Origin: an uncultured Clostridia bacterium
GTDB lineage: Bacteria > Bacillota > Clostridia > UBA1381
Length of the DNA stretch: 64,000 bases
Assembly (NCBI GenBank): GCA_934462715.1
Contig: CAKSIJ010000001.1
Coordinates: 98,130 to 162,129 of the forward strand
Reading direction: 5' to 3'
This document shows, one piece after another, positions 1 through 64,000 of the stretch (position 1 is the stretch's first letter; every line of letters starts with the position of its first letter). The notes under the pieces are model-generated. The model had not been told where the DNA came from. It ran no database searches and was given only the letters and a program-made list of their open reading frames with translations. The translations under genes were made by a program, and so were the position numbers.

Positions 1-608
1 CCGTAGCCTGAAGCGTTGCTTGACGCCATATTCGGATAGCCTGCTACAATACTTCCCAAATCAATATTTGATGTTGACATATCTATTTTGAAAATATGAT
101 TTTTTGAGGAATTCGGGAATCTGCTGTATTGCTTATCCTTGTTGGTTATTTTTGTTCCGGACATTCTTTTTCCGGCTTCAAATATAACCTGCTTTCCGTC
201 CTCCGCTTTAATAATCAGAGGATATTCGCTGCTGCCGCCGTTTGTAGATTTGAACGTTATTGTATCGTTCAGATCATATGTACCGCCGGCAACAGTTATA
301 ATAACCTGATTTTTGCTCTTGTCGATAGAATCCGCTGCGCTTATTGCGGCGCTCAGATTTGCATATGTGTTTGCTTCGCCCACCTTGCTGCGGTCTACAT
401 ACAGATTAACTGCGTTTTCAGCCTCTGTATCTGATTTTTTGTCAGTTGCGCCGGTTTGATCTTCTTCCGCCGTTTGTGCATTTTCCTGCACCGTTTGAGT
501 GATTTCCTGTGCCGTATCGGTTTCTGCGGAGTTATTCTCCGCAAAAACCGCACTGGTTGAATTTAAAATCAAAAGACACGAAATCAAAAAGCTTATTTTT
601 TTCTTCAT
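1..608 (-). CDS. Secreted protein, N-terminal part only (gene runs off the window start). Signal peptide followed by the start of a pectin-lyase-fold / right-handed beta-helix domain.
   Basis: Reverse-strand ATG at 606-608 gives MKKKISFLISCLLILNSTSAVFA. A GGGAGG motif lies upstream. The frame stays open to position 1. Mature N-terminus VIITVAGGTYDLNDTITF resembles a beta-helix start. Missing from the ORF track because no stop lies inside the window. Confidence 0.6.
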   Translation of the reverse strand, partial: MKKKISFLISCLLILNSTSAVFAENNSAETDTAQEITQTVQENAQTAEEDQTGATDKKSDTEAENAVNLYVDRSKVGEANTYANLSAAISAADSIDKSKNQVIITVAGGTYDLNDTITFKSTNGGSSEYPLIIKAEDGKQVIFEAGKRMSGTKITNKDKQYSRFPNSSKNHIFKIDMSTSNIDLGSIVAGYPNMASSNASGY

Positions 609-629
609 ATATCAATCGCCTCCCGTCAA

Positions 630-3600
630 TCAGTTGTAGTTTCTGACAATTACCAGTGTTTCGTCAAATGCCGAAACAACGTAATCGCCAACTCGTATAT
701 CCGAAAAAGCTCCCTCTGTTACCGGGTTTCTTGAAGCTTTTTTATCCAGAATAACAACCTTATCCTTTGTATAGGTATTGTTGCCGATTGTTAGCTTTCT
801 GTAATACTCCGAACCGTCATTTACAAAGAATACACGGCTGTCTATGCTCTTTTCAACTATTCCCTTTGTAACACACATTTCCTGCCACTGGCTCGGTCCT
901 GTTCTTTTGAGCATTTCCGTTGCCAAAGGCGACGGATTTACATATGTACAGCTCATTTCCGGTTTTCCGGTTTCGGGATTTATATCTCCCAGATTTCTTG
1001 CAAGCAGACAGAAGCCGTTAATCTTACCCGATTCCTTACTTTTTGAAACCAAGATTATATCTCCGGGCTTAAGCTCTTCAATCGGAATATTTGAGTATTG
1101 AGCCTGTGCCGATATTGTTTCGCTCGATGATTTGCTTATAGTGTAGCTCACAAGGTCAGAATTCTCAAATGTAAACTCTTGCTCTTTGCCTATTCTCCAT
1201 GTTCTTGCTGCTTGTATATTGGCATAAAGCTTTATGCTGTATGTGATTTCATCTTTTACGGAATCGTAATGAAGCTCCGGCTCCTCCATTACAACAGCAG
1301 TGCCTGTTTCTTCTTTTTTACCGGAATTGCCGCCCTCATCGGTAACATATCTGATTAACAACCCTACCGTTCCGGTGCTGTTAACGTCATAAAACTCAAT
1401 GTTGTTCCAAGTACCTCCCGGTAATGAGGTACTGTATATTCCCTCATAAGCCTTATACTGGTCATCATCAGCCGATGTATCGGACGGAATAATCAAATAC
1501 ACTCCGTTTATGTTATTGTTTGCAACATTGTACCAATATCCTACATTATAGCCGTAAATACCGCTGCCTCCGACATTTGAGAAATTCTTCATAAATATGC
1601 TCTTGTCTATAAAGAAATCCAGATCCTTTTCTATCTGATTGTACGCAGTTTTGGTATTTGAACCGTCAGCAATGTATAATTCATTTATTTTGTTGTCGGC
1701 ATTTACAGTAAATTTAACCGGCTTTGCGTTGAATGATCCGCCGTCCATTACGGCAAGCTTTTCCTTTGTAAGCTTCTTAGCAAAGTATGTGCTTGTACTT
1801 AGCTTTCCTTCATTCCATTTTTTGTGAACGCTGACCTTGTCGGCAAGTCCGAGCTTTAACATTTCGTTTTCCTGTGTGAATATCTTTGCAAAATATTCGT
1901 CACTGTCCTCGTCCTGTATCAGCTTTACAATATAGCCGTACTTCAAGCCCTCTGCATATGTATTTACGGTAAAGCTTACTATCTTATTATACTTATCCAA
2001 AGACGCAGATACGTTTGAGCCTGTAGGCGGAAGCTTAAAGTCGACCATATCCGGGAACTTTTCATTAAGCTTTTTAAAGGTTTCGGAAAGCTCATATATT
2101 TCATCTCCGATTTTTATTCCCTCATTCCCCGACTTACTGCCGTTAACCTTTCCTGTCACACTGACGCTCATTATTTCTATTGAAATATAAGTTGAGTTAT
2201 CGGTATCGGCATACATAACTCCGTCTTTAAACACAACTCTTGACGGCGCAACCATTAAAAGCATATCCTTTGAAAGGTCTGCATATGAGCTTTTTACACC
2301 GCCGTTTGTTATTGTAACGCTCTCATCATCAAGCTGAATGTTCGGCTGTATTGTAAATTCGTCAAAAAGCTTTGGATCGGTTGTGTTTATAACTCCTACC
2401 TTATAATAAACATAAGACTTTATGCTTACCACTTCATAACCGGACTTGCGGTCGTTGCTGATAAAGGTAATTTCTCCGCTGTCAGGTATAAGCAGCTGCT
2501 TTTTGATATGCTCGTAGTCAACCACAACGCCGTTGAAAACTATATTTGCCGTCTTTGGTATTTCAATATATTTTTCCTTGCTGCTTTCGTCCTCGGTATA
2601 GTAAAGTCTGTTTAAGCTGTCATCATATTTTTCAATATTTCCCGACAGCAGCGTAAACGTTTCGTTATAATCATCAAGCTCCATAATAGCTTTTGCATAT
2701 ACTGTATCGTCCTTATCGTAGAACACACGCACCTTTTTGCCCAAAAGAGCGTCCAGCTCAGATACTGTCATTATATCGCCGAATACGTAATTGTCGTCGC
2801 CGATTTTCAAATAACTCTCGGCAACCGCTCCGCTTTGCGAATATAATGAGGTTTTTGAGTTTGCGGTGACGATTCCGTCGCTGTAATCGAGGTTCATTTC
2901 GTTTAACATATAGCTTGTGGTGTCGTTAACCTCTCTGAAATCGGTCATTACAACGCTGTCTGCGTCAAGCATATTGTAAAGCAGTATAACTGCGTCCTCT
3001 CCGTTCACAACTGAGTTTCCGACAGCAGAAATACCTTTTAACAGTTTTTTCTCCGAAGCTTTGCTGATATAATAAGCTTCTCCCTTATCGTCATATTGGG
3101 TTTTTATAAAGTCATAACCCAGTATTCTTACCATTATTCCGCAAGCCCAGCCTACAGTTATGTCGGAGTCGGGAGAGAATATTCCTCCGCCCACTCCGAT
3201 AACGGCGCCCTTATTTATAAGACTTGCAACCGCATGATAACATTCCATATCAGAGGTCACGTCATGGAATCTGTAGTGTCCCTCCTCCTCGGAATAATCG
3301 CCGCCGTAATTTATCAGGTTTGCCATGTATTCTGAAAACTTTGCTCTTGATACCGTGCCGAAATAGTCAAATTCACTGTCCTGAATAATTCCGAGCTGGT
3401 TTAAAACCTGCATTTTTGACTCTGTACCCTTTTTCAGAGTTTTTTCATCAGGTTTATCCTCCGGTTTGCTGTCATTTGCGTTATTTTCGCCGTTTTCGCC
3501 CTGATTGTCATTATCTTCCTTGTTTTTCTCGGCAATCTTCTTTAAAAGATCTTCATAAAATGACTGAGCTTCCTCTTCGGTACATTCATAATCGTCCTGC

Positions 3601-3770
3601 AAAGCGGTCAGTATTTCTATGTTCTTATCCTCTGCGTCCGCAACCGTACCGTAATCGTTTACACAGTTTTCAAGATAAGATGTAACTCCGCTTTCGTCAT
3701 ATGCCAAAGCGGTCAGCGGTGACAGGGTCATCGCCGCAAGAGTTATAGCTGCAATAATTCTTTTATTCAC
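630..3770 (-). CDS. Large secreted protein (~1046 aa) with an N-terminal SLH domain and beta-rich repeats of unknown function.
   Basis: GTG start at 3770 is preceded by the RBS AGGGAGG. Signal peptide MNKRIIAAITLAAMTLSPLTALA. SLH-like segment FHDVTSDMECYHAVASLINKGAVIGVGGGIFSPDSDITVGWACGIMVRILG. The track ORF begins further upstream at a TTG. Confidence 0.7.
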   Translation of the reverse strand: MNKRIIAAITLAAMTLSPLTALAYDESGVTSYLENCVNDYGTVADAEDKNIEILTALQDDYECTEEEAQSFYEDLLKKIAEKNKEDNDNQGENGENNANDSKPEDKPDEKTLKKGTESKMQVLNQLGIIQDSEFDYFGTVSRAKFSEYMANLINYGGDYSEEEGHYRFHDVTSDMECYHAVASLINKGAVIGVGGGIFSPDSDITVGWACGIMVRILGYDFIKTQYDDKGEAYYISKASEKKLLKGISAVGNSVVNGEDAVILLYNMLDADSVVMTDFREVNDTTSYMLNEMNLDYSDGIVTANSKTSLYSQSGAVAESYLKIGDDNYVFGDIMTVSELDALLGKKVRVFYDKDDTVYAKAIMELDDYNETFTLLSGNIEKYDDSLNRLYYTEDESSKEKYIEIPKTANIVFNGVVVDYEHIKKQLLIPDSGEITFISNDRKSGYEVVSIKSYVYYKVGVINTTDPKLFDEFTIQPNIQLDDESVTITNGGVKSSYADLSKDMLLMVAPSRVVFKDGVMYADTDNSTYISIEIMSVSVTGKVNGSKSGNEGIKIGDEIYELSETFKKLNEKFPDMVDFKLPPTGSNVSASLDKYNKIVSFTVNTYAEGLKYGYIVKLIQDEDSDEYFAKIFTQENEMLKLGLADKVSVHKKWNEGKLSTSTYFAKKLTKEKLAVMDGGSFNAKPVKFTVNADNKINELYIADGSNTKTAYNQIEKDLDFFIDKSIFMKNFSNVGGSGIYGYNVGYWYNVANNNINGVYLIIPSDTSADDDQYKAYEGIYSTSLPGGTWNNIEFYDVNSTGTVGLLIRYVTDEGGNSGKKEETGTAVVMEEPELHYDSVKDEITYSIKLYANIQAARTWRIGKEQEFTFENSDLVSYTISKSSSETISAQAQYSNIPIEELKPGDIILVSKSKESGKINGFCLLARNLGDINPETGKPEMSCTYVNPSPLATEMLKRTGPSQWQEMCVTKGIVEKSIDSRVFFVNDGSEYYRKLTIGNNTYTKDKVVILDKKASRNPVTEGAFSDIRVGDYVVSAFDETLVIVRNYN

Positions 3771-3789
3771 GTTAATTGTCCTCCCTCTT

Positions 3790-6700
3790 TTAATAGTTAA
3801 AATCAAGAATACCGGCAATCATCTTTGCTGCCTGCGCTCTTGTTACGTTATCCTTAGGTGCGAAACGTCCGCCGCCTACGCCGTTTATAATCATACATTC
3901 TCTCAATATCGACACATTCTTCTTTGCCCAGTCGGAAATTTCATCTTCATCGGCAAACGGGAATATCGTGAAGTAGTAGTCAAGAGATTTTCCTGCTGCT
4001 TCTGCCGCTCTAACAAGTATCGTTGCGATTTCTTCTCTCGTTACGGTTCTGCCTACACCGAAAGTATTATCTCCGATACCGTTTATAACCTCATTCTGAT
4101 AGCACAGCTCCACATATTCGGTGTACCATTGCCCCTGTTCAACATCTGAAAAGCTTACCGCTCCGGCTTCATCATTTTTTTCAAGCTTGAAAGCTGCCGC
4201 AACGATTTTGCAGAGCTCTTCTCTTGTAATAGAAGCGTTCGGATCAAATATTTTTTCTCCCTTGCCCGATATTGCTCCGAGCTTGTAAAGCTTGTTTATG
4301 CTTTCCTCTGCCCATGCAACGTTATCGAGGTCGTCAAATATTTTCGATGATGACGAATTGTTGTTTTCTTCATACCAATCGGGTACGTTGTTTGATATTT
4401 CCGGATTTCCGACTGCCGTTCCGGGGATATAGCTGCTGCCGCCGGAGCCTCCTTTGTGTCCGCCGTTTCCGTTTCCGTCATTACCGCCGGTACTGTTATA
4501 TTCGCTTTTTGCATAAGCTTCAAATGTGCTTTTCAGCTCCTTGATTGTTTTAACCGAAGCTATCTGCTTCTGGAGCTTTTCCGCAACCTTTATCTGCTTT
4601 GTTTCGGCAAGTCTGTTATATGTAGAATAATCTATATTTGTTATATCGTCATACTTTTTCAAAACCGTGCATACGGTTGAATACGAGCTTTGAGCCGAAA
4701 TATCCTCTCTGATTACTTCAAGATAGAATATATCCGAAACATCTTTAAAGCATTTCGCATTTTTAAGCTTACCGACAATATTTTTGCGCTGTGAATCGGT
4801 GAAGCTTTCAAAGAATGTTGCGTATGCATTGTTTTCCCGAATGTTCCAGTATTCGTTGGCATGACTTGCCTTTATTTCATCAATACAGCTTTCGGCATCG
4901 CCCCAGATATATATGCTCATTTCAAGAGCGTTGTTGTATATGCTCTTAAAATACGAAACAACATTGTCGTTTCTGTCGGCATAGGTTTTGTTTTCCAGTA
5001 TTGCGCCGAAAAGCAGATCTTTGTTTTCAAGACTTGTAAAGCTTGAGTCGAGAATACAAAGCGGATCCTTTTCAACGTTAAAGATGTCGGCAGCCTCAAC
5101 AGCCGAAATGCTTGAAGCATTGTCAATCTGCTTTAAGAATGCCTTAACCTCGTCAAGATCCAGATAGTTAAATTCTCTCTCGTATGCCGTATCCTCAAAA
5201 GGCATTTCAATAACTGCCGTATATCTTCCCTTTTCGGTACCGTCTTTAAGTTTAAAGTTATAGTTAACCTCGCCGTTTTTGCCTGTCTTTACCGCTTCTG
5301 CTCTTATAAGCTTATCTATAGTGTTATCGTCGCCCTTTTTTCGGATTTTAACGATAACAGGAAGTCCCGATCGCTTTGTTTTGCTGTAACCGGTAACTTC
5401 GACAATTTCTTTTTCCGAATCGTATCCGACTGAAATTTTTGTTTCGTTTTTGGGTGTTATGTCTGTTGTTTTGGTTTCGCGGGCAAGCGGTTCGGTAATT
5501 GGGCTGTTCAGAAGCTTTCCTATGCTTCCGTCCGCATTTTTCTCATACACAGCAATTTCATAGCCGTCATATTCCGAAATTTTGCCGGTTCCTACGGCTA
5601 AAACAATGCTTTTACTTTCCTTTGCGCCGAGTGTTCCCTCCGTAAATGCCGTAACTTCGCATTTTTTATCCTTGTAAAGCGAAGCGGCATAATATACATT
5701 CAAGCTTTCGCCGGTATTGTTTTTATACAATGCCTTTATTTTGTTTGAAAGCACCTTTTCCACCTCGTACGAAACAGGGTAATTTTCTGTCGTAAAGCTG
5801 AATTTTGTGTCTTCACCGAGCTTTCCTGTAACGGCTGAGGGCTTTGGTATTGCAGAAAGTCCCTTACCGAGAGTTACGGTATATTTTTCTCCCTTTTCAA
5901 GCGGATATTCGGGGGTAATTTTAAGCCTTGTTCCGTCAGCTTCAACCGTTGCCGGTATTTCCTGCTCCGAATCGGATATTATTACGTTTCCGTCAACAGT
6001 TTCGGTATCAATCGGATTTGAAAATTCAAATTCAAAGCTCTGGTTGACGCTGATGTCGTTTCTTGTTTCAGGAGTTACGCTTTGTATTGTAAAATCGTTT
6101 CCGCACTTTACAACATAAGCTTCTTTTACAAGGTTATTATTTCCCGTGTGGAAATACAGACCGCCGCTCCAGGAGGAACAGTCAAAATCACCCGTGCCTA
6201 TCAACTCACCGTTAACATACGATGCATATGACATATATCCCTCGCTCTTGCTATGCTCTGTCGGATTGTCTATAACAATATTTACCTGACGCCAGCCGGC
6301 AGTTCTGCCTCTGCTTACAAAGTTTGCGCTTTTCGGGGTCGGATACCAGCGCAAGCTGGTTGAATGCCAGCGATTCAAAACGCCGCCGTAAAAAATCCTA
6401 TAGTTATAATTGCCATAGTATATATATGAATCGATATCCGTTGTTCCCGTATCGTAAATCATGAATGAAGCAATGTGCGGTGTTGTTACATCCATATCAA
6501 TTTTGTTCAAAGCATATTGATCGTTATATTCCGGAAAACCGTAGTATGACATATATACATAATCTCTCATCCCGGTAAAGTCCTCAACTCTGCCCAGATA
6601 ATTTGTAGGCTTGTCAAGCACAAAATTTCCCGATTCGTTTTTATCGCTGACAACCGTTAGTATAAACTGCAGTGAAGTCGAGCCTTTGGTTGCTGTCAGC

Positions 6701-7896
6701 ACCGTAAAACCCGAAGAAACAGCCGTTATCATGCCGTTATCGTCAACCTCTGCAACCGCCGGTTCCGAGGATTTAAAGGTATATCCCTCAAGATTTGATT
6801 TGGTTCTTTTAATGCTGCCAACAGTATTCCCTTTCTGTCCGTCGCTTACCTCATATATCACAATCTGCTGTGTTTCTCCCGGCTGCATAAGAGTTGATGT
6901 TTCCGATATGTCGGCAGAGGCTGTGCTCATGTGCAGCTCCTTATCCTGTGCGTAACCTTTATACCAACCCTTGGTATCGGCATAGGGCTTTATCGTATCA
7001 TGCTTTTCAAGCTTTACGTCATCAATATAATAAATATCATAATTAGCCTTATCATTCTGCTTTGATAAGCCGTCCGGGAACATAATTTCCAGATCTTCAA
7101 GCGCATGATTGTATATAAACGTAAGAGAAATATCCTGCCAGTCGCTTTCTATGCCGACTTTAGCAGATTGCGGTCTTGCTATCGGGTAATATCTGTCGGT
7201 GTTATCTTTTGACAGTATGTTTATGTAGCTTTTTGCTCCCGTCTTTATTCTCTCGCCCTTTATCTTACAGCTTACGGTGTAGCACTCTCCATATGCAATA
7301 TCGGAATAAAACTCTTCAAGCGGAATTGCTATTTTAATTTTATTGTTTGATGGATGAGTTTTTGTATCGTATTCAAACTTAACGCTTCCTCCGCCGTTTC
7401 CGGTTGCGTCAACCGATGAATCAAAGCTTATCTTTCCGTCCGGATTTGTCCAGTCCGCAAGCTCAGATTCGTTATCAAAAGTATAGCTGCCGCCGCCCTT
7501 TACAAAGCTTGATTCAACAGGCGCGCTCATCAATACCGGATTATCCTCTGTTTCACTGCCCGATTCTGCCGACGGCTCGGATTCTTGCTCATTCTTATCG
7601 GCTTCCTCCGGTTTTGTTTCTTCGTTTTTGCCGCTATCTTCGCTATCCTCCTGTTCTCCGCCGTTTTCATCCGCAGTTTCATCATCGGATTCGGTTGAGT
7701 TCGTTTCTTCCGTTTTGGTATTTTCGGTATTCTCCGAATTTTCTGTGTTTTCGATTTCTTTCCCTTTTTCATTTTCGGAAATAATCTCGTCAACCGACAT
7801 TACCTGTTCATTTTCCGCTTCCGCTCCGGCGATAACTCCGCCAACGCTTTGTGCTGCCAATGTGCAGACAATCAATAAGGTTACAATTTTTTTCAT
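3790..7896 (-). CDS. S-layer-anchored surface protein of 1368 aa. Signal peptide, acidic low-complexity linker, CBM4_9-like module, Big_2, lectin/LamG-like and SbsA-type Ig domains, then three C-terminal SLH domains.
   Basis: RBS AAAGGAG precedes the ATG. Three C-terminal SLH repeats (WAEESINKLYKLGAISGKG..., FSDVEQGQWYTEYVEL..., FADEDEISDWAKKNVSIL...). CBM motif ANYDIYYIDDVKLEK. Big_2-like TFKSSEPAVAEVDDNGMITAVSSG. Confidence 0.8.
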   Translation of the reverse strand: MKKIVTLLIVCTLAAQSVGGVIAGAEAENEQVMSVDEIISENEKGKEIENTENSENTENTKTEETNSTESDDETADENGGEQEDSEDSGKNEETKPEEADKNEQESEPSAESGSETEDNPVLMSAPVESSFVKGGGSYTFDNESELADWTNPDGKISFDSSVDATGNGGGSVKFEYDTKTHPSNNKIKIAIPLEEFYSDIAYGECYTVSCKIKGERIKTGAKSYINILSKDNTDRYYPIARPQSAKVGIESDWQDISLTFIYNHALEDLEIMFPDGLSKQNDKANYDIYYIDDVKLEKHDTIKPYADTKGWYKGYAQDKELHMSTASADISETSTLMQPGETQQIVIYEVSDGQKGNTVGSIKRTKSNLEGYTFKSSEPAVAEVDDNGMITAVSSGFTVLTATKGSTSLQFILTVVSDKNESGNFVLDKPTNYLGRVEDFTGMRDYVYMSYYGFPEYNDQYALNKIDMDVTTPHIASFMIYDTGTTDIDSYIYYGNYNYRIFYGGVLNRWHSTSLRWYPTPKSANFVSRGRTAGWRQVNIVIDNPTEHSKSEGYMSYASYVNGELIGTGDFDCSSWSGGLYFHTGNNNLVKEAYVVKCGNDFTIQSVTPETRNDISVNQSFEFEFSNPIDTETVDGNVIISDSEQEIPATVEADGTRLKITPEYPLEKGEKYTVTLGKGLSAIPKPSAVTGKLGEDTKFSFTTENYPVSYEVEKVLSNKIKALYKNNTGESLNVYYAASLYKDKKCEVTAFTEGTLGAKESKSIVLAVGTGKISEYDGYEIAVYEKNADGSIGKLLNSPITEPLARETKTTDITPKNETKISVGYDSEKEIVEVTGYSKTKRSGLPVIVKIRKKGDDNTIDKLIRAEAVKTGKNGEVNYNFKLKDGTEKGRYTAVIEMPFEDTAYEREFNYLDLDEVKAFLKQIDNASSISAVEAADIFNVEKDPLCILDSSFTSLENKDLLFGAILENKTYADRNDNVVSYFKSIYNNALEMSIYIWGDAESCIDEIKASHANEYWNIRENNAYATFFESFTDSQRKNIVGKLKNAKCFKDVSDIFYLEVIREDISAQSSYSTVCTVLKKYDDITNIDYSTYNRLAETKQIKVAEKLQKQIASVKTIKELKSTFEAYAKSEYNSTGGNDGNGNGGHKGGSGGSSYIPGTAVGNPEISNNVPDWYEENNNSSSSKIFDDLDNVAWAEESINKLYKLGAISGKGEKIFDPNASITREELCKIVAAAFKLEKNDEAGAVSFSDVEQGQWYTEYVELCYQNEVINGIGDNTFGVGRTVTREEIATILVRAAEAAGKSLDYYFTIFPFADEDEISDWAKKNVSILRECMIINGVGGGRFAPKDNVTRAQAAKMIAGILDFNY

Positions 7897-7925
7897 ACAA
7901 ATCTCCTTTCCGATTTTACTCGTTT

Positions 7926-7949
7926 GGGGCTGCTTTTCGGAGCAGCCCC
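7926..7949 (-). other. Intercistronic stem-loop (GGGGCUGCU/AGCAGCCCC) between two giant genes. Possible RNA processing or stability element, or a partial terminator.
   Basis: 9-bp GC-rich perfect stem with a 6-nt loop. On the minus strand no U-tract follows it, and the next RBS and ATG lie ~30 nt downstream. Confidence 0.3.
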
Positions 7950-7965
7950 GGTTGTCCTTTAAATT

Positions 7966-10900
7966 TTACTTGTTGTATGTTGCTTTCGCGCAATACGGAA
8001 CCATGCTCTCAACGCCGTTCCAGAGATAGCACTCAAGAATATTTGCGTTCTCACATTCTCCGCTTATGGTGATTTTTCCGTCAACCGCAGCAGGAATATC
8101 GCCAATTACCGTATTGATAAGTTTTCCGTTTTTATCCTTTTCCGCAAGAATTGCTTTACCTGCCAATTGCGCCTTATCACTGTTGAAAATAAAGCTTACT
8201 GTTTTTTTAGCGTTAGCTTCTGATTCAATGTATTTGTCAAAGCTTACTCCCCCGGAAACGGTAAAGCTGTAAACATTGCTCTTTTGCTCTGCTTTATAAT
8301 TCTTAGACAAATTCATTGCCGTAACGGTGTAGTAATAAGTTCCGCTTTCGGGAATCCATGCGGTGTCGGTGTTTGTGTCAAGCCTGTTCTTGTATACTAT
8401 ATCGCTCATATCGGCTGTTCTTGAAATTTCCACTCTGTATGCGCTTGCACCGGATATGCTGCTCCAGATAAGCTGTACTGTCTTATCCGTCGCATTTACC
8501 TTTGCCAATCTTTCAACAGGCATTTCAAGTTCGGTATCATAATCCGCCGCCGAATTTCCTATGCTTGCAAATTCAATTCTTTGGAACTGCGGCATATACT
8601 TAAACAACTCGGCTGTCTGTTCAAAGTTTCTGTTGTCGAAATCTTCGAACCATGACTTAAATACATCGGTGGATTCACCCTTATTATCAGCATAAATCTT
8701 CTGCAATTTGTCAATCTGATCGGTAGTCCATGACAGATTATCCGATTCAAAATCATCAAGCACATAGGATTGAGCCGTTTCGGGTATGAAATCCTTGCCG
8801 CTTTCGGGGATTGTCATGTAAACTTCCTTTATATATGTCGGAAGTCCGTTTACCGGCATTGAAGCTACAATACTGATTTTTTCGCCGTTGGTAACCGCTA
8901 CGGTGCAGAGCTTAACTCCGTCATGATACCATGTAAGTTTTCCGCTGTCGTCAAGCATACCCGTTACCTGATGCCAGCCTGCGTATCTTTTTCTTCTGCC
9001 GCCGGTATTGGTTATTTCGTATTGTCCGGGTATCCATCTATCCGACATTGTGATAGCACGTCTGTCATTGCCAAATTGGAATCCTGCGCTCACGCTTCCG
9101 TTATTGTTGTTTGACAAAAGACCGCTGTCGAAATATTTGTAGCTGAATGTCATACCGGGCTGTGCCGTTATATCCGTCTGCTTTGACGATTCGGAATAAG
9201 GTCTTAAAACCTCGCCGTTATATATCGGATCATCATCCTTTACATAACCGTCCGTTCCGTTAAAGCCGTAAACACTTTCATTATCAGAAACAACCGTAAC
9301 ATACATACTTGCGGTATTTTCGTTTACATCGGTAACTGTAATTTTCGCATTACCCGAAGCGACCGCTTTGATCTTTCCGTCGACAATTTCAGCTGCTGCG
9401 GTATTATCCGATACTGCCGAACCGATTTGAACTGTCTGTGCATTGAATTTAAGTTCATCGCCGGAAATTATGCCGTCACCGTCATTATCTGTTGTTTCTG
9501 CCGTTATAACGCTTGCTTTGATTTCTGTTTCGTCACCTGTCTTTAATACAGACTTTGTTTCCGACAAATCAAGCTTTGCCGATTCGTACTTATATGTTGC
9601 AGCTGTGTAAATATCGTTAAGGCTCGGAGTAGGTAACATCTGTTCGGAATACATCACCTTTTCAGCCTTTACGTCATCTATATAGAATATATCACCGACA
9701 GAGCACTGCGGGAATGAGATGACAGCCGAATTATTGTTATCGTTCGATACCCAGTAGCAGTAGATCTGAACCCATTCGCCGGCAGGGATATTAACCTCGC
9801 CGTTGCCCTCGACAGTGAACGGGAAATCTCTGTAATGCGTAAGATTGGTCGGATTGTTGTCGGTTGAAATCTTAACCTTTGCGGCATCGGCAACCTTGTC
9901 TGCATAAATCCATGCGCTGATTTTATAAATCTCACCCGGCTTTGCGTTGCTTCCGAGCTGTTTTTTGATTGCTGTATTTGCAGACTGTTTAATTTCATAC
10001 TTCATAGCCTTTTCGCCGTTATGTGCCTTTCCGCTGCTGACAGAAGCGTCCTGATACATACTTCCCATCACGGACACATTATTTTTATAGGTTGTATTAT
10101 AACCGGCGGTTTTCGGATTCCACCACACGCCTACCGGGTTCATGTTAAAGCTCTTTTTATCTGCAATTGTGAGGTTGTTTGTTATTGTAACATTCCACGG
10201 CAGACCTGCGTCAAATTTAATTGATTCGTCATATGAAACACTGCCGTTTTCATCTGTTGTTTTTGAATTGAGATATGCCTTTTCCTTTGCAAGGTCTTTG
10301 AGTAAGCCGTCCCAGAACGGATAAGCAGCTTTCCATTTTTCAACGTCATATTTCGGATTTTTCATCAATCTCTTGAATGATGCCGTTTCGAAAGTATCAT
10401 GACCTCTTATCCAGCCGCCGATAGTCATTCTTGTGTCGTATGCACCGACATTGCTGTCGATAAACAGGTTATTATTCCACGTATTGTCACGGCCGCCGCC
10501 TACAAGACCGGCAGACAAGCTGTCTGAAACAATATTATTTTCAACAGTGATTCCCGAGCTTCCGTTATCTGAATAGATTGCGTAAATTCCGCCCCAGTTC
10601 ATGTATGACTTTGAAAGATCGTGAATATAGTTGTTTTTAATCTGTATACCTGTGTTTTCAAGGAAATTAATTCCGTATACCGCGCCAGCGTCAAACAGTC
10701 CTCTTACAACGTTATAGATTTCATTGTTTTCTATAAGCATACCGTTGCTGTTGCTCTTCATGAACACGCCCTGTGAGGTTGAATCGTGGATAACGTTGTG
10801 TTTTACGCTGTTACCCATACCGGCAAGAATAACTCCGCCCTCGTTGGTTGCTTCCTGTGAAAAATCATAGATATGGCAATTTTCAACGGTGTTGTTTCCG

Positions 10901-12582
10901 GGTGTAAGGCTCGGAATATCTCCGCCGCTCAAATATACACCGCCGTTATTTGTATCGAAGATTGTACTGTTTTTAACGGTACAATTTGCGGAATCGGTAA
11001 TTGTAACGCCCCTTATGCCCAGATTGTGAAGCTTTACATTATCTATAACAATTCCGTCACTGTTCGTTGCGTTGATTCCCGTTCCGTTAGCTTTTCCGAC
11101 TTTAATTCCCTTAACTGTTATGTTTTCGGAACCGGAAATGTTTATAATGTTGTAATCTCCCGTTGTCAGCTCAATGTTTGCAAGACCTCTTTCAGGATAA
11201 TAATACAACATTTTTGTGTCGCTGTCAATGTACCATTCGCCGGGAACGGTCAATTCCTCCAAAATATTAACCGCCGCACAAAGCTTATTTTTCGGGCTCC
11301 ACTGCTTAACGGTGAACGCACCGTCATTGAAGCTTGTTATTGCTCTTTTATAGATTGTATATGTATCGTTAAACAGAACAACGTAAGCGTCCTTTGTGTT
11401 CCATTCGGAAATTCTCTCGTTTTCCGGGAAAGTGAAAGTTCCTGTGCTTTCAACCTCTCTTGCGATTGAGTATTCGGCGTCCGGATAGCGTGCGAGCGTT
11501 TGTCTGTTTCCGTCGGCGTAGAGCTTATAGTAGCTGTCCTGGCTGTCAGCCGGTTTTTTGAGATCTCCGCTTATATAATTGCTTAAATCAAGGCTGTAAA
11601 GATTTCCCTTTGCCTTTTCTCCTACTCTTGAAAGTATGCTTTCATCTGTGGTTTTTTGGAAATCCTCTTTAGCAAGCTTTATTTTTCCGTTTACCGAAAC
11701 GTTTCCGCCGGCATAGTTTTCTATGGTTATATTTTTCTTATTTTCAATTTCAACCGAATGACCGAAATTATAATTTCCGTCTTTTATATAAATGCGTGCA
11801 CCGTCAAAGCCCTTGAAATTCTCCGCAAGCTCCAACGCTCTGTCAAGAGTCTTAACCGGGGATTCAAATCTTCCGTTATTGGTATCGTCACCGTCAGTTG
11901 ATACATAGATACCGAAATCACGGTACAACGCTCCGACATTTGCCGCTATTTCTTTCTTACTTACCGCCAATACGCCGTCATCATAGTAAATGCTGTAATT
12001 TTCAAAATTTGTCAAGTCGACAACACCCGAAAGGTTTGTACCGAAAAGCTTGTTTACCTCCGACGCATTCAAATATGCTTTTCCGTTTTCAACATACGGC
12101 GCACTGTTCAATACCGCTCTTTCGCCGTACTTAATCACATTCAGATTATCTTTATACATTACAACGGCATTTTCAAACAGATTGCTGTAAATTATTGTCG
12201 AAAAGCTGTCGGAGCAGGTATCGCCCGTTATGCCGTTTGTAGCGTATACGTCAAAATTCTTTGCTATATCTGTAACACCGTCAAAATTCATTTCAAACTC
12301 ATATGTGAATTTGCCGTTTCTGTCAGTTTCGGTCTGCGCTATGTTCTGAATATCCTCTTTAGTGATAGCAGAAAGCTCCGTACCCTTTTCAAGAACACGC
12401 AGAGTAACAGTTCTTGCTCCTACTCCCTCGTTTACCGTTCCCTCTACCCTTGCCGTTTTATCCGGCATATCAACCGTAATGCTGTCTATCGTTATCGGCT
12501 GTTCCTCCGCAAAGGCAACATAACCGGGCACGGCAGAAACAAGCATTACTGCGCTCAATATTGTACTGATTAATTTTTTCAT
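7966..12582 (-). CDS. Secreted parallel beta-helix (PbH1-repeat, pectin-lyase-fold) protein of 1538 aa with FN3 and CBM4_9-like modules. Probably a polysaccharide lyase or hydrolase.
   Basis: Signal peptide MKKLISTILSAVMLVSAVPGYVAFA. Beta-helix start YVSTDGDDTNNGRFESPVKTLDRALELA. Repeated NNxIxD/H beta-helix turns (NCHIYDF, HNVIHDS, NNEIYNV, NNYIHDL). FN3-like YRVEISRTADMSD...YYYTVTAMN. CBM motif IFYIDDVKAEK. Confidence 0.8.
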   Translation of the reverse strand: MKKLISTILSAVMLVSAVPGYVAFAEEQPITIDSITVDMPDKTARVEGTVNEGVGARTVTLRVLEKGTELSAITKEDIQNIAQTETDRNGKFTYEFEMNFDGVTDIAKNFDVYATNGITGDTCSDSFSTIIYSNLFENAVVMYKDNLNVIKYGERAVLNSAPYVENGKAYLNASEVNKLFGTNLSGVVDLTNFENYSIYYDDGVLAVSKKEIAANVGALYRDFGIYVSTDGDDTNNGRFESPVKTLDRALELAENFKGFDGARIYIKDGNYNFGHSVEIENKKNITIENYAGGNVSVNGKIKLAKEDFQKTTDESILSRVGEKAKGNLYSLDLSNYISGDLKKPADSQDSYYKLYADGNRQTLARYPDAEYSIAREVESTGTFTFPENERISEWNTKDAYVVLFNDTYTIYKRAITSFNDGAFTVKQWSPKNKLCAAVNILEELTVPGEWYIDSDTKMLYYYPERGLANIELTTGDYNIINISGSENITVKGIKVGKANGTGINATNSDGIVIDNVKLHNLGIRGVTITDSANCTVKNSTIFDTNNGGVYLSGGDIPSLTPGNNTVENCHIYDFSQEATNEGGVILAGMGNSVKHNVIHDSTSQGVFMKSNSNGMLIENNEIYNVVRGLFDAGAVYGINFLENTGIQIKNNYIHDLSKSYMNWGGIYAIYSDNGSSGITVENNIVSDSLSAGLVGGGRDNTWNNNLFIDSNVGAYDTRMTIGGWIRGHDTFETASFKRLMKNPKYDVEKWKAAYPFWDGLLKDLAKEKAYLNSKTTDENGSVSYDESIKFDAGLPWNVTITNNLTIADKKSFNMNPVGVWWNPKTAGYNTTYKNNVSVMGSMYQDASVSSGKAHNGEKAMKYEIKQSANTAIKKQLGSNAKPGEIYKISAWIYADKVADAAKVKISTDNNPTNLTHYRDFPFTVEGNGEVNIPAGEWVQIYCYWVSNDNNNSAVISFPQCSVGDIFYIDDVKAEKVMYSEQMLPTPSLNDIYTAATYKYESAKLDLSETKSVLKTGDETEIKASVITAETTDNDGDGIISGDELKFNAQTVQIGSAVSDNTAAAEIVDGKIKAVASGNAKITVTDVNENTASMYVTVVSDNESVYGFNGTDGYVKDDDPIYNGEVLRPYSESSKQTDITAQPGMTFSYKYFDSGLLSNNNNGSVSAGFQFGNDRRAITMSDRWIPGQYEITNTGGRRKRYAGWHQVTGMLDDSGKLTWYHDGVKLCTVAVTNGEKISIVASMPVNGLPTYIKEVYMTIPESGKDFIPETAQSYVLDDFESDNLSWTTDQIDKLQKIYADNKGESTDVFKSWFEDFDNRNFEQTAELFKYMPQFQRIEFASIGNSAADYDTELEMPVERLAKVNATDKTVQLIWSSISGASAYRVEISRTADMSDIVYKNRLDTNTDTAWIPESGTYYYTVTAMNLSKNYKAEQKSNVYSFTVSGGVSFDKYIESEANAKKTVSFIFNSDKAQLAGKAILAEKDKNGKLINTVIGDIPAAVDGKITISGECENANILECYLWNGVESMVPYCAKATYNK

Positions 12583-12699
12583 ACAAGCACCTCATCTGTG
12601 TGATTTTAATGGTTTCGTATAACCGCCTTTTGCACGGGCAGGCATTTAACCTGCCCATGCAATTATCGGTTAATTTCTTATAAATTTTTAAGGTAAAGC

Positions 12700-15600
12700 T
12701 TAGAACGGCTTATAAACCTCTGTGAGAGGAACTGCGCCGTCAAGGCTGTTCCATGCGAATACTCTGATTTCTGCTGTGCCTGTGCCCTTTGTGAAGCTTG
12801 TCAGATCAAGTAGTGCCGTAAACGGATCAGATGTTGCTCCCTTTGCTATTGTAGCCGCATCACTCGCTTCTAAAGCTAAAAGCTTGTTGGTATCTTTATT
12901 ATAAGCCGCAACTATTATAACATAAGAAGTATCTTCAAGCTTGTTGTTTGTAAGCGTTGCAGTAACTTCAAATTCTTTTTCGTTGAGGTCTTCAGCTTTT
13001 GTAATTTCACCGTCAATATCTGCGATTGATGTTACCTTGATTTCCGCATCCGGTATCAGCTCCGGTGCTTCCTTTAATGCATATACGTTCAGATTCTTAA
13101 GATATGTGTCTTTGCTTGCATATACATCGCCGTAAGAACCTGTCAAGTTTCTTGCATATAAGGTAAAGTTTGACAGTGTCGTAACATTGGGATAACCCGA
13201 GAACAATGCCGAATATACCGATTTTTCAAATGCAATACCTTCGCCGTTTACGGTTACTGTTTGCAAAACGTCACCATACTTGTTGCTCTGCTTGAGATCA
13301 TATACTATTTTAACATGAACATATCCGATATTATCTATATTGCTTGCAATTTTTTGTATATCTGTATTAACTGCATATGTTTCGCTTGTCGAACCGTTTT
13401 GTCTGTTTTCGTTAGCATCAAGTTTAAACTGCCCATACCAAAGTCCGAACGGATTACCCCATGTTCTGTTATAACCCAGTCTTGTCAAGCTTCCTGTATT
13501 TCCCGAAGCGTCTTTACCGTCGATCCACCAACCCTCTTGTTGATGATCTTTCGGGGCTGTCTTATCGGGATTTAAAACAGAATCAACCTTAGTGTCAAAT
13601 TCAAGTATAATTCTGTCGGCTGAAATTTTATTTGTTTTAAACGAATCATCAAACGGTATTGATATTGAACGGTCATTATCTGTACCGGACGGCAAATGCA
13701 ATGTTGAATCATCAGATTTATATGCATCGGTTGTTGTAGTTTGACCTCCTTTTATCGTGCTCATTTTAAAGCTTCCGTTTTCAATCACGTTAATCTGAGA
13801 ACTCAAAAGCTTGTAACCCGAACCGATTACATCACTGACTCTAACACTGTTTGTCATAAATGTAAATTCGTTTGTGCCTGTTAGAGTTGCACCCAAAGCA
13901 TCGGTGAATTTATCAGCCGCAAGTACTAATTTGTACTCTGTATTAGGTTTAAGTCCGCCCTGTGGAATTACAGAAAGCTTTTTATTGTCAGATGACATTA
14001 CTTTAACCGTTTCAACGGCTGCATCTCCACAGTACAAAGTTGCACAATTGTCAACGTCTGAAACTGTTGTCAGTGTATTAAACTTTACATCAATATCATC
14101 AAGTGTTGAAAGTGTTTCTCCAACCGCAGGTGATGTACCGAGAACTTTAAACGGCTCGTCCATTGTGACAATTCTTACATCATCAACCAATGCCGTTTCT
14201 TTAAGAGCTGAAAAACTTATCTTCTTTGTAGGGTCAACTCTTATTTCTCTTACTGTCTGACTTTGCGTCTGCCATAAACCTGTTATTTCAACACCATTGA
14301 CAAAGAATCTTATGCTCATATAATTGTCATTGTAAGATCCCACAGTCGGATAATCAGTAACAATGTCAATATTATTCCAACCGGCAGTAAGTGGCACATT
14401 TGTGCAAGGACTGTTTATTCCTTGTGTTGATGTTATTCCATCGGCATTTATCCAGCCGCCGTTCTCAGTATTTGTATTACGATACTCTACACCAATCATT
14501 TTGTCAACCCATGCACTGCAACCTACATAAGCGTTTATTATGGGCGAAGAAGAAAACTCCACTCCAGCTTTGCCGGATAATTTTGTTTTACTGATACCGT
14601 TATAATAATATCTGAATGAAGCTGTCATGGGCTTATTTGTAGGCACATCTGTACTGATAGTGCTATAGTTAACAACATTATAATCATTCGCACTAATATT
14701 TGACTTATCATAACCAATTCTTGCTGTACGATTTTTGTTTATAGGATCTGTAACTATTGGATAACTTGCGTTGTTTCTGTCCATTATGTATGAATTGTCA
14801 TTGTTCGGGTGAACAGTAATCAAAAGTTTTTTTGTAAGCTTTGTTCCACCGTCTGTATATGTAAATGTAATAACAGTGTTACCGCAAGCTTTTGCAATAA
14901 TTTCGCCGTTATTGTATTCTGCAATATCGCCGTTTTCGGATACTGCCGTAATTTTAGTTAAATCTGCTTCTTTTCTTGTTTTTTCAACAGCGGCTGCGGT
15001 CGTATCTTTGTTGCTGTCCTGTGTATATGCAACCAAAGCAGATCTTTCACCTACAGTTAAAACATCTTTTGTTTCGGAAATATCCAAAGCTGAAAAACCA
15101 TATGCTATTGTTTGAGTTTTATCATATGTGTCCATCGGGCTTGAAGATATTGTGCTGTAATACTCATCTGCATTACTTTGTTTTTCAATCGTGACATCAT
15201 CAACATACATTATGTTTCCTGTTGATGTTTTGGGGAATTGTATCCTAATTACAGGATCTTTCTTTTCCGTAGCAGCAAAACTTGCGCTGACTTCTGTCCA
15301 GTTTCCCTGAACTAAGTTAACTGTTGTCTGTGATGTGGTAAAAGCGTTATTAACCCTTAAAACAGCTGTATCTCCCTCATCAACATTTTCACCCTTGATA
15401 TATGCCTTTACAGTGTATATTTCACCCGGTTTAAAATCGGTTGTGGTTAATTGTTTCTTTATCCACTGTCTGCTTGAATCATTCCAACCGTTGCGATATG
15501 ATACCTTTAATGCACCGGTGTCATCTGTTGTGTGAGATACATTTTCATCATATTCTACCCAGACAAAATCATCTCTGACCCAACCGGAAGTGTTACCGGC

Positions 15601-15714
15601 AAACGTACCGCCCACGTTAACAAATTCCCCTGTCGGTTCCGCATACGAGAAATTAACAGTAGAAAGAGCCATAGCCAGTGACAAAGCGCCGGCAAAAATT
15701 TTCTTAAAGTTCAT
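12700..15714 (-). CDS. Secreted protein of 1004 aa with an N-terminal CBM4_9-like carbohydrate-binding module, Big_2 and LamG-like domains.
   Basis: Signal peptide MNFKKIFAGALSLAMALSTVNFSYA. CBM segment GEIYTVKAYIKGENV...NIMYVDDVTIEK. Big_2-like ISETKDVLTVGERSALVAY. Confidence 0.75.
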   Translation of the reverse strand: MNFKKIFAGALSLAMALSTVNFSYAEPTGEFVNVGGTFAGNTSGWVRDDFVWVEYDENVSHTTDDTGALKVSYRNGWNDSSRQWIKKQLTTTDFKPGEIYTVKAYIKGENVDEGDTAVLRVNNAFTTSQTTVNLVQGNWTEVSASFAATEKKDPVIRIQFPKTSTGNIMYVDDVTIEKQSNADEYYSTISSSPMDTYDKTQTIAYGFSALDISETKDVLTVGERSALVAYTQDSNKDTTAAAVEKTRKEADLTKITAVSENGDIAEYNNGEIIAKACGNTVITFTYTDGGTKLTKKLLITVHPNNDNSYIMDRNNASYPIVTDPINKNRTARIGYDKSNISANDYNVVNYSTISTDVPTNKPMTASFRYYYNGISKTKLSGKAGVEFSSSPIINAYVGCSAWVDKMIGVEYRNTNTENGGWINADGITSTQGINSPCTNVPLTAGWNNIDIVTDYPTVGSYNDNYMSIRFFVNGVEITGLWQTQSQTVREIRVDPTKKISFSALKETALVDDVRIVTMDEPFKVLGTSPAVGETLSTLDDIDVKFNTLTTVSDVDNCATLYCGDAAVETVKVMSSDNKKLSVIPQGGLKPNTEYKLVLAADKFTDALGATLTGTNEFTFMTNSVRVSDVIGSGYKLLSSQINVIENGSFKMSTIKGGQTTTTDAYKSDDSTLHLPSGTDNDRSISIPFDDSFKTNKISADRIILEFDTKVDSVLNPDKTAPKDHQQEGWWIDGKDASGNTGSLTRLGYNRTWGNPFGLWYGQFKLDANENRQNGSTSETYAVNTDIQKIASNIDNIGYVHVKIVYDLKQSNKYGDVLQTVTVNGEGIAFEKSVYSALFSGYPNVTTLSNFTLYARNLTGSYGDVYASKDTYLKNLNVYALKEAPELIPDAEIKVTSIADIDGEITKAEDLNEKEFEVTATLTNNKLEDTSYVIIVAAYNKDTNKLLALEASDAATIAKGATSDPFTALLDLTSFTKGTGTAEIRVFAWNSLDGAVPLTEVYKPF

Positions 15715-15853
15715 GTTTTTTCCTCCTTAAAAATATAAAATATATACTGTATAAAAAGGCTTCGGTTTAACTTGATTTATTTTATGATTTATTTTTTGAT
15801 TATTATTTTGCAGATTTACACTCCAAAGCCTTTTTATTTACAGACGTTTATAA

Positions 15854-17296
15854 TTACTTTTGTGTTTTTGCGTATTCGTCAAGCTGTCTTTGAATTTCGT
15901 TTTTAACGTTTTCGATTCCTGCCGCTTTAAGTCTTGACTTGTATTCGTCAAAGCACTCTCTCCAGTCAACCGAACCGTTGTTCATGTTCTTAAATTCCTG
16001 TGTTACGGTAGAAATCTGAGATAACTCTGTCTGAATCTTTGAGTTGTCAAAAACAAATGACAATATTCTGCTTTTTTCAGCCTCATCGTTAACTTTTTCT
16101 GTTTCTTCCCAGATGTTGTCGTCCTGTCCCTCCAAGAGGTACGAGTCAAACTGATTGCCGAATGCCCATGATGTATTTAAGTAGTAACCGCCGTTGTCAA
16201 CAAGCTTTATGTGATTGTCGTCAATCCAATTGTAGTGCTTGCCCTCGATACCGTAGCAAAGCAGGTTATAAAGGTCCTTATTTGTGTTCAAAAGGCTGAT
16301 AAGCTTGATTGATTTTTCCGGATATTTTGAATACGCACTGATAGCCCACATTGTAGAAGTCAGCGTTGCGCCGGTTACATATGCTCTGTCCTGAAGCTTG
16401 ATTGCAATGTGTTCTCCGCCGAGCATCGCATTTTGCGTTGATTCAAAGCCGGGTTTCCAGCCTGTTCCGGTTACAACGTATTTTCCTGCAAGAAAATCGT
16501 TGTTATCATCAACAACGGAAGCAACATCCTCTCTGAAATAGCCCTTTAAGAACCAGCTTCTGATCATATCCATACCATCTTCCCAGCTGTCGGCTTCATA
16601 CTCATAGATCGCTTTGAAATTGTCCTTATCTCTTAAATCCAAGCCTACGCCGCCTGCAATGGCTTCATAGTTTTTCAGCATCGGATTTCCGTACGGTCTT
16701 GTCGGATATACGTCCGGCTCATTGTCCTTAATCTGCTGCATGAACGGTTCAAGGTCTTTCCACGTTTTAATTGAATTTACGTCAAGCTTGTACTTGTCCG
16801 CCCACTTCTTGTCCATTGTCACTGCGCCTATTGTGCTTGCAATCTGCTGATTTGGTACGGCATAAATTTCTCCGTCACGCTTTGCAGCTTCAAACCAATA
16901 GTCCGGAATTACTTCTCTCAGCTCCGGCGCATTTTCGTCTATCAGCTTTGTGAGCGGATAATACGACTCGTTGTTGACGCCTTTGTTATACGGGTTCATC
17001 CAGCTTGATGTCCAGCATATGTCAAAATATTCCTTTGTTGCAAGCTTCATATTCATTTTTTCGGTATATGCTCCCGAATCAATTAACGTCATGTTGAGCT
17101 TAGCTCCGATTGCCGGCTCGATTATCTTGTTCGCTTCCTCCATTACAAGCGCAAGATCCTTTTGCTGCTTGCCGAACATATACATTTCAAGTGTTGGTAT
17201 TTCCTCCTCTCCGCCTTTGGCATTTTTTTGTGAGTTACACCCTGCCATACCGCATAAAATAGCTGCAATTAAGGCAATTGATGTCAGTTTTTTCAT
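15854..17296 (-). CDS. Sugar ABC transporter substrate-binding lipoprotein (family-1 solute-binding protein, LplA-like).
   Basis: ATG at 17296 with RBS AAGGAGGAG. Lipobox LCGMAGC. Typical family-1 SBP length of ~480 aa. The track ORF begins 72 nt further upstream. Confidence 0.8.
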   Translation of the reverse strand: MKKLTSIALIAAILCGMAGCNSQKNAKGGEEEIPTLEMYMFGKQQKDLALVMEEANKIIEPAIGAKLNMTLIDSGAYTEKMNMKLATKEYFDICWTSSWMNPYNKGVNNESYYPLTKLIDENAPELREVIPDYWFEAAKRDGEIYAVPNQQIASTIGAVTMDKKWADKYKLDVNSIKTWKDLEPFMQQIKDNEPDVYPTRPYGNPMLKNYEAIAGGVGLDLRDKDNFKAIYEYEADSWEDGMDMIRSWFLKGYFREDVASVVDDNNDFLAGKYVVTGTGWKPGFESTQNAMLGGEHIAIKLQDRAYVTGATLTSTMWAISAYSKYPEKSIKLISLLNTNKDLYNLLCYGIEGKHYNWIDDNHIKLVDNGGYYLNTSWAFGNQFDSYLLEGQDDNIWEETEKVNDEAEKSRILSFVFDNSKIQTELSQISTVTQEFKNMNNGSVDWRECFDEYKSRLKAAGIENVKNEIQRQLDEYAKTQK

Positions 17297-17320
17297 AAAC
17301 TTCTCCTCCTTTTTTATTTT

Positions 17321-17336
17321 AAGTGATCGCTCACTT
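17321..17336. promoter_or_regulatory. Perfect palindrome AAGTGAtcgcTCACTT 9 nt upstream of the RBS of the substrate-binding gene. Candidate operator.
   Basis: 6-bp inverted repeat with a 4-nt spacer lying between the likely promoter and the RBS. Confidence 0.3.
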
Positions 17337-17461
17337 AATTGCTTTGTGATTTTCTTATGTACCGCCATATTATAGTATAATAGCGGCAGTATTTGTATTT
17401 CAAGCTGTAAATATTGGTAATGCTTGAATACAGGTGAGATGTGCGCATTTTATTCCGCAGA

Positions 17462-18343
17462 TTAACCTTTGACAGAACCGATTACCATTCCCTTTACGAA
17501 ATACTTCTGGAAAAATGGGAATATTACCAACGCAGGGCCCGCAACTACGAACATCATTGCCATTCTCGAAGTTTCGCCCGGTATGTTCGTCATGTCAACC
17601 AGACCCGATGTATCCTGTTCCAGAAGCTTAACGTCAAGCATGATTCTCTGCAAGAGGTACTGCAAGCTGATGAGATCGTATCTGTCATTTATGTAGAGCA
17701 TTGATGTCATCCAGTCGTTCCACTTGCCGAGGAACGTTGAAAGAGCAAGAGTTGCAAGCACAGGCTTTGAAAGCGGAATCATAAATGTAATAAGGATTCG
17801 CCACTCGCTCGCACCGTCCAAAACCGCCGATTCTATCATTTCCTCCGGTATCTGCTGGAATGAGGCTCTTATATAGAAGATATTCCACGCACTTACCAAG
17901 CCCGGGATAATGTATACCCAAATTGTGTCGGCAAGGTGGAGATACTGTGTGTATAATATATATGTAGGAACAAGTCCTCCGCCGAACAGACAGGTAAAGT
18001 AAAAATAGAAGTTTAAAAACTTTCTGAATCTGTAATCGTGTCTTGACAGCGGATATGCCATAAGCGAATTACAGAATATCATTCCCAATGTTCCGGCAAC
18101 AGAGAATATTATTGTTATCTTGTATGCGTCAATAACGCTTTTCGGATTTGAGAATACATATTTGTAACCGGCTAAATCAAAATGCTTCGGTATCAGCTTG
18201 TAGCCCTCACGCAGTATGTCCTTTTCGTTTGAGAACGATACGCCCAAACATAAGAGCAAAGGATAGAGCGTTGTTATACACATTATTATAAGTATGATAT
18301 TAAGCACAATCTGGCTTTTTTTAATTTTCTTCTTTTTATTCAT
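17462..18343 (-). CDS. Carbohydrate ABC transporter permease (LplC/YtcP-like, CUT1 family).
   Basis: 293 aa and multi-TM. Resembles the binding-protein-dependent inner-membrane component family. Confidence 0.8.
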   Translation of the reverse strand: MNKKKKIKKSQIVLNIILIIMCITTLYPLLLCLGVSFSNEKDILREGYKLIPKHFDLAGYKYVFSNPKSVIDAYKITIIFSVAGTLGMIFCNSLMAYPLSRHDYRFRKFLNFYFYFTCLFGGGLVPTYILYTQYLHLADTIWVYIIPGLVSAWNIFYIRASFQQIPEEMIESAVLDGASEWRILITFMIPLSKPVLATLALSTFLGKWNDWMTSMLYINDRYDLISLQYLLQRIMLDVKLLEQDTSGLVDMTNIPGETSRMAMMFVVAGPALVIFPFFQKYFVKGMVIGSVKG

Positions 18344-18363
18344 AGCGCATTTCCTTTCATGAA

Positions 18364-19314
18364 TTAGAACAAGCTAAGCTCTTCGTCATATTTTCTTACT
18401 ATAAAGTTGGTCATGTAAACAAGTATAAATCCGACAACCGCTTTCAAAAGACCTACGGCACTCGAAAGCTTCATATCGCCTATAACTCTCATTGTACGGT
18501 AGAGGTATGTATCGATAACGTCGGTTGTCTGATACAATGCGCCCGAATCTCTTGTCAGCTGATAGAAAAGACCGAAATCCGAATTGAATATTCCGCCTAT
18601 TGCCATAATCAACTGTAAAACTATAAGCCTTGACAGCATCGGCAGGGTTATGTATCTTATTTCCTGCCACTTTGTCGCGCCGTCTATTCTCGCCGCTTCA
18701 AAGAGCGTTGCGTCTATTCCCATGAGAGTTGCATAATATATGATACAACCCATTCCGACGCCTTTCCAGACATTTGCAAAATTCAGTATTCCCGGCCATA
18801 CGGCAGGCTCGTTGTAAAACTGTATTCCCTCCAAGCCGAAGCTTCTCAAAAGATTGTTGATGATTCCGTACTGCGGCTGCAAAAACGCATAAACCACATA
18901 TCCTATTGTAACCCATGAAATGAAGTTCGGTGTAATTAGTATTGTCTGATACGTTTTGAGTGCCTTGCGGCTTGTCAGCTCGTAGTATACCAATGCCAGC
19001 GCTATGCACGCTATCATGCTTGTGACTATGAACAGGGCATTTAGTGAAAGTGTGTTTTTTACCAACCTCAGACAGTCGTTTGACAAAACAAAGAATTTAA
19101 AGTTGTCAAACCCTACCCATTTACTGCCCCATATACCTCTGCTGTATTTGTAGTCCTTAAACGCAATCAGCAGTCCGTACAGCGTACAATAGCAAAAAAT
19201 AAAGGTGTGAAGCACAGGCAAAACGCTCATTTGTATCCATTGCCATTCCCTGCCCCCTATTTTCTTCCTTTTCTTTTTTACTTTTGTTTGCGTTAATTGT
19301 TTTTCCGCTTTCAT
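18364..19314 (-). CDS. Carbohydrate ABC transporter permease (LplB/YteP-like, CUT1 family).
   Basis: ATG at 19314 with RBS GGAGG gives MKAEKQLTQTKVKKKRKK..., followed by multiple TM segments. The track ORF begins 45 nt further upstream. No ATPase gene in the locus, consistent with shared MsmX-type use. Confidence 0.8.
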   Translation of the reverse strand: MKAEKQLTQTKVKKKRKKIGGREWQWIQMSVLPVLHTFIFCYCTLYGLLIAFKDYKYSRGIWGSKWVGFDNFKFFVLSNDCLRLVKNTLSLNALFIVTSMIACIALALVYYELTSRKALKTYQTILITPNFISWVTIGYVVYAFLQPQYGIINNLLRSFGLEGIQFYNEPAVWPGILNFANVWKGVGMGCIIYYATLMGIDATLFEAARIDGATKWQEIRYITLPMLSRLIVLQLIMAIGGIFNSDFGLFYQLTRDSGALYQTTDVIDTYLYRTMRVIGDMKLSSAVGLLKAVVGFILVYMTNFIVRKYDEELSLF

Positions 19315-19574
19315 TGTAATCCTCCGTTCGTCATCACAAATAAAAGGCTTTATCAGCATTTTTTATCTGTTTATGTTCTGTTTATATTATTTATTATACA
19401 ATTTTCACAAAAAAAAGCAATATTATATCTTTTGATGTTGTTATCGAATCTTTTGTTTTTTTATTATTGTCTTTACATTTTTACTTTTATTATGTATAAT
19501 AATAAAAGATAAGCCGTAAAATTACTGCGGCGCAATCATCAAAAGATAATTCCGCTGTAAAAGGAGATTTTATT

Positions 19575-20798
19575 ATGAACTCAATGATAATAATTGATGA
19601 TGAAGCTTTTTTTCTTAATTCGATAAAAACACTGCTCGACTGGGAATTGTTTGACATATCCTTAAAGGGTGCGTTTACAAATCCTGTTGAAGCTATGGAC
19701 TACATTAAGGAAAAACACGTTGATATAATCATGACCGACATAAAAATGCCGGTTGTTAACGGTATAGATATTGCCCGCTACTGTCACTATAATTCTCCCG
19801 ACACAAAGGTAATCTTTTTAAGCGGATATGAGGATTTTGAGTACGCAAAGCAGGCTATAAACTACAGCGTTTACTCCTACCTCACCAAACCGGTTTCACG
19901 CTCCACTCTTACAAAGCTCTTTTCGGAGCTTAACAACGAGCTGGGCAAAAACAGAATAAAGAACCAGTTTTTAAGCGACGGAGCAAACGATATAATAAGA
20001 AAGCAGTTCATGAGAATAATGTCTGAGGAAAATGCCGACGTGCAGGAAATTGCCGATTCTCTCAACGAGTTCGGAATAGATTTTGACTATAACCAATCGC
20101 ATTTTGCCGTAATTTCAATAAAAATAAGTGATCCGGATGATTACTATAAAACCAAGTGGCACCATAATGACGAACAGCTTATAAAGGCTCTTGAAAATAT
20201 AGTAAACAGCCATCATTACTGCGGCTATTCCGGTCTGACATTTTTCTATAATTCGGGCTTTGACATATTCTTTATTTCAAAGCCGAATATAAATTTCGGA
20301 GAGGTGTCGCAGTTTATAGATAATCTGGTTGTACAGCTTCATGACTTGTTCCGCGAATGTCTGAGAATGAACACCGAAGCTCCTGATGTTTTTATAGCCA
20401 AAAACGCAGATGATCTGAAAGGCTACAACAATACCTTTCTTTCTCTGAAAAAAGAGAATATGACAAAGAATAAAAATCAGATAATGCTTGACGCTAAGGA
20501 ATATATCGACAACCACTATTCTGAAAATATCACACTCGGAATGATTTCAAGCAAATTCGGCTTTAACCAGACCTATTTTTCCAATCAGTTTACAAAGAAT
20601 TTCAACGTGAAATTTTCCGATTATCTCACAAAAATCAGAATGGAGGCTGCAAAGGAGCTTTTGGTAAATTCAGAAACAAAAATATCCTCAATTCCTCAGC
20701 TTGTCGGACTGTCAAGTCTCCCGACTTTCTCTTTATCCTTTAAAAAATATACCGGCTATTCACCGTCGGATTACAAAAACAAATTTGGAAAGATGTAA
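19575..20798 (+). CDS. Two-component response regulator with a CheY-like receiver and an AraC-type HTH output (YesN-like).
   Basis: N-terminal IIIDDE...IIMTDIKMP receiver. C-terminal AraC HTH (ITLGMISSKFGFNQTYFSNQF...SPSDYKNK). RBS AAAGGAG. Confidence 0.85.
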   Translation: MNSMIIIDDEAFFLNSIKTLLDWELFDISLKGAFTNPVEAMDYIKEKHVDIIMTDIKMPVVNGIDIARYCHYNSPDTKVIFLSGYEDFEYAKQAINYSVYSYLTKPVSRSTLTKLFSELNNELGKNRIKNQFLSDGANDIIRKQFMRIMSEENADVQEIADSLNEFGIDFDYNQSHFAVISIKISDPDDYYKTKWHHNDEQLIKALENIVNSHHYCGYSGLTFFYNSGFDIFFISKPNINFGEVSQFIDNLVVQLHDLFRECLRMNTEAPDVFIAKNADDLKGYNNTFLSLKKENMTKNKNQIMLDAKEYIDNHYSENITLGMISSKFGFNQTYFSNQFTKNFNVKFSDYLTKIRMEAAKELLVNSETKISSIPQLVGLSSLPTFSLSFKKYTGYSPSDYKNKFGKM

Positions 20799-20872
20799 AG
20801 CTTTCATTCTTTACACAAATAAATCCCGAACAAATTACTGTCTTTACAGTTAAACCGAAAGGAGCCTACCGC

Positions 20873-22567
20873 ATGAAACACTTTGAAAGCTTTTCAAAGC
20901 ACATACTCTTTAAAAACAAACAAAGCAAGCTTACTCTGTATTATATTAAACATATCATCACAATTATCATTCTGCCGATATTCCTTTTCAATGCTGCATT
21001 TATAACTCTTTTTCTTAATTCTTACAATAACAATCTGAACGGTCAGGTGCGTTCGGTTGCCGAAAAAAATGCAAACATTCTCGATAACGTATTTCACAAT
21101 GTGGATACATATTATAAAACAAGCATTTCTAACAACAGTATTTATTTGCTGTTAAATAATTCGTTTAACGTAAATAACCTATACGGTTCTCAGCCCCCTG
21201 TCACTATCGCATCTAATGCCGCTTACACTCTTAACAATTATCTTAACTGCATAGACTCCGTTTTTCTCTACAGCGAAAAATCAGATTACATATACGGTCT
21301 GTTGGGTCAAACCTCAAAGAAATTTGAAGACTTCGATGACAAAACATGGTATGATGAATACTTGAAAAACAACAGATCGGACTACATTTCTTCTGTGGAA
21401 TACAACGGCATTCCTTATCTGACGTTTTGTTATAATCTGAACAACATCTCCTCCGAGAATCACGGTATACTTGTCATCAGAATTTCACAGGAGGAGCTTT
21501 TACAAAGAATGAAGCTTGTAAATGACAACACAAACACTCTTAAGCTTTGTGCTGACGATACCGGCAATGAGCTGATAAACTACAATCCCGAAAGCTCAAA
21601 AAGCGGTATAGAGTACACCGTACCGCTTGAAAATACAAACGCAACACTTACCTACTCCGCATTATATAAATCAACCCCCGGACAACTGTTCGGAAAGTTT
21701 ACGCTTATTATCCTGTTTGCACTTATATCATTTATTCTGGCAATATTGCTTGCTTTGGCATTTTCTTCAAAGCAGTATAAATCCATAATATCGGTTATAT
21801 CTGAAATTGAGGATCCATACATCAGCGATAAGATGGAAGCCAAAAAGCTTTACAGCCTTATAGAGCAAACCGACACTTCTCACACAATGAATAATTACGA
21901 AAATATGCTGCTAAACAAAATAACGCATTTGAAAAAAGCGCAGCTTGTCGCTCTGCAAACGCAGATCAATCCGCATTTTCTATACAATACTCTTTGCATG
22001 ATTTCCGCTTCTATTATGGCAAATCACGAAGAGGACACCGACGCAGTTAACATGATCGAGCTTTTATCGGTTGTTCTGCGCTATACCCTAAAAACCGAGA
22101 AATATATCGTTCCGATCGACAGCGAAATCAAAGTGTTGAAATCCTACATTGAAATATTGAAGCTGCGGCTTAACAATGCTTTTGACGTTTCCTGGAACGT
22201 CAGCGAAAGCGTCACCTCAAGATGCACACTGAAATCCTTGCTTCAGCCGGTTATAGAAAACGCCGTAGAACACGGAATACAGCCTCTTTTCAGCTCTCGT
22301 CAGGGAGAAATAACCGTTAATATATATGAAGAAAACGATATACTCTATCTAAACGTAACCGACAACGGTGTCGGTATTGATGCTGAAAACCTTGAAAAAA
22401 TAAACAACGATTTAAACTCTGATTCTATATTTACCAATAATAATATCGGTTTGAAAAATGTTGTAAGCAGAATTAAGCTTTTGTTCGGCGATATGGCAGG
22501 GTTCATTATCAAGTCGGAGGGGCTCGGGACAAGCGTTACGATATATCACCCTATTATCAGGGATTGA
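20873..22567 (+). CDS. Sensor histidine kinase, YesM-like (two TM segments, internal His_kinase region, HATPase_c).
   Basis: TM helices flank an extracellular domain. QLVALQTQINPHFLYNTL matches the His_kinase (PF06580) signature. GEITVNIYEEND...NVTDNGVGID is an ATPase domain. Confidence 0.85.
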   Translation: MKHFESFSKHILFKNKQSKLTLYYIKHIITIIILPIFLFNAAFITLFLNSYNNNLNGQVRSVAEKNANILDNVFHNVDTYYKTSISNNSIYLLLNNSFNVNNLYGSQPPVTIASNAAYTLNNYLNCIDSVFLYSEKSDYIYGLLGQTSKKFEDFDDKTWYDEYLKNNRSDYISSVEYNGIPYLTFCYNLNNISSENHGILVIRISQEELLQRMKLVNDNTNTLKLCADDTGNELINYNPESSKSGIEYTVPLENTNATLTYSALYKSTPGQLFGKFTLIILFALISFILAILLALAFSSKQYKSIISVISEIEDPYISDKMEAKKLYSLIEQTDTSHTMNNYENMLLNKITHLKKAQLVALQTQINPHFLYNTLCMISASIMANHEEDTDAVNMIELLSVVLRYTLKTEKYIVPIDSEIKVLKSYIEILKLRLNNAFDVSWNVSESVTSRCTLKSLLQPVIENAVEHGIQPLFSSRQGEITVNIYEENDILYLNVTDNGVGIDAENLEKINNDLNSDSIFTNNNIGLKNVVSRIKLLFGDMAGFIIKSEGLGTSVTIYHPIIRD

Positions 22568-22580
22568 TTTATAAAAAAAC

Positions 22581-22617
22581 TTGCAATAAAATACTTTTTA
22601 TGTTATAATTAGTTATA
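22581..22617 (+). promoter_or_regulatory. Sigma-A-type promoter for the GH36 gene.
   Basis: TTGCAA, a ~17-nt spacer, then TGtTATAAT, ~55 nt upstream of ATG 22670. Confidence 0.4.
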
Positions 22618-22669
22618 CTGATATTGACACAAATTTTAACATGAAAAAAACAATAAGGAGTACAATTTT

Positions 22670-24613
22670 ATGAACACTATCAAGCAAAAGGACAACTACG
22701 GCGGCGAATATTATCTGATTGAAATGCCGGATAAGAGCTTTAAATTCGACTTACCTGTCGAAAAAGTCGAAAACTTCAAGGCATTTTGCGCTTCTTACAT
22801 GAAAGATCCGTTTTTCATGGGAGTAAAATCCGGCGGCATCGTTAATGAAATTCCTTATGAAACGCAGTGGCTCGCAATACTTCACACCGATAATACATAT
22901 TCGCTTTATTACAGCCTTGCGTGCGATAAATTCAGAACCGCATTTCACGGAAACGATGACAGTCTGTGTATTTCCGCAACCACCGGCGACAGCAGTCTGA
23001 CCGGCAATTCTTTTTGTGCCTTTTATAAAATTTCCGGTTCCGACTTTTACGCTCTAACAAAAACAGCCGCAAAAAGCATTTCTGAAAAATACTCATCGGT
23101 CGGTTTGAAATCTGAAAAGGACGATCCGGACTTTATTGATTATTTCGGTTGGTGTACATGGGATTCCTTTTATGATAAGGTATCTCAAAGCGAAATTAAA
23201 AGAGGTCTTGAGTCCTTCAAAAAAGGCGGATTTATTCCAAAGCTGCTGATTCTTGACGACGGCTGGCAAACAACAGCTGAATACAACGCAAGAGGTGAAT
23301 GGAAGCTTTCTGCCTTTACACCGAATGAAAAGTTTAATCATAATCTGATTGAAACAACAAAAATGGCAAAGGACGAATACGGAATCAAAAAATTCTTCGT
23401 TTGGCACGCTATGCTCGGATATTGGGGCGGCGTTGATACCAATTCAGAAGCAATGAAAAAATATAAGCCTGTTTTAAGTAATGCCGTACATACGGACGGA
23501 ATGAAAAACGTCAATCCGTTACGCTGGCAGAGCGAAAACTTTCCTTTCGGCATGATCGACCCGGACAAAGCATATGATTTTTACAATGATTATCATTCAT
23601 ATTTAAAAAGCGAGGGCGTCGACGGAGTAAAAGTTGACGTTCAAGGTTCAATTCCCGCACACGCAGAAAAAAGAGGAAGCCGCTGCGAGCTTGTTAAAAA
23701 GTTCAGAACAGCACTTGAACGCTCGGTAAATGAAAACTTTGGCGGAAACATAATTAACTGTATGTCAAGCAATAACGATACTGTCTATAACTTAAAAAGC
23801 ACAAACATTATGCGCACCTCCGATGATTTCTTCCCTGCGAACCCCAAATCACATTCTGTTCACGTATTCACAAATGCTGTAAACAGCATTTGGCTCAGTG
23901 AATTTACAGGCTGCGACTGGGATATGTTCCAGACTAAGCACAAATTTGCAAGCTTTCACGCAGCCGCAAGAGCGATAAGCGGAGGACCTGTTTATGTTTC
24001 CGACAAGGTTGACGAGCATGATTACAACATAATCTCAAGGCTGACATCTCCGGACGGCAAGATTTTCAGAGCAAAAAACATAGCCCGACCGACGGTTGAC
24101 TGCATATTCTCAAACCCGGCAGAAAACAAAGATTTATTCAAGATTTTCAACACAAACGAATATAACGGAGTTGTCGGAATATTCTCTTTTGATAACGACA
24201 GCGTAAAAAACACAGAAGTATTTCCGACAGATATTGACGGTTATACCGACGGAGAGTATGCGTGCTATAGCTTCAAGAATTGTAAAGCTGTTCACCTTAA
24301 CAGTAAAGAATCCGTCAACGCAGCATTAAGAAAAACCGAATTTGATCTGCTGACCTTTGCAAAAATTTCAGATGGTTTTGCGGTAATCGGTCTGACAAAC
24401 AAATACAACTGCGGCGGTACGTTTGATAAGCTTCAAAAAGCAGACGGCAGTTATTTGATGCACGTCAAGGATTCCGGGGTTCTGTTACTGTACTCGGTTA
24501 AAAAAATAAAATCTGTGATATCCTGTGATGGTGAATTGCCGTTTGTTTCCGAGAACAGCTTTGTAAAAATATTGGTAAAAAATGCCGGCGATATTGAAAT
24601 TGCTTTAACATAA
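22670..24613 (+). CDS. Glycoside hydrolase family 36, raffinose-synthase / Sip1-like subfamily. Predicted intracellular alpha-galactosidase-type enzyme.
   Basis: Hallmark motifs YFGWCTWDSFY and LILDDGWQ. No signal peptide. RBS AAGGAG. Confidence 0.75.
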   Translation: MNTIKQKDNYGGEYYLIEMPDKSFKFDLPVEKVENFKAFCASYMKDPFFMGVKSGGIVNEIPYETQWLAILHTDNTYSLYYSLACDKFRTAFHGNDDSLCISATTGDSSLTGNSFCAFYKISGSDFYALTKTAAKSISEKYSSVGLKSEKDDPDFIDYFGWCTWDSFYDKVSQSEIKRGLESFKKGGFIPKLLILDDGWQTTAEYNARGEWKLSAFTPNEKFNHNLIETTKMAKDEYGIKKFFVWHAMLGYWGGVDTNSEAMKKYKPVLSNAVHTDGMKNVNPLRWQSENFPFGMIDPDKAYDFYNDYHSYLKSEGVDGVKVDVQGSIPAHAEKRGSRCELVKKFRTALERSVNENFGGNIINCMSSNNDTVYNLKSTNIMRTSDDFFPANPKSHSVHVFTNAVNSIWLSEFTGCDWDMFQTKHKFASFHAAARAISGGPVYVSDKVDEHDYNIISRLTSPDGKIFRAKNIARPTVDCIFSNPAENKDLFKIFNTNEYNGVVGIFSFDNDSVKNTEVFPTDIDGYTDGEYACYSFKNCKAVHLNSKESVNAALRKTEFDLLTFAKISDGFAVIGLTNKYNCGGTFDKLQKADGSYLMHVKDSGVLLLYSVKKIKSVISCDGELPFVSENSFVKILVKNAGDIEIALT

Positions 24614-24635
24614 TAAAAACAAAATTAAATACCGA

Positions 24636-24673
24636 AAAAGAGCATATCTCTAAACGCGAGATATGCTCTTTTG
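24636..24673. terminator. Bidirectional rho-independent terminator between the convergent GH36 and mutS2 genes.
   Basis: AAAAGAGCATATCTC-taaacgc-GAGATATGCTCTTTT. 12-bp stem with an A-run before it and a T-run after it. Confidence 0.75.
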
Positions 24674-24674
24674 A

Positions 24675-27056
24675 TTATTTCAATTCAACAATGGTAACTC
24701 CGTCCTCGCCCTCTCCGAATGTACCGAATCTGTAGGATTTCACATATTTATGCTTCTTAAGCATTTGCTGAATACCCTTTTTAAGCACTCCGGTTCCCTT
24801 GCCATGAATCACGGTAACGGGCGATATTGAAGCAAGATAGCAATCGTCCAGAAATTTTTCAACGTTCATTGTCGCTTCTTCGAGGTTTTGTCCTCTGACG
24901 TCTACCGAGGTTGTTGCCTCCATTGATTTTGCGGAAAAGGTATTTGAAGCTTTAACATATTTATCGGCCAGCTGTTTTGATGTTTTGTCCTCTGATTTCA
25001 TCAGATTCGACACATGAACCTCAAGCTTTAATATTCCTGCCTGAACAAGCACCATACCGTTTTTATCGGGCGGTTTTATCACGCTTGCCTCCTGATTATC
25101 CATTGTAACGATTTTGACCGGATCTCCCGACTTTAAATCAGCCGGTATTTTTGTGTAAATCTTTCTCGGTTTTGCCGAGCGTGACATTGCCTTATCTATG
25201 CTGTCCTCTTTCTTTTTCAACTTCTCTCTTGACTCTGCAATTTTTTCCGAAGCATTTTTAAGGCTTCCCTTTTCCTTCATTTTCTCCAGTTCACGGATAA
25301 CTGAATTTGCTTCGTCCCTTGCTTCCATGACTATGATTTTCGCTTCATGGCGTGCCTCGTCAAGTATTCTGGATTTATTCTCTTTTAATTTCTTTCTTTC
25401 ATTTTCAAGCTCCGAGCGCAAGGATTTTATTTCTCTTTTTAATCTCTGCGCATACTCCATTTCAGAGCGCGCCTTTGCTCTCGATTCCTCCAAATCGGTT
25501 ATTACGTCCTCAAATTTAACGTTTTCATCGGATAAAAGCTCGTTTGCCCTGTCAATAATACCCTCGTCAAGTCCCAATCGCCTTGAAATTGCGAAAGCGT
25601 TGGATTTTCCCGGAACTCCTATCATCAGACGATACGTAGGGTTCAGTGTTTCAATGTTAAACTCACACGACGCATTCTCGACGCGTTCGGTAGAAAGAGC
25701 ATAAAGCTTCAGCTCACTGTAGTGGGTTGTCGCAACGGTTTTTGAGCCGTAAAGCTTCAGCCTTTCAAGCACGGATATTGCAAGTGCCGCACCTTCTGTC
25801 GGGTCTGTTCCCGCGCCAAGTTCATCAAACAGGGCAAGGGATTTATCGTTTGCTTTATTTACAATATCTACAATATTTACCATATGTGAAGAAAAGGTTG
25901 ACAAGCTTTGCTCTATGCTTTGCTCATCTCCTATATCGGCATACACATTTTCAAAAACCGCCGCTCTGCTGTTGTCCGCAACCGGGAGATGAAGTCCACA
26001 GGCAGCCATCACCGAAAACAATCCTACCGTTTTTAACGTTACCGTTTTTCCGCCGGTATTCGGTCCGGTAATCACAAGCGTATCAAAATTTTCGCCCAGA
26101 TATATGTCATTTGCAACTACCTTTTCTTTATCTATCAGCGGATGTCTTGCCCTCTTAAATTCAATTATTCCGTCACTGTTCAATATCGGTTCTCTGCCGT
26201 TACAATCAAGCGACAGCTTGCCCTTACAGAATATAAAATCAAGTTCTGTCAGTGTTTCATAATCTGCGAGTATCTCCGATGATCGTTCTCCGACCTCACC
26301 GGTCAGCTCTGCAAGAATTTTCTGTATCTCCTGCTCCTCCTGATTAATCAGCGAACGGATTTCGTTATTCGCCGCAACAACGCTCATAGGCTCGACAAAA
26401 AGTGTAGAACCGCTTGCCGAGGTATCATGAACAATTCCGTTAACCTCTCCCCTGTACTCCGACTTCACCGGAATTACATATCTGTCGGAACGCATTGTCA
26501 CTATCGGATCCTGCAAAAATTTCTTGTAATGCTCCGAATGAATCATAGAATTTAAGGTATCTTTGATTTTTACATTTAAGTTTTTCTGCTTACGTCTGAG
26601 TGCCGAAAGTGTCGCCGATGCGTCATCGGCAATCTCCGTTTCGGATAATATAACAGAGCTTATTCTGTCCTCAAGACCTTTAAGCGAACAAAGCGCACTC
26701 TGCAAACCCGAAAGTATTTCAAGATCGCTGCCCGAATCGCCGATATATGTTTTCATTCTTCTTGCAACATATAATACTCTTGCCGCCGACATAAGCTCTG
26801 TCGGATTCAGAATTGCCCCTATCTGTGTTCTTTTCATTGCACCGCGGATATTCGGAACCGAAAGATTAACCGGCGGATTTCCTTGCCGAAGCATAGCCGC
26901 CACCGCCTCGGTAGTTTCCCTCTGCGCCTTTACCGCTTCCTTTTCCGGCAGCATTTTCATATTTTTTATTCTGTCGATTACCGGCTCTGAGCTTGTATAT
27001 GATGACAGCTGTGCCAATATTTTGTCAAACTCCAGAACCTTATATGTCTTAATCAT
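24675..27056 (-). CDS. mutS2: Endonuclease MutS2 (recombination and DNA strand exchange inhibitor) with a C-terminal Smr domain.
   Basis: ATG at 27056 with RBS AAAGGAG gives MIKTYKVLEFDKIL. Walker A GPNTGGKT. C-terminal Smr domain (VDVRGQNLEEA...VIHGKGTG). The track ORF begins 45 nt further upstream. Confidence 0.9.
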   Translation of the reverse strand: MIKTYKVLEFDKILAQLSSYTSSEPVIDRIKNMKMLPEKEAVKAQRETTEAVAAMLRQGNPPVNLSVPNIRGAMKRTQIGAILNPTELMSAARVLYVARRMKTYIGDSGSDLEILSGLQSALCSLKGLEDRISSVILSETEIADDASATLSALRRKQKNLNVKIKDTLNSMIHSEHYKKFLQDPIVTMRSDRYVIPVKSEYRGEVNGIVHDTSASGSTLFVEPMSVVAANNEIRSLINQEEQEIQKILAELTGEVGERSSEILADYETLTELDFIFCKGKLSLDCNGREPILNSDGIIEFKRARHPLIDKEKVVANDIYLGENFDTLVITGPNTGGKTVTLKTVGLFSVMAACGLHLPVADNSRAAVFENVYADIGDEQSIEQSLSTFSSHMVNIVDIVNKANDKSLALFDELGAGTDPTEGAALAISVLERLKLYGSKTVATTHYSELKLYALSTERVENASCEFNIETLNPTYRLMIGVPGKSNAFAISRRLGLDEGIIDRANELLSDENVKFEDVITDLEESRAKARSEMEYAQRLKREIKSLRSELENERKKLKENKSRILDEARHEAKIIVMEARDEANSVIRELEKMKEKGSLKNASEKIAESREKLKKKEDSIDKAMSRSAKPRKIYTKIPADLKSGDPVKIVTMDNQEASVIKPPDKNGMVLVQAGILKLEVHVSNLMKSEDKTSKQLADKYVKASNTFSAKSMEATTSVDVRGQNLEEATMNVEKFLDDCYLASISPVTVIHGKGTGVLKKGIQQMLKKHKYVKSYRFGTFGEGEDGVTIVELK

Positions 27057-27127
27057 TTTACTTGTAACTCCTTTGATTGAATCTCCGATAACACAGCACA
27101 CTTGCTTTTGATACCGCCACCGACAAA

Positions 27128-28111
27128 TTATTCCGGCTTTTTCTCTCTTGTCATCAAATCCTTTACGGCAGTTACCGGATTTTTTCCGTTGAAAAGTATC
27201 TGATATGCTTCATTTACTATCGGCATAGATACATTATATTTTTTGCTTAATTCATACGCTGCTTTTGCGGTATGAACTCCCTCAACAACCATTTTAACCT
27301 CTTTCATAGCCTCATCAAGGCTCTTTCCCTGACCGAGCAGTATACCGCAGCGGCGGTTTCTGGAATGGATGCTTGTGCAGGTAACTATCAGATCACCTAT
27401 ACCGGAAAGCCCGGCAAAGGTTTCGGCTTTTGCGCCCATTGCTATTCCAAGTCTTTTTATCTCCGCTATTCCTCTTGTCATAAGCGCAGCTTTAGTGTTG
27501 TCGCCGTAACCCATTCCGTCCGATATTCCGGCACAAAGGGCAATGACATTTTTTAAAGCACCGCCAAGCTCGACTCCAACAACGTCATCGGAGTGATATA
27601 CGCGGAAACATTCGCACATAAATGCGTCCTGAATAAAAGAAGTCAAGCTGTCATCATATGACGCAACAACATTTGTTGTCGGCAGTCCGATTCCGACCTC
27701 CTCCGCGTGTGACGGTCCGCTCATTACGGCAATTTGCGCCTGCGGTATTTCCTCAGAATAAACCTCGGACAGCCTTAAAAGGCTTCCGTTTTCCAGTCCC
27801 TTTGAAAGATTAACCATCGGCTGACCGTTCTTTATATGAGCCGATAAATCCTTTGCTGTCTGTCTTGTCGCAAAGCTCGGCACAACGGTTACAATCAGCT
27901 CTTTTTCTTCTGTAGCTTGCGCAAGCTCCGAGGTAAATTTGATTTTATCAGAAAGCTTAACGTTCGGAAGCAGCGGATTAACCTTTGTTTCGGATAATTC
28001 GTCGCTTTCTTCTTTTAAATAGCTCCACAATGTAATTTCGTGACCGTTTTTATCCAGTAGTGCGGCTATTGCCGTTCCGAAGCTTCCCGAGCCTATTACA
28101 CCGATTTTCAT
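27128..28111 (-). CDS. gpsA: NAD(P)H-dependent glycerol-3-phosphate dehydrogenase.
   Basis: MKIGVIGSGSFGTAIAALL Rossmann N-terminus. 327 aa. Confidence 0.9.
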   Translation of the reverse strand: MKIGVIGSGSFGTAIAALLDKNGHEITLWSYLKEESDELSETKVNPLLPNVKLSDKIKFTSELAQATEEKELIVTVVPSFATRQTAKDLSAHIKNGQPMVNLSKGLENGSLLRLSEVYSEEIPQAQIAVMSGPSHAEEVGIGLPTTNVVASYDDSLTSFIQDAFMCECFRVYHSDDVVGVELGGALKNVIALCAGISDGMGYGDNTKAALMTRGIAEIKRLGIAMGAKAETFAGLSGIGDLIVTCTSIHSRNRRCGILLGQGKSLDEAMKEVKMVVEGVHTAKAAYELSKKYNVSMPIVNEAYQILFNGKNPVTAVKDLMTREKKPE

Positions 28112-28301
28112 TTATATCCTCCGTTTCCCTGCCATACAAAACTGCAAAATTCAAATCAAATTTATTTTATAAGGCAAATATACACTTAATTTAAACAAAC
28201 CGCCAAATTCACGGTAAACCTTGCTTTTCAACATTTTTTGTTGTTTTATCTGTACAAAACAACATTTATTTCAAAAAAATTATATTTTTTCAAATAAAGT
28301 G

Positions 28302-28415
28302 TTGACATACGTCAATTTATGTGTTAGAATTATACTGTTAAAAAATTGGATTGCTTTTAGCGTTCATCGATAAAAATCTTACTGAATGACCTGTCGCAAG
28401 ACAGGTCATTTTTCA
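28302..28415 (+). ncRNA. Candidate small-RNA transcription unit in the gpsA-plsY spacer. It has a near-consensus extended -10 promoter and an intrinsic terminator ~80 nt downstream.
   Basis: TTGACA (28302-28307), a 17-nt spacer, then TGtTAGAAT (28322-28330). Terminator hairpin TGACCTGTC-gcaa-GACAGGTCA followed by TTTTTC (28387-28414). No ORF between them. Alternatively the hairpin is simply the plsY terminator. Confidence 0.3.
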
Positions 28416-28417
28416 TC

Positions 28418-29086
28418 TTATTTATTCTTGCCTATGCTTAGCTTATTTTCCTCACCGCTTGCCAATCTGGCAATGTTTGCATGATGTTTAACTACAATCA
28501 GCAGTGCAATAATCACCGCACACAAAAGATACGGCAGGTTAAAAGCTTTAATTGCTGTCATATACACCAACACAGCGCAGACATAAATAACCGCACCCGA
28601 AATTGAACCAAGCGATACATACTTTGTTGTAATCATGATAATCAATGCGGCGAATAGCACTATAAGACCTATTTTCCAGTCAAGCACCGTAACCACTCCG
28701 ATACTTGTTGCAACTCCTTTTCCGCCCTTGAATCCGAAATAGACAGGGAAATCGTGGCCGATAACCGAAAAAACCGCAGCTATATACTTCATTGAGCCTA
28801 AAAGATAACGGCTTTCAAAGGCACTGCCGGCTGCTTCGGGAGATATAACTCTGTCCAAAATAACGCCTATCGTTACGGCAAGAACACCCTTTAACACATC
28901 AACCAAAAGTGTAAATGCCGCTGCTTTTTTTCCGTGAACTCTTAACATATTCGTGGTTCCGGCATTTCCCGACCCCTCATTTCTTATATCATCGCCCCCC
29001 ATACGGTGCGACAATATTATTGCGCCGGATATACTTCCTATAAGATAGGAAACAAGCGCAGTCAAAACAGCTGTAATATAAAGCAT
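28418..29086 (-). CDS. plsY: Glycerol-3-phosphate acyltransferase PlsY (acyl-phosphate dependent).
   Basis: Multi-TM protein of 222 aa with the conserved SGNAGTTN motif. Confidence 0.9.
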   Translation of the reverse strand: MLYITAVLTALVSYLIGSISGAIILSHRMGGDDIRNEGSGNAGTTNMLRVHGKKAAAFTLLVDVLKGVLAVTIGVILDRVISPEAAGSAFESRYLLGSMKYIAAVFSVIGHDFPVYFGFKGGKGVATSIGVVTVLDWKIGLIVLFAALIIMITTKYVSLGSISGAVIYVCAVLVYMTAIKAFNLPYLLCAVIIALLIVVKHHANIARLASGEENKLSIGKNK

Positions 29087-29124
29087 TTTTTCTCTCCGTT
29101 CCGCCGTCTATACGGCATGGTTTT

Positions 29125-30453
29125 TTACTGTTTTTTATCTCCCTTTTCTCTGACGATGAATTTTACCGGTGTACCCTCAAAGCCAAAGGTTTGTCTTAAC
29201 TGATTTTCTATAAATCTCAGATAAGAATAGTGGAACAAATCGGCAGAATTTACGAAAAGGATAAAAGTCGGAGGTGCGACAGAGGCCTGCGTACCGTAAT
29301 ATATTTTAAGCCTTTTCCCTTTATCCGACGGCGGCTGCTGCTTAGACATTGCTTCATTGAGCATATCGTTGAGCATACCCGTTGTAATTCTCCTCTTATG
29401 CTGAATATTTATCCTTTTAATCTCATCCAAAAGCTTATCTATTCTCTGACCGGTTTTTGCTGAAATGAATACAATCGAGGCATAAGACATATAAGCAAAT
29501 TCTTCTCTGAGTCTGTCTGTAAATTCTTTCACGGACTTGTCATTCTTGTTTTCCAGAATATCCCATTTGTTAACAGCAATTATACACGCTTTTCCCTGCT
29601 CGTGTGCATATCCGGCAATCTTTGTGTCCTGTTCGGTGATTCCCTCGTTTGCGTCAAGCATGATTATGCAAACATCGCTGCGGTCAACAGCCGCAAGTGA
29701 ACGTATAACGCTGTAACGCTCCACATTCTCGTCTATTTTTCCCCTTTTCCTCATTCCGGCTGTGTCTATTATAAGATATTTGTCGCCGTTATGCTCAAAT
29801 CTTGAATCTATAGCGTCGCGTGTTGTTCCTGCAATATTTGAAACAATCAGTCTATTTTCACCGAGAATCTTGTTTATCAGCGATGATTTTCCGGCATTGG
29901 GTCTGCCGATTACCGCAACCTTAATTTCGTCCTCGTCCTCGCTCGTGTCAGCACCCTCCGGAAATTGTGCACACACCTCATCCAAAAGATCGCCGACCCC
30001 CAGACCGTGCGTGGAGCTTATTGCAACAGGATCGCCAAGTCCCAAATTATAGAACTCGTAAAATTCAAACGGAGGATCTCCCAGATTATCTACCTTGTTA
30101 ACCGCCAGAACAATCTTTTTTCTCGCCTTTTGCAGCATAGAGCATACGTCAGAATCGTTTGCGGTAAGTCCGTCACGCACGTTAACCAGGAAAATAACAA
30201 CATCAGCCATTTCTATGGCAAGCTGTGCCTGTCTGCGCATCTGAGAAAGTATCTCGTCCTTGCTTGCAGGCTCAATTCCGCCTGTATCGATAAGCGTAAA
30301 ATGCTTATCGAGCCACACTGCGTCAGCATAGATTCTGTCCCTTGTGACGCCGGGGGTATCCTCTACTATACTTATTCTTTGACCTGTTATTTTATTAAAC
30401 AATGTTGACTTTCCCACATTAGGTCTGCCCACAATAGCAACTGTTGGTTTCAT
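29125..30453 (-). CDS. der: Ribosome-biogenesis GTPase Der (EngA) with two GTPase domains and a KH domain.
   Basis: Two G-domains (GRPNVGKSTLFN and GRPNAGKSSLIN) and a KH-like C-terminus. Confidence 0.95.
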   Translation of the reverse strand: MKPTVAIVGRPNVGKSTLFNKITGQRISIVEDTPGVTRDRIYADAVWLDKHFTLIDTGGIEPASKDEILSQMRRQAQLAIEMADVVIFLVNVRDGLTANDSDVCSMLQKARKKIVLAVNKVDNLGDPPFEFYEFYNLGLGDPVAISSTHGLGVGDLLDEVCAQFPEGADTSEDEDEIKVAVIGRPNAGKSSLINKILGENRLIVSNIAGTTRDAIDSRFEHNGDKYLIIDTAGMRKRGKIDENVERYSVIRSLAAVDRSDVCIIMLDANEGITEQDTKIAGYAHEQGKACIIAVNKWDILENKNDKSVKEFTDRLREEFAYMSYASIVFISAKTGQRIDKLLDEIKRINIQHKRRITTGMLNDMLNEAMSKQQPPSDKGKRLKIYYGTQASVAPPTFILFVNSADLFHYSYLRFIENQLRQTFGFEGTPVKFIVREKGDKKQ

Positions 30454-30521
30454 TCTTTTGTTTCCTTTCGTTTGTTTCCTTTAACATACTGTATCATATG
30501 TTACACAGCTGTTCAAAGCCG

Positions 30522-31859
30522 TTATATATCTTTAATATCAAATTCGATTTCCGAAGCTGTAATCTTTTCTATAAACTGATAGCCGTCATTATCTATCGGT
30601 GTTATCGTAACTCCAAGCTTATCTTCAAGCTGTTCGAGCGTCATATCGTCAAGAAATATATCCTCTCCGGCTCTGAGTGCCGAGCTTGATATAAAAAGTT
30701 CGTCCCCAAGCTTTTTACCCGATAACTGCTCATATATGTCTTTTCCGACAAGTAAGCCGGAGACATTTACCCCTCCGCCGAAAAAATTGTTTTTTACGGC
30801 ATAACAATTAATTCTGAGTCCGGGACATTTTTTTTCCAGTCTGCGGCAAAGCTCCGATATAAAACCGTTAACCAGTTCCCCCGTCACAACAGAAACATTT
30901 CTTTCGCCTTTATAATTTTTCAGCAGTTCGATTCCGTAATCAAATTCTTCTTTGAGTGAAGCTGCGAGTCCGACTCCGTTTTCAAGCTGCGGAAATCCCT
31001 CGTATGATTCTGCCGGTGGAATCTCTCTGTCGGCATTAATGTAAAATTCATCGGAAAGATATACAAGCCGTGTACCGTAATTTTCCAAAAGCCGTTGCTG
31101 TATCGGCTCCACCGTATCAATTACTTCCTTTGAGCTTTTAGCATCGTACGGCTTTAATTTACATAGACCCTCACGGTATGCCGTCAGCCCAACAGGTACT
31201 ATCGAAACGCTCTGAACATACGGGCAAAGCTTTTCCAAATCGTCTATAGTTCTCAGCAGCTCTTTTCCGTCATTATAATCGGGGCACAAAACAATCTGAC
31301 AATTCATATACATATTGTTTTCATAAAACCGCTTCATTATTTCATATATCTTTCCGGCATTTTTGTTTTTCAGCATTTTAACTCTTAAATCCGGATTAGT
31401 GGTGTGAACGGAAATGTTTATCGGCGAAACGTGCATTGAAATCAGACGGCTGATGTCATCGTCTTTCAGATTGGTGAGAGTTACATAGTTTCCCTGCAAA
31501 AACGAAAGACGCGTATCGTCATCTTTAAAATACACAGTTTCCCTCATGCCTTTGGGAAGCTGATCTATAAAGCAGAATATGCACTTATTACGGCAGCTCT
31601 GCGCTGTATCAATCAATGCGTTTGCAAACTCGATTCCCAAATCCTCATAATCATTTTCGATAATTATATCCTCGATGTCACCGTTTTTCTTTTCAGCCTC
31701 AATTTCAATCTCATATTCCGAAATGAGGTATCTGTATTCAAGAATATCACGAAAATCGTGACCGTTTATCGAAATAATTCTGTCCCCCGGCTCCAAGCCT
31801 GCTTCCTCAGCAAGTGAACCCGGTTCAACATAACCTATCTCGGTGTTCGTATGATGCAT
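30522..31859 (-). CDS. Radical SAM protein with an N-terminal PDZ domain (DUF512 family), conserved upstream of der in Clostridia.
   Basis: CRNKCIFCF (Cx3Cx2C). PDZ-like GLEPGDRIISINGHDF. 445 aa. Confidence 0.65.
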   Translation of the reverse strand: MHHTNTEIGYVEPGSLAEEAGLEPGDRIISINGHDFRDILEYRYLISEYEIEIEAEKKNGDIEDIIIENDYEDLGIEFANALIDTAQSCRNKCIFCFIDQLPKGMRETVYFKDDDTRLSFLQGNYVTLTNLKDDDISRLISMHVSPINISVHTTNPDLRVKMLKNKNAGKIYEIMKRFYENNMYMNCQIVLCPDYNDGKELLRTIDDLEKLCPYVQSVSIVPVGLTAYREGLCKLKPYDAKSSKEVIDTVEPIQQRLLENYGTRLVYLSDEFYINADREIPPAESYEGFPQLENGVGLAASLKEEFDYGIELLKNYKGERNVSVVTGELVNGFISELCRRLEKKCPGLRINCYAVKNNFFGGGVNVSGLLVGKDIYEQLSGKKLGDELFISSSALRAGEDIFLDDMTLEQLEDKLGVTITPIDNDGYQFIEKITASEIEFDIKDI

Positions 31860-32128
31860 ATTTTTACCTCATAATTCTGCGCCGGATGCGCATATTTTAC
31901 AATACATTATATTTTCCCACATTTGCGGCAAATAATCAAGTACTTTTTTGGATTTTCTATCTATTTGATAAAATATTTAACATTAATTATATGTATTTGT
32001 GTAATTATAGGAGCGTTTTTAAAGCCTTCACGTTAATTTGAACTCAACTCTGCTGTCATAAAAAGAAAATCCCCTCGGATTTAACGCACGCAAATTCCAA
32101 AGGGACTATTTTTATAACATACAAAAAT

Positions 32129-33028
32129 CTAAAAATGCTTATTTAATGATTCAGAACCCAAAGGTATATCATTTCTTATTGCTTTTTTGTAAAAATCCGT
32201 AAGCGTTCCGAGACATTTTTCGTAATTTATTCCGTACCAGTATTTTTCACGTTCGCTCAAAGTGTTCATGATACACTCCTGCACAAAATCCTCGGCAAAT
32301 GCAATAGCTTCCTCAAAAGACAGCCCGTCCAGGTACGAACCTATAAACGAGCTTGCAAAAACATCGCCCGTACCGTAGAACATTCCTTCGATTATCTTGC
32401 TTGATTTAACCGTTTTTGTATTCTTTCCGACTCCGAGCGTAAGTATGTTGTCACCCGAATGTATTCCCGTGACAATCAGCTTATCAGCAATACCGCAAAG
32501 TTTGGGTATTAATCTTTCGGCATTTTCCTTTGAAAAATCGCACGAGCATTTACCGTCAGCCAACAGCATGGCCTCGCTCATATTCGGTGAAATTATATCT
32601 GCCTGCGAACACAGCTCTCTTACCGACATGACATAATCCGAGTCAAGCCCGGAATACAGCTCTCCGTTATCCGCCATTGCCGGGTCGATATAGACAATAG
32701 TGTCATTATCGGCAAATTCATCTATCAGAGCGCAAACCTTGCGCACCTGCTCAACAGTCCCTATGTAACCGGCATAAATTGCGTCAAATTTCAGTCCGAT
32801 TTTTCTCCAATGACATATTATTTTATCCATCTCATCGCCGAGCGAATGAAAAGTAAATCCGCTGAATTTTCCGCCGGTATGCGTAGACAATACGGCTGTC
32901 GGCAAAATGACAGTTTCTATCCCCAAAGCGGAAATTATCGGAAGTGCCGCCGTCTGTGAGCAGCGTCCGAAGCATGATATATCCTGTATGCTTAATAATC
33001 GCTTCATTTCTTTCTCTGAAAACTGCAT
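32129..33028 (-). CDS. pdxK: Pyridoxal/pyridoxamine kinase (PdxK/PdxY family). The start codon is uncertain; MKRLL at 33007 is an alternative.
   Basis: LSIQDISCFGRCSQTAALPIISALG and AIYAGYIG match ribokinase-like PdxK. Confidence 0.75.
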   Translation of the reverse strand: MQFSEKEMKRLLSIQDISCFGRCSQTAALPIISALGIETVILPTAVLSTHTGGKFSGFTFHSLGDEMDKIICHWRKIGLKFDAIYAGYIGTVEQVRKVCALIDEFADNDTIVYIDPAMADNGELYSGLDSDYVMSVRELCSQADIISPNMSEAMLLADGKCSCDFSKENAERLIPKLCGIADKLIVTGIHSGDNILTLGVGKNTKTVKSSKIIEGMFYGTGDVFASSFIGSYLDGLSFEEAIAFAEDFVQECIMNTLSEREKYWYGINYEKCLGTLTDFYKKAIRNDIPLGSESLNKHF

Positions 33029-33059
33029 GAGTTCAACTCTCTCATGCCTAACCTCCGTA

Positions 33060-33464
33060 TCAGTTCTTTGGATTTAAAATATCACGCCATTCAAGGTCGC
33101 CGCGTTCCAAGCCATGGATAAGTACCTCGGCGGTGGCTATGTTCGTAGCAATCGGAATATTGTGCATATCACACAGCCTTAACAAATTCATTATATCCGG
33201 TTCATGAGCTTCTTTCGTATTGGGATCTCTGAAAAAGAACACAAGATCTATTTCGTTGTACGCAACCCTCGCTCCGATTTGCTGATCTCCGCCCTGATGT
33301 CCGGGAAGAAAACGATATACGCTCATACCGGTATTTTCTATTATCATCTTACCGGTAGTATCGGTTGCAAACAAGCTGTGCTTTTCAAGTATTCCTTTAT
33401 AAGCGATGCAAAATTGCACCATTAATTCCTTTTTCATATCATGCGCAATAAACGCTATATTCAT
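33060..33464 (-). CDS. mgsA: Methylglyoxal synthase.
   Basis: [16 protein letters not shown]...TDTTG...HQGGDQQIG. 134 aa. Confidence 0.9.
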
Positions 33465-33541
33465 TCCAAAGCCCTCCTAATTCTGCGATATAACTTATTA
33501 TACCAAAAAAAATCACATTTGTAAATAGTTTTTTGTGAATT

Positions 33542-35656
33542 TTATGGTAATAATTCTCCGATTACAGAATTATTTTTCAAATCGGTGCTTTTTTCAAAGT
33601 ATTTATCGAAAATATCACGCGCAACATAAGCGGCGTTTGAACCCTTAGCACCATGCTCGATGACAACGGCAACCGCAATTTCTGGATTGTCAAACGGAGC
33701 AAACGCAACGAAAAGTGCGTGTTCGGAAACGTTTTTACCTACCTGTGCAGTACCGGTTTTACCTCCGATCGACACCTTGTAGTTTTCAAATATGGCACTT
33801 ACCGAGCCTTCGTCCACAACTCCGAGCATACCGTTTTTAACCGCTGCAAGGTTTTCCGGTTTAATATCAACCTGTCCCAAAACCTGCACCTGAGGCTCGT
33901 AAACGGTTTTTCCGTCCACCGATGAACGCACGCTCTTTAAAATATGAGTTCTATATCTTGTTCCGCCGTTTGCGACTCCCGCGATATAATTTGCAAGCTG
34001 AATCGGCGTAAAATACGAATACGACTGTCCTATAGCTGTCTGAATCGTATCACCGGCATACCAGGTTTCATCGTGCTTTGTTTTTGCAATCTTCTTTTTG
34101 TATTCCCTGCTCGATACGTTACCCTCCGCTTCATCGTTAAACTCAATACCGGTTTTTTCTCCGAGTCCGAATTTATGTGCGTACAATGAAATATTATCTA
34201 TTCCCAGTCTGCGGCCCATTTCATAAAAGAAATAGTTACACGAATGTTCAATAGCCTGAGTTATGTTTATTTTTCCGTGAGTTTTGTGATTATCCGCCCA
34301 GATCCAACACTTAGGCTGATAGTCCTCATAAAATTTATATACGCCCTCACACTCGATTATTTCATTAATACCTACCACACCGTCCTCCAGTGCCGCAAGC
34401 GCAATAAGCGGTTTAAAGGTCGAACCCGGCGTATATGTCCCCTTTAACGCTCTGTTCCACATCGGCTTATCAGAATTTTGAGAAAGGTTCGCAAAATCCT
34501 CGTTAAAGGTTGACGGATCAAAGGTCGGTGCGGAAGCAAAGGTCAGCACCTCACCGTTCTTTATATCGATAACAACCGCCGCCCCGGCATTAGCGTCGCC
34601 GCCCTTTCTCCTCGACGGCTCACCTCCGTTTTTGGATATTTCATTTATCCAATACGCAAGCGACTGCTCCGCAGTTCTCTGAAGCTCGGAATCAATCGTC
34701 AGCATTATATAATTTCCCGGTACTGCTTTGGTTTCGCCGCTGCTGCTTGTATTCTCACCGTCGGCGGCTGTTGCTGCGGTATCCGTGGAATTTTCATCTA
34801 TACCGACCATTTTTTTGCCGTCGGTACCCCTCAGAAAATCTTCAAATATCTGCTCTACTCCCCTTTTTCCTATCAAATCGTTGTAACCGTAGCCTTTTTG
34901 AGAATAAACCTCATATTCTTCCGGCGACATCTTGCCTATTCCGCCCAAAATATGAGCCGCTATGTCCTTTTCGTTATAGCTTCTGTAATATTCCTGTGTT
35001 ACAAGCACTCCGGGGAATTCATTCTGACGTTCCTTTAACTCCGTTATCACATTCAGTTCAACGTCCTCCGCTATTTTAAACGGCTGAGATATTGAAAATC
35101 CGTTCATGTTTAAATCATACAAAATCCCGACCAGACGGCGCTTTTCATCGTCTGTATATTCGTCCGATATATTAAAAACATTCTTGCAGTAATATGCCAT
35201 TATACTATCGGGAGTCATATCCGATGAAATTTTTTTTCTTTCCGAAAACCATTTTTCTTTTTCGTCCTCTGTACTGCCGTCGCCGTTATCGTCTGTAAAA
35301 CCAAACTCATACGGCGCATACGAAATCGGAAAAGAGTCATTATAATCATAGCCGTACTTTGCAAGAACATTCAGTATACCCAAAAGCTTTTTGTTAAGCT
35401 CCGCATTGGTAGATATTGTTTTTTGCAGAAGTACAGAATATCCCTCTCTGTTCGACACAAGTACCTTGCCGTTTCGGTCCATAATTTCACCGCGCGGTGC
35501 TTTCTCCGTGACCGTTGCGGTAACTCTTTTTAACGATTGCTTTGTATATTCCTCTCCGTTGATTACCTGTAAATCAAAAAGCCGGGCAATCAGCACTGAA
35601 GCCGCAACAGCTATGACCGTTATTATAAAAACCATTCTTCCTCTGTATGCCGTCAT
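33542..35656 (-). CDS. mrdA: Penicillin-binding protein 2 (elongasome peptidoglycan D,D-transpeptidase).
   Basis: N-terminal TM segment. Transpeptidase motifs GSTFKP (SxxK), SCN and KTGT. Translationally coupled to mreD. Confidence 0.85.
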   Translation of the reverse strand: MTAYRGRMVFIITVIAVAASVLIARLFDLQVINGEEYTKQSLKRVTATVTEKAPRGEIMDRNGKVLVSNREGYSVLLQKTISTNAELNKKLLGILNVLAKYGYDYNDSFPISYAPYEFGFTDDNGDGSTEDEKEKWFSERKKISSDMTPDSIMAYYCKNVFNISDEYTDDEKRRLVGILYDLNMNGFSISQPFKIAEDVELNVITELKERQNEFPGVLVTQEYYRSYNEKDIAAHILGGIGKMSPEEYEVYSQKGYGYNDLIGKRGVEQIFEDFLRGTDGKKMVGIDENSTDTAATAADGENTSSSGETKAVPGNYIMLTIDSELQRTAEQSLAYWINEISKNGGEPSRRKGGDANAGAAVVIDIKNGEVLTFASAPTFDPSTFNEDFANLSQNSDKPMWNRALKGTYTPGSTFKPLIALAALEDGVVGINEIIECEGVYKFYEDYQPKCWIWADNHKTHGKINITQAIEHSCNYFFYEMGRRLGIDNISLYAHKFGLGEKTGIEFNDEAEGNVSSREYKKKIAKTKHDETWYAGDTIQTAIGQSYSYFTPIQLANYIAGVANGGTRYRTHILKSVRSSVDGKTVYEPQVQVLGQVDIKPENLAAVKNGMLGVVDEGSVSAIFENYKVSIGGKTGTAQVGKNVSEHALFVAFAPFDNPEIAVAVVIEHGAKGSNAAYVARDIFDKYFEKSTDLKNNSVIGELLP

Positions 35657-36153
35657 CTCATTATCCCCGCTTTCTTCCTGCTCCGTCTTGCGGCAAAAAA
35701 TGCGGCTGCGGTATAAACCGCAGTATTATAAACCGCCTCGGGAAGTATCACAAAAATCAGTGAATATCCGAACGAAGTACTTTTCAAAACGCTTATGTTC
35801 ATAATATAAAACAACGAGCTACCCAGTATGCTTAACACAAAAACAACCGGAATATTTATCAATATTCCGTCCTTAAACAAGGTATCCTTAATCAGACAGG
35901 CAAGAACCGAAATTACAAGGTATACTGCCGTGTAAAGTCCGAATATTCTTCCGGTCAGACAGTCCATAACCGCACCTGCCGCTGCAGCGGTTATCATATT
36001 TCTGACCGGATTTTTTTCGTGAAGTGCGCTGTAGAGCGCAAAAACACAGAGCAAGCCCGGCATAACCGAACCTATTTTTATGTACGGGCAAAGCATAGAC
36101 TGCAAAACAGCGGCAATAAAAATAATTGCTGCCGTACATATATTTTTCTTCAT
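35653..36153 (-). CDS. mreD: Rod shape-determining protein MreD.
   Basis: 166-aa polytopic membrane protein positioned between mreC and PBP2, with a 4-nt overlap with PBP2. Confidence 0.75.
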   Translation of the reverse strand: MKKNICTAAIIFIAAVLQSMLCPYIKIGSVMPGLLCVFALYSALHEKNPVRNMITAAAAGAVMDCLTGRIFGLYTAVYLVISVLACLIKDTLFKDGILINIPVVFVLSILGSSLFYIMNISVLKSTSFGYSLIFVILPEAVYNTAVYTAAAFFAARRSRKKAGIMR

Positions 36154-36177
36154 TAAAGCCGCCGCCTTTCTTTTGAT

Positions 36178-37116
36178 TTATCCTACATTTTCTTCAGGTG
36201 TAGGCGTAGGTAAAGGATCCTCAGATGGGGTCGGTGTTTCCGCAGGAATATAGTCACCGGCGGAGCTGTCTGCCGACGGATCGTATGTATCAGAATCCAG
36301 CGTCCAGTCGGTTATTACGAGAACCTCATAAAGCTCGTCAAAGTTGACAAACGGTTCTACAACCGCATAGTCGAGTCTGCCGATATTATCCTTTGCTACC
36401 TCCGCAATTTTGCCAACCTTTAGTCCCGGAGGATATATTCCACCCAGACCGCTTGTTTCCAGTATATCTCCCGGCATTACCGAAGCATTGGCAACCAGAT
36501 AACCAAGCTTGCATTTCTGCACCTTTGAAAGCGACGAATCACCCTCAACAATTCCGATTTCACCGTTTCTTACTATTCTTACTCCCGACGAGCTTTCGCT
36601 GTTTATAATGGTTGATACCTTTGCCCAGTTTTTCCCTGCGTCTGCTACCTGACCCAAAAGCCCGTCTGCGGTTATAACTGCGTCAGATATTTCAATTCCG
36701 CTTGCGGTGCCTCTGTTTATCGTTATATAAGTAAACCAGTTATCCGGCTCGTATGCAATCACCTTTGCCGCAACCGTTTCACTTTCGGTCATTTCCTCGG
36801 AAATTGATAAAAGCTTTTGCAGCCTGTCATTTTCGCGCTTATATTCCTCTATGCTTTTAACCTTGCTCTGAAGCTCGATATTTTCGGCTTTCAGCTCACT
36901 GTTTTGCTTTTTAATCTCCTTTGCCTCCTTTATGGAAACAAAATATTCCTTAATGGGATTAAACAATTTCGCTATCTGCGTTTCAACAGGTGTAAGCACG
37001 GCATTCACTGTTCTCGACACGGGATTGTTTCCCATATGCGACAAATATGCCGTAATTAAAGCAATTAATATTATAATTATAAATACACCAAAACCCTTTT
37101 TCTTAAAAACAGACAA
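36178..37116 (-). CDS. mreC: Rod shape-determining protein MreC.
   Basis: N-terminal TM segment, coiled coil, beta domain (GIVEG...GLKVGKI) and a Pro/Thr-rich C-terminal tail. Confidence 0.85.
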   Translation of the reverse strand: MSVFKKKGFGVFIIIILIALITAYLSHMGNNPVSRTVNAVLTPVETQIAKLFNPIKEYFVSIKEAKEIKKQNSELKAENIELQSKVKSIEEYKRENDRLQKLLSISEEMTESETVAAKVIAYEPDNWFTYITINRGTASGIEISDAVITADGLLGQVADAGKNWAKVSTIINSESSSGVRIVRNGEIGIVEGDSSLSKVQKCKLGYLVANASVMPGDILETSGLGGIYPPGLKVGKIAEVAKDNIGRLDYAVVEPFVNFDELYEVLVITDWTLDSDTYDPSADSSAGDYIPAETPTPSEDPLPTPTPEENVG

Positions 37117-37146
37117 TTAATTCACACCCTAATCCTAACAGTCGAT

Positions 37147-38184
37147 TTATCTGTAGCTTTTCAGCATCGACCGCTTCAATACCTTTTCATTTTCCAGTGC
37201 CATTCCCGTACCTATTGCAACACAGTCAAGCGGATTTTCACACACCCTTACCTCAATTCCTGTAAGCTGTGCTATCAGCTTGTCAAGATTTCTTATAAGT
37301 GCGCCGCCGCCGGTAAGATTAATTCCGCTTGCCATTATATCGGCAGCAAGCTCGGGAGGTGTTTCCTCGAGCGTTTCTCTGATAGCGTTTACAATTGCTG
37401 CAATACCGCTGTACATTGCTTCTCTCACCTGCGCAGATGTTATTCTTATATTCTTCGGAAGTCCCTGCGCCAGATCTCTGCCGGTAATATCCATATAGCT
37501 TTCATCATCATACTGCATTGCAGAGCCTAAGGTTAGCTTAATTTCCTCTGCCGTTTTTTCCCCGACCGACAATCCGAACTCATTTTTAAGATAGGTGACG
37601 ATTGCCGAATCGAGTGCGTCACCGGCTATTCTTACCGACTTTGAAACGACAATTCCGCACAGCGAAATAATGGCAACCTCAGTTGTGCCGCCGCCTATAT
37701 CGACAACCATACTGCCTACCGGCTTATCTACCGGCAAGCCTGCTCCGATCGCCGCCGCCATCGGTTCTTCAATAAGGCGCACCGCCTTTGCGCCCGACAG
37801 CATTACCGCTTCCTCAACCGCACGTCTTTCAACCTCCGTCACGCCTGCCGGTACACAGACAATAACTCTTGGCTTAACTATACTGACCTTTGAACCCACG
37901 GCTTTTTTTATCAGACTTCGTATCATGGCTCCTGTTATTTCAAAGTCGGCAATAACGCCGTCCTTTACCGGTCTGATTGCGGTTATATTCTCCGGTGTTC
38001 TTCCGAGCATTTCGTCAGCCTGGTTTCCCACAGCAAGCACTTTCCTGTCGCTTTTATCGATTGCGACAACAGACGGCTCTCTTACAACAATTCCCCTGCC
38101 GTTCATGTTGACAAGAGTATTTGCCGTTCCGAGATCTATACCGATATTCTTGGTCAATCCGAAATTAAATAAATTATTCAACAT
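37147..38184 (-). CDS. mreB: Rod shape-determining actin homologue MreB.
   Basis: ATG at 38184 with a GGAG RBS gives MLNNLFNFGLTKNIGIDLGTANTLV. The track ORF begins 60 nt further upstream. Confidence 0.9.
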   Translation of the reverse strand: MLNNLFNFGLTKNIGIDLGTANTLVNMNGRGIVVREPSVVAIDKSDRKVLAVGNQADEMLGRTPENITAIRPVKDGVIADFEITGAMIRSLIKKAVGSKVSIVKPRVIVCVPAGVTEVERRAVEEAVMLSGAKAVRLIEEPMAAAIGAGLPVDKPVGSMVVDIGGGTTEVAIISLCGIVVSKSVRIAGDALDSAIVTYLKNEFGLSVGEKTAEEIKLTLGSAMQYDDESYMDITGRDLAQGLPKNIRITSAQVREAMYSGIAAIVNAIRETLEETPPELAADIMASGINLTGGGALIRNLDKLIAQLTGIEVRVCENPLDCVAIGTGMALENEKVLKRSMLKSYR

Positions 38185-38250
38185 ACTTATCTCCATTCCG
38201 CCGCAAGCGGCTTTGATACATCGGAAATACAGCGGACTTAACATCTCCTT

Positions 38251-38850
38251 TTATTCCGATATGTAATCCCCAAACTCAGAAATCAGCACATCATACAGTG
38301 CCGACAGCGGCAAACCCACCACGTTAAAATAATCGCCGCATATTTCTTCAACAAGCACAGCGCCTCTGCCCTGTATTCCGTATGCCCCTGCCTTATCCGC
38401 AGGTTCTCCTGTTTTAATATAAGCTTTAATCGTTTTATCGGTCAATTCCTTGAATTTAACCGTCGTTTTAATGCTTTTTGAGGTTGCGTATCCGTCGGTA
38501 AGACGCATTACGCATATTCCCGTATAAACCTCATGAGCTTTTCCGGACAGACTTTTTAAAATTCTGAAAGCGTCGTCGCTGTCCTTTGGCTTCCCAAGAA
38601 TTTTTCCATCGCTGTAAACCACCGTATCGGCAGCAATAATGAGCGAATCCTTTCTTTTTGTTCCGGTAAGCTTTTTGGCAACATTGCACGCTTTCATAAG
38701 CGCAAGCTCGGAGGTATAATTCTCCGGCGAAAGCGATTTGTCAATCTCGTCCTCCGGCTCGTTTGAAACGACTATATCGAATTTTATCCCAATCTGCTCC
38801 AACAGTTCCCGCCGTCTCGGCGAAGCCGAAGCCAATACTATTTTTTCCAT
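38251..38850 (-). CDS. maf: Maf-like nucleoside triphosphate pyrophosphatase (septum formation protein).
   Basis: MEKIVLASASPRRRELL. Confidence 0.85.
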   Translation of the reverse strand: MEKIVLASASPRRRELLEQIGIKFDIVVSNEPEDEIDKSLSPENYTSELALMKACNVAKKLTGTKRKDSLIIAADTVVYSDGKILGKPKDSDDAFRILKSLSGKAHEVYTGICVMRLTDGYATSKSIKTTVKFKELTDKTIKAYIKTGEPADKAGAYGIQGRGAVLVEEICGDYFNVVGLPLSALYDVLISEFGDYISE

Positions 38851-38876
38851 AATTACCACCGTCTATCCGTAAATAA

Positions 38877-40925
38877 TTACACCTTTTTAAAATAATGTCC
38901 CCTTGTAAAGGTATTTTCTTTCATCCCTGCAGCTTTACCGCCGTTTAACGCATTTTGATAGTCAAGTATCACACTTTTACATTCTTCAGCCGATTCTATA
39001 GTAAATTCAAGCTTGTAAAAACTCACTCCGGTATCTTTGAGAGAATCGAGCTTGTCCGCCATATATATCGGCTTTGAATTGTACAAAACGGAAAAACACC
39101 CCTCGCTGCACAACAGAGGAAATACTTCCTTGTGTCTGTCGGTAAGATATTTACCATTCGGCGCACATACTCCCAAAGCCTTTGACGGGCAGTTCTCAAA
39201 TGTCATAAGCGGAAGTCTGCCGTATACCGTTATTTCGGTATCGCACTGCTTTTTTATATCTGCCGTTTCCTTTACGGTTAGTTCCTGTGAAAGCTCGCAT
39301 ACTTTACACTTTGAAAACAGCTTCAGCGAATATGAATTTGCTATGTTAAGCCTGAATCCGGCATAGCAATCGCTTTTGCAGCAGCTTATCTGTCCGTACG
39401 ATGATACCAGTCTTGCACCGTCATAATTTATTACAGGATTTTTGTTTTCTCTGTCAATCGGCGGCATTATTCGGATAAGCTCTGTATTATCCGGCAAGTC
39501 TATACCCTTTACATCTGTATTCCCCGGGAAATAAATTCTTTCAATTCCCGATTCTATACAAGCCTTAACCTGAGAATAATTTGCACATGAAGCGGTAAGA
39601 ATCGGCTTTTTCGGTACAATTTCTTCAAACTCTGTATGCACATCAAGCTTTCTGCGCTTTTTTGCGGTACATCTTTTTTTTGTTATTTCCTCAACCGCTT
39701 TACGTCTTAAAAGGTTTATCTCGCTTATCGGAATAACTGCATTTCTGTCTATATCGCAATGACACTCCGTACAGACAAACGGCAGACCGCCGAGCTTTTT
39801 CAGCTGCAGCTCCGCCCTTTCTGCCGACAGCGGCACATTCAGCGCATATTCTGCCTTTCTTTCTCCGTACACAGTTGCTTTATTTCCCGAATCGTCCGAA
39901 ACAGTCAGACGTGCCGGTGCTCCTATGTCAACGCTTAGTTCCATGCGGAGCGGAACTTTGACATTTTGCACATTCTCCGCACATCTTTCCTTTGCTTCAT
40001 CGGTGTATATGTTTTCGGCAGCATTTGACGGATTTTCATAGGACATCATGCCCTTACCTGTCTTTTTTGTAAGGTATCCGTCCGTAAATCCGCTTCTGTT
40101 AAATGCATTAAGCAGCTCGCTGTATTCTTCTTTCGCTGCCGTTCTGCGCCCGTCAAGACATTTTCTGTACACTCCGCAAACAGCCGATACATACTCTGCC
40201 CTTTTCAGCCGTCCCTCTATTTTAAGAGAGGTAACGCCGGCTTTTTCCAATTCGGCAAGATGGTTTATAAGGCACATATCCTTAGGACTTAACAGGTAAC
40301 CTTTTCCTATAGCTTTACCGTTATTTACAAAATTATACGGTAATCGGCACGGTTGTGCGCAGCTTCCTCTGTTTCCGCTTCTTGAACCGATCATCGAACT
40401 CATAAGGCATTGTCCAGAATAGCTCATACATATCGCACCGTGAACAAATACCTCGGTTTCCATAGATATACCGTGCGAGATTTTATCTATAGCTTCAATA
40501 TCCAACTCCCTTGCCAGCACAGCTCTTGAAAACCCGAGCGATTCAAGATATTTTGCACTTTCAAGAGAAGCGCAGGTCATCTGCGTGCTTGCATGGAACG
40601 GCAAATCCGGGAATCTTTTAATACATTCTGCCGCCATTCCTATATCCTGAATAATTACAGCATCCGCACCTATATCATTCAAAAAGCCTATATAATCGAT
40701 AAAGTCCGCACATTCCGATTCCTTTACAAGCGTGTTAGCCGCAACATGAACTGCCTTGCCTCTTAAATGGCAGTAATCAATGGCGGTTTTTAAGCTGTCA
40801 TTATTAAAATTCTTGCAGGAGGAGCGTGCGGAAAATCTTGTTCCTCCCAGATATACCGCATCAGCTCCGCTCTGTATTGCCGCACGGAGCGCATACTCCG
40901 AGCCTGCCGGGGCAAGAAGCTCCAT
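38877..40925 (-). CDS. Peptidase U32 family protein (long collagenase-like form).
   Basis: MELLAPAGSEYALRAAIQSGADAVYLGG is a U32 N-terminus. 682 aa. Confidence 0.8.
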   Translation of the reverse strand: MELLAPAGSEYALRAAIQSGADAVYLGGTRFSARSSCKNFNNDSLKTAIDYCHLRGKAVHVAANTLVKESECADFIDYIGFLNDIGADAVIIQDIGMAAECIKRFPDLPFHASTQMTCASLESAKYLESLGFSRAVLARELDIEAIDKISHGISMETEVFVHGAICMSYSGQCLMSSMIGSRSGNRGSCAQPCRLPYNFVNNGKAIGKGYLLSPKDMCLINHLAELEKAGVTSLKIEGRLKRAEYVSAVCGVYRKCLDGRRTAAKEEYSELLNAFNRSGFTDGYLTKKTGKGMMSYENPSNAAENIYTDEAKERCAENVQNVKVPLRMELSVDIGAPARLTVSDDSGNKATVYGERKAEYALNVPLSAERAELQLKKLGGLPFVCTECHCDIDRNAVIPISEINLLRRKAVEEITKKRCTAKKRRKLDVHTEFEEIVPKKPILTASCANYSQVKACIESGIERIYFPGNTDVKGIDLPDNTELIRIMPPIDRENKNPVINYDGARLVSSYGQISCCKSDCYAGFRLNIANSYSLKLFSKCKVCELSQELTVKETADIKKQCDTEITVYGRLPLMTFENCPSKALGVCAPNGKYLTDRHKEVFPLLCSEGCFSVLYNSKPIYMADKLDSLKDTGVSFYKLEFTIESAEECKSVILDYQNALNGGKAAGMKENTFTRGHYFKKV

Positions 40926-40992
40926 TTTTAACCCAATCCTTTCGTCAGCTGATTTATTTTTAAAGTATAATCCAAGCTCCCGTCATATCGGA

Positions 40993-41451
40993 TTACGGTT
41001 TAACGTCCAATTCTTCGAGCTTATTCTCATAGTCTTTCAGCTTGTTTTCATATTCATGCAGCCTTGCGTCAAGCTTTTCAAGCTTTTGCTTATACTCTTT
41101 TTTAAGCTCTGACATACTCTTATGCAAAAGCTTGTTTTCTTTTGTGGCTTCTTCAAGCTCTTTTGAATAATCAATAACCTGTTTGCGCAAGCTGTCCTCA
41201 TCGGAAATCAATAGTGATTTTTCGCTTTCGCTTATTTTTGAAAGCTCTGATTTTTTTGCGTCATCGCAGAATTTCAGCGCTGCAAGCACAGCGGCTTTTT
41301 CATATGTAAGCGTAGGATTTGAATATAAAAGCGAGGTTACGCTTTTGTCGACTCTTTCAGCCACGTCCGACAAGTATTCGGGCTTTTCATCAGATATGAT
41401 TCTAAAGCTTTTTCCTCCAATATTTATTCTTATACTGTATCCCTTTGACAC
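40993..41451 (-). CDS. zapA: Cell division protein ZapA-like with a C-terminal coiled coil.
   Basis: GTG at 41451 with a GGAGGA RBS. ZapA-like core SIRINIGGKSFRIISDEKPEYLSDVAERVD. Confidence 0.6.
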   Translation of the reverse strand: MSKGYSIRINIGGKSFRIISDEKPEYLSDVAERVDKSVTSLLYSNPTLTYEKAAVLAALKFCDDAKKSELSKISESEKSLLISDEDSLRKQVIDYSKELEEATKENKLLHKSMSELKKEYKQKLEKLDARLHEYENKLKDYENKLEELDVKP

Positions 41452-41799
41452 CGTGTTTCCTCCAATTCGTTTCTGTATATGCAATTGCAAAGCTATCGCT
41501 TTACAATTATAAAGCTTAAACAAAATGACAAGCAGATAATAAGTGTATTATCTTTCATTATATATTATACTACGCTTTTACCGATAAATCAATAGCAAAT
41601 TTCCAATATACTCCAATAAACCTTTTTATTTTTCAAAATAATCAAAAATGATGTCAAATTCAATCGTTTAATTGTTAATTTAACTTGTGAATTTAAGGTA
41701 AAATGTATAATGCGCTCACACCGCAAGGCATAAGCGCATTAAATTTCGGATATTGATATAACTGTTAATGTTCGTAATTCCGCCGCAATCCGGCAAATA

Positions 41800-43227
41800 T
41801 TACTTGACAACGCTTATTGCATCGGAAATTGTCTTTTCATACGCTTCACGTCCGTATGCGTCAACTCTTGCTTTATTTCTGTCGCCGTGAGTAAGACAGC
41901 CTGCACCGCCGATACAGCCGCCGACGCAAGCCATACCCTCTATAAAGTTTCCGTCAAGCATATTCTTTGACGCCTTCAACAGAGCAATTTTGCACGCCTC
42001 AATTCCGTCGCACGGAACGGCTTTAAGCTCAAAATTCTTGTCAAGCCCCTGTTCTTTCAGTCCCTGTGCCATCGCGTCAGAAAGTCCGCCGCTTCTTGCA
42101 AATATTCTTCCGAAATATGAAGCGTTATCGAGAATATCCTCCTCCATTTGAGTAATGTCGAGGTCACGGCTGTCGAACAGCGCCTGTAATTCCTCAAAGG
42201 TTATAACACAGTCGACATATTTTCTGACTTCCTCCTTTTGGAACTCGGATTTTTTTGCAATACACGGTCCTATAAATACAACCCTTGCGGTTTTATCAGT
42301 TTCTTTAATATACTTCGCTATCGTTGCCATAGGCGAAAGGTTATGAGAAACCTTATCGAGCATTGCAGGGAATTGCTTTTTTATATAATCAACGAATGCC
42401 GGGCAGCATGAGCTTGTCAAAAATCCTTTTTCTGCAAGCTCTCTTGCTTCAGCGGCGGCAACCATATCCGCACCGAGCGCAGCTTCGATTACCGTATAGA
42501 AGCCAAGTGCTTTTACGCCGGAGATAACCTGTCCGAGCTTAGCATAGGAAAACTGTGAGGCAATAGACGGAGCCGCCACGGCATACACCTTATACTCTGA
42601 ATTATTTGCGCTCTTTTTTATCGTGTCTATAGCGTTGATAATAAAGGATTTATCCATAATCGCACCGAACGGACACTGATAAACGCAGGCACCGCAGGAT
42701 ATACACTTGTCATTGTTTATTCGTGCGGTTTTATCATCATTCATGGCAATCGCTTTTACCTTGCAGGCATTCTGGCAAGGTCTTTTTAGATTCGCTATTG
42801 CTGTATACGGGCAGACTCTCGAACAAGCTCCGCACTCTATACATTTTGTCTTGTCGATATGTGCTTTCTGATGCTCATCAAAAGTTATCGCACCCTTTTT
42901 GCAAACGTCCTCACATCTATGAGCAAGACAGCCGCGGCAGGCATTTGTGACCTCATATCCGCCCACGGGACATTCGTCACAGGCAATATCTATCACTTCA
43001 ACCACGTTTTCATTTTCATGACTTCCGCCCATTGCCATTTTAACATACTTTGAAATTATCGCTCTGTCCTTATAAACACAGCAGCGCATTGTCGCTTCCT
43101 TGCCCGGAGCAATCATCTCGGGTATGTCGGATATTTTTTCAAACAGAGTATCATTCCACGCACAGCGTGCAACCTCTCTGAGTATTTTATACTTCAGGTG
43201 CTGTACCTTAGTATCAAATTTTCTCAT
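41800..43227 (-). CDS. hydA: [FeFe]-hydrogenase catalytic subunit, monomeric ferredoxin-dependent type (HydA2 / HfsD-like).
   Basis: Cys-rich ferredoxin-like N-terminus. H-cluster motifs SSCCPAF (L1), GPCIAKKSE (L2) and EGMACVGGCIGGAG (L3). Confidence 0.85.
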   Translation of the reverse strand: MRKFDTKVQHLKYKILREVARCAWNDTLFEKISDIPEMIAPGKEATMRCCVYKDRAIISKYVKMAMGGSHENENVVEVIDIACDECPVGGYEVTNACRGCLAHRCEDVCKKGAITFDEHQKAHIDKTKCIECGACSRVCPYTAIANLKRPCQNACKVKAIAMNDDKTARINNDKCISCGACVYQCPFGAIMDKSFIINAIDTIKKSANNSEYKVYAVAAPSIASQFSYAKLGQVISGVKALGFYTVIEAALGADMVAAAEARELAEKGFLTSSCCPAFVDYIKKQFPAMLDKVSHNLSPMATIAKYIKETDKTARVVFIGPCIAKKSEFQKEEVRKYVDCVITFEELQALFDSRDLDITQMEEDILDNASYFGRIFARSGGLSDAMAQGLKEQGLDKNFELKAVPCDGIEACKIALLKASKNMLDGNFIEGMACVGGCIGGAGCLTHGDRNKARVDAYGREAYEKTISDAISVVK

Positions 43228-43269
43228 TATTTCACCGTCCTCATATTGAATTATATCATTTTAAATTGA

Positions 43270-44439
43270 TTAAAAGTATGAAACCTTTATCCGCTTCCCC
43301 ATCTTTTTCAGACACTCGGAAAGCTCTTTTACCAGATTCATTTTTATATTAAAATTAATAGGCAAATCGGGATTCTGATGCGCAGGGTTCACCGCTTTAC
43401 CGACAAAGAAATTAATATCGGTTGCGTCCTCAAACAACATTCTGGATATTTGCGCAGCACCGTCATGACCCATTTCCCATTTTTCGTAATTCTCGTTATC
43501 GCTTATAAAATCCTTTGCATATTCGACCACACGGTTGACGGTTATAACTCCCTCCGTAACCAGATCAACGCCCTCAATTTCCGCCGTGGGCGGCAGATCC
43601 GACTCAAAATTCAGCGACGGTTTTATTTCCTTGCCAAGATATTTCGCAGCAATCGTTGAGGTTGTACCGCCGCATATGATGTGTTTGCCCTCTTTCGAGA
43701 AAAACAGCGACATCATTCTGTCATTATCGTCACGGTCGGCAGGGGGGCCGAAAAGAAGATTCATCGGATTCCGCTTTCTTATCCTTATAACGCAAGCGGT
43801 AGCGTCATCTCCGGGTTCTCCGCCGTAGAGAGTGTAGCACTCGTCTATCAGCATTGTTGCAATTGTTTTTGCATTGTAGCCGCCGCAGAAAACCGTTTCA
43901 ACGTAATCTGTAATATCCTCTCTTTTCCACCCGAAATTGTACGATATGCCTATTCCGGCATGAGGACAGCCGTCGCTCATAGCCACAATCAGATCGTTTT
44001 CTTTGAGCTTTATATCCGATTTATAAATTTTCTTTCCGTCTATGGTCATTTCGGTTTTCGGATAATCGAAATCGGAGCCGTCACGCAGGAATATTGCCTG
44101 CGGATTATCATACTGAATTATCTGTGCGGTATCATTGTTGATTATATTTATAACTGTAAATGTGGAATATGCCACGCCCCTCACCGAGCAGATAGGCAGG
44201 GTCTGCGCTATTGTTGACACACATTCCTCAAGAGGCAGTCCGGCGGCAAGCATGGTTGAAATTATCTTTGAGGTAAGCGTTGACAAAATGCTCGCCTTGA
44301 CTCCGCTCCCCAAACCGTCCGCAAGAACTATTATCATGGAATTGTCATTCGGATTTACTATCTCAACATGATCGCCGCAAAGCTCCTCACCGTAATGGTT
44401 TATGCTTTTGCAGCCTATGTCGGCACACAGATCATTCAT
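43270..44439 (-). CDS. PP2C/SpoIIE-type serine phosphatase (HfsC-like) with a C-terminal domain of unknown function.
   Basis: PPM motifs IIVLADGLGSG and GDDATACVI. Its start overlaps the hydS stop by 8 nt. Confidence 0.75.
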   Translation of the reverse strand: MNDLCADIGCKSINHYGEELCGDHVEIVNPNDNSMIIVLADGLGSGVKASILSTLTSKIISTMLAAGLPLEECVSTIAQTLPICSVRGVAYSTFTVINIINNDTAQIIQYDNPQAIFLRDGSDFDYPKTEMTIDGKKIYKSDIKLKENDLIVAMSDGCPHAGIGISYNFGWKREDITDYVETVFCGGYNAKTIATMLIDECYTLYGGEPGDDATACVIRIRKRNPMNLLFGPPADRDDNDRMMSLFFSKEGKHIICGGTTSTIAAKYLGKEIKPSLNFESDLPPTAEIEGVDLVTEGVITVNRVVEYAKDFISDNENYEKWEMGHDGAAQISRMLFEDATDINFFVGKAVNPAHQNPDLPINFNIKMNLVKELSECLKKMGKRIKVSYF

Positions 44440-46108
44440 CGGTTATCGTCTCCTTCAGCTTTGTTAAAGCAATCTTTGTTTCGGCTGCCGTTTCTCCCAA
44501 AAGTGACGCAATATCCTGTACAATTCTCATCTGCTTGTCAACAACCTTGTCCGCTATCTCTACCGTTTTTGCGCTGATTTCCTCTTTTTTTCGTCTTTCG
44601 TCCTCTTCATCGGATATATCCTTCATCATTCCTATAATAACATTATAATCGGAATCGTAGATCACCGTCATTTCTACATACTTGTGATACTCCGCAAGAT
44701 AAACCTTTTTGTCTGTAATATTTCTTCCGGTTTGCTTAACCGTCATAAAATCTGTCGGGTCAAGTATTCTCACCACAGGCTGACCCATAACGTCAGAGTT
44801 GCTTCTGATATTCATTATATTTCTTGCCGCACGGTTTATCTGCTGAACCTCCATTTCCTCGTTCAGCACAATTATACCGTTTGGCGTGTTATTTACAATG
44901 TTATCCGAAAAGCTCTCCGCTCTTTCCTTCAGATACGGCAGGCACATGGAAATTTCCGCTTTTCCTCTGAATACTGCCACCGCTTTTGCACGGCAGGTAT
45001 CATATCCGCACGAACCGCAGTTAAGCTCGTCCTCCGGCTTTGTCTTGCCCATTTTACGCAAAACCTCTCTTATCTGCATTTCGGACGGCTTATCGTGTAT
45101 CGCTTCTATCGGTTCAAACAGCTTTGTAAGTTTATCGGGCGACGGCTGCTCAACTTCAAAATCCGCATTTCCGGCATAATCGTTGATTGCCTTGTATCTT
45201 CGTATCGGCATATTTATGTTTTTATCCATCATCGGCCCGCCGATACAGCTGCCCTCGCATATTGACATTTCTATAAAGCATTTATGGATATTTCCGTTTT
45301 CAATATCCTTTAGTGCCGCAATACAGTTCTGTGCACCGTCAACAACCAGATAGGTGTACCCATCAACCGTCTTTCCCATCGTTCTGATTATTCCGCCCGA
45401 GGTCGGGAAAAGTCTTGCTTTGCTCGCTTCGTTATCGTCCAAATCACGCTCCGGTACAACGCTTTCGCTCTCCAGCCAATCCGAAAGCTCATCAAAGGTC
45501 AATACTGCGTCAACTATATTTTTATAATGCTCCGCTTCGTCTTTTTTTGCAACGCACGGGCCGATAAATACGGTTTTTGCACCTGGATTGCGTTCCTTGA
45601 TATCAATTGAATGTGCCTGCATGGGCGAATACACGTCTGCAAGATAAGGCAGTAATGCCGGGAAATATTTTTGAATCAAAAGATTTGCCGAATGACAGCA
45701 TGAGGATATTAAAACGTCCTTTTCGTTATTGCGAAGCATCCTGTTATATTCGTTTTTAACAACGGTAGCTCCTATGCTCGTTTCCTCGGCGTCAGCAAAA
45801 CCAATCTTTTTCAAAGCTTCTCTCATTCCGTTAATTCCCACGCCGGAATAATTCGCCGCAAAGGACGGAGCAATACTTGCAATCACAGGCACTCCGCTTT
45901 GTATAAACACCTTTACCTTTTCGGTTTCGTCAACAACCTCTTTTGCGTTCTGCGGACAGACCACAACGCAATGTCCGCACAAAATACACTCGTCACCGAC
46001 AATATGCGCCTGATTTCCGGAAAAACGTATAGATTTAACCGGGCAGTGACGTATACACTTATAGCAGTTTTTACAATTAGACTTTTTCAGTTTAAGACAA
46101 TCAGCCAC
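44432..46108 (-). CDS. hydS: Putative sensory [FeFe]-hydrogenase HydS (HfsB-like). 2x[4Fe4S] ferredoxin domain, H-cluster domain, Cx2Cx4Cx16C cluster motif and a C-terminal PAS domain.
   Basis: GTG start with RBS GGAGGG. CKNCYKCIRHCP and CILCGHCVVVCP. L1-3 variants SSCCHS, GPCVAKKDE and EMSICEGSC. CGSCGYDTC...(16)...MC. PAS-like NGIIVLNEEMEVQQINRAARNIMNI. Confidence 0.8.
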   Translation of the reverse strand: MADCLKLKKSNCKNCYKCIRHCPVKSIRFSGNQAHIVGDECILCGHCVVVCPQNAKEVVDETEKVKVFIQSGVPVIASIAPSFAANYSGVGINGMREALKKIGFADAEETSIGATVVKNEYNRMLRNNEKDVLISSCCHSANLLIQKYFPALLPYLADVYSPMQAHSIDIKERNPGAKTVFIGPCVAKKDEAEHYKNIVDAVLTFDELSDWLESESVVPERDLDDNEASKARLFPTSGGIIRTMGKTVDGYTYLVVDGAQNCIAALKDIENGNIHKCFIEMSICEGSCIGGPMMDKNINMPIRRYKAINDYAGNADFEVEQPSPDKLTKLFEPIEAIHDKPSEMQIREVLRKMGKTKPEDELNCGSCGYDTCRAKAVAVFRGKAEISMCLPYLKERAESFSDNIVNNTPNGIIVLNEEMEVQQINRAARNIMNIRSNSDVMGQPVVRILDPTDFMTVKQTGRNITDKKVYLAEYHKYVEMTVIYDSDYNVIIGMMKDISDEEDERRKKEEISAKTVEIADKVVDKQMRIVQDIASLLGETAAETKIALTKLKETITDE

Positions 46109-46146
46109 AGCATTTCCCTCCTTCGTACCGTAACATCGGGCTTTAA

Positions 46147-46386
46147 TTAAGCCTTTGCAAGAATTTCGGTATTAAAAAATTCCTCAACCGTTTCGGGACT
46201 GACAGAGAAAAATACATCGTCAACCATTGTACAGACTCCTTCACGGCATTTTCCCATACAGAATGTTCCCGCAAGCTCAACCTTATCTTCAAGCTTATTA
46301 TCGGCAATTAGCTTTTGCAGTGCTTCAACAACCTGTCTTGAACCTTTCAAATGACATGAGCTTCCAATACATACCGTAACCTTCAT
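46147..46386 (-). CDS. Thioredoxin-like [2Fe-2S] ferredoxin (NuoE/HfsA-like).
   Basis: 79 aa. CIGSSCHLKG ... CMGKCREGVC Cys pattern. Confidence 0.7.
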   Translation of the reverse strand: MKVTVCIGSSCHLKGSRQVVEALQKLIADNKLEDKVELAGTFCMGKCREGVCTMVDDVFFSVSPETVEEFFNTEILAKA

Positions 46387-46518
46387 AATTCATCTACCCT
46401 TTCTTATCTTACAGGCAACCGGAAAATCAACGCTTTTCAATTACCCGCTATTTATTTAAAACACCGTAAATATTGAAAAAATACCTCCGGTGCATTTTTC
46501 ATGTAGTAAGCACAGAAC

Positions 46519-46555
46519 TTTCAGCCGCAAAAACAGTGTTTTTTTGCAGCTGAAA
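46519..46555. promoter_or_regulatory. 37-bp near-perfect palindrome between the kinase-like gene and the ferredoxin/hydS operon. Candidate operator or attenuator hairpin.
   Basis: TTTCAGCCGCAAAAACA g TGTTTTTTTGCAGCTGAAA. No U-tract follows it on the coding (minus) strand. Confidence 0.35.
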
Positions 46556-46610
46556 GCCGTTAAATCCATTTATTATTTTTTCTTCCGTTATACTCTTTTT
46601 TCAAGAGCTT

Positions 46611-47360
46611 TTATTCATAATCCACAACGTCAACCCATGACAAAAGGAACTCTCTTTCCTCGGGCTTGCCCTTAACCGACTGTGACGCCGCAACGATAGG
46701 CAGCCATTTTTCAACATACTGTCTTGCGGTATCGCTCTTTTTGCAGAAAAGCTCAAGATATTTTCTTGCCTTTTCTTCGTCATCCTCAAGACGGAACAAA
46801 AGATAGGTTCTTGCTGCGTCCGCCGAGGCATTTCCCTGAGTTGCGTGCGACCAGTCAAGTATGAACAATTCACCGCTGTCCGTAACTATTATATTGCTCG
46901 GATTAAAATCTCCGTGGCAAAGTTTGTTATGCTTCGGCATACTTGCAAGTCTTGTATGCAAATCATACCTCGTTGTTGCGTCAAGCTGAGCCTGTGTGAT
47001 TTTTCTGTCCATTTTATCCTTCAGCTTATTTAAAAGAGGTGCTTTTTTGCTGTGCATTTCAAGCTGCAAATCGACAAACATTTCAAGATATTCGTCAAGC
47101 TTATCGGGATTTTCCTGCATAAGCGCTCCGAGATTCTTTCCCTCGATAAAATCCGAAACAATTGCCCAGTTGCCGTCTATAACCGTTACCTCTCTGATTT
47201 TCGGAATATTAAGACCGGTTTCCTCCGTTCTCGCCTGGTTCAGCGCTTCGTTGAGTACGTCAGCCTTTGAATAGTTTTTATCAAAAACCTTAACCGCAGC
47301 GTCACCCGAACGATACACTGTTTTATTTGTTCTTTCGGCTACAATCTTATCAAGCTTCAT
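46611..47360 (-). CDS. Small atypical protein-kinase-like phosphotransferase (APH / Bud32 / RIO / Kdo-kinase-like fold).
   Basis: ATG at 47360 with RBS GGAGGG, 13 nt after the adhE stop. Motifs AAVKVF (Lys), IVSDFIEG (hinge), CHGDFNPSNIIV (catalytic loop) and ILDWSHA. The track ORF begins 45 nt further upstream. Confidence 0.6.
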   Translation of the reverse strand: MKLDKIVAERTNKTVYRSGDAAVKVFDKNYSKADVLNEALNQARTEETGLNIPKIREVTVIDGNWAIVSDFIEGKNLGALMQENPDKLDEYLEMFVDLQLEMHSKKAPLLNKLKDKMDRKITQAQLDATTRYDLHTRLASMPKHNKLCHGDFNPSNIIVTDSGELFILDWSHATQGNASADAARTYLLFRLEDDEEKARKYLELFCKKSDTARQYVEKWLPIVAASQSVKGKPEEREFLLSWVDVVDYE

Positions 47361-47373
47361 GCCATATCCCTCC

Positions 47374-49989
47374 TTACACTCTGTCATGCTTACCGTAATA
47401 AGCATTCAAATACATCTGTTTTATCTCGCTCATAAGCGGATATCTCGGGTTTGCTCCCGTACACTGATCATCAAATGCCTGTTCCGTCATATCGTCAAGC
47501 CTTGACAAAAAGTCATTTTCATCAATGCCGTAATCCTTAATCGTATTCTTTATTTCAACAGTCTTTTTAAGCTTGTCGATTTCGGATATCAGATTTTCAA
47601 CGCTTTGTTCGTCTGTCTTTGCGCCGAAGCCCAGATACCTTGCTATCTCTGCATAACGTGCTATGGTGTGCGGATATCCGTACTGAGGGAACGTACCCAT
47701 CTTCACGGGAGTTTCTGACGAATTAAAGCGGATAACCTCATCTATCATCAATGCATTTGCTATACCGTGCGGCAAATGATGAAACGCTCCGAGCTTATGC
47801 GCCATTGAGTGGCACACTCCCAAAAATGCATTTGCAAAAGCCATACCTGCCATAGTTGCGGCATTAGCCATTTTTTCTCTTGCCTCAACATCATTCCGGC
47901 CGTCCTTATATGCACGAGGCAGATAATCGAATATAGTCTTTAAAGCCTTTAGCGCCAAACCGTCGGTATAATCGGTCGCAAGCATAGAAGCATAAGCTTC
48001 AAGTGCGTGCGTTACCGCGTCTATACCTGAAGCCGCCGTAAGTCCTTTCGGTGCGCTCATGTGGAAATCGGTATCTATAATCGCCATATTCGGCATAAGC
48101 TGATAATCCGCAAGAGGATATTTAACTCCGGTCTTTTCATCGGTTATAACCGCAAACGGGGTAACCTCCGAGCCTGTTCCGGCAGAGGTCGGAATTGCTA
48201 TAAAATATGCCTTTTCTCCCATTTTAGGGAAAGTATATACTCTTTTTCTTATATCTGAAAAGCGCATTGCCATATCCATAAAATCTGCATCGGGGTGTTC
48301 GTAAAGCACCCACATGATTTTTGCCGCGTCCATTGCGCTTCCGCCGCCGAGAGCGATTATGCAGTCGGGTTCAAACGCACTCATAAGCTTTGCGCCGTCC
48401 TTTGCGCACGCAAGGGTCGGATCGGGAGCAACATCAAAAAATACCGTGTGAGTTATTCCCATTTCGTCAAGCTTATCGGTTATCGGCTTGGTATATCCGT
48501 TATGATACAAAAAGCTGTCGGTTACTATAAAGGCTTTTTTCTTGCTCATAACATTTTTCAGCTCGTCAAGCGCAACCGGCAGACAGCCTTTCTTTATATA
48601 AACCTTTTCCGGACTTCTGAACCAAAGCATATTCTCTCTCCTTTCGGCAACCGTTTTTATATTAAGAAGATGCTTCACTCCGACATTTTCGGAAACGGAA
48701 TTTCCGCCCCATGTACCGCAGCCCAGCGTCAGTGACGGAGCAAGCTTAAAGTTATACAAATCGCCTATACCGCCGTGTGATGACGGTGTGTTTACAAGAA
48801 TACGGCAGGTTTTCATGCGCTCTGCAAATTTATCCAGCTTTTCCTGCTCGGACAGAACGTTCAGATATACCGACGAGGTATGTCCGTAGCCGCCGTCCGC
48901 TATCAGTCTTTCCGCCTTTGCAAGCGCTTCGTCAAAGCTTTCCGCCTTGTACATTGCAAGTACAGGCGACAGCTTTTCATGTGCAAATTCCTCAGATATA
49001 TCAACGCTTGTCACCTCGCCTATCAATACCTTTGTACTTTCCGGAATCTCAACTCCCGCAAGCTGCGCTATTTTATACGGTTTCTGACCGACTATTTTGG
49101 CATTGAGAGAACCGTTGATTATTATTGTTTTTCTGACCTTATCTATTTCATCGGCTTTAAGGAAATAGCAGCCTCTGTCAGAAAATTCTTTCTTTACTTT
49201 CTTATATATATCCGACATAACGATAACCGACTGCTCCGATGCGCAAATCATACCGTTGTCAAAGGTTTTTGAGTGTATAATCGAATTGACGGCAAGGAGT
49301 ATATCCGACGACGAATCGATAATTGCCGGCGTATTTCCGGCGCCTACGCCCAAAGCAGGCTTTCCGCTCGAATATGCAGCCTTTACCATACCCGGTCCTC
49401 CGGTTGCGAGGATAATATCCGCTTCTCTCATTACCGTATTTGTCAGCTCAAGGCTCGGTACGTCTATCCAATCGATAATTCCCTCCGGCGCACCTGCCGC
49501 AACGGCGGCTTCGAGCACAATTTTCGCAGCCTCAACCGTACTTTTCTTTGCTCTCGGATGCGGACTGATTATTATTGCGTTTCGTGTCTTTAACGCTATA
49601 AGCGTTTTGAATATTGCGGTGGAGGTCGGGTTTGTGGTTGGGATAACGGCGGCAATCACTCCGATAGGCTCTGCTATCTTTTTGATTCCGTATGCCTTAT
49701 CCTCCTCTATCACACCGCAAGTTTTTGTATTTCTGTATGCGTTATAAATATATTCTGCGGCATAGTGATTTTTGATTACTTTATCTTCAACCACTCCCAT
49801 GCCCGTTTCCTCAACCGCCATTTTGGCAAGAGGTATTCTGGCTTTGTTTGCAGCGATGGCAGCTGCCGCAAAAATTTTGTCTACCTGTTCCTGGGTATAA
49901 TGCGAAAATTCGTTCTGTGCCTTTCTCAGCCTTTTTAAGGCTTTTTCCAGGGATTCAACACTGTCGATTGTTTCATAGATTTTTTCCAT
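47374..49989 (-). CDS. adhE: Bifunctional acetaldehyde-CoA / alcohol dehydrogenase AdhE.
   Basis: 871 aa. N-terminal ALDH domain (IAEPIGVIAAVIPTTNPTST) and a C-terminal Fe-ADH domain. Confidence 0.95.
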   Translation of the reverse strand: MEKIYETIDSVESLEKALKRLRKAQNEFSHYTQEQVDKIFAAAAIAANKARIPLAKMAVEETGMGVVEDKVIKNHYAAEYIYNAYRNTKTCGVIEEDKAYGIKKIAEPIGVIAAVIPTTNPTSTAIFKTLIALKTRNAIIISPHPRAKKSTVEAAKIVLEAAVAAGAPEGIIDWIDVPSLELTNTVMREADIILATGGPGMVKAAYSSGKPALGVGAGNTPAIIDSSSDILLAVNSIIHSKTFDNGMICASEQSVIVMSDIYKKVKKEFSDRGCYFLKADEIDKVRKTIIINGSLNAKIVGQKPYKIAQLAGVEIPESTKVLIGEVTSVDISEEFAHEKLSPVLAMYKAESFDEALAKAERLIADGGYGHTSSVYLNVLSEQEKLDKFAERMKTCRILVNTPSSHGGIGDLYNFKLAPSLTLGCGTWGGNSVSENVGVKHLLNIKTVAERRENMLWFRSPEKVYIKKGCLPVALDELKNVMSKKKAFIVTDSFLYHNGYTKPITDKLDEMGITHTVFFDVAPDPTLACAKDGAKLMSAFEPDCIIALGGGSAMDAAKIMWVLYEHPDADFMDMAMRFSDIRKRVYTFPKMGEKAYFIAIPTSAGTGSEVTPFAVITDEKTGVKYPLADYQLMPNMAIIDTDFHMSAPKGLTAASGIDAVTHALEAYASMLATDYTDGLALKALKTIFDYLPRAYKDGRNDVEAREKMANAATMAGMAFANAFLGVCHSMAHKLGAFHHLPHGIANALMIDEVIRFNSSETPVKMGTFPQYGYPHTIARYAEIARYLGFGAKTDEQSVENLISEIDKLKKTVEIKNTIKDYGIDENDFLSRLDDMTEQAFDDQCTGANPRYPLMSEIKQMYLNAYYGKHDRV

Positions 49990-50045
49990 AATATCATTCT
50001 ACTCCTTTTTAAAGATTTAAGCGGTTTTTATCTATCCGCTCAATA

Positions 50046-50064
50046 GAGTGATATGCCGCACCTC
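50046..50064. promoter_or_regulatory. Perfect palindrome GATATTC-ctatt-GAATATC in the adhE leader. Possible second operator.
   Basis: 7-bp inverted repeat with a 5-nt spacer, ~60 nt upstream of the adhE ATG. Confidence 0.3.
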
Positions 50065-50092
50065 CGATATTCCTATTGAATATCCCGGCATA

Positions 50093-50110
50093 ACAGAACA
50101 GTATTTCTTT
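50093..50110. promoter_or_regulatory. Rex (redox-sensing repressor) operator upstream of adhE.
   Basis: TTGTTAAtattTTAACAA matches the clostridial Rex consensus TTGTTAAnnnnTTAACAA at 18/18 positions. ~105 nt upstream of the adhE start. adhE is a classical Rex target. Confidence 0.7.
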
Positions 50111-50247
50111 ATTTGTTAATATTTTAACAAACTTTTTGACCCATTGCAATATCAAAAAATTTATAACCTTATATAACCGGCTTATATCAAATTTTAATTA
50201 TTAAATTTTTCGCTGTATTATCGGTTTTACCGCTATCCGTATAAAAA

Positions 50248-51183
50248 TTATATGCTTGGTACCCCAAATTTTTTCATGGCGGTTTTAACTTCTTCTATAA
50301 AGTCAAGATCAAGCTTTGTAAGCTTGTAATTTTTTCTGTATATCAAAACATCTCTGTATATCTTGTTGTTGTCCTCAGAGCTTTTTTCAATAAGACCGAA
50401 TTGGGTGAGCTTTTCCTCAGACATCGGTGTAATCCACATAAATGTGTCGGGTACGTTCTGGAGCAAATCAAACTGGCTCGCTCTTTCAAAAACGAATATT
50501 CTGTTGTCGACATACTCGCCCAGTTCCTCCCTTTTGAGCTCTGCAAGCGGCATTGACGGAACATACGGATCCGCATGAGATATTTCGGTATATTCTTTCA
50601 GATCGGAAAGTCTTATATTATCCTTATCCGCAAGCGGATGCTCCTCAGACATTACGAGCATATATGAAAACTCCGCAAGCTCCTCAAATGCAAGCCCTTT
50701 TTCTCTGAGCATGGTTTTAAAGTAAGAATCATAAGAGGTCTTGTATCTGATTATGCCGAGCTTGTAGTCCTCCTGCAAAATATTGTCAATCGCACGCTTA
50801 GAGTTGGTTTCCTTATAGAAAAACTCAATAGGCTTTTCTTTCGGCGCTTTTTTCGCAAACTGAGAAAAGGCATAAGATATATAGCTTGATCTCGGCACGG
50901 AAATCGAAAATTTCTGTTTCTGGCATCCGCCGTTCTTATACATATTTTCAACCTCATCAATCTGCGCAAGGATTTTCTTTGCGTAGCTCAAAAATTCCTC
51001 GCCCTGAACCGTTGTAGTCATTCCCTTTGAGGTTCTCTTGAATATTGAAATTCCGAGATCCTCCTCCAGCTCTTTGAGCGCACGGCTGAGATTTGGCTGA
51101 CTCATATAAAGCGTTTCAGCCGCCTTGTTTATTGAATGATGTTTTTCTATCTCAAGTGCATATTTTAAGTGTAAGATATTCAT
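50248..51183 (-). CDS. LysR-family transcriptional regulator.
   Basis: ATG at 51183 with RBS AAAGAGGA gives MNILHLKYALEIEKHHSINKAAETLYMSQPNLSRALKELE (HTH), followed by a substrate-binding domain. The track ORF begins 111 nt further upstream. Confidence 0.85.
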   Translation of the reverse strand: MNILHLKYALEIEKHHSINKAAETLYMSQPNLSRALKELEEDLGISIFKRTSKGMTTTVQGEEFLSYAKKILAQIDEVENMYKNGGCQKQKFSISVPRSSYISYAFSQFAKKAPKEKPIEFFYKETNSKRAIDNILQEDYKLGIIRYKTSYDSYFKTMLREKGLAFEELAEFSYMLVMSEEHPLADKDNIRLSDLKEYTEISHADPYVPSMPLAELKREELGEYVDNRIFVFERASQFDLLQNVPDTFMWITPMSEEKLTQFGLIEKSSEDNNKIYRDVLIYRKNYKLTKLDLDFIEEVKTAMKKFGVPSI

Positions 51184-51508
51184 ACAGATTTCCTCTTTAA
51201 TTTTAGTGTTTTTAGATAATTTTCTTTTTCTCCCGACAATATTTTTGCAGTATAATTCTGATATGATTATATCACAATGTGATTTAAAAATCAATTATTT
51301 TGAAAAAAAACCTCCGATAATCTTAACAATTTAGTAACCAAATACAATTTTTCCGCCAATCTTTATTGAATATGAGTAATTGCAGGGTATTTACGTTCAA
51401 ATAATATACTTTTAATCGTTTTGACAAAATTCAACAATAACAAACAAAAAAATGCTGTTATGTCAACCTGATTATGCGTGGAAAAATAAACCAATTTTAT
51501 TCACACCC

Positions 51509-51582
51509 TGTTGATAAGTATGTGGATTGTCTGAAAATACAGTGTTTGTCCTCATTAAAATCGTTGATAAACCTGTGGATAA
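51509..51582. promoter_or_regulatory. Cluster of four DnaA-box-like 9-mers arranged as two tandem pairs.
   Basis: TGTTGATAA gta TGTGGATTG, then 32 nt, then cGTTGATAA acc TGTGGATAA. The last is a perfect TTATCCACA on the complementary strand. Confidence 0.4.
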
Positions 51583-51651
51583 GGTGAATAGTAATATTGC
51601 TGTAATCTTTCCGTAAACTAATTTATGTAAATCAAACAAATAAATTAACAA

Positions 51652-51680
51652 TTGACATTTTGCAAAAAAAATGCTAAAAT
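51652..51680 (+). promoter_or_regulatory. Sigma-A promoter for the TrmH-family methyltransferase / hydE / mnmA unit, with a GC hairpin in the leader (51705-51736).
   Basis: TTGACA, a 17-nt spacer, then TAAAAT. Leader stem GCCGGCGG...CCGCCGGC. Confidence 0.5.
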
Positions 51681-51754
51681 ATTCGTAGTGATATATATTT
51701 AAATGCCGGCGGGCATAAGCTTTTGATTCCGCCGGCAAATGAACGGAGAAAAAT

Positions 51755-52546
51755 ATGCATACAATTACAAGCACGCAAAACGAAAAATACAAATTTTTCA
51801 AATCGCTTAAACAAAAAAAATACAGAACCAAAACAGGTTTGTACACTGTCGAGGGCATGAAGTCCGTACTGGACGCGGCTTCTTCCGGTGCGCAGACAGA
51901 AGCACTGATCGTTTCTGAATCGTTTTTTAACGCTCAAAAATCATCTATTCCCCGGCAGACGGAAATTTATTCGGTATTGGATTCAATCTTTGCTCCGCTG
52001 TCTGACACAGAAGCTCCACAGGGAATTATTGCGGTAATTAAAAAGGATTGCGAAAAAGAATTTCTTCCGGATTTGTCAAAAGCATATATTTACTGCGACA
52101 GACTGCAAGATCCGGGGAATCTCGGGACAATCATACGGACCGCAGATGCGGCAGGCTTTGGCGGCATACTGCTTTCAAACGACTGTGCCGACCTCTATTC
52201 CCCGAAAACGGTACGTTCAAGCATGGGTTCTTTCTTTCATATTCAAGCGTATGAAAACTGTTCGCTAGGCACTCTCTCCGAATTAAAAACACTTGGTTTT
52301 TCTGTTGTGTGCGGCGTTCTGTCCGACAAGACAATTGACTACACCGCAGCAGACTTTACAAAACCCGTCTTATTGGTTATCGGCAACGAAGCAAACGGTA
52401 TCTGCGATGAGATTTTAAAAATATCCGATTGCGATGTTAAAATCCCGATCAGCGGGAAAGCGGAATCACTCAATGCCGCCGTTGCCGCAGGTATTTTAAT
52501 GTATGAGGTTAACAGACAAAGAAATGCTTTTAAAAAGGTGAAATAA
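51755..52546 (+). CDS. TrmH/SpoU-family RNA 2'-O-methyltransferase.
   Basis: SPOUT motifs NLGTIIRTADAAG, IGNEANGI and AESLNAAVAAGILMYE. Confidence 0.8.
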   Translation: MHTITSTQNEKYKFFKSLKQKKYRTKTGLYTVEGMKSVLDAASSGAQTEALIVSESFFNAQKSSIPRQTEIYSVLDSIFAPLSDTEAPQGIIAVIKKDCEKEFLPDLSKAYIYCDRLQDPGNLGTIIRTADAAGFGGILLSNDCADLYSPKTVRSSMGSFFHIQAYENCSLGTLSELKTLGFSVVCGVLSDKTIDYTAADFTKPVLLVIGNEANGICDEILKISDCDVKIPISGKAESLNAAVAAGILMYEVNRQRNAFKKVK

Positions 52547-53605
52547 ATGACTGAAACAGCAAACACATCAAATCTTGTTTCGAAGCTTGAAAAAAATCGT
52601 ACTCTTTCCAATTCCGATTTTAAGAAGCTTCTGGAAACGGATATATATGATAACGATTTATTTAAAGCGGCAGACGAGGTCAGGCGCAGAAATTACGGAA
52701 CAAAGGTCTACATCAGAGGTCTTATCGAATTTACAAATTACTGCCGTAACGACTGCTTCTACTGCGGAATACGGAAAAGCAACAAAAATGCCGAACGATA
52801 CCGTCTTACGCAAGAAGAAATTCTTGATTGCTGCAAGGAGGGATATTCTCTCGGATTCCGCACCTTCGTTCTGCAAGGCGGTGAGGACGAATATTTTGAC
52901 GATGATAAGCTCTGCTCGATCGTTTCCGCAATACGCGGAAATTATCCCGATTGTGCAATCACTCTGTCTGTTGGTGAAAAATCAAAAGAAAGCTATGAAA
53001 AGTATTTCAAAGCCGGTGCAAACCGTTATCTTCTGCGCCACGAAACAGCGGATAATCTGCATTATTCAAAACTTCACCCACATTCCATGAGTCTTTGTAA
53101 CCGAAAAAAATGCCTGTTTGACTTAAAAGAAATCGGGTATCAGGTAGGATCGGGATTCATGGTAGGAAGTCCTTTTCAGACTTCCGAAAGCTTAATTTCG
53201 GATTTGAGATTTTTGCAGGAGCTGAAGCCGGACATGATAGGGATAGGACCGTTTATAACGCACTGCGACACACCGTTTGCAAAATACAAAAGCGGAACGC
53301 TTGCATTAACGCTTCGGCTTGTTGCGATTCTCAGACTTATGTTTCCGTATGCACTGATACCGTCAACAACCGCTCTCGGGACTATAGATCCGAACGGGCG
53401 TGAATTGGGATTGAAAGCCGGCGCCAATGTTGTTATGCCGAATCTTTCACCGGTCGCAACAAGAAAGCTTTATGAGCTTTATGACAATAAAATCTGCACA
53501 GGCGAGGAGGCCGCACAATGCAGAGGTTGTCTTGAAGCGCGCGTCAAATCAGCCGGATATGAGATCGTGACCGATATAGGCAATCCCTGCCGACATTCGG
53601 ATTAA
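52547..53605 (+). CDS. hydE: [FeFe]-hydrogenase H-cluster maturase HydE (radical SAM).
   Basis: VYIRGLIEFTNYCRNDCFYCGIRKSN matches the HydE-type CxxxCxxC context. 352 aa. Biotin-synthase-like fold. Starts immediately after the methyltransferase stop. Confidence 0.7.
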   Translation: MTETANTSNLVSKLEKNRTLSNSDFKKLLETDIYDNDLFKAADEVRRRNYGTKVYIRGLIEFTNYCRNDCFYCGIRKSNKNAERYRLTQEEILDCCKEGYSLGFRTFVLQGGEDEYFDDDKLCSIVSAIRGNYPDCAITLSVGEKSKESYEKYFKAGANRYLLRHETADNLHYSKLHPHSMSLCNRKKCLFDLKEIGYQVGSGFMVGSPFQTSESLISDLRFLQELKPDMIGIGPFITHCDTPFAKYKSGTLALTLRLVAILRLMFPYALIPSTTALGTIDPNGRELGLKAGANVVMPNLSPVATRKLYELYDNKICTGEEAAQCRGCLEARVKSAGYEIVTDIGNPCRHSD

Positions 53606-53720
53606 AACCGCAAAAAGCAGATTTTGCAAGCATAACCGACCGATAATATAAATTATCTTAAAACACATTAAGAATAAAATTTTGCACAGCCGTCAAGGGC
53701 GGCAAAAAGGAGAATATATT

Positions 53721-54800
53721 ATGAGTAAAAAAGCAATAATCGCCATGAGCGGCGGCGTTGATTCGAGCGTTGCGGCTCTGCTTACAAAACAGATGGGGCT
53801 TGAATGTATAGGCGCAACCATGAAATTGTTTGACAACGGCGATGTCGGCAAAAAAAAGGAAAATTCCTGCTGTTCTCTCGAAGATGTAGAGGACGCAAGA
53901 AGCGTTGCAACATCACTGGGTATGCCTTACTATGTTTTCAATTTTTCCGACTGCTTCCGCGCGGAGGTAATCGACAGATTCATATATGCATACGAAAACG
54001 GAATAACTCCCAACCCCTGTATCGACTGCAACAGACATCTTAAATTTGACAAGCTCTACAGACGTGCAATGGAAATCGGCTACGATTACGTTGTAACCGG
54101 ACACTATGCAAGAATCGAAAAGGATGGGAATACCGGACGTTTTCTCTTAAAAAAGGGTATTGACTCAACAAAAGACCAAAGCTACGTTCTTTACGCAATG
54201 ACTCAGGAGCAGCTTGTGCACACGCTTTTCCCTCTCGGAGGCTATGAAAAGACTAAAATCAGAGAAATAGCCACAGAACACGGCTTTATCAACGCAAAGA
54301 AGCATGACAGCCAGGATATATGCTTTGTTCAGGACGGCTCGTACACAGATTTCATCTGTCAGTATACAAATAAAACCTATCCCAAAGGCTTTTATAAGGA
54401 CATAGACGGAAATATCTTGGGAGAACATAAAGGAATAATTCACTATACGGTAGGTCAGCATAAGGGCTTGGGACTTTCCACTGAAATTCCGCTTTATGTA
54501 AAAAGCGTAAATCCGCAGGATAATACCGTAACCTTGTGCAAAAGCGAGGATTTGTTCACAAGAACCCTTACTGCCGATAACATAAATCTGATTTCCGTTG
54601 AAAGCATAGATAAGCCGATGAAAATCTCGGCAAAAATCCGTTACCGCCAAAGCGAACAGCCGGCAACCGCAATTCAGACCGGCGGCGATTCGATCAGAGT
54701 TGAATTTGACGAACCTCAAAGAGCCATAACAAAAGGGCAGGCGGTTGTACTGTATGACGGCGATACCGTTGTGGGCGGAGGAACCATAAAAGATTGCTGA
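53721..54800 (+). CDS. mnmA: tRNA-specific 2-thiouridylase MnmA.
   Basis: ATG at 53721 with RBS AAGGAG gives MSKKAIIAMSGGVDSSVAALL (PP-loop). The track ORF begins 39 nt further upstream. Confidence 0.9.
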   Translation: MSKKAIIAMSGGVDSSVAALLTKQMGLECIGATMKLFDNGDVGKKKENSCCSLEDVEDARSVATSLGMPYYVFNFSDCFRAEVIDRFIYAYENGITPNPCIDCNRHLKFDKLYRRAMEIGYDYVVTGHYARIEKDGNTGRFLLKKGIDSTKDQSYVLYAMTQEQLVHTLFPLGGYEKTKIREIATEHGFINAKKHDSQDICFVQDGSYTDFICQYTNKTYPKGFYKDIDGNILGEHKGIIHYTVGQHKGLGLSTEIPLYVKSVNPQDNTVTLCKSEDLFTRTLTADNINLISVESIDKPMKISAKIRYRQSEQPATAIQTGGDSIRVEFDEPQRAITKGQAVVLYDGDTVVGGGTIKDC

Positions 54801-54857
54801 ATTAACCCTTCATACAAAAAACGAGCTTAGACAAGCCCGTTTTTTTGTATGCTTTAT

Positions 54858-56123
54858 TCATATATGGTCGGTTTCAAACCGCTCGCCCGATTTCGAGATG
54901 TCTTTTGGGATCAGACTGTCGTCAAAGTGTATCATAACGTCCGCTTTTTCAAGTCTGTTTTGCAGCTCGGAAACATCTATATCATATATCGGCTTTCCGC
55001 TTTCAATCGACAAAACAGCCGCCTCACCTGCCGCCTGTCCGGTTATTATTGCAGGAGGAATTACACGGATAACGTCCCATGCATATCCGCTGCCGGCAAC
55101 GCATCTGCCGGCGGTAATCAGATTGTCAAAGCCTTTCTTTATCATTGCACGATACGGTATTTCAAAAAGAAAATCCTTTCTGTCAAAATCGTTAATCGCA
55201 CCGACAGAATCCTCAAAATGCCTGTAGGTATCGGTTTCCTGCACCGTATACTCGCCGTCAATATGCCTTGTTGTTCTGAACTGGCACATTGTGGGTATTT
55301 CCAGTATATCTCTTCCCTTTCTGTCATCATTTTCTATATTCTTCAAAAGCTCGTTATGGTTTTTTATTATGTAATCGGAAATATCCTCAACGTCCGTTCC
55401 GGTAAAATACTTCATTCCCTCCGGGTGATTTCTGCCGTATAAATCGGCAGGTCCGCCGAAATATGCTCTCGTCAGCTTTGACATATCCTTTGCTTCATAT
55501 GCATTGCGGCAGGTTTCGGTGTTTGCGCCATAGGTATAAAACGTATAATAATTCTTTCCCTGAACCGTCGGCACTCCGGCTCTGTATAAAACGTCTGCGT
55601 CACCGCTTGCGTCTATTACCGTCTTTGCTCCGTAAAACTCACGTCCCGACTTATTTTCTACAATCAGCCCCTTGCAATGACCGTTTTCCATAACCGGTTT
55701 TGATATTACTGTGTCAAACAAAAGCTTCACACCGTTATCATTCATCAGCTTTGTAAGCTCAATTATAAAAATAGGGACAGAAAATCTTGTTAAGTATCTT
55801 GTCTTTGCACCCTCTCCCGGTTCACCGTTCTTCCATTCGTCGGGAATCGTGTCATATCCGTGTTTAATCGAGAGTCTTAAAAATTCCTCCGCCATTCCCT
55901 TTATTATCTGCTTTCCCCTGCCGTTGCACATCGGCACAAAAAGATTAACAAGTCCCGATGTTGCAAGACCGCCGAGACAGATTGTTTTCTCTATCAAAAG
56001 CACACTTTTCGATCTGCGTGCGCAGGCAAGTGCCGCAGCCACACCGGCAACTCCGCCGCCGGCAACTATTACGTCATATTCTCCCTTTACCGGTATCTGC
56101 TCCGTAATCTCAAAAGTCTTCAT
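54858..56123 (-). CDS. FAD-dependent oxidoreductase (FAD_oxidored family, often linked to CAZyme loci).
   Basis: YDVIVAGGGVAGVAAALACARRSKSVLLIEK dinucleotide-binding motif. 421 aa. Confidence 0.7.
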   Translation of the reverse strand: MKTFEITEQIPVKGEYDVIVAGGGVAGVAAALACARRSKSVLLIEKTICLGGLATSGLVNLFVPMCNGRGKQIIKGMAEEFLRLSIKHGYDTIPDEWKNGEPGEGAKTRYLTRFSVPIFIIELTKLMNDNGVKLLFDTVISKPVMENGHCKGLIVENKSGREFYGAKTVIDASGDADVLYRAGVPTVQGKNYYTFYTYGANTETCRNAYEAKDMSKLTRAYFGGPADLYGRNHPEGMKYFTGTDVEDISDYIIKNHNELLKNIENDDRKGRDILEIPTMCQFRTTRHIDGEYTVQETDTYRHFEDSVGAINDFDRKDFLFEIPYRAMIKKGFDNLITAGRCVAGSGYAWDVIRVIPPAIITGQAAGEAAVLSIESGKPIYDIDVSELQNRLEKADVMIHFDDSLIPKDISKSGERFETDHI

Positions 56124-56366
56124 AAAATCCGCACCTCAAAAGTATTATTTTATTCTATTATACCATAAACAGATAAAAATGCAAGCACTTTTACCATAAA
56201 TAACCGTAAATTTACAACACAAAAAAATTATACATATCACCTAAGCCGAAAATCTATCTATTGTCCTACTGTATCTATAAATAACCATTGCATATCTGTC
56301 CGATTAATGATATAATGGCTTATATACAATATTGTTGACAAAAAATCAAACAAAAAGCTTTTTGAG

Positions 56367-57125
56367 GTGCTGTTTATGAATCTGCGTATTTACCAAACAG
56401 AGGACGGAATATCTTCATATCCTCTGCACGCACACAATCAATATGAAATAATATACTATCTCCGCGGATGCGGAAATCTGAAAACCGAGACACGGGACTT
56501 TCCTTTTGAACCCGGAACCGTCATAATTGTTCCGCCCGGAATTTATCACGGCTCACATTCGGATTCGGTTTTCAAAAACATATCTGTCAGCGGTGATTTT
56601 GAAAGTCTGATTAAGCTGAAATAGGTTGCAGTTATCGGAAACGCAGGCGAGGAGGGAGATTTTTTCGCACGCCGTATTTATTCCGGCAGATACGAAAACA
56701 ACGAATATCTGTATTCGCTGTGCAATACCTATGTGCTGTATCTTATCCGCTTTCTGAGCGAAAGAAATACTACAATGGAGCTTTGCGTAAACAGGATAAT
56801 ATCAGACATTTCCCACAATGCTTTTTCGGCGGATTTTTGTATTTCAAAGCAGCTTTATAAAAGCGGATATGCGGAGGATTATATACGTCAGCAGTTTAAA
56901 ATACACACCGGCAAAACACCAACGGAATTTTTAAATGAAATAAGAATAAAAAGAGCCTGTTACCTTATCGAGGTTTACGGAAACGGTTATTCGTTCGGCG
57001 AAATTTCACAAAAAAGCGGATATTCCGACTATTCGTATTTTTTGAAATGCTTTAAAAAGCAAATCGGTATGCCGCCGAAAAAATATCTGGAATTTATAGA
57101 TAAAACAAAACAGCAGAAAGGATAG
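56367..57125 (+). pseudogene. AraC-family regulator (cupin plus HTH) interrupted by a single in-frame TAG at 56622-56624.
   Basis: Track ORFs 56367-56624 and 56733-57125 are in the same frame (offset 366 = 122x3), and the stretch between them translates without further stops. Cupin N-terminal half, AraC HTH C-terminal half. Confidence 0.7.
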
Positions 57126-57234
57126 TACTGCTATGCTGAAATTAAAAATAGGAGTTCTCGGTGAAAAAAACACAAAAACATTTTATAAATGTTTGCTCCT
57201 GTAAATTACATTTGACGACATTATGATTAAGAGA

Positions 57235-57951
57235 TTATCGCAGTAATATTGTACTACCGATTTTAACTGCATTACCAAATCCCCATATACGGTAATTTGC
57301 GTCAAATGCACCTCTTGTGACCCATTCTTCCTTTACTCCCTCATTAACCATTATGAAATCCGGTTTGATTTTTTCAATCCGTTTGCGTGCTTCAAGCCAA
57401 AAATCAAGCGGAATATCATCGCCGACATCACATCTGTACCCGTATATATCAAACTTTTTAACCCAATATTCCATGTTGCTCCAAAGATACTCGCACATCT
57501 CAGGGCAATCAAAATTGAGCTTTGGAAAATGCCATTTTCCGTTATCGGGACTGCCGTCCGGAAGCCGTTTGATAAAGTTCTTGTTTTCGCCGATAAGCAC
57601 CGCATTCGGTCCGCAGTGATAATATACAAGATCAAGCATTACCTTAAGGCCCAATCTGTGAGCGGTATCGACAAAGCTTTTTAAGTCCTTATCTGTTCCG
57701 TACTCCTCATCAATTTTAAAATAGTCTTTCATTCTGTACGGATTTTTCGGATTGCCCGTACCGCTCTGTCTTTGACGGTCGCTCCAAAATTCCTCTTTAG
57801 GATCATCATCCATTTCAAATATTGGACACAGATATGCTATATCCATTCCCAAAGACTTGATATGTGCAAGAAGCTTTTCTGCCGCTTTTAAAGTCCCGTC
57901 CTTAGTTGCACTGCGCAGAAATATCTGATAAATTATACTGTTGCCTTTCAT
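57235..57951 (-). pseudogene. C-terminally truncated GH13 (alpha-amylase family) catalytic-domain remnant.
   Basis: Regions I and II are present (DLVYYH, GYRCDVGDDIP). It ends at 238 aa with no region IV, and all downstream frames are closed. Confidence 0.55.
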
Positions 57952-58092
57952 AAATTTTCACCTCATCAATATTCTTATTAATAATATCATATTATTCGCA
58001 AGCAGTAAACACAAATAAGTATACAAAAGGTTTGATTTTTTATACTTTACATTTCAGGAATTTTATGTTACTATATAATCGAGGTGTATAAA

Positions 58093-58854
58093 ATGTTTAT
58101 CGATGAAAATCCGGTTTTTGAAATTTTGGAGGTCTTGAAAGAGAAACGGGAAAAGCGCTGTTTTAAGACGAAAAAAAGAAATGTTAACGTTATCAGCTGC
58201 CGTATCGAGGGAAGTGCTGTGTTTAACTGCAACAAAACCGATATCAAGGTCAATTCCGGGGATGTTTTGTACATTCCGCAAAAAATTGAATACTCGCAAG
58301 AAACAATCGGAGAAACGATTATTGCGGTGCATTTAAAAATATATTCCGGAACAACGGCGCAAATAGAACATATAAATGTCAAAAACAAAGAACATACAAT
58401 ATCTTGCTTTGAAGATATTTACAGCGAATGGTCTAAAAAACTGCCCGGATACAGACAGCATTGCACAGCATTACTGTACGGATTGCTTGGGGATATAAAA
58501 GCCGAGCAGACTTTCAGTAAAAATAACACATATTCAAAAATCGTCAATTCTGTCATCTATATGAAATCGCACTTCAACAAACAGGATATTTGCATTTCCG
58601 ATATTGCCGCACAGTCAAATATAAGCGAAATTTATTTCAGAAAGCTGTGGCAGAGTTATTTCAAATTACCGCCTGCGCAGTATATCTCAAAATTGAGAAT
58701 CAATTATGCAAAAGCACTGCTTATCGGAAGCGAGTATACAATTTCCGAGATAGCGGAAAATTCCGGTTTTTCTGATGTCAAATATTTCAGCACAAAATTC
58801 AGACTTTTGACCGGAACAACTCCGTCAGAATATAGAAAGAAATCAAATTTATAG
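58093..58854 (+). CDS. AraC-family transcriptional regulator (cupin plus HTH).
   Basis: ATG at 58093 with RBS GAGGTG. The track ORF begins 9 nt further upstream at a GTG. C-terminal HTH ISDIAAQSNISEIYFRKLW...TPSEYRKK. Confidence 0.85.
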   Translation: MFIDENPVFEILEVLKEKREKRCFKTKKRNVNVISCRIEGSAVFNCNKTDIKVNSGDVLYIPQKIEYSQETIGETIIAVHLKIYSGTTAQIEHINVKNKEHTISCFEDIYSEWSKKLPGYRQHCTALLYGLLGDIKAEQTFSKNNTYSKIVNSVIYMKSHFNKQDICISDIAAQSNISEIYFRKLWQSYFKLPPAQYISKLRINYAKALLIGSEYTISEIAENSGFSDVKYFSTKFRLLTGTTPSEYRKKSNL

Positions 58855-58860
58855 TTTAAC

Positions 58861-58905
58861 AGTAAAAAGCACACAAACAAGCTTTTCGTCTGTGTGCTTT
58901 TATAA
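58861..58905 (+). terminator. Rho-independent terminator after the AraC gene.
   Basis: AGCACACA...TGTGTGCT stem followed by TTTTAT. Confidence 0.55.
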
Positions 58906-58935
58906 ATTCAAAAACTACCGCCGTTCAGAATTAAA

Positions 58936-59637
58936 TCAAACATTTCTGAACTCACATTCCGCACGTTTGCACATACAGCACTTATTTACGGGACAATACT
59001 GAGCTTCACTCAACCCCATAAATGCAGTAACCGATTTTGTCGGCAGCATCATATAATTATCGGTCAGAGTTATACCGCAGTGCTTCGGCAAGACGAGAAG
59101 CTGTGATATTTCGCTCTGTACTTCTATTGAAAGGTCACCGTAACCCGGGCTGAACCTTGGTTTTGCGTATAGTCCCTCGTTATGCGCTATTTCCTCACAA
59201 AGAGAATCGCACCACGCTTCGATATATAATGCTCCTATTCTCTGGCAAATCCATGCCCTCGCCGGGCTTATGGCAGAATACTTTGCGATTATCCTGTCAA
59301 TTGCCAAACCTACAGTCGCTCCGAAAAGAACTGCCCGTCCGCAGCCGTCAAGCACTTTTGCAAGTCCTCTTGATTTTACCCGAAGCAATCCGCCAAACTC
59401 AGTTTCTTCTTTTATGACTGTAATATCAGATATGATGTAACACGCTTTCGGTGCACAGGCTTTAAGACATTCAACACCGCACCGGTCAATCAATCGGCAT
59501 AATTCGGTATCGTCTGCGGCTATTCTTTTTTTGAATAATTCAAGGTCAGGCGCAATTTCGCCAGGTTGCGCTGTCATTATACGCAAAACCGGTGATTGTT
59601 TCATTTTAATCTCCATTCTGCCGCCGTACAGCGACAC
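58936..59637 (-). CDS. Stand-alone methionine-synthase (MetH) activation-domain-like protein with a C-terminal Cys cluster. Start codon uncertain.
   Basis: KPRFSPGYGD resembles the MetH AdoMet-domain RPAPGYPA motif. C-terminal CPVNKCCMCKRAECEF. Confidence 0.45.
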   Translation of the reverse strand: MSLYGGRMEIKMKQSPVLRIMTAQPGEIAPDLELFKKRIAADDTELCRLIDRCGVECLKACAPKACYIISDITVIKEETEFGGLLRVKSRGLAKVLDGCGRAVLFGATVGLAIDRIIAKYSAISPARAWICQRIGALYIEAWCDSLCEEIAHNEGLYAKPRFSPGYGDLSIEVQSEISQLLVLPKHCGITLTDNYMMLPTKSVTAFMGLSEAQYCPVNKCCMCKRAECEFRNV

Positions 59638-59767
59638 AAATTCAAATATAGAAAATATGCAAGCAAATTGCTTTTTGAGAGGTGATGGCGTATGCTTATG
59701 CTCCTGACCTCGAAAAAAGGTAAGATGCGCAGCACATTTTTTACGTTACGCACCTTTCTTTAGTAAA

Positions 59768-61123
59768 TCAGTCCTCTGAAGCGGCATAATCGATATTGAC
59801 AAACTTTGTATATCTTCCCTGCCAGCCAAGCTTAAACGTTCCTGTCGAACCGCTTCTTTGCTTTGCAATAATAACCTCAGCTATATTCTTTTCGGGACTC
59901 TCCTTATTGTAGTAATCGTCACGGTATAAAAACATAACCATATCGGCGTCCTGCTCTATCGCTCCCGATTCTCTCAAATCGGACAACATAGGTCTTTTAT
60001 CGCTTCTTGTTTCGCTTGTTCTTGAAAGCTGCGACAGTGCAATTACCGGAATATCAAGCTCCTTTGCAAGCACCTTTAAGGATCTCGATATATCGGATAT
60101 TTCCTGCTGTCGGTTATCGTTTTTTCTTCCGCCGCTGCCCTGCATAAGCTGTAAATAGTCAATTACGACAAGTCCGAGATTCTTTGTCTGCTTCAGTCGG
60201 CGGCACTTTGCTCTTATTTCAGAAACCGTGACCGAAGATGTATCGTCTATATAAATCGGCGCAGCGGAAAGCTTGTCGATAACGGCGCATATCTGCTGCC
60301 AGTCCTCAGGCTGAAATTCTCCCTTTCTTACATTCTGGGAATCAACAAGTGCCTGCGAGCAGATTATACGGTTAACTATCATACTTTTTGACATTTCAAG
60401 GTTGAAAATCGCAACCGGAATGTTATCATTGATTGCTGCGTGTTCCGCAATATTAACGGCAAAACTCGACTTACCCATACCCGGTCTGCCGGCTATTATT
60501 ATAAGCTCACCGCCATGCAATCCTCCGGTTGCGTTGTTTATGTAATTGAATCCCGTAGAAATTCCCGTTACACTGCCTTTGTTCAGCGAGTTCTGTACCA
60601 TATCGTCATATGCGGTCATCATGATTTCGCTGATATGAACTATATCGGACTGTTCCTTTCCCGATGTGACGTCAAGTATCATCTGCTCGGAACGGTCTAT
60701 TATTCTGTCGGTTGTATCTCCCTCGTCATATGCCATGGACAGTATGCTTTGCGTGGAGTAAATCAATCTGCGCAGAGCAGACTTGTCCTTTACTATTTTT
60801 GAATAATACTCAACATTATTCGTTGTAGGCACAGCAAGTACAAGTGAACTCAAATACGGTACTCCGCCGATTGCGTCAAGCTTGTCATGCTGATTAAGCC
60901 TGTCCGAAACAGTAACGATATCGACAGGCTTATTTTCGTTGAACAGCTCCATCATTACCGCATAAATTTCCTTGTTCTGTCCAAAGAAAAAATCATCGGC
61001 TTTGAGAATTTCGCACGCAACACCGACAGCATTGGAGCTTGAGAGCATACTGCCTAAAACCGATTGCTCGGCTTCCTTGCTGTGAGGCAGAGGACGCTCT
61101 GAAATATTTATGTTCTCCGGCAT
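59768..61123 (-). CDS. dnaB: Replicative DNA helicase DnaB.
   Basis: N-terminal LPHSKEAEQSVLGSML. Walker A GRPGMGKS. 451 aa. Confidence 0.95.
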   Translation of the reverse strand: MPENINISERPLPHSKEAEQSVLGSMLSSSNAVGVACEILKADDFFFGQNKEIYAVMMELFNENKPVDIVTVSDRLNQHDKLDAIGGVPYLSSLVLAVPTTNNVEYYSKIVKDKSALRRLIYSTQSILSMAYDEGDTTDRIIDRSEQMILDVTSGKEQSDIVHISEIMMTAYDDMVQNSLNKGSVTGISTGFNYINNATGGLHGGELIIIAGRPGMGKSSFAVNIAEHAAINDNIPVAIFNLEMSKSMIVNRIICSQALVDSQNVRKGEFQPEDWQQICAVIDKLSAAPIYIDDTSSVTVSEIRAKCRRLKQTKNLGLVVIDYLQLMQGSGGRKNDNRQQEISDISRSLKVLAKELDIPVIALSQLSRTSETRSDKRPMLSDLRESGAIEQDADMVMFLYRDDYYNKESPEKNIAEVIIAKQRSGSTGTFKLGWQGRYTKFVNIDYAASED

Positions 61124-61230
61124 ATTTCCTGAATACTCCTTTTAATAATAATATAAACAAATTCTCCATTCAAATTTCCGCAATGTATTTGGAAATACAA
61201 AAGTTCAAATCAAACAAACGCCGTAATAGC

Positions 61231-61887
61231 GTGTCCCACATATCCGTGTAGGACGCGCGGTATAAGCGAGTTCTTGCAATTGAACTTTTTTATTTGCGCC
61301 TTTTGGCAAATAAAAAGAGTTCATTTGCAAGGTGTCCGAAGCTATCCACACCAGGGGTGGTAAATCCGTTTAGGTGGCAATTCAAGTGAAGCGCTGCCTG
61401 TGGCAGATTAAGCGAGCTTGAATTGGTTCGGTTTCACAGAGCAATGCGACCTTTGGGAGCAGTGCGACAATGAAACCAGCGGGAACAACGTTGTAATTAC
61501 CGTAGACTAAATAGGGCTCGGCGGCTTTTGGAGCTTTTCGCCGCCCGAAAAGCGGAGGGCGTACAAAAAGTAAAAGTTACCGAAAACTATAACGCCACAA
61601 ACGTGAGGTTGTGGTTATAGTCTATATAAAGATAGTTACTTTCATATTTAATGCGGAAATTACTGCTTTTGCGTATTTGGAGCTATAGCTAACGGTTATT
61701 GTTACTTTTTCTACTCCTTCCGCTTTTCGGCGGCGAAAAGCTCCAAAAGCCGCCGATAGGCGGGAGAACCCGCCTAAACGGATTTACCACCCCGGTGTGG
61801 ATAGCTTCGGACATCTTGCCAAGTTCGCTCCGCTTTGCTGCGCAAACTTGCAAGAACTCGCTTATACTCTTACCGCTACACAACTGT
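61231..61887. repeat. Imperfect inverted repeat (foldback) element of ~660 bp in the dnaB-rplI spacer, with perfectly complementary blocks and nested local hairpins. Candidate large structured ncRNA or a MITE-like element.
   Basis: Block pairs: 61231-61279 with 61848-61887, 61334-61374 with 61773-61812, and 61519-61555 with 61710-61755. The left arm carries a ~140-nt insertion that has its own stems. The mirror ORFs here are artefacts. Confidence 0.6.
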
Positions 61888-62007
61888 GTGGGACACCCTT
61901 TTGCAACGTTTATTAATTTTATTTGTTTGCTTTTTCCCGATGCAGACGGCAACCACAAAAAATAGTTAATGTTTATGAACAGCACAATTTTTAAAATATG
62001 CAATATT

Positions 62008-62454
62008 TTAAAGCTCTGTGACCTCTACTTTTAGTTTTGCCGTTACTCCTGCGTGTACCTTGATATCAACAACGGTAGTACCCAAAGTTTTAATACCATC
62101 GGGCATTACGAATTTTTTCTTATCAATCTTAATATGGTGCTGCATGGTAAGCGCTTCTGAAACGTCCTTTGATGTAACAGAGCCGAACAGCTTACCGTTA
62201 TCCCCTGCCTTAGCCTTAATCGACACCTTTATTTCATCGATTTTCGCAGCGGTCTGTTTAGCTTCGTCAAGCTCCTTTTGCTGACGGTATTCCAAGCTTT
62301 CCTGCTGACCCTTCATAACGTTTATATTATCTTTGGTAGCCGGCTTTGCCAGATTTCTCGGCAGAAGAAAATTTCTTGCGTAGCCGTCCGAAACGTCTAC
62401 CATCTGACCCTTTTTACCCTGTCCCTTTACATCTTGATTCAAAATAACCTTCAT
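62008..62454 (-). CDS. rplI: 50S ribosomal protein L9.
   Basis: MKVILNQDVKGQGKKGQMVDVSDGYARNFLLPRNLA. Confidence 0.95.
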   Translation of the reverse strand: MKVILNQDVKGQGKKGQMVDVSDGYARNFLLPRNLAKPATKDNINVMKGQQESLEYRQQKELDEAKQTAAKIDEIKVSIKAKAGDNGKLFGSVTSKDVSEALTMQHHIKIDKKKFVMPDGIKTLGTTVVDIKVHAGVTAKLKVEVTEL

Positions 62455-62483
62455 ATTTAATCAAACCTTTCTGCTGTTATTAA

Positions 62484-64000
62484 TTAATTATTATCTTCAA
62501 TATATTCCTTGATAGCGTCTTTAAGGCGGTTTCTTGCCTCGTCAACGCTTATTCCCTTAATCTGACAGCCGGCAACCGTCATATGACCTCCGCCGCCGAG
62601 CTTTTCCATAATCAGCTGAACGTTAACATCGGGATATGACCTTGCGCTGAATGCCGAGCCGTTATCTGTCGGATAAATGACAAAGGCCGCCTTGATTCCA
62701 GAGATATTCAGCATTTCATCTGCCGCCTGCGAGGATATAACCCTCATATTCGTATAGCTTTCGGTGCAGACGGACACCGCCATATCGCTGTTCCATATTT
62801 CTGCGTGGCGGATAATCTCTGTACGGCGGACGTAATCATCAAATCTGAGATTAAACAGTCTTTTTACCTCCATAGTATTTACACCGTAACGTTTCAGATA
62901 TGAAGCCGCTTCAAAGGTCCTTATGCCGGTTTTGGTAACAAAATTCTTTGAATCCATAAATATGCCGACATAAAGTGCCTTTGCTTCAAAATTGGAGAGC
63001 TGTTTTTTATCATCGATGTACTGCAAAATTTCCGTTACCATTTCACACGTTGATGACGCATACGGCTCTAAATATGAAAGCGACAGATTATCGATAAATT
63101 CGGTAGACCGCCTGTGGTGGTCTATCAGAACAATTTTGCTTGCCTTTTTCAGCAAATCCGGAGCCGGCAGCATTGACGGTCTGTGCGTGTCGAGTATAAC
63201 CAGAAGCGTTTCCTTTTCGACAAGTTCAATTGCCCCGTTAGCATTGATTATCGTATCCTGATATTCCGGATGCTTCATCATTTCATCGTAAATCGGTTTT
63301 ACGGCAGGTGAGTTATCAAGTACTATATACGGCTTTTTATTCATCAGTCTGACCGCTCTCGAAAGTCCGATTGCCGCACCGAAGCAGTCATAATCCGCAG
63401 AGGAATGTCCCATAAATATAACCTTATCGGATGCCTTGATCATTTCTCTGAGAGCCGTTGCAAACATTCTTGTCTTAACCCTTGTACTCTTCTCGTAATC
63501 CTTTGCCGCACCTCCGTACAGCTTGTACTGACCGTCCGAATACTTAACCGCAACCTGGTCGCCGCCTCTGCCCCATACCATTTCAACGGCATTTCTTGCA
63601 TTTGCTTCATTTTCGGCAGGGTGACCTCCCACGCCGATACCTATACTTATGGTAACCGGCTCCTTTATCTCATCGCCGATTGCTCGAACCTTTTCCAGAA
63701 TATCAAATTTCTTTTTTATATATCCGTCAAGATACTGATGCTCAAAGAATATCAGATAGCGGTCTGAACCGATTTTTTTCATAACACCGACGCTTTCGGA
63801 TACCCATTTTGACACCGCACTGTTGATTTTCGCCATCGTTTCCTGGCTCTTGTTGTCGTCCATAACCTGGAACACGTCATCATAGTTATCAATTGCTATC
63901 AGTGCCACGTCAACCTTTTCCGATTCGCTTATTCTTTTCAGCTCGACGCTTTCGGTTATATCGTCAAAATATATTATAACGGAATACATATCCTTTCCGC
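62484..64000 (-). CDS. gdpP: Cyclic-di-AMP phosphodiesterase GdpP (degenerate GGDEF plus DHH/DHHA1). Partial: the N-terminus runs beyond the window end.
   Basis: DHH motif VLIDHHRRS. DHHA1 GGGGH. The frame is open to 64000. Conserved gdpP-rplI-dnaB synteny. Confidence 0.85.
   Translation of the reverse strand, partial: GKDMYSVIIYFDDITESVELKRISESEKVDVALIAIDNYDDVFQVMDDNKSQETMAKINSAVSKWVSESVGVMKKIGSDRYLIFFEHQYLDGYIKKKFDILEKVRAIGDEIKEPVTISIGIGVGGHPAENEANARNAVEMVWGRGGDQVAVKYSDGQYKLYGGAAKDYEKSTRVKTRMFATALREMIKASDKVIFMGHSSADYDCFGAAIGLSRAVRLMNKKPYIVLDNSPAVKPIYDEMMKHPEYQDTIINANGAIELVEKETLLVILDTHRPSMLPAPDLLKKASKIVLIDHHRRSTEFIDNLSLSYLEPYASSTCEMVTEILQYIDDKKQLSNFEAKALYVGIFMDSKNFVTKTGIRTFEAASYLKRYGVNTMEVKRLFNLRFDDYVRRTEIIRHAEIWNSDMAVSVCTESYTNMRVISSQAADEMLNISGIKAAFVIYPTDNGSAFSARSYPDVNVQLIMEKLGGGGHMTVAGCQIKGISVDEARNRLKDAIKEYIEDNN

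Follow-up and report, generated by a model that had tools for sequence, protein, structure and literature searches.

Gene content and encoded proteins

Analysis of a 64,000-nucleotide stretch of DNA from an uncultured Clostridia bacterium (GCA_934462715.1 CAKSIJ010000001.1:98130-162129; the whole stretch is hereafter the window) identified on the minus strand the gene order lysR, adhE, an APH-type kinase gene, fdx, hydS, pp2c and hydA, followed by a terminator-like hairpin. All six ORFs from adhE to hydA were found at the coordinates of the initial annotation, and Pfam agreed with the domains it had described. The adhE gene (47374-49989, 871 aa) is separated by 13 nt from the kinase-like gene (46611-47360), and 224 nt (46387-46610) then precede fdx (46147-46386, 79 aa), exactly the spacing previously given. 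A 38-nt gap leads to hydS (44432-46108, GTG start, 558 aa), whose stop is overlapped by the start of pp2c (43270-44439) in an 8-nt overlap, and 42 nt separate pp2c from hydA (41800-43227). This confirmed that the last three genes are coupled or tightly spaced. The kinase ORF could begin at 47405, but alignment with the R. albus ortholog and independent gene calls favour 47360.

A co-oriented gene for a LysR-family regulator, lysR (50248-51183, minus strand), lies immediately upstream of the adhE operon and occupies the same place in most related loci. Its product contains HTH_1 and LysR_substrate domains (Pfam), and its start at 51183 was set by alignment with the R. albus 7 LysR, with which it is 56% identical. 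At the other end, a hairpin with a 15-pair stem and a T-rich tail (41708-41741, minus strand) lies ~60 nt past the hydA stop, and promoter-like sites of zapA come after it. The operon likely ends at this hairpin. The locus is chromosomal and flanked by zapA, a U32 peptidase gene, maf and a SpoU methylase gene, with the gene for the HydE maturase 2.5 kb from the operon. Rfam returned no match at gathering thresholds in the 224-nt spacer or in the whole 64-kb window, rRNA and tRNA families included. Proteins of the locus were matched only in metagenome assemblies of human gut samples.

AdhE contains Aldedh, Fe-ADH and ADH_Fe_C domains (Pfam) and scored 1400 bits against NCBIfam NF010378 (cutoff 951). 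HydA carries Fer4 domains and Fe_hyd_lg_C (E 5.7e-59), and matched NCBIfam TIGR04105 (FeFe_hydrog_B1) over its full length (residues 4-447) at 558 bits (cutoff 450), which places it as a monomeric [FeFe] hydrogenase of the HydA2/HfsD type, group B. Its R. albus counterpart was labelled group A1 in the text of Greening 2019 (PMC6776011), whereas TIGR04105 gives group B. The ferredoxin (Cx4C...Cx3C) matched the thioredoxin-like [2Fe-2S] family 2Fe-2S_thioredx. It shares 76% identity with R. albus Fdx1 and 46% with Fdx2, which by sequence makes Fdx1, the first of the R. albus pair, its ortholog.

Pfam found both an H-cluster domain and a PAS domain in the 558-aa HydS, together with Fer4 and FeS (PF04060, 43.3 bits): Fe_hyd_lg_C (PF02906) matched with E 2.6e-47, and PAS (PF00989) scored 28.5 bits against a cutoff of 22.6. 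Cysteines C138, C185, C284 and C288 align with the H-cluster ligands C300, C355, C499 and C503 of CpI, while G183 and S282 replace CpI M353 and M497. The C-terminal Cx2Cx4Cx16C motif noted earlier is present at C364/C367/C372/C389. An atypical C-terminal [4Fe-4S] motif of four cysteines with a PAS domain after it is the hallmark of group C (PMC13104023), and assignment of HydS as a group C putative sensory [FeFe] hydrogenase is supported by these features. All 83 orthologs examined (83/83) keep the H-cluster ligands, the G/S substitutions, the 4-Cys motif and the PAS domain. They also keep C137 (motif SSCCHS), the equivalent of the proton-relay cysteine C299 of CpI. Only 17% of sensory [FeFe] hydrogenases have a cysteine there (PMC10055695). 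Loss of the proton-relay cysteine is typical of group C without being universal, and its retention is a minority state rather than grounds for exclusion. Since C137 is kept, the H2 turnover of HydS may be closer to that of a catalytic enzyme.

The pp2c product matched Pfam SpoIIE (PF07228, 53.6 bits), and its AF2 model matched SpoIIE 5mqh by Foldseek (E = 7e-13). D23, D41, D156 and D211/D212 are invariant and lie in conserved motifs; from these motifs we read them as the probable metal-binding aspartates. Foldseek matches to the AF2 model were confined to the PP2C half, leaving the C-terminal domain of ~160 aa (residues ~230-389) unassigned in that search; the model (mean pLDDT 67.6) is poor there. 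Together, the Pfam, NCBIfam and Foldseek matches bore out the earlier reading of the phosphatase as a PP2C and of HydA as a catalytic [FeFe] hydrogenase.

The kinase-like gene encodes a small phosphotransferase of the APH/choline-kinase fold. It scored 53.9 bits against Pfam APH, with a partial match to RIO1; its best matches were APH, RIO1, choline kinase and Bud32, none of which attained an NCBIfam cutoff, and a search for Hanks-type kinases gave no Pkinase match. The label of Ser/Thr protein kinase is for these reasons an assumption. The nearest solved structure is choline kinase 4r77, to which the intact catalytic loop HGDFNPSN and an ILDW motif align. As the fold is of the APH/choline-kinase and not the Hanks type, the enzyme may phosphorylate a small molecule.

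Candidate promoter, Rex box and upstream dyad

Matching to consensus identified a sole good promoter candidate upstream of adhE (50121-50149, minus strand): TTGCAA and TAAAAT separated by 17 nt, with TG ahead of the -10 (9/12 consensus matches plus the TG). This layout of a weak -35 and an extended -10 aligns across ~35 species. Overlapping the -10 is a predicted Rex operator (50113-50130, minus strand), a perfect match to TTGTTAANNNNTTAACAA, the operator consensus of Clostridia Rex sites. Rex is an NADH/NAD+-sensing repressor whose regulons in Clostridia commonly include adhE. Control of adhE by Rex has been described (PMC5707799). The box reads TTGTTAAAATATTAACAA on the minus strand of the operon (TTGTTAATATTTTAACAA on the plus strand) and matches 14/14 specified bases of the 18-bp inverted repeat.

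The box at 50113-50130 is the only perfect match within the 64 kb. Allowing up to two mismatches, three matches were found in the 64 kb against 0.69 expected, and a box of this kind arose by chance in ~1% of shuffles of the intergenic region upstream of adhE. The initial annotation had located a perfect Rex box upstream of adhE at 50093-50110. The box exists, but its real position is 20 nt further upstream, beyond the end of the interval described at that time.

A tblastn search with R. albus Rex at E = 1e-3 gave no match to a rex gene within the 64-kb window, and the predicted operon itself also lacks rex. The repressor is assumed here, since no rex gene was found in the window. Across related loci, a Rex box with no more than two mismatches was present at the same place in 16/16 loci that lack rex and begin with adhE, compared with 3/19 that begin with rex (Fisher p = 3e-7). 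This distribution is new in the present analysis. The predicted NADH input is wired in two alternative ways across related loci.

Further upstream, beyond the -35, a dyad TATATCGATA-N6/7-ATACCGATAT was detected in most species, including R. albus 7, when promoters were anchored on the -10. Its counterpart in the window is degenerate (GATATAAGCCGGTTATATAAGGTTATAAA, 50160-50188, minus strand), and no occurrence of TATCGATA was found near the operon in the window. The dyad was also present in loci without lysR in reach (L018, L040, L045, L074 and L079), so that its assignment as a LysR site stays a guess. A search for covariation of the LysR recognition helix with the dyad gave no informative pattern, the helix-turn-helix regions being near uniform. 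TATATCGATAAAGATAATATCGATAT (L081, 4233-4257) is a candidate target of the R. albus LysR.

Proposed regulation and its alternatives

The way in which fermenters detect H2 and shift between ethanol and acetate plus H2 matters for rumen methane, for the ecology of the gut and for biofuel strains. We consider it probable that the locus is a high-H2 fermentation operon of the R. albus 7 type, combining a Rex input with sensing by HydS. Such an operon would co-express the two enzymes that a hydrogen-producing fermenter needs as H2 accumulates: AdhE, through which NADH would be reoxidized via ethanol formation, and a ferredoxin-only group B hydrogenase, which would reoxidize ferredoxin. It would also carry a putative H2-sensing module made up of HydS, the PP2C phosphatase, the small kinase and the 2Fe-2S ferredoxin. 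In the window species we infer a single transcript, running most likely from one promoter upstream of adhE to the hairpin past hydA.

Because the -10 lies inside a perfect Rex operator, Rex encoded elsewhere in the genome would be expected to bind there and hold the operon off at low NADH/NAD+. The operon would be released as NADH rises, which is expected once accumulating H2 blocks the bifurcating hydrogenase. HydS, for its part, would bind H2 at the H-cluster and alter the activity of the translationally coupled PP2C. The phosphatase would then oppose the kinase on a shared target and in this way tune expression or enzyme activity. In R. albus 7, growth at low H2 with an H2-consuming partner lowered the expression of an eight-gene cluster including the alcohol/aldehyde dehydrogenase gene 111-fold, and the proposed H2 sensor was HydS together with the phosphatase (Greening et al. 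2019, ISME J, PMC6776011). The model of Zheng et al. 2014, in the account that Eminoglu et al. 2017 give of it, has the HydS PAS domain acting on an adjacent Ser/Thr kinase (PMC5707799).

Expression of the cluster might be divided at the 224-nt spacer that separates the kinase gene from fdx. There would then be two separate units, a Rex-controlled adhE-kinase pair and an fdx-hydS-pp2c-hydA unit expressed or attenuated via the spacer, with adjacency inherited and functional coupling lost in the window species. The spacer RNA folds far better than shuffled sequence (-59.5 kcal/mol, z = -4.3) and has a 17-bp hairpin spanning 46517-46557. All strains sampled carry the spacer, with near-identical copies in six further strain contigs, where R. 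albus and most relatives have a gap of ~10-20 nt. It contains a weak promoter-like site (TTGAAA, 18 nt, AAAAAT at 46604-46575). Against such a division, the hairpin is without a U-tract and a scan of the spacer detected neither a terminator-like site nor a strong promoter-like site; many sites in shuffled sequence scored as well as the weak one (9/12). The spacer was found to hold neither a Rex box nor any other conserved element, 32 of 45 species keep the genes in this order with tight spacing, and regulation in R. albus acts on the cluster as a whole. We consider two separate units unlikely.

No homologs of the spacer were detected in the loci of other species, and by this comparison it is species-specific. 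Its origin as a decayed second ferredoxin gene was rejected, as tblastn with R. albus Fdx2 matched the existing fdx only.

A different view of the module holds that HydS is not a transcriptional sensor, and that HydS, the ferredoxin and HydA2 are redox enzymes with roles such as hydrogen cycling or electron routing. AdhE or a hydrogenase would be the post-translational target of the kinase and phosphatase, unless the kinase acts on a small molecule, and transcription would be controlled entirely by Rex and other DNA-binding regulators. HydS does keep the proton-relay cysteine along with all H-cluster ligands, and the kinase is nearest to small-molecule kinases. For T. saccharolyticum, adhE transcript levels account only in part for the altered enzyme activity, suggesting post-transcriptional control (PMC5707799), and a 2025 genetic study proposes hydrogen cycling with HfsD (PMC11837493). 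Furthermore, the C-terminal cluster of TamHydS, a group D enzyme, is not reduced by H2 (PMC13104023); for groups C and D as a whole, H2 sensing is a putative function. On the other hand, the residues G183 and S282 go with low-turnover sensory enzymes, and HydS combines a PAS domain with translational coupling to a PP2C of the signalling type. In addition, the 111-fold transcriptional response of R. albus to H2 occurs despite the lack of a recognisable Rex box at its promoter (best match, five mismatches). This alternative view appears improbable to us.

Returning to the operon with Rex input and HydS sensing, the upstream dyad and the neighbouring LysR are concrete candidates for the output step after HydS. 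One elaboration would make the promoter a combination of an interchangeable redox input, either rex in the operon or a Rex box with Rex encoded elsewhere, and a fixed activator dyad, with LysR as the output of HydS, PP2C and the kinase. Phosphorylation, or a ligand that the kinase makes, would set LysR activity, and the H2 and NADH signals would converge on one promoter. We regard this elaboration as a long shot. A literature search for hydS with LysR and adhE together found no papers.

Comparison with known systems

The closest known system is the R. albus 7 cluster, reportedly described by Zheng et al. in 2014 (J Bacteriol 196:3840). On the pRUMAL01 megaplasmid (137906-147916), R. albus 7 carries lysR-rex-adhE-kinase-fdx-fdx-hydS-PP2C-hydA2, the cluster from rex to hydA2 corresponding to RUMAL_RS17350 to RS17385 and the lysR ahead of it to RS17345. 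Gene order, orientation and the upstream lysR are all shared with the window locus, as are the hydS/pp2c overlap and the promoter layout of a weak -35 and extended -10. Beyond LysR (56%), identities between the encoded proteins are 76% for AdhE, 65% for the kinase, 76% for Fdx1, 63% for HydS, 76% for PP2C and 71% for HydA2.

Of the genes in the R. albus 7-type operon, the window locus lacks rex and the second ferredoxin gene and no others. The two loci differ further in that the window locus is chromosomal, that its Rex box is perfect whereas the best R. albus match has five mismatches, that the structured 224-nt spacer after the kinase gene is absent in R. albus, and that the R. albus dyad (TATATCGATA...ATATCGATAT) is degenerate here. 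As judged from the sequences, the locus is orthologous to the R. albus 7 operon but derived: it lacks rex in the operon and window, has a single ferredoxin gene rather than two, and carries a spacer specific to its species.

The initial annotation had drawn attention to the adjacency of adhE and suggested a comparison of synteny. This was run, and adhE lies within the cluster in 32 of 45 loci from related species; dozens of species-level genomes share the gene order. The adjacency is real, but it is not new, having been published for R. albus 7. The kind of system is already known, the locus being another species' version of the R. albus 7 operon. Its value is comparative, showing a module spread widely among Clostridia of the gut and rumen, with adhE as a usual member.

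The T. saccharolyticum hfsABCD operon, reportedly described by Shaw et al. in 2009, resembles the locus by domain content, with HfsB (a PAS-containing [FeFe] hydrogenase), HfsC (a serine phosphatase) and HfsD as counterparts of hydS, pp2c and hydA. HfsD is a ferredoxin-linked hydrogenase similar to HydA2 (PMC11837493, PMC5707799). A genetic link to adhE expression is a further likeness, since deletion of hfsB raised the adhE transcript 2- to 3-fold (PMC5707799). In contrast to the window locus, adhE lies elsewhere in the T. saccharolyticum genome, and the operon is described without a kinase or a thioredoxin-like ferredoxin (PMC11837493, PMC5707799). Compared by description, the gene in the hfsA position here encodes a thioredoxin-like ferredoxin, whereas HfsA partly resembles a hydrogenase large subunit (PMC11837493); equivalence to hfsA is for this reason doubtful. 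The earlier description of an hfsABCD-like module consequently holds by domain for HfsB, HfsC and HfsD, with the hfsA part in doubt.

T. maritima TmHydS, the biochemically characterised group C enzyme, shares with the window HydS the N-terminal [4Fe-4S] clusters, the H-domain, the C-terminal 4-Cys cluster and the PAS domain. Its G177 and S267 match G183 and S282, whereas it has A131 at the proton-relay position occupied here by C137. Finally, the operator resembles those of Clostridia Rex regulons in matching the consensus and overlapping the -10 ahead of adhE. It differs from them in that the predicted Rex-controlled transcript adds a putative H2-sensor module and a hydrogenase to adhE.

Gene content and genomic setting

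The order of genes from adhE to hydA on the minus strand, proposed in the initial annotation, was borne out by the ORF list, and Pfam backed each of its protein assignments, establishing the gene content of the locus. A lysR gene (50248-51183, minus) is followed by adhE (47374-49989, minus; Pfam Aldedh and Fe-ADH; NCBIfam NF010378, 1400 bits), a small kinase-like gene (46611-47360, minus; Pfam APH, with a partial RIO1 match), a gene for a 79-aa ferredoxin (46147-46386, minus; Pfam thioredoxin-like 2Fe-2S), hydS (44432-46108, minus), a gene for a 389-aa phosphatase (43270-44439, minus; Pfam SpoIIE) and hydA (41800-43227, minus). The 475-aa hydA product carries several Fer4 domains and Fe_hyd_lg_C (Pfam) and belongs to TIGR04105, the monomeric group B1 [FeFe] hydrogenases (NCBIfam; 558 bits, cutoff 450). 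From adhE onwards, successive genes lie 13, 224 and 38 nt apart, hydS and the phosphatase gene overlap by 8 nt, and 42 nt separate the latter from hydA, in agreement with the spacings first described. A 15-pair hairpin with a T-rich tail lies 3′ of hydA (41741-41708, minus), and zapA is the next gene after the cluster.

The genes on either side are housekeeping ones (zapA, maf, dnaB and those for a U32 peptidase and a SpoU-type methyltransferase), which places the locus on the chromosome, whereas the Ruminococcus albus 7 copy is on a megaplasmid. The exact proteins were seen in human gut metagenome assemblies only, Hadza samples among them. A HydE maturase gene (52547-53605, plus; TIGR03956, 573 bits against a cutoff of 255) immediately follows the stop codon of a gene for a SpoU/RlmB-like methyltransferase (51755-52546, plus), ∼1.4 kb past the lysR start (51183); no HydF or HydG gene was found among the neighbouring ORFs checked around it. 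Elsewhere in the window, four very large ORFs (1062, 1368, 1538 and 1004 aa) stand in a row at 630-15714 (minus). Between 18000 and 24000, G+C drops to 0.36-0.40 and AT skew flips sign, coinciding with three plus-strand ORFs (19575-24613) that break an otherwise minus-strand gene run.

Orthologous clusters and the 224-nt spacer

A tblastn search with HydS against plasmid records identified R. albus 7 pRUMAL01. Its annotated order is LysR regulator, Rex, adhE, phosphotransferase, two 2Fe-2S ferredoxin genes, HydS (named [Fe-Fe] hydrogenase large-subunit protein), SpoIIE phosphatase and HydA2 (named 4Fe-4S dicluster protein), all on one strand with gaps below 20 nt. Because the window proteins share 56-76% identity with members of this cluster (LysR 56%, AdhE 76%, kinase 65%, Fdx1 76%, HydS 63%, PP2C 76%, HydA2 71%), orthology of the two loci is established.

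Scanning one genome per species for HydS gave 80 loci at 66-71% identity, nearly all from gut or rumen Clostridia MAGs, and R. albus proteins were placed on them by tblastn. Gene orders were counted at the 45 loci whose sequence extends 6 kb or more beyond hydS on its upstream side, a sample of the clade nearest the window, not of all group C loci. In this synteny comparison, which the initial annotation had suggested, adhE lay within the cluster at 32 of the 45 loci. The complete R. albus order was present at 14/45, rex was the sole missing gene at 10/45, and the exact form of the window (one ferredoxin gene, without rex) occurred at 2/45 (L037 and L056). A minority lacked adhE, the kinase gene or both, as did a Monoglobus cluster from outside this set. 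We conclude that fdx-hydS-pp2c-hydA is the core, adhE and the kinase gene being usual yet optional. Three loci (L012 4461-5651, L028 3989-5194 and L078 2966-4174) have an additional gene with an Fe-ADH domain only between lysR and the operon; its product shares 37-41% identity with the C-terminal half of AdhE.

In R. albus and most relatives, a pair of ferredoxin genes sits tight behind the kinase gene, whereas the window has the Fdx1 ortholog only, with 224 nt ahead of it. This spacer (46387-46610, minus, between the kinase and ferredoxin genes) is fixed among strains and has a predicted fold of -59.5 kcal/mol (z = -4.3), with a 17-bp hairpin at 46517-46557. Searches of the 224 nt revealed no ferredoxin remnant, no Rfam match and no homolog in other species, and we take the spacer to be a lineage-specific insertion. 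Such an interruption might divide the locus into two units under independent control. We consider this unlikely; neither terminator-like nor strong promoter-like sites were called in the spacer, and the hairpin has no U-tract. The spacer may shift the balance of adhE-kinase transcript against that of sensor and hydrogenase via partial termination, processing or stability.

The promoter region and its Rex box

The perfect Rex box of the initial annotation does exist, as the sole perfect match to TTGTTAANNNNTTAACAA in 64 kb, and its position is 50113-50130 rather than 50093-50110. It overlaps the -10 of a promoter-like site (TTGCAA, 17 nt, TAAAAT, with TG; 50149-50121, minus). A promoter comparison, new in this analysis, covered the region 5′ of the first operon gene in ∼35 species, anchored on the -10. 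These share a layout of a dyad, a weak -35 (variants TTCCCA, TTTACA and TTGCAA) and an extended -10 (TGnTAnAAT). Where adhE comes right after lysR, without rex, the -10 lies inside a Rex box (at most 2 mismatches) in 16/16 loci including the window, compared with a Rex box at 3/19 rex-first loci (Fisher's exact p = 3e-7, which overstates independence, the loci being related). By chance, such a box is expected in ∼1% of shuffled intergenic regions. The best match in R. albus 7, with rex in the operon, has 5 mismatches. Across species (L001-L081), an in-operon rex gene and a promoter Rex box were almost mutually exclusive. In our reading, the NADH input is probably wired in one of two ways, by rex in the operon or by an operator for Rex encoded elsewhere.

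The dyad, TATATCGATA-N6/7-ATACCGATAT, lies just 5′ of the weak -35 (L081 4233-4257 in R. albus 7) and occurs at the equivalent position in ∼30 other loci; its window counterpart (50160-50188) is degenerate. Some versions are Fur-box-like (GATAATGATAAT in L016). An activator may bind at the dyad, for which the neighbouring LysR would be the obvious candidate. That link is weakened because the dyad is also present at loci without lysR within reach (L018, L040, L045, L074 and L079), and because comparison with LysR helix-turn-helix regions gave no informative covariation. Another palindrome, TCGATAAATAGTTATCGA, was seen upstream of adhE in L042 (∼310-330) and L063 (∼150-170), with Rex-box geometry (7-N4-7) and other half-sites; it lies directly 3′ of a consensus TTGACA-17-TATAAT promoter, with more CGATAA repeats further downstream. 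The alternative Rex wiring, the conserved dyad and the neighbouring LysR are useful but modest leads.

HydS, its partners and the published sensing model

Pfam detected both the H-cluster domain (Fe_hyd_lg_C) and the PAS domain expected of the 558-aa HydS, along with Fer4 and the FeS domain PF04060. Alignments to the hydrogenase CpI and to 82 orthologs established that its motifs are intact. Invariant among the orthologs are eight N-terminal cysteines, sufficient for two [4Fe-4S] clusters, the H-cluster ligands C138, C185, C284 and C288, the Cx2Cx4Cx16C motif, and G183 and S282 at the positions of CpI M353 and M497, matched by G177 and S267 in the Thermotoga maritima enzyme TmHydS (PMC10055695). 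At the proton-relay position the window clade keeps a cysteine (C137), in contrast to A131 of TmHydS; this cysteine is retained in only 17% of sensory sequences (PMC10055695). A sequence search of the PDB returned no HydS structure.

The phosphatase model comprises a SpoIIE/RsbU-type PP2C domain (match 5mqh, E = 7e-13) and a C-terminal domain of ∼160 aa modelled at low confidence. Its conserved aspartate motifs are invariant, and we read them as probable metal-binding sites. Identity between species over the protein, C-terminal domain included, is 77-79% (homologs P0046-P0151), above the 66-71% of HydS, a hint that several of its interaction surfaces are constrained. A catalytic loop (HGDFNPSN) and an ILDW motif are present in the kinase, which falls in the APH/choline-kinase/Bud32 group, not among Hanks kinases; its pairing with PP2C is what suggests that it acts on protein. 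Instead of sensing, HydS, kinase and phosphatase could have an enzymatic or post-translational role, which we judge improbable.

The published sensing model, adapted to the window locus, is the best-supported account of mechanism. For the window species we infer Rex binding, a single transcript, H2 sensing and a phospho-target, as follows. At low H2, a bifurcating hydrogenase would reoxidise NADH and ferredoxin; with NADH/NAD+ low, Rex would occupy the -10 and hold the operon off. H2 build-up would raise NADH and release Rex, and AdhE and the ferredoxin-only hydrogenase would be made. HydS, from the same transcript, would relay H2 via the coupled PP2C and kinase to some target, as a second, H2-specific input. 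Co-regulation with H2 is established in R. albus, where expression of the cluster fell 111-fold when an H2 consumer was grown alongside, and direct H2 sensing by HydS, with PAS domain and phosphatase, was proposed (Greening et al., PMC6776011). The strong H2 response of the R. albus operon, in which no Rex box is recognisable, argues for some non-Rex input.

Zheng et al. 2014 reportedly described the same unit, with Aad and a redox-sensing repressor alongside a Ser/Thr kinase and a phosphatase. In their model, as outlined by Eminoglu et al. 2017 (PMC5707799), H2 is sensed by HydS, whose PAS domain signals to the adjacent Ser/Thr kinase. In T. saccharolyticum, hfsB deletion raised adhE transcript 2- to 3-fold (Eminoglu et al. 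2017, PMC5707799). The system is already known, its linkage to adhE having been in print since 2014 and 2019, and the window locus is a further member, from an uncultured gut species and with a derived layout.

Follow-up and report, generated by a model that had tools for sequence, protein, structure and literature searches.

The window, which is the whole 64-kb stretch of DNA analysed, carries the gdpP-rplI-dnaB block with all three genes on the minus strand, and the spacer between rplI and dnaB measures 884 bp (Table 1). A sequence-only reading of this DNA had reported a gap of about 880 bp at a place where the spacer is usually short, and both statements held: relatives at 82-84% RplI identity showed rplI-dnaB spacers of 19-42 bp. 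Sequence comparison revealed that the spacer is homologous nearly end to end to other copies of a repeat, and the unit HMM (nhmmer) matched it from 61668 to 61117 on the minus strand and from 61606 to 62026 on the plus strand. The long imperfect inverted repeat claimed earlier was recovered as nested pairs, the outermost at 61193/61933 and the others continuing inwards; the interval 61231-61887 first given for it is real, but the arms extend further, to about 61193-61933. The MFE was -356.3 kcal/mol for the minus strand and -365.1 for the plus strand, against -195 and -206 for shuffles (z = -26 and -21), and either strand gave a near-continuous rod. Such equal fold stability of both strands is expected of a DNA palindrome. 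The perfectly conserved complementary blocks of 35-48 nt described earlier were not recovered, as the longest perfect runs are 28, 21, 20 and 20 nt and the arm blocks of 33-54 nt are 91-96% complementary. The 140-nt multi-stem insertion of the left arm is present as described and stands opposite just 13 nt in the right arm. The mirror ORFs, correctly called artefacts, are both there; they have no Pfam family and indels between copies are not in multiples of three, so they are not genes.

Table 1. Positions of the genes, repeat units and structural features (numbering of the window unless a contig is named).
Feature	Position	Strand	Basis
gdpP	62484..>63989	-	
rplI	62008..62454	-	
dnaB	59768..61123	-	
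rplI-dnaB spacer, nearly all filled by the foldback alpha/beta doublet	61124..62007	.	gene coordinates, unit-HMM matches, fold
Unit A, alpha subtype; carries the 140-nt module; tail towards dnaB	61150..61669	-	unit alignment, nhmmer, covariance model
Unit B, beta subtype; tail towards the rplI end, antisense to rplI	61606..61995	+	unit alignment, nhmmer
AT-rich centre, overlapping 5' leaders	61600..61680	.	homologous in the doublets of L037 and L096
H_B of unit B: stem GGCGGC/GCCGCC, invariant 14-nt loop GAAAAGCTCCAAAA	61729..61754	+	stem variants; covariation
H_B, mirror copy in unit A	61520-61545	-	
H_C of unit B: TAGGCGGG-AGAA-CCCGCCTA, then conserved linker AACGGATTTACC	61757..61776	+	helix 2 of covariation test
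H_E of unit B: CTTGC-C-AAGTT...AACTT-GCAAG, then conserved AACTCGC	61815..61854	+	helix 3 of covariation test
140-nt multi-hairpin module in place of H_C, unit A	61378..61517	-	strain and site comparison
Terminator-like hairpin and T-run, unit A tail	61218..61232	-	consensus scan
Promoter-like TTGAAT-17-TATTAT, unit A outer end, just upstream of the dnaB ribosome-binding site	61145..61173	-	consensus scan
Mechanical ORF pair, not genes (104 aa / 88 aa)	61689..62003 / 61699..61965	- / +	no Pfam; indels
Phage single unit, L028	~3695-4089	co-directional with genes	nhmmer
Phage single unit, L028	~8874-9258	co-directional with genes	nhmmer
Phage single unit, L035	~2117-2503	co-directional with genes	nhmmer

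The foldback was shown to consist of an alpha and a beta copy, diverged from each other, of a modular, hairpin-rich unit of about 350-420 nt, since phage contigs hold homologous stretches of about 300-400 nt singly, without a partner arm. Units A and B lie back to back, with the 5' ends central, the 3' tails outward and the AT-rich 5' leaders overlapping, and the covariance model matched unit B at 61720-61861 (+) with 167 bits. The two arms of the window are about 78% alike in their 5' parts, that is, they belong to different subtypes. Alpha-type 5' regions were also found in the phage copies L028a, L028b and L034, and beta-type 5' regions in L035 and L032. All chromosomal copies are alpha/beta doublets with overlapping 5' leaders; they range from 737 to 1036 bp, have no coding capacity (their ORFs are without a Pfam family), and their inverted arms of about 350-480 bp reach out to the heptad-bearing ends. 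Within the 64-kb window itself, no second copy was found by BLAST, nhmmer, covariance model or motif searches.

The order of parts within a unit was established in the 5' to 3' direction. It begins with an AT-rich leader, a 5' hairpin (alpha subtype), CCGCTTTTCGG and hairpin H_B, and continues with H_C, AACGGATTTACC, a small hairpin, GGATAGCT, H_E and AACTCGC. The 3' part is one of two alternative modules, each ending in GACCACTATATTTAG, and the 3' end is formed by a GGTCTTCC...GGAA hairpin followed by two to five TTGTCAA-type heptads that adjoin the flank. The GAAAAGCTCCAAAA loop, AACGGATTTACC, GGATAGCT and AACTCGC are invariant unpaired stretches, and the hairpins between them vary with compensation. 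For H_B the stem variants GGCAGC/GCTGCT and GATGGC/GCCACT were observed and both sides had changed in four of six pairs (helix 1); H_C showed at least six different stem sequences, every one fully paired; in H_E both sides had changed in 6 of 12 pairs. The bacterial and phage types of H_E have identical bulge and mismatch geometry and different sequence, and a C-A mismatch is conserved on the sense strand. The 140-nt module of unit A behaves as an expansion of the variable stem H_C.

RNAalifold on MAFFT alignments gave a poor consensus because hairpins of unequal length were misaligned, and it was superseded by per-segment folding and a covariance model built from a hand-specified structure with H_B, H_C and H_E, which recovered every copy. 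In the model alignment, which was fitted to the structure and whose sequences are mutually related, paired cells amounted to 92.1% compared to 81.7% in shuffles (0 of 500 reached it) and 31-47% in slid controls. Changes on both sides were found in 15 of the 26 pairs, a pattern that DNA-level palindrome (quasi-palindrome) correction can mimic. Folding of a single unit barely exceeded shuffles (z -1.3 to -2.8), and G-U pairs were not in excess over A-C pairs (25 vs 23 and 24 vs 20) in alignments that retain register errors. The local hairpins, proposed earlier as conserved features, are conserved at the level of the single unit, where the stems covary and the linkers are invariant; the reading of the whole foldback as one RNA is not supported.

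Consensus scans of expression signals gave the terminator-like and promoter-like sites of unit A listed in Table 1, along with outward TTGACG-16-TATATT or TCTACA-16-TATATT sites near several unit tails. A sigma-70 promoter at the unit 5' end was rejected, as the spacings do not fit and no candidate was convincing. Judging from spacer length, dnaB must be co-transcribed with rplI in relatives having a 19-29-bp spacer, and in the window dnaB expression may rely on the element's outer end.

The variation of the element at rplI-dnaB was followed in ten gut-metagenome contigs with identical RplI, which represent strains of the window species. The element is present at rplI in all ten; eight run on into dnaB, with spacers of 737-883 bp, and L008 and L010 depart from the dnaB context past the element. 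Three strains (L001, L005, L009) lack the 140-nt module, local hairpins are exchanged from strain to strain, and the inserted modules of the arms vary freely. Compared with the tails, the inner segment appears to be inverted in L008 and also in the remnant of L103. In the sister taxon, whose RplI is 91% identical, L019 is filled with a 1036-bp foldback that adds to the common core about three tandem sub-repeats of about 62 nt per outer arm, while L020-22 have a 29-bp spacer. Counted individually, the L019 sub-repeats (2976-3161 and 3779-3891) number three in one outer arm and two in the opposite one; every sub-repeat has a GGTCTTCC...GGGAAC hairpin as well as a TTTCGGTAA motif, which is seen again within the unit.

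Decayed alleles were also found. In the sub-lineage L103-105 the spacer is 199 bp long and contains a truncated beta unit together with a right flank as in L019. L106, with 86% identical RplI, has a 186-bp spacer with a core-hairpin match of about 30 nt around GCTTTTCGCCGCCGAAAAGC (3045-3073, nhmmer E 2e-7), which may be the final trace of the element or a hairpin of independent origin. The presence of filled, remnant and possible relic alleles across lineages indicates that the element at rplI-dnaB is old, and because remnant alleles exist, the 'empty' alleles could equally be deletions. The junctions of L019 and L020 are compatible with a target-site duplication of 2-3 bp or of about 10 bp, and at the other sites the flanking sequences have diverged too far for such a comparison. 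Between the two species the unit cores are 91-92% identical, compared to 82% for gdpP, rplI and dnaB; cores better kept than the flanking genes imply constraint, homogenisation or recent exchange. In one low-coverage contig (L030, positions 1-1160, 1.27x) half of the rplI foldback is joined at its centre to an apparently coding, unrelated region, a join that probably reflects chimeric assembly at the palindrome.

Three intergenic chromosomal sites were identified in the window species, the second and third being reached from the foreign tails of L010 and L008 via the neighbouring proteins. Site 2 is flanked by an ABC permease gene and a Flg_new gene. In L037 it holds units from 3178 to 2793 (-) and from 3114 to 3485 (+), with nhmmer E values of 1e-90 and 1e-97, and in the sister taxon (L039-41) it is an unfilled spacer of 65 bp. 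The terminal heptads of the site-2 element form a perfect TTGACA-16-TATAAT at 3452-3479 (-) of L037, which reads inward and antisense to the unit; the TTGTCAA heptad is the reverse complement of the -35 consensus. Site 3, downstream of a peptidase M18 gene, carries doublets in L096 (window species) and L097 (sister species), and in a more distant relative the spacer there is 113 bp with a different neighbour gene. As the alpha/beta doublets are homologous through the centre at all three sites, the whole doublet has probably been copied between sites.

Exchange of modules among these copies can be seen directly: in the chromosome, copy L096A has an H_E module of the phage type, and the 140-nt module is found at site 1 in the window species and at site 3 in the sister species (L097). 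L008 has the tail of site 3 and L010 the tail of site 2, so that both are joins through the repeat, representing either true recombination or assembly paths.

A metagenome scan with a core 20-mer found copies beyond rplI-dnaB. A search for further copies had been proposed earlier, with many dispersed copies bearing target-site duplications as the sign of a MITE; copies were found as single units in phage contigs and, by way of the foreign tails, as doublets at the other chromosomal sites. A 20-kb phage contig at 101x coverage encodes a repressor, an initiator of the Rep ORF2/G2P type (assigned PF23343, phrog_3584), a capsid protein, a large terminase and a P22-like portal, the last of which is similar to portals of uncultured phages from human faeces. 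Three single units of about 350-400 nt each, without an inverted partner, were found on it, two in L028 and one in L035 (Table 1). Single units also occur on three further contigs, of which L031 continues into a tail tape-measure gene, and three copies stand at contig ends. All six phage copies are co-directional with the flanking genes, and each fills the gap from a stop codon to the ribosome-binding site that follows; an intrinsic terminator comes after one of them, and unit L028b stands directly behind the replication module.

Among 54 IMG/VR loci of capsid-related phages (55-73% identity) no unit was detected by nhmmer or the covariance model, and the nearest relative has a different spacer of about 300 nt and a small ORF at the equivalent junction. 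In L093, a related phage without the unit, another intergenic repeat, made of about three tandem copies of GAAGCGTGCTTCGCACATGAAGACGCTGC, was seen at the capsid/tail-fibre junction (7560-7720). Pattern scans of IMG/VR gave zero matches, blastn against INPHARED and PLSDB gave no match, and one core 20-mer gave eight single chance matches in unrelated taxa among the GTDB species representatives. In the GTDB representative of the window species, either the exact word is missing or the assembly is broken there. Contigs were observed to end inside a unit at the start of L031 and L038 and at the end of L032, L034 and L102, which indicates that the repeat breaks short-read assemblies; such breaks may explain the absence of the core 20-mer from the GTDB representatives.

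Searches for a known class were likewise negative. At a permissive E<=1, Rfam models applied to 60900-62200 on both strands gave a chance miRNA (E = 0.77) as the sole match; thus ROOL, GOLLD, HEARO and OLE, the families singled out for checking by the sequence-only reading, did not match. An Rfam scan of five phage loci with units matched nothing. Group I and II introns, IStrons, DGRs, integron attC sites, phage att sites and protelomerase targets were considered and set aside, as no matching model, enzyme gene or signature was present. No transposase was found near any copy or on the phage contig, nor any other mobilising gene with matching ends, and a full-text literature search returned no description of this element.

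Taken together, the spacer occupant is best explained, with a probability of roughly 0.58, as a non-coding, non-autonomous dispersed foldback repeat of the MITE or REPIN-doublet kind, which exchanges modules with phage copies. The filled and empty alleles of L019 versus L020-22 and of L037 versus L039-41 support a mobile repeat. The foldback MITE had been offered earlier as the alternative interpretation, and it stands as regards doublets dispersed to at least two other loci with filled, decayed and empty alleles; its target-site junctions can be read in two ways, as given above. Copying of the whole doublet to new sites would take place at the level of DNA and depend on a trans-acting function, for which the TTGTCAA heptads near the ends and the tandem sub-repeats of about 62 nt in the outer arms would be the recognition sites. 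The copies would later keep swapping modules by recombination or gene conversion, both mutually and with the copies of phages that infect the host. In the window the element stands between the essential dnaB and rplI, and its outer end probably supplies or retains a dnaB promoter. The long palindrome would account for the variation in length, the flipping of inner segments and the breaks in assemblies.

The dispersed-repeat interpretation is opposed by the low known copy number, with three chromosomal sites, and by the fixation of the element in 10 of 10 sampled strains. The failure to find a mobilising gene and the negative scans of IMG/VR, INPHARED, PLSDB and, for one core 20-mer, the GTDB species representatives also speak against it. 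The invariant unpaired motifs, together with the covarying stems, suggest that the unit itself is under selection, a feature that a purely selfish MITE leaves unexplained, and the single, co-directional phage units are not predicted by a transposase needing two inverted ends. The unit could serve as the recognition platform of a mobilising enzyme, as a phage cis-RNA or as a single-stranded-DNA site.

Comparison with known elements places the repeat as an unusual variant: its modular arms are very long, its copy number is low, it has persisted for a long time, and its half-elements are shared and exchanged with phages. Like bacterial MITEs and eukaryotic-style foldback (FB) elements it is non-coding, intergenic, dispersed and shorter than 1 kb, with filled and empty alleles and with inverted arms that span nearly all of the element and include sub-repeats. 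It differs from them in arms of 350-480 bp that are modular and carry conserved hairpins, in its low copy number, and in half-elements in phage contigs; no parent IS or clean target duplication was identified. With REPINs it shares the dispersed inverted doublet of hairpin units, the occurrence of singlets and the covariation of hairpin stems. However, REPINs are built of 20-40-nt REP units with a GTAG-type signature, a RAYT and hundreds of copies, whereas here the unit is about ten times longer and occupies three sites. BIME, BOX, ERIC and Correia elements are mosaic intergenic repeats that are similarly modular, differ from copy to copy in which modules they have or have swapped, and may include promoters or terminators; the present repeat is much larger, is confined to one lineage and is shared with phages.

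The element accounts for an anomalous 884-bp gap in a gene block that ranks among the most conserved in Firmicutes. It further indicates that an essential helicase gene tolerates a palindrome of 0.7-1 kb in front of it in every sampled strain of the species, and that a repeat family is common to chromosomes and phages and continually exchanged between them. Repeats of this sort cause rearrangements and breaks in metagenome assemblies, and they can also rewire promoters. If the unit were a functional RNA or single-stranded-DNA element, it would represent a new phage-associated structured class that is absent from Rfam.

This last possibility was framed in a broader and a narrower form. In the broader form, which is held tentatively, each unit of about 350-420 nt would be a previously undescribed structured element of temperate gut phages, either a large cis-acting or non-coding RNA or a folded single-stranded-DNA site, with invariant loops and covarying stems, used several times per phage at operon boundaries and captured in host chromosomes as lasting back-to-back doublets, in the window between rplI and dnaB. 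In the narrower form each unit would be a new structured RNA of phage origin, non-coding or cis-acting, transcribed together with the gene behind it or in the direction of that gene; a leader or an element for processing or antitermination would be examples. On this view the chromosomal foldback would consist of two copies of the RNA gene facing away from each other, and dispersal would be secondary. This was considered doubtful. The invariant unpaired stretches between compensating stems, the surplus of paired cells with two-sided changes, and cores conserved better than the flanking genes agree with a structured RNA, as do the consistent orientation of the phage copies between stop codon and ribosome-binding site, the terminator after one of them and the resemblance of the 140-nt module to a variable-stem expansion. 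Against it, a single unit folds only slightly better than shuffles, G-U pairs do not exceed A-C pairs (a weak point, given the register errors), the sense strand of H_E keeps a C-A mismatch, and the unit 5' end has no convincing promoter. Quasi-palindrome correction of the DNA can yield compensatory changes too, and the 54 related phage loci are without the unit.

A folded single-stranded-DNA site, such as a single-strand origin, a priming site or the hairpins of an HUH nuclease, was regarded as unlikely. Action in one orientation would explain why all phage copies point alike, and the Rep ORF2/G2P-type initiator on the phage contig, together with the position of L028b directly after the replication module, is consistent with it. 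In ssoA-type origins the structure is conserved around invariant loops. By analogy, the conserved structure of the unit without an RNA-specific G-U bias may be of this type, and the likeness would extend to orientation dependence, conserved loop motifs in a hairpin region and a place next to a rolling-circle Rep gene. Unlike those origins, the unit occurs in several copies across the phage and in chromosomal doublets; three copies across the head and tail modules are atypical for an origin, and doublets at unrelated chromosomal sites are left unexplained.

A recent accidental inverted duplication, suggested earlier as a fallback, or an invertible (phase-variable) promoter switch for dnaB is very improbable. 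The flipped inner segment of L008 and of the L103 remnant would suit such a switch; L008 also leaves the locus, so that the flip there may be an assembly path through the repeat, and no invertase gene lies nearby. The arms are of different subtypes, and a one-off duplication is refuted by homologous doublets at other loci and in a second species and by homologous units in phage contigs. Scarcely credible, finally, is the earlier suggestion that the whole foldback of about 700 nt is one ornate RNA of the ROOL/GOLLD/OLE size class: the fitting size, the very stable predicted fold with many side hairpins and, for ROOL and GOLLD, the phage association recall that class, to which raiA and HEARO may be added, but no covariance model matched, no IscB/TnpB gene accompanies the element as with HEARO, the strands fold equally well into a rod-like palindrome rather than a multi-domain structure, a near-perfect duplex of about 300 bp is unlike known ornate RNAs, one half occurs alone in phage contigs, and the arms differ freely in inserted modules among strains.

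A separate polymorphism was noticed in the neighbourhood of the locus. At positions 1-69 of L005, L006 and L008, upstream of a PdaC-like gene and gdpP, SpoIVA, which has 492 aa in other strains, was called as 650 aa, and the product contains Resolvase, Recombinase and Zn_ribbon_recom domains in addition to SpoIVA_C. This suggests a skin-like intervening element bearing a serine recombinase in or beside spoIVA, polymorphic between strains.
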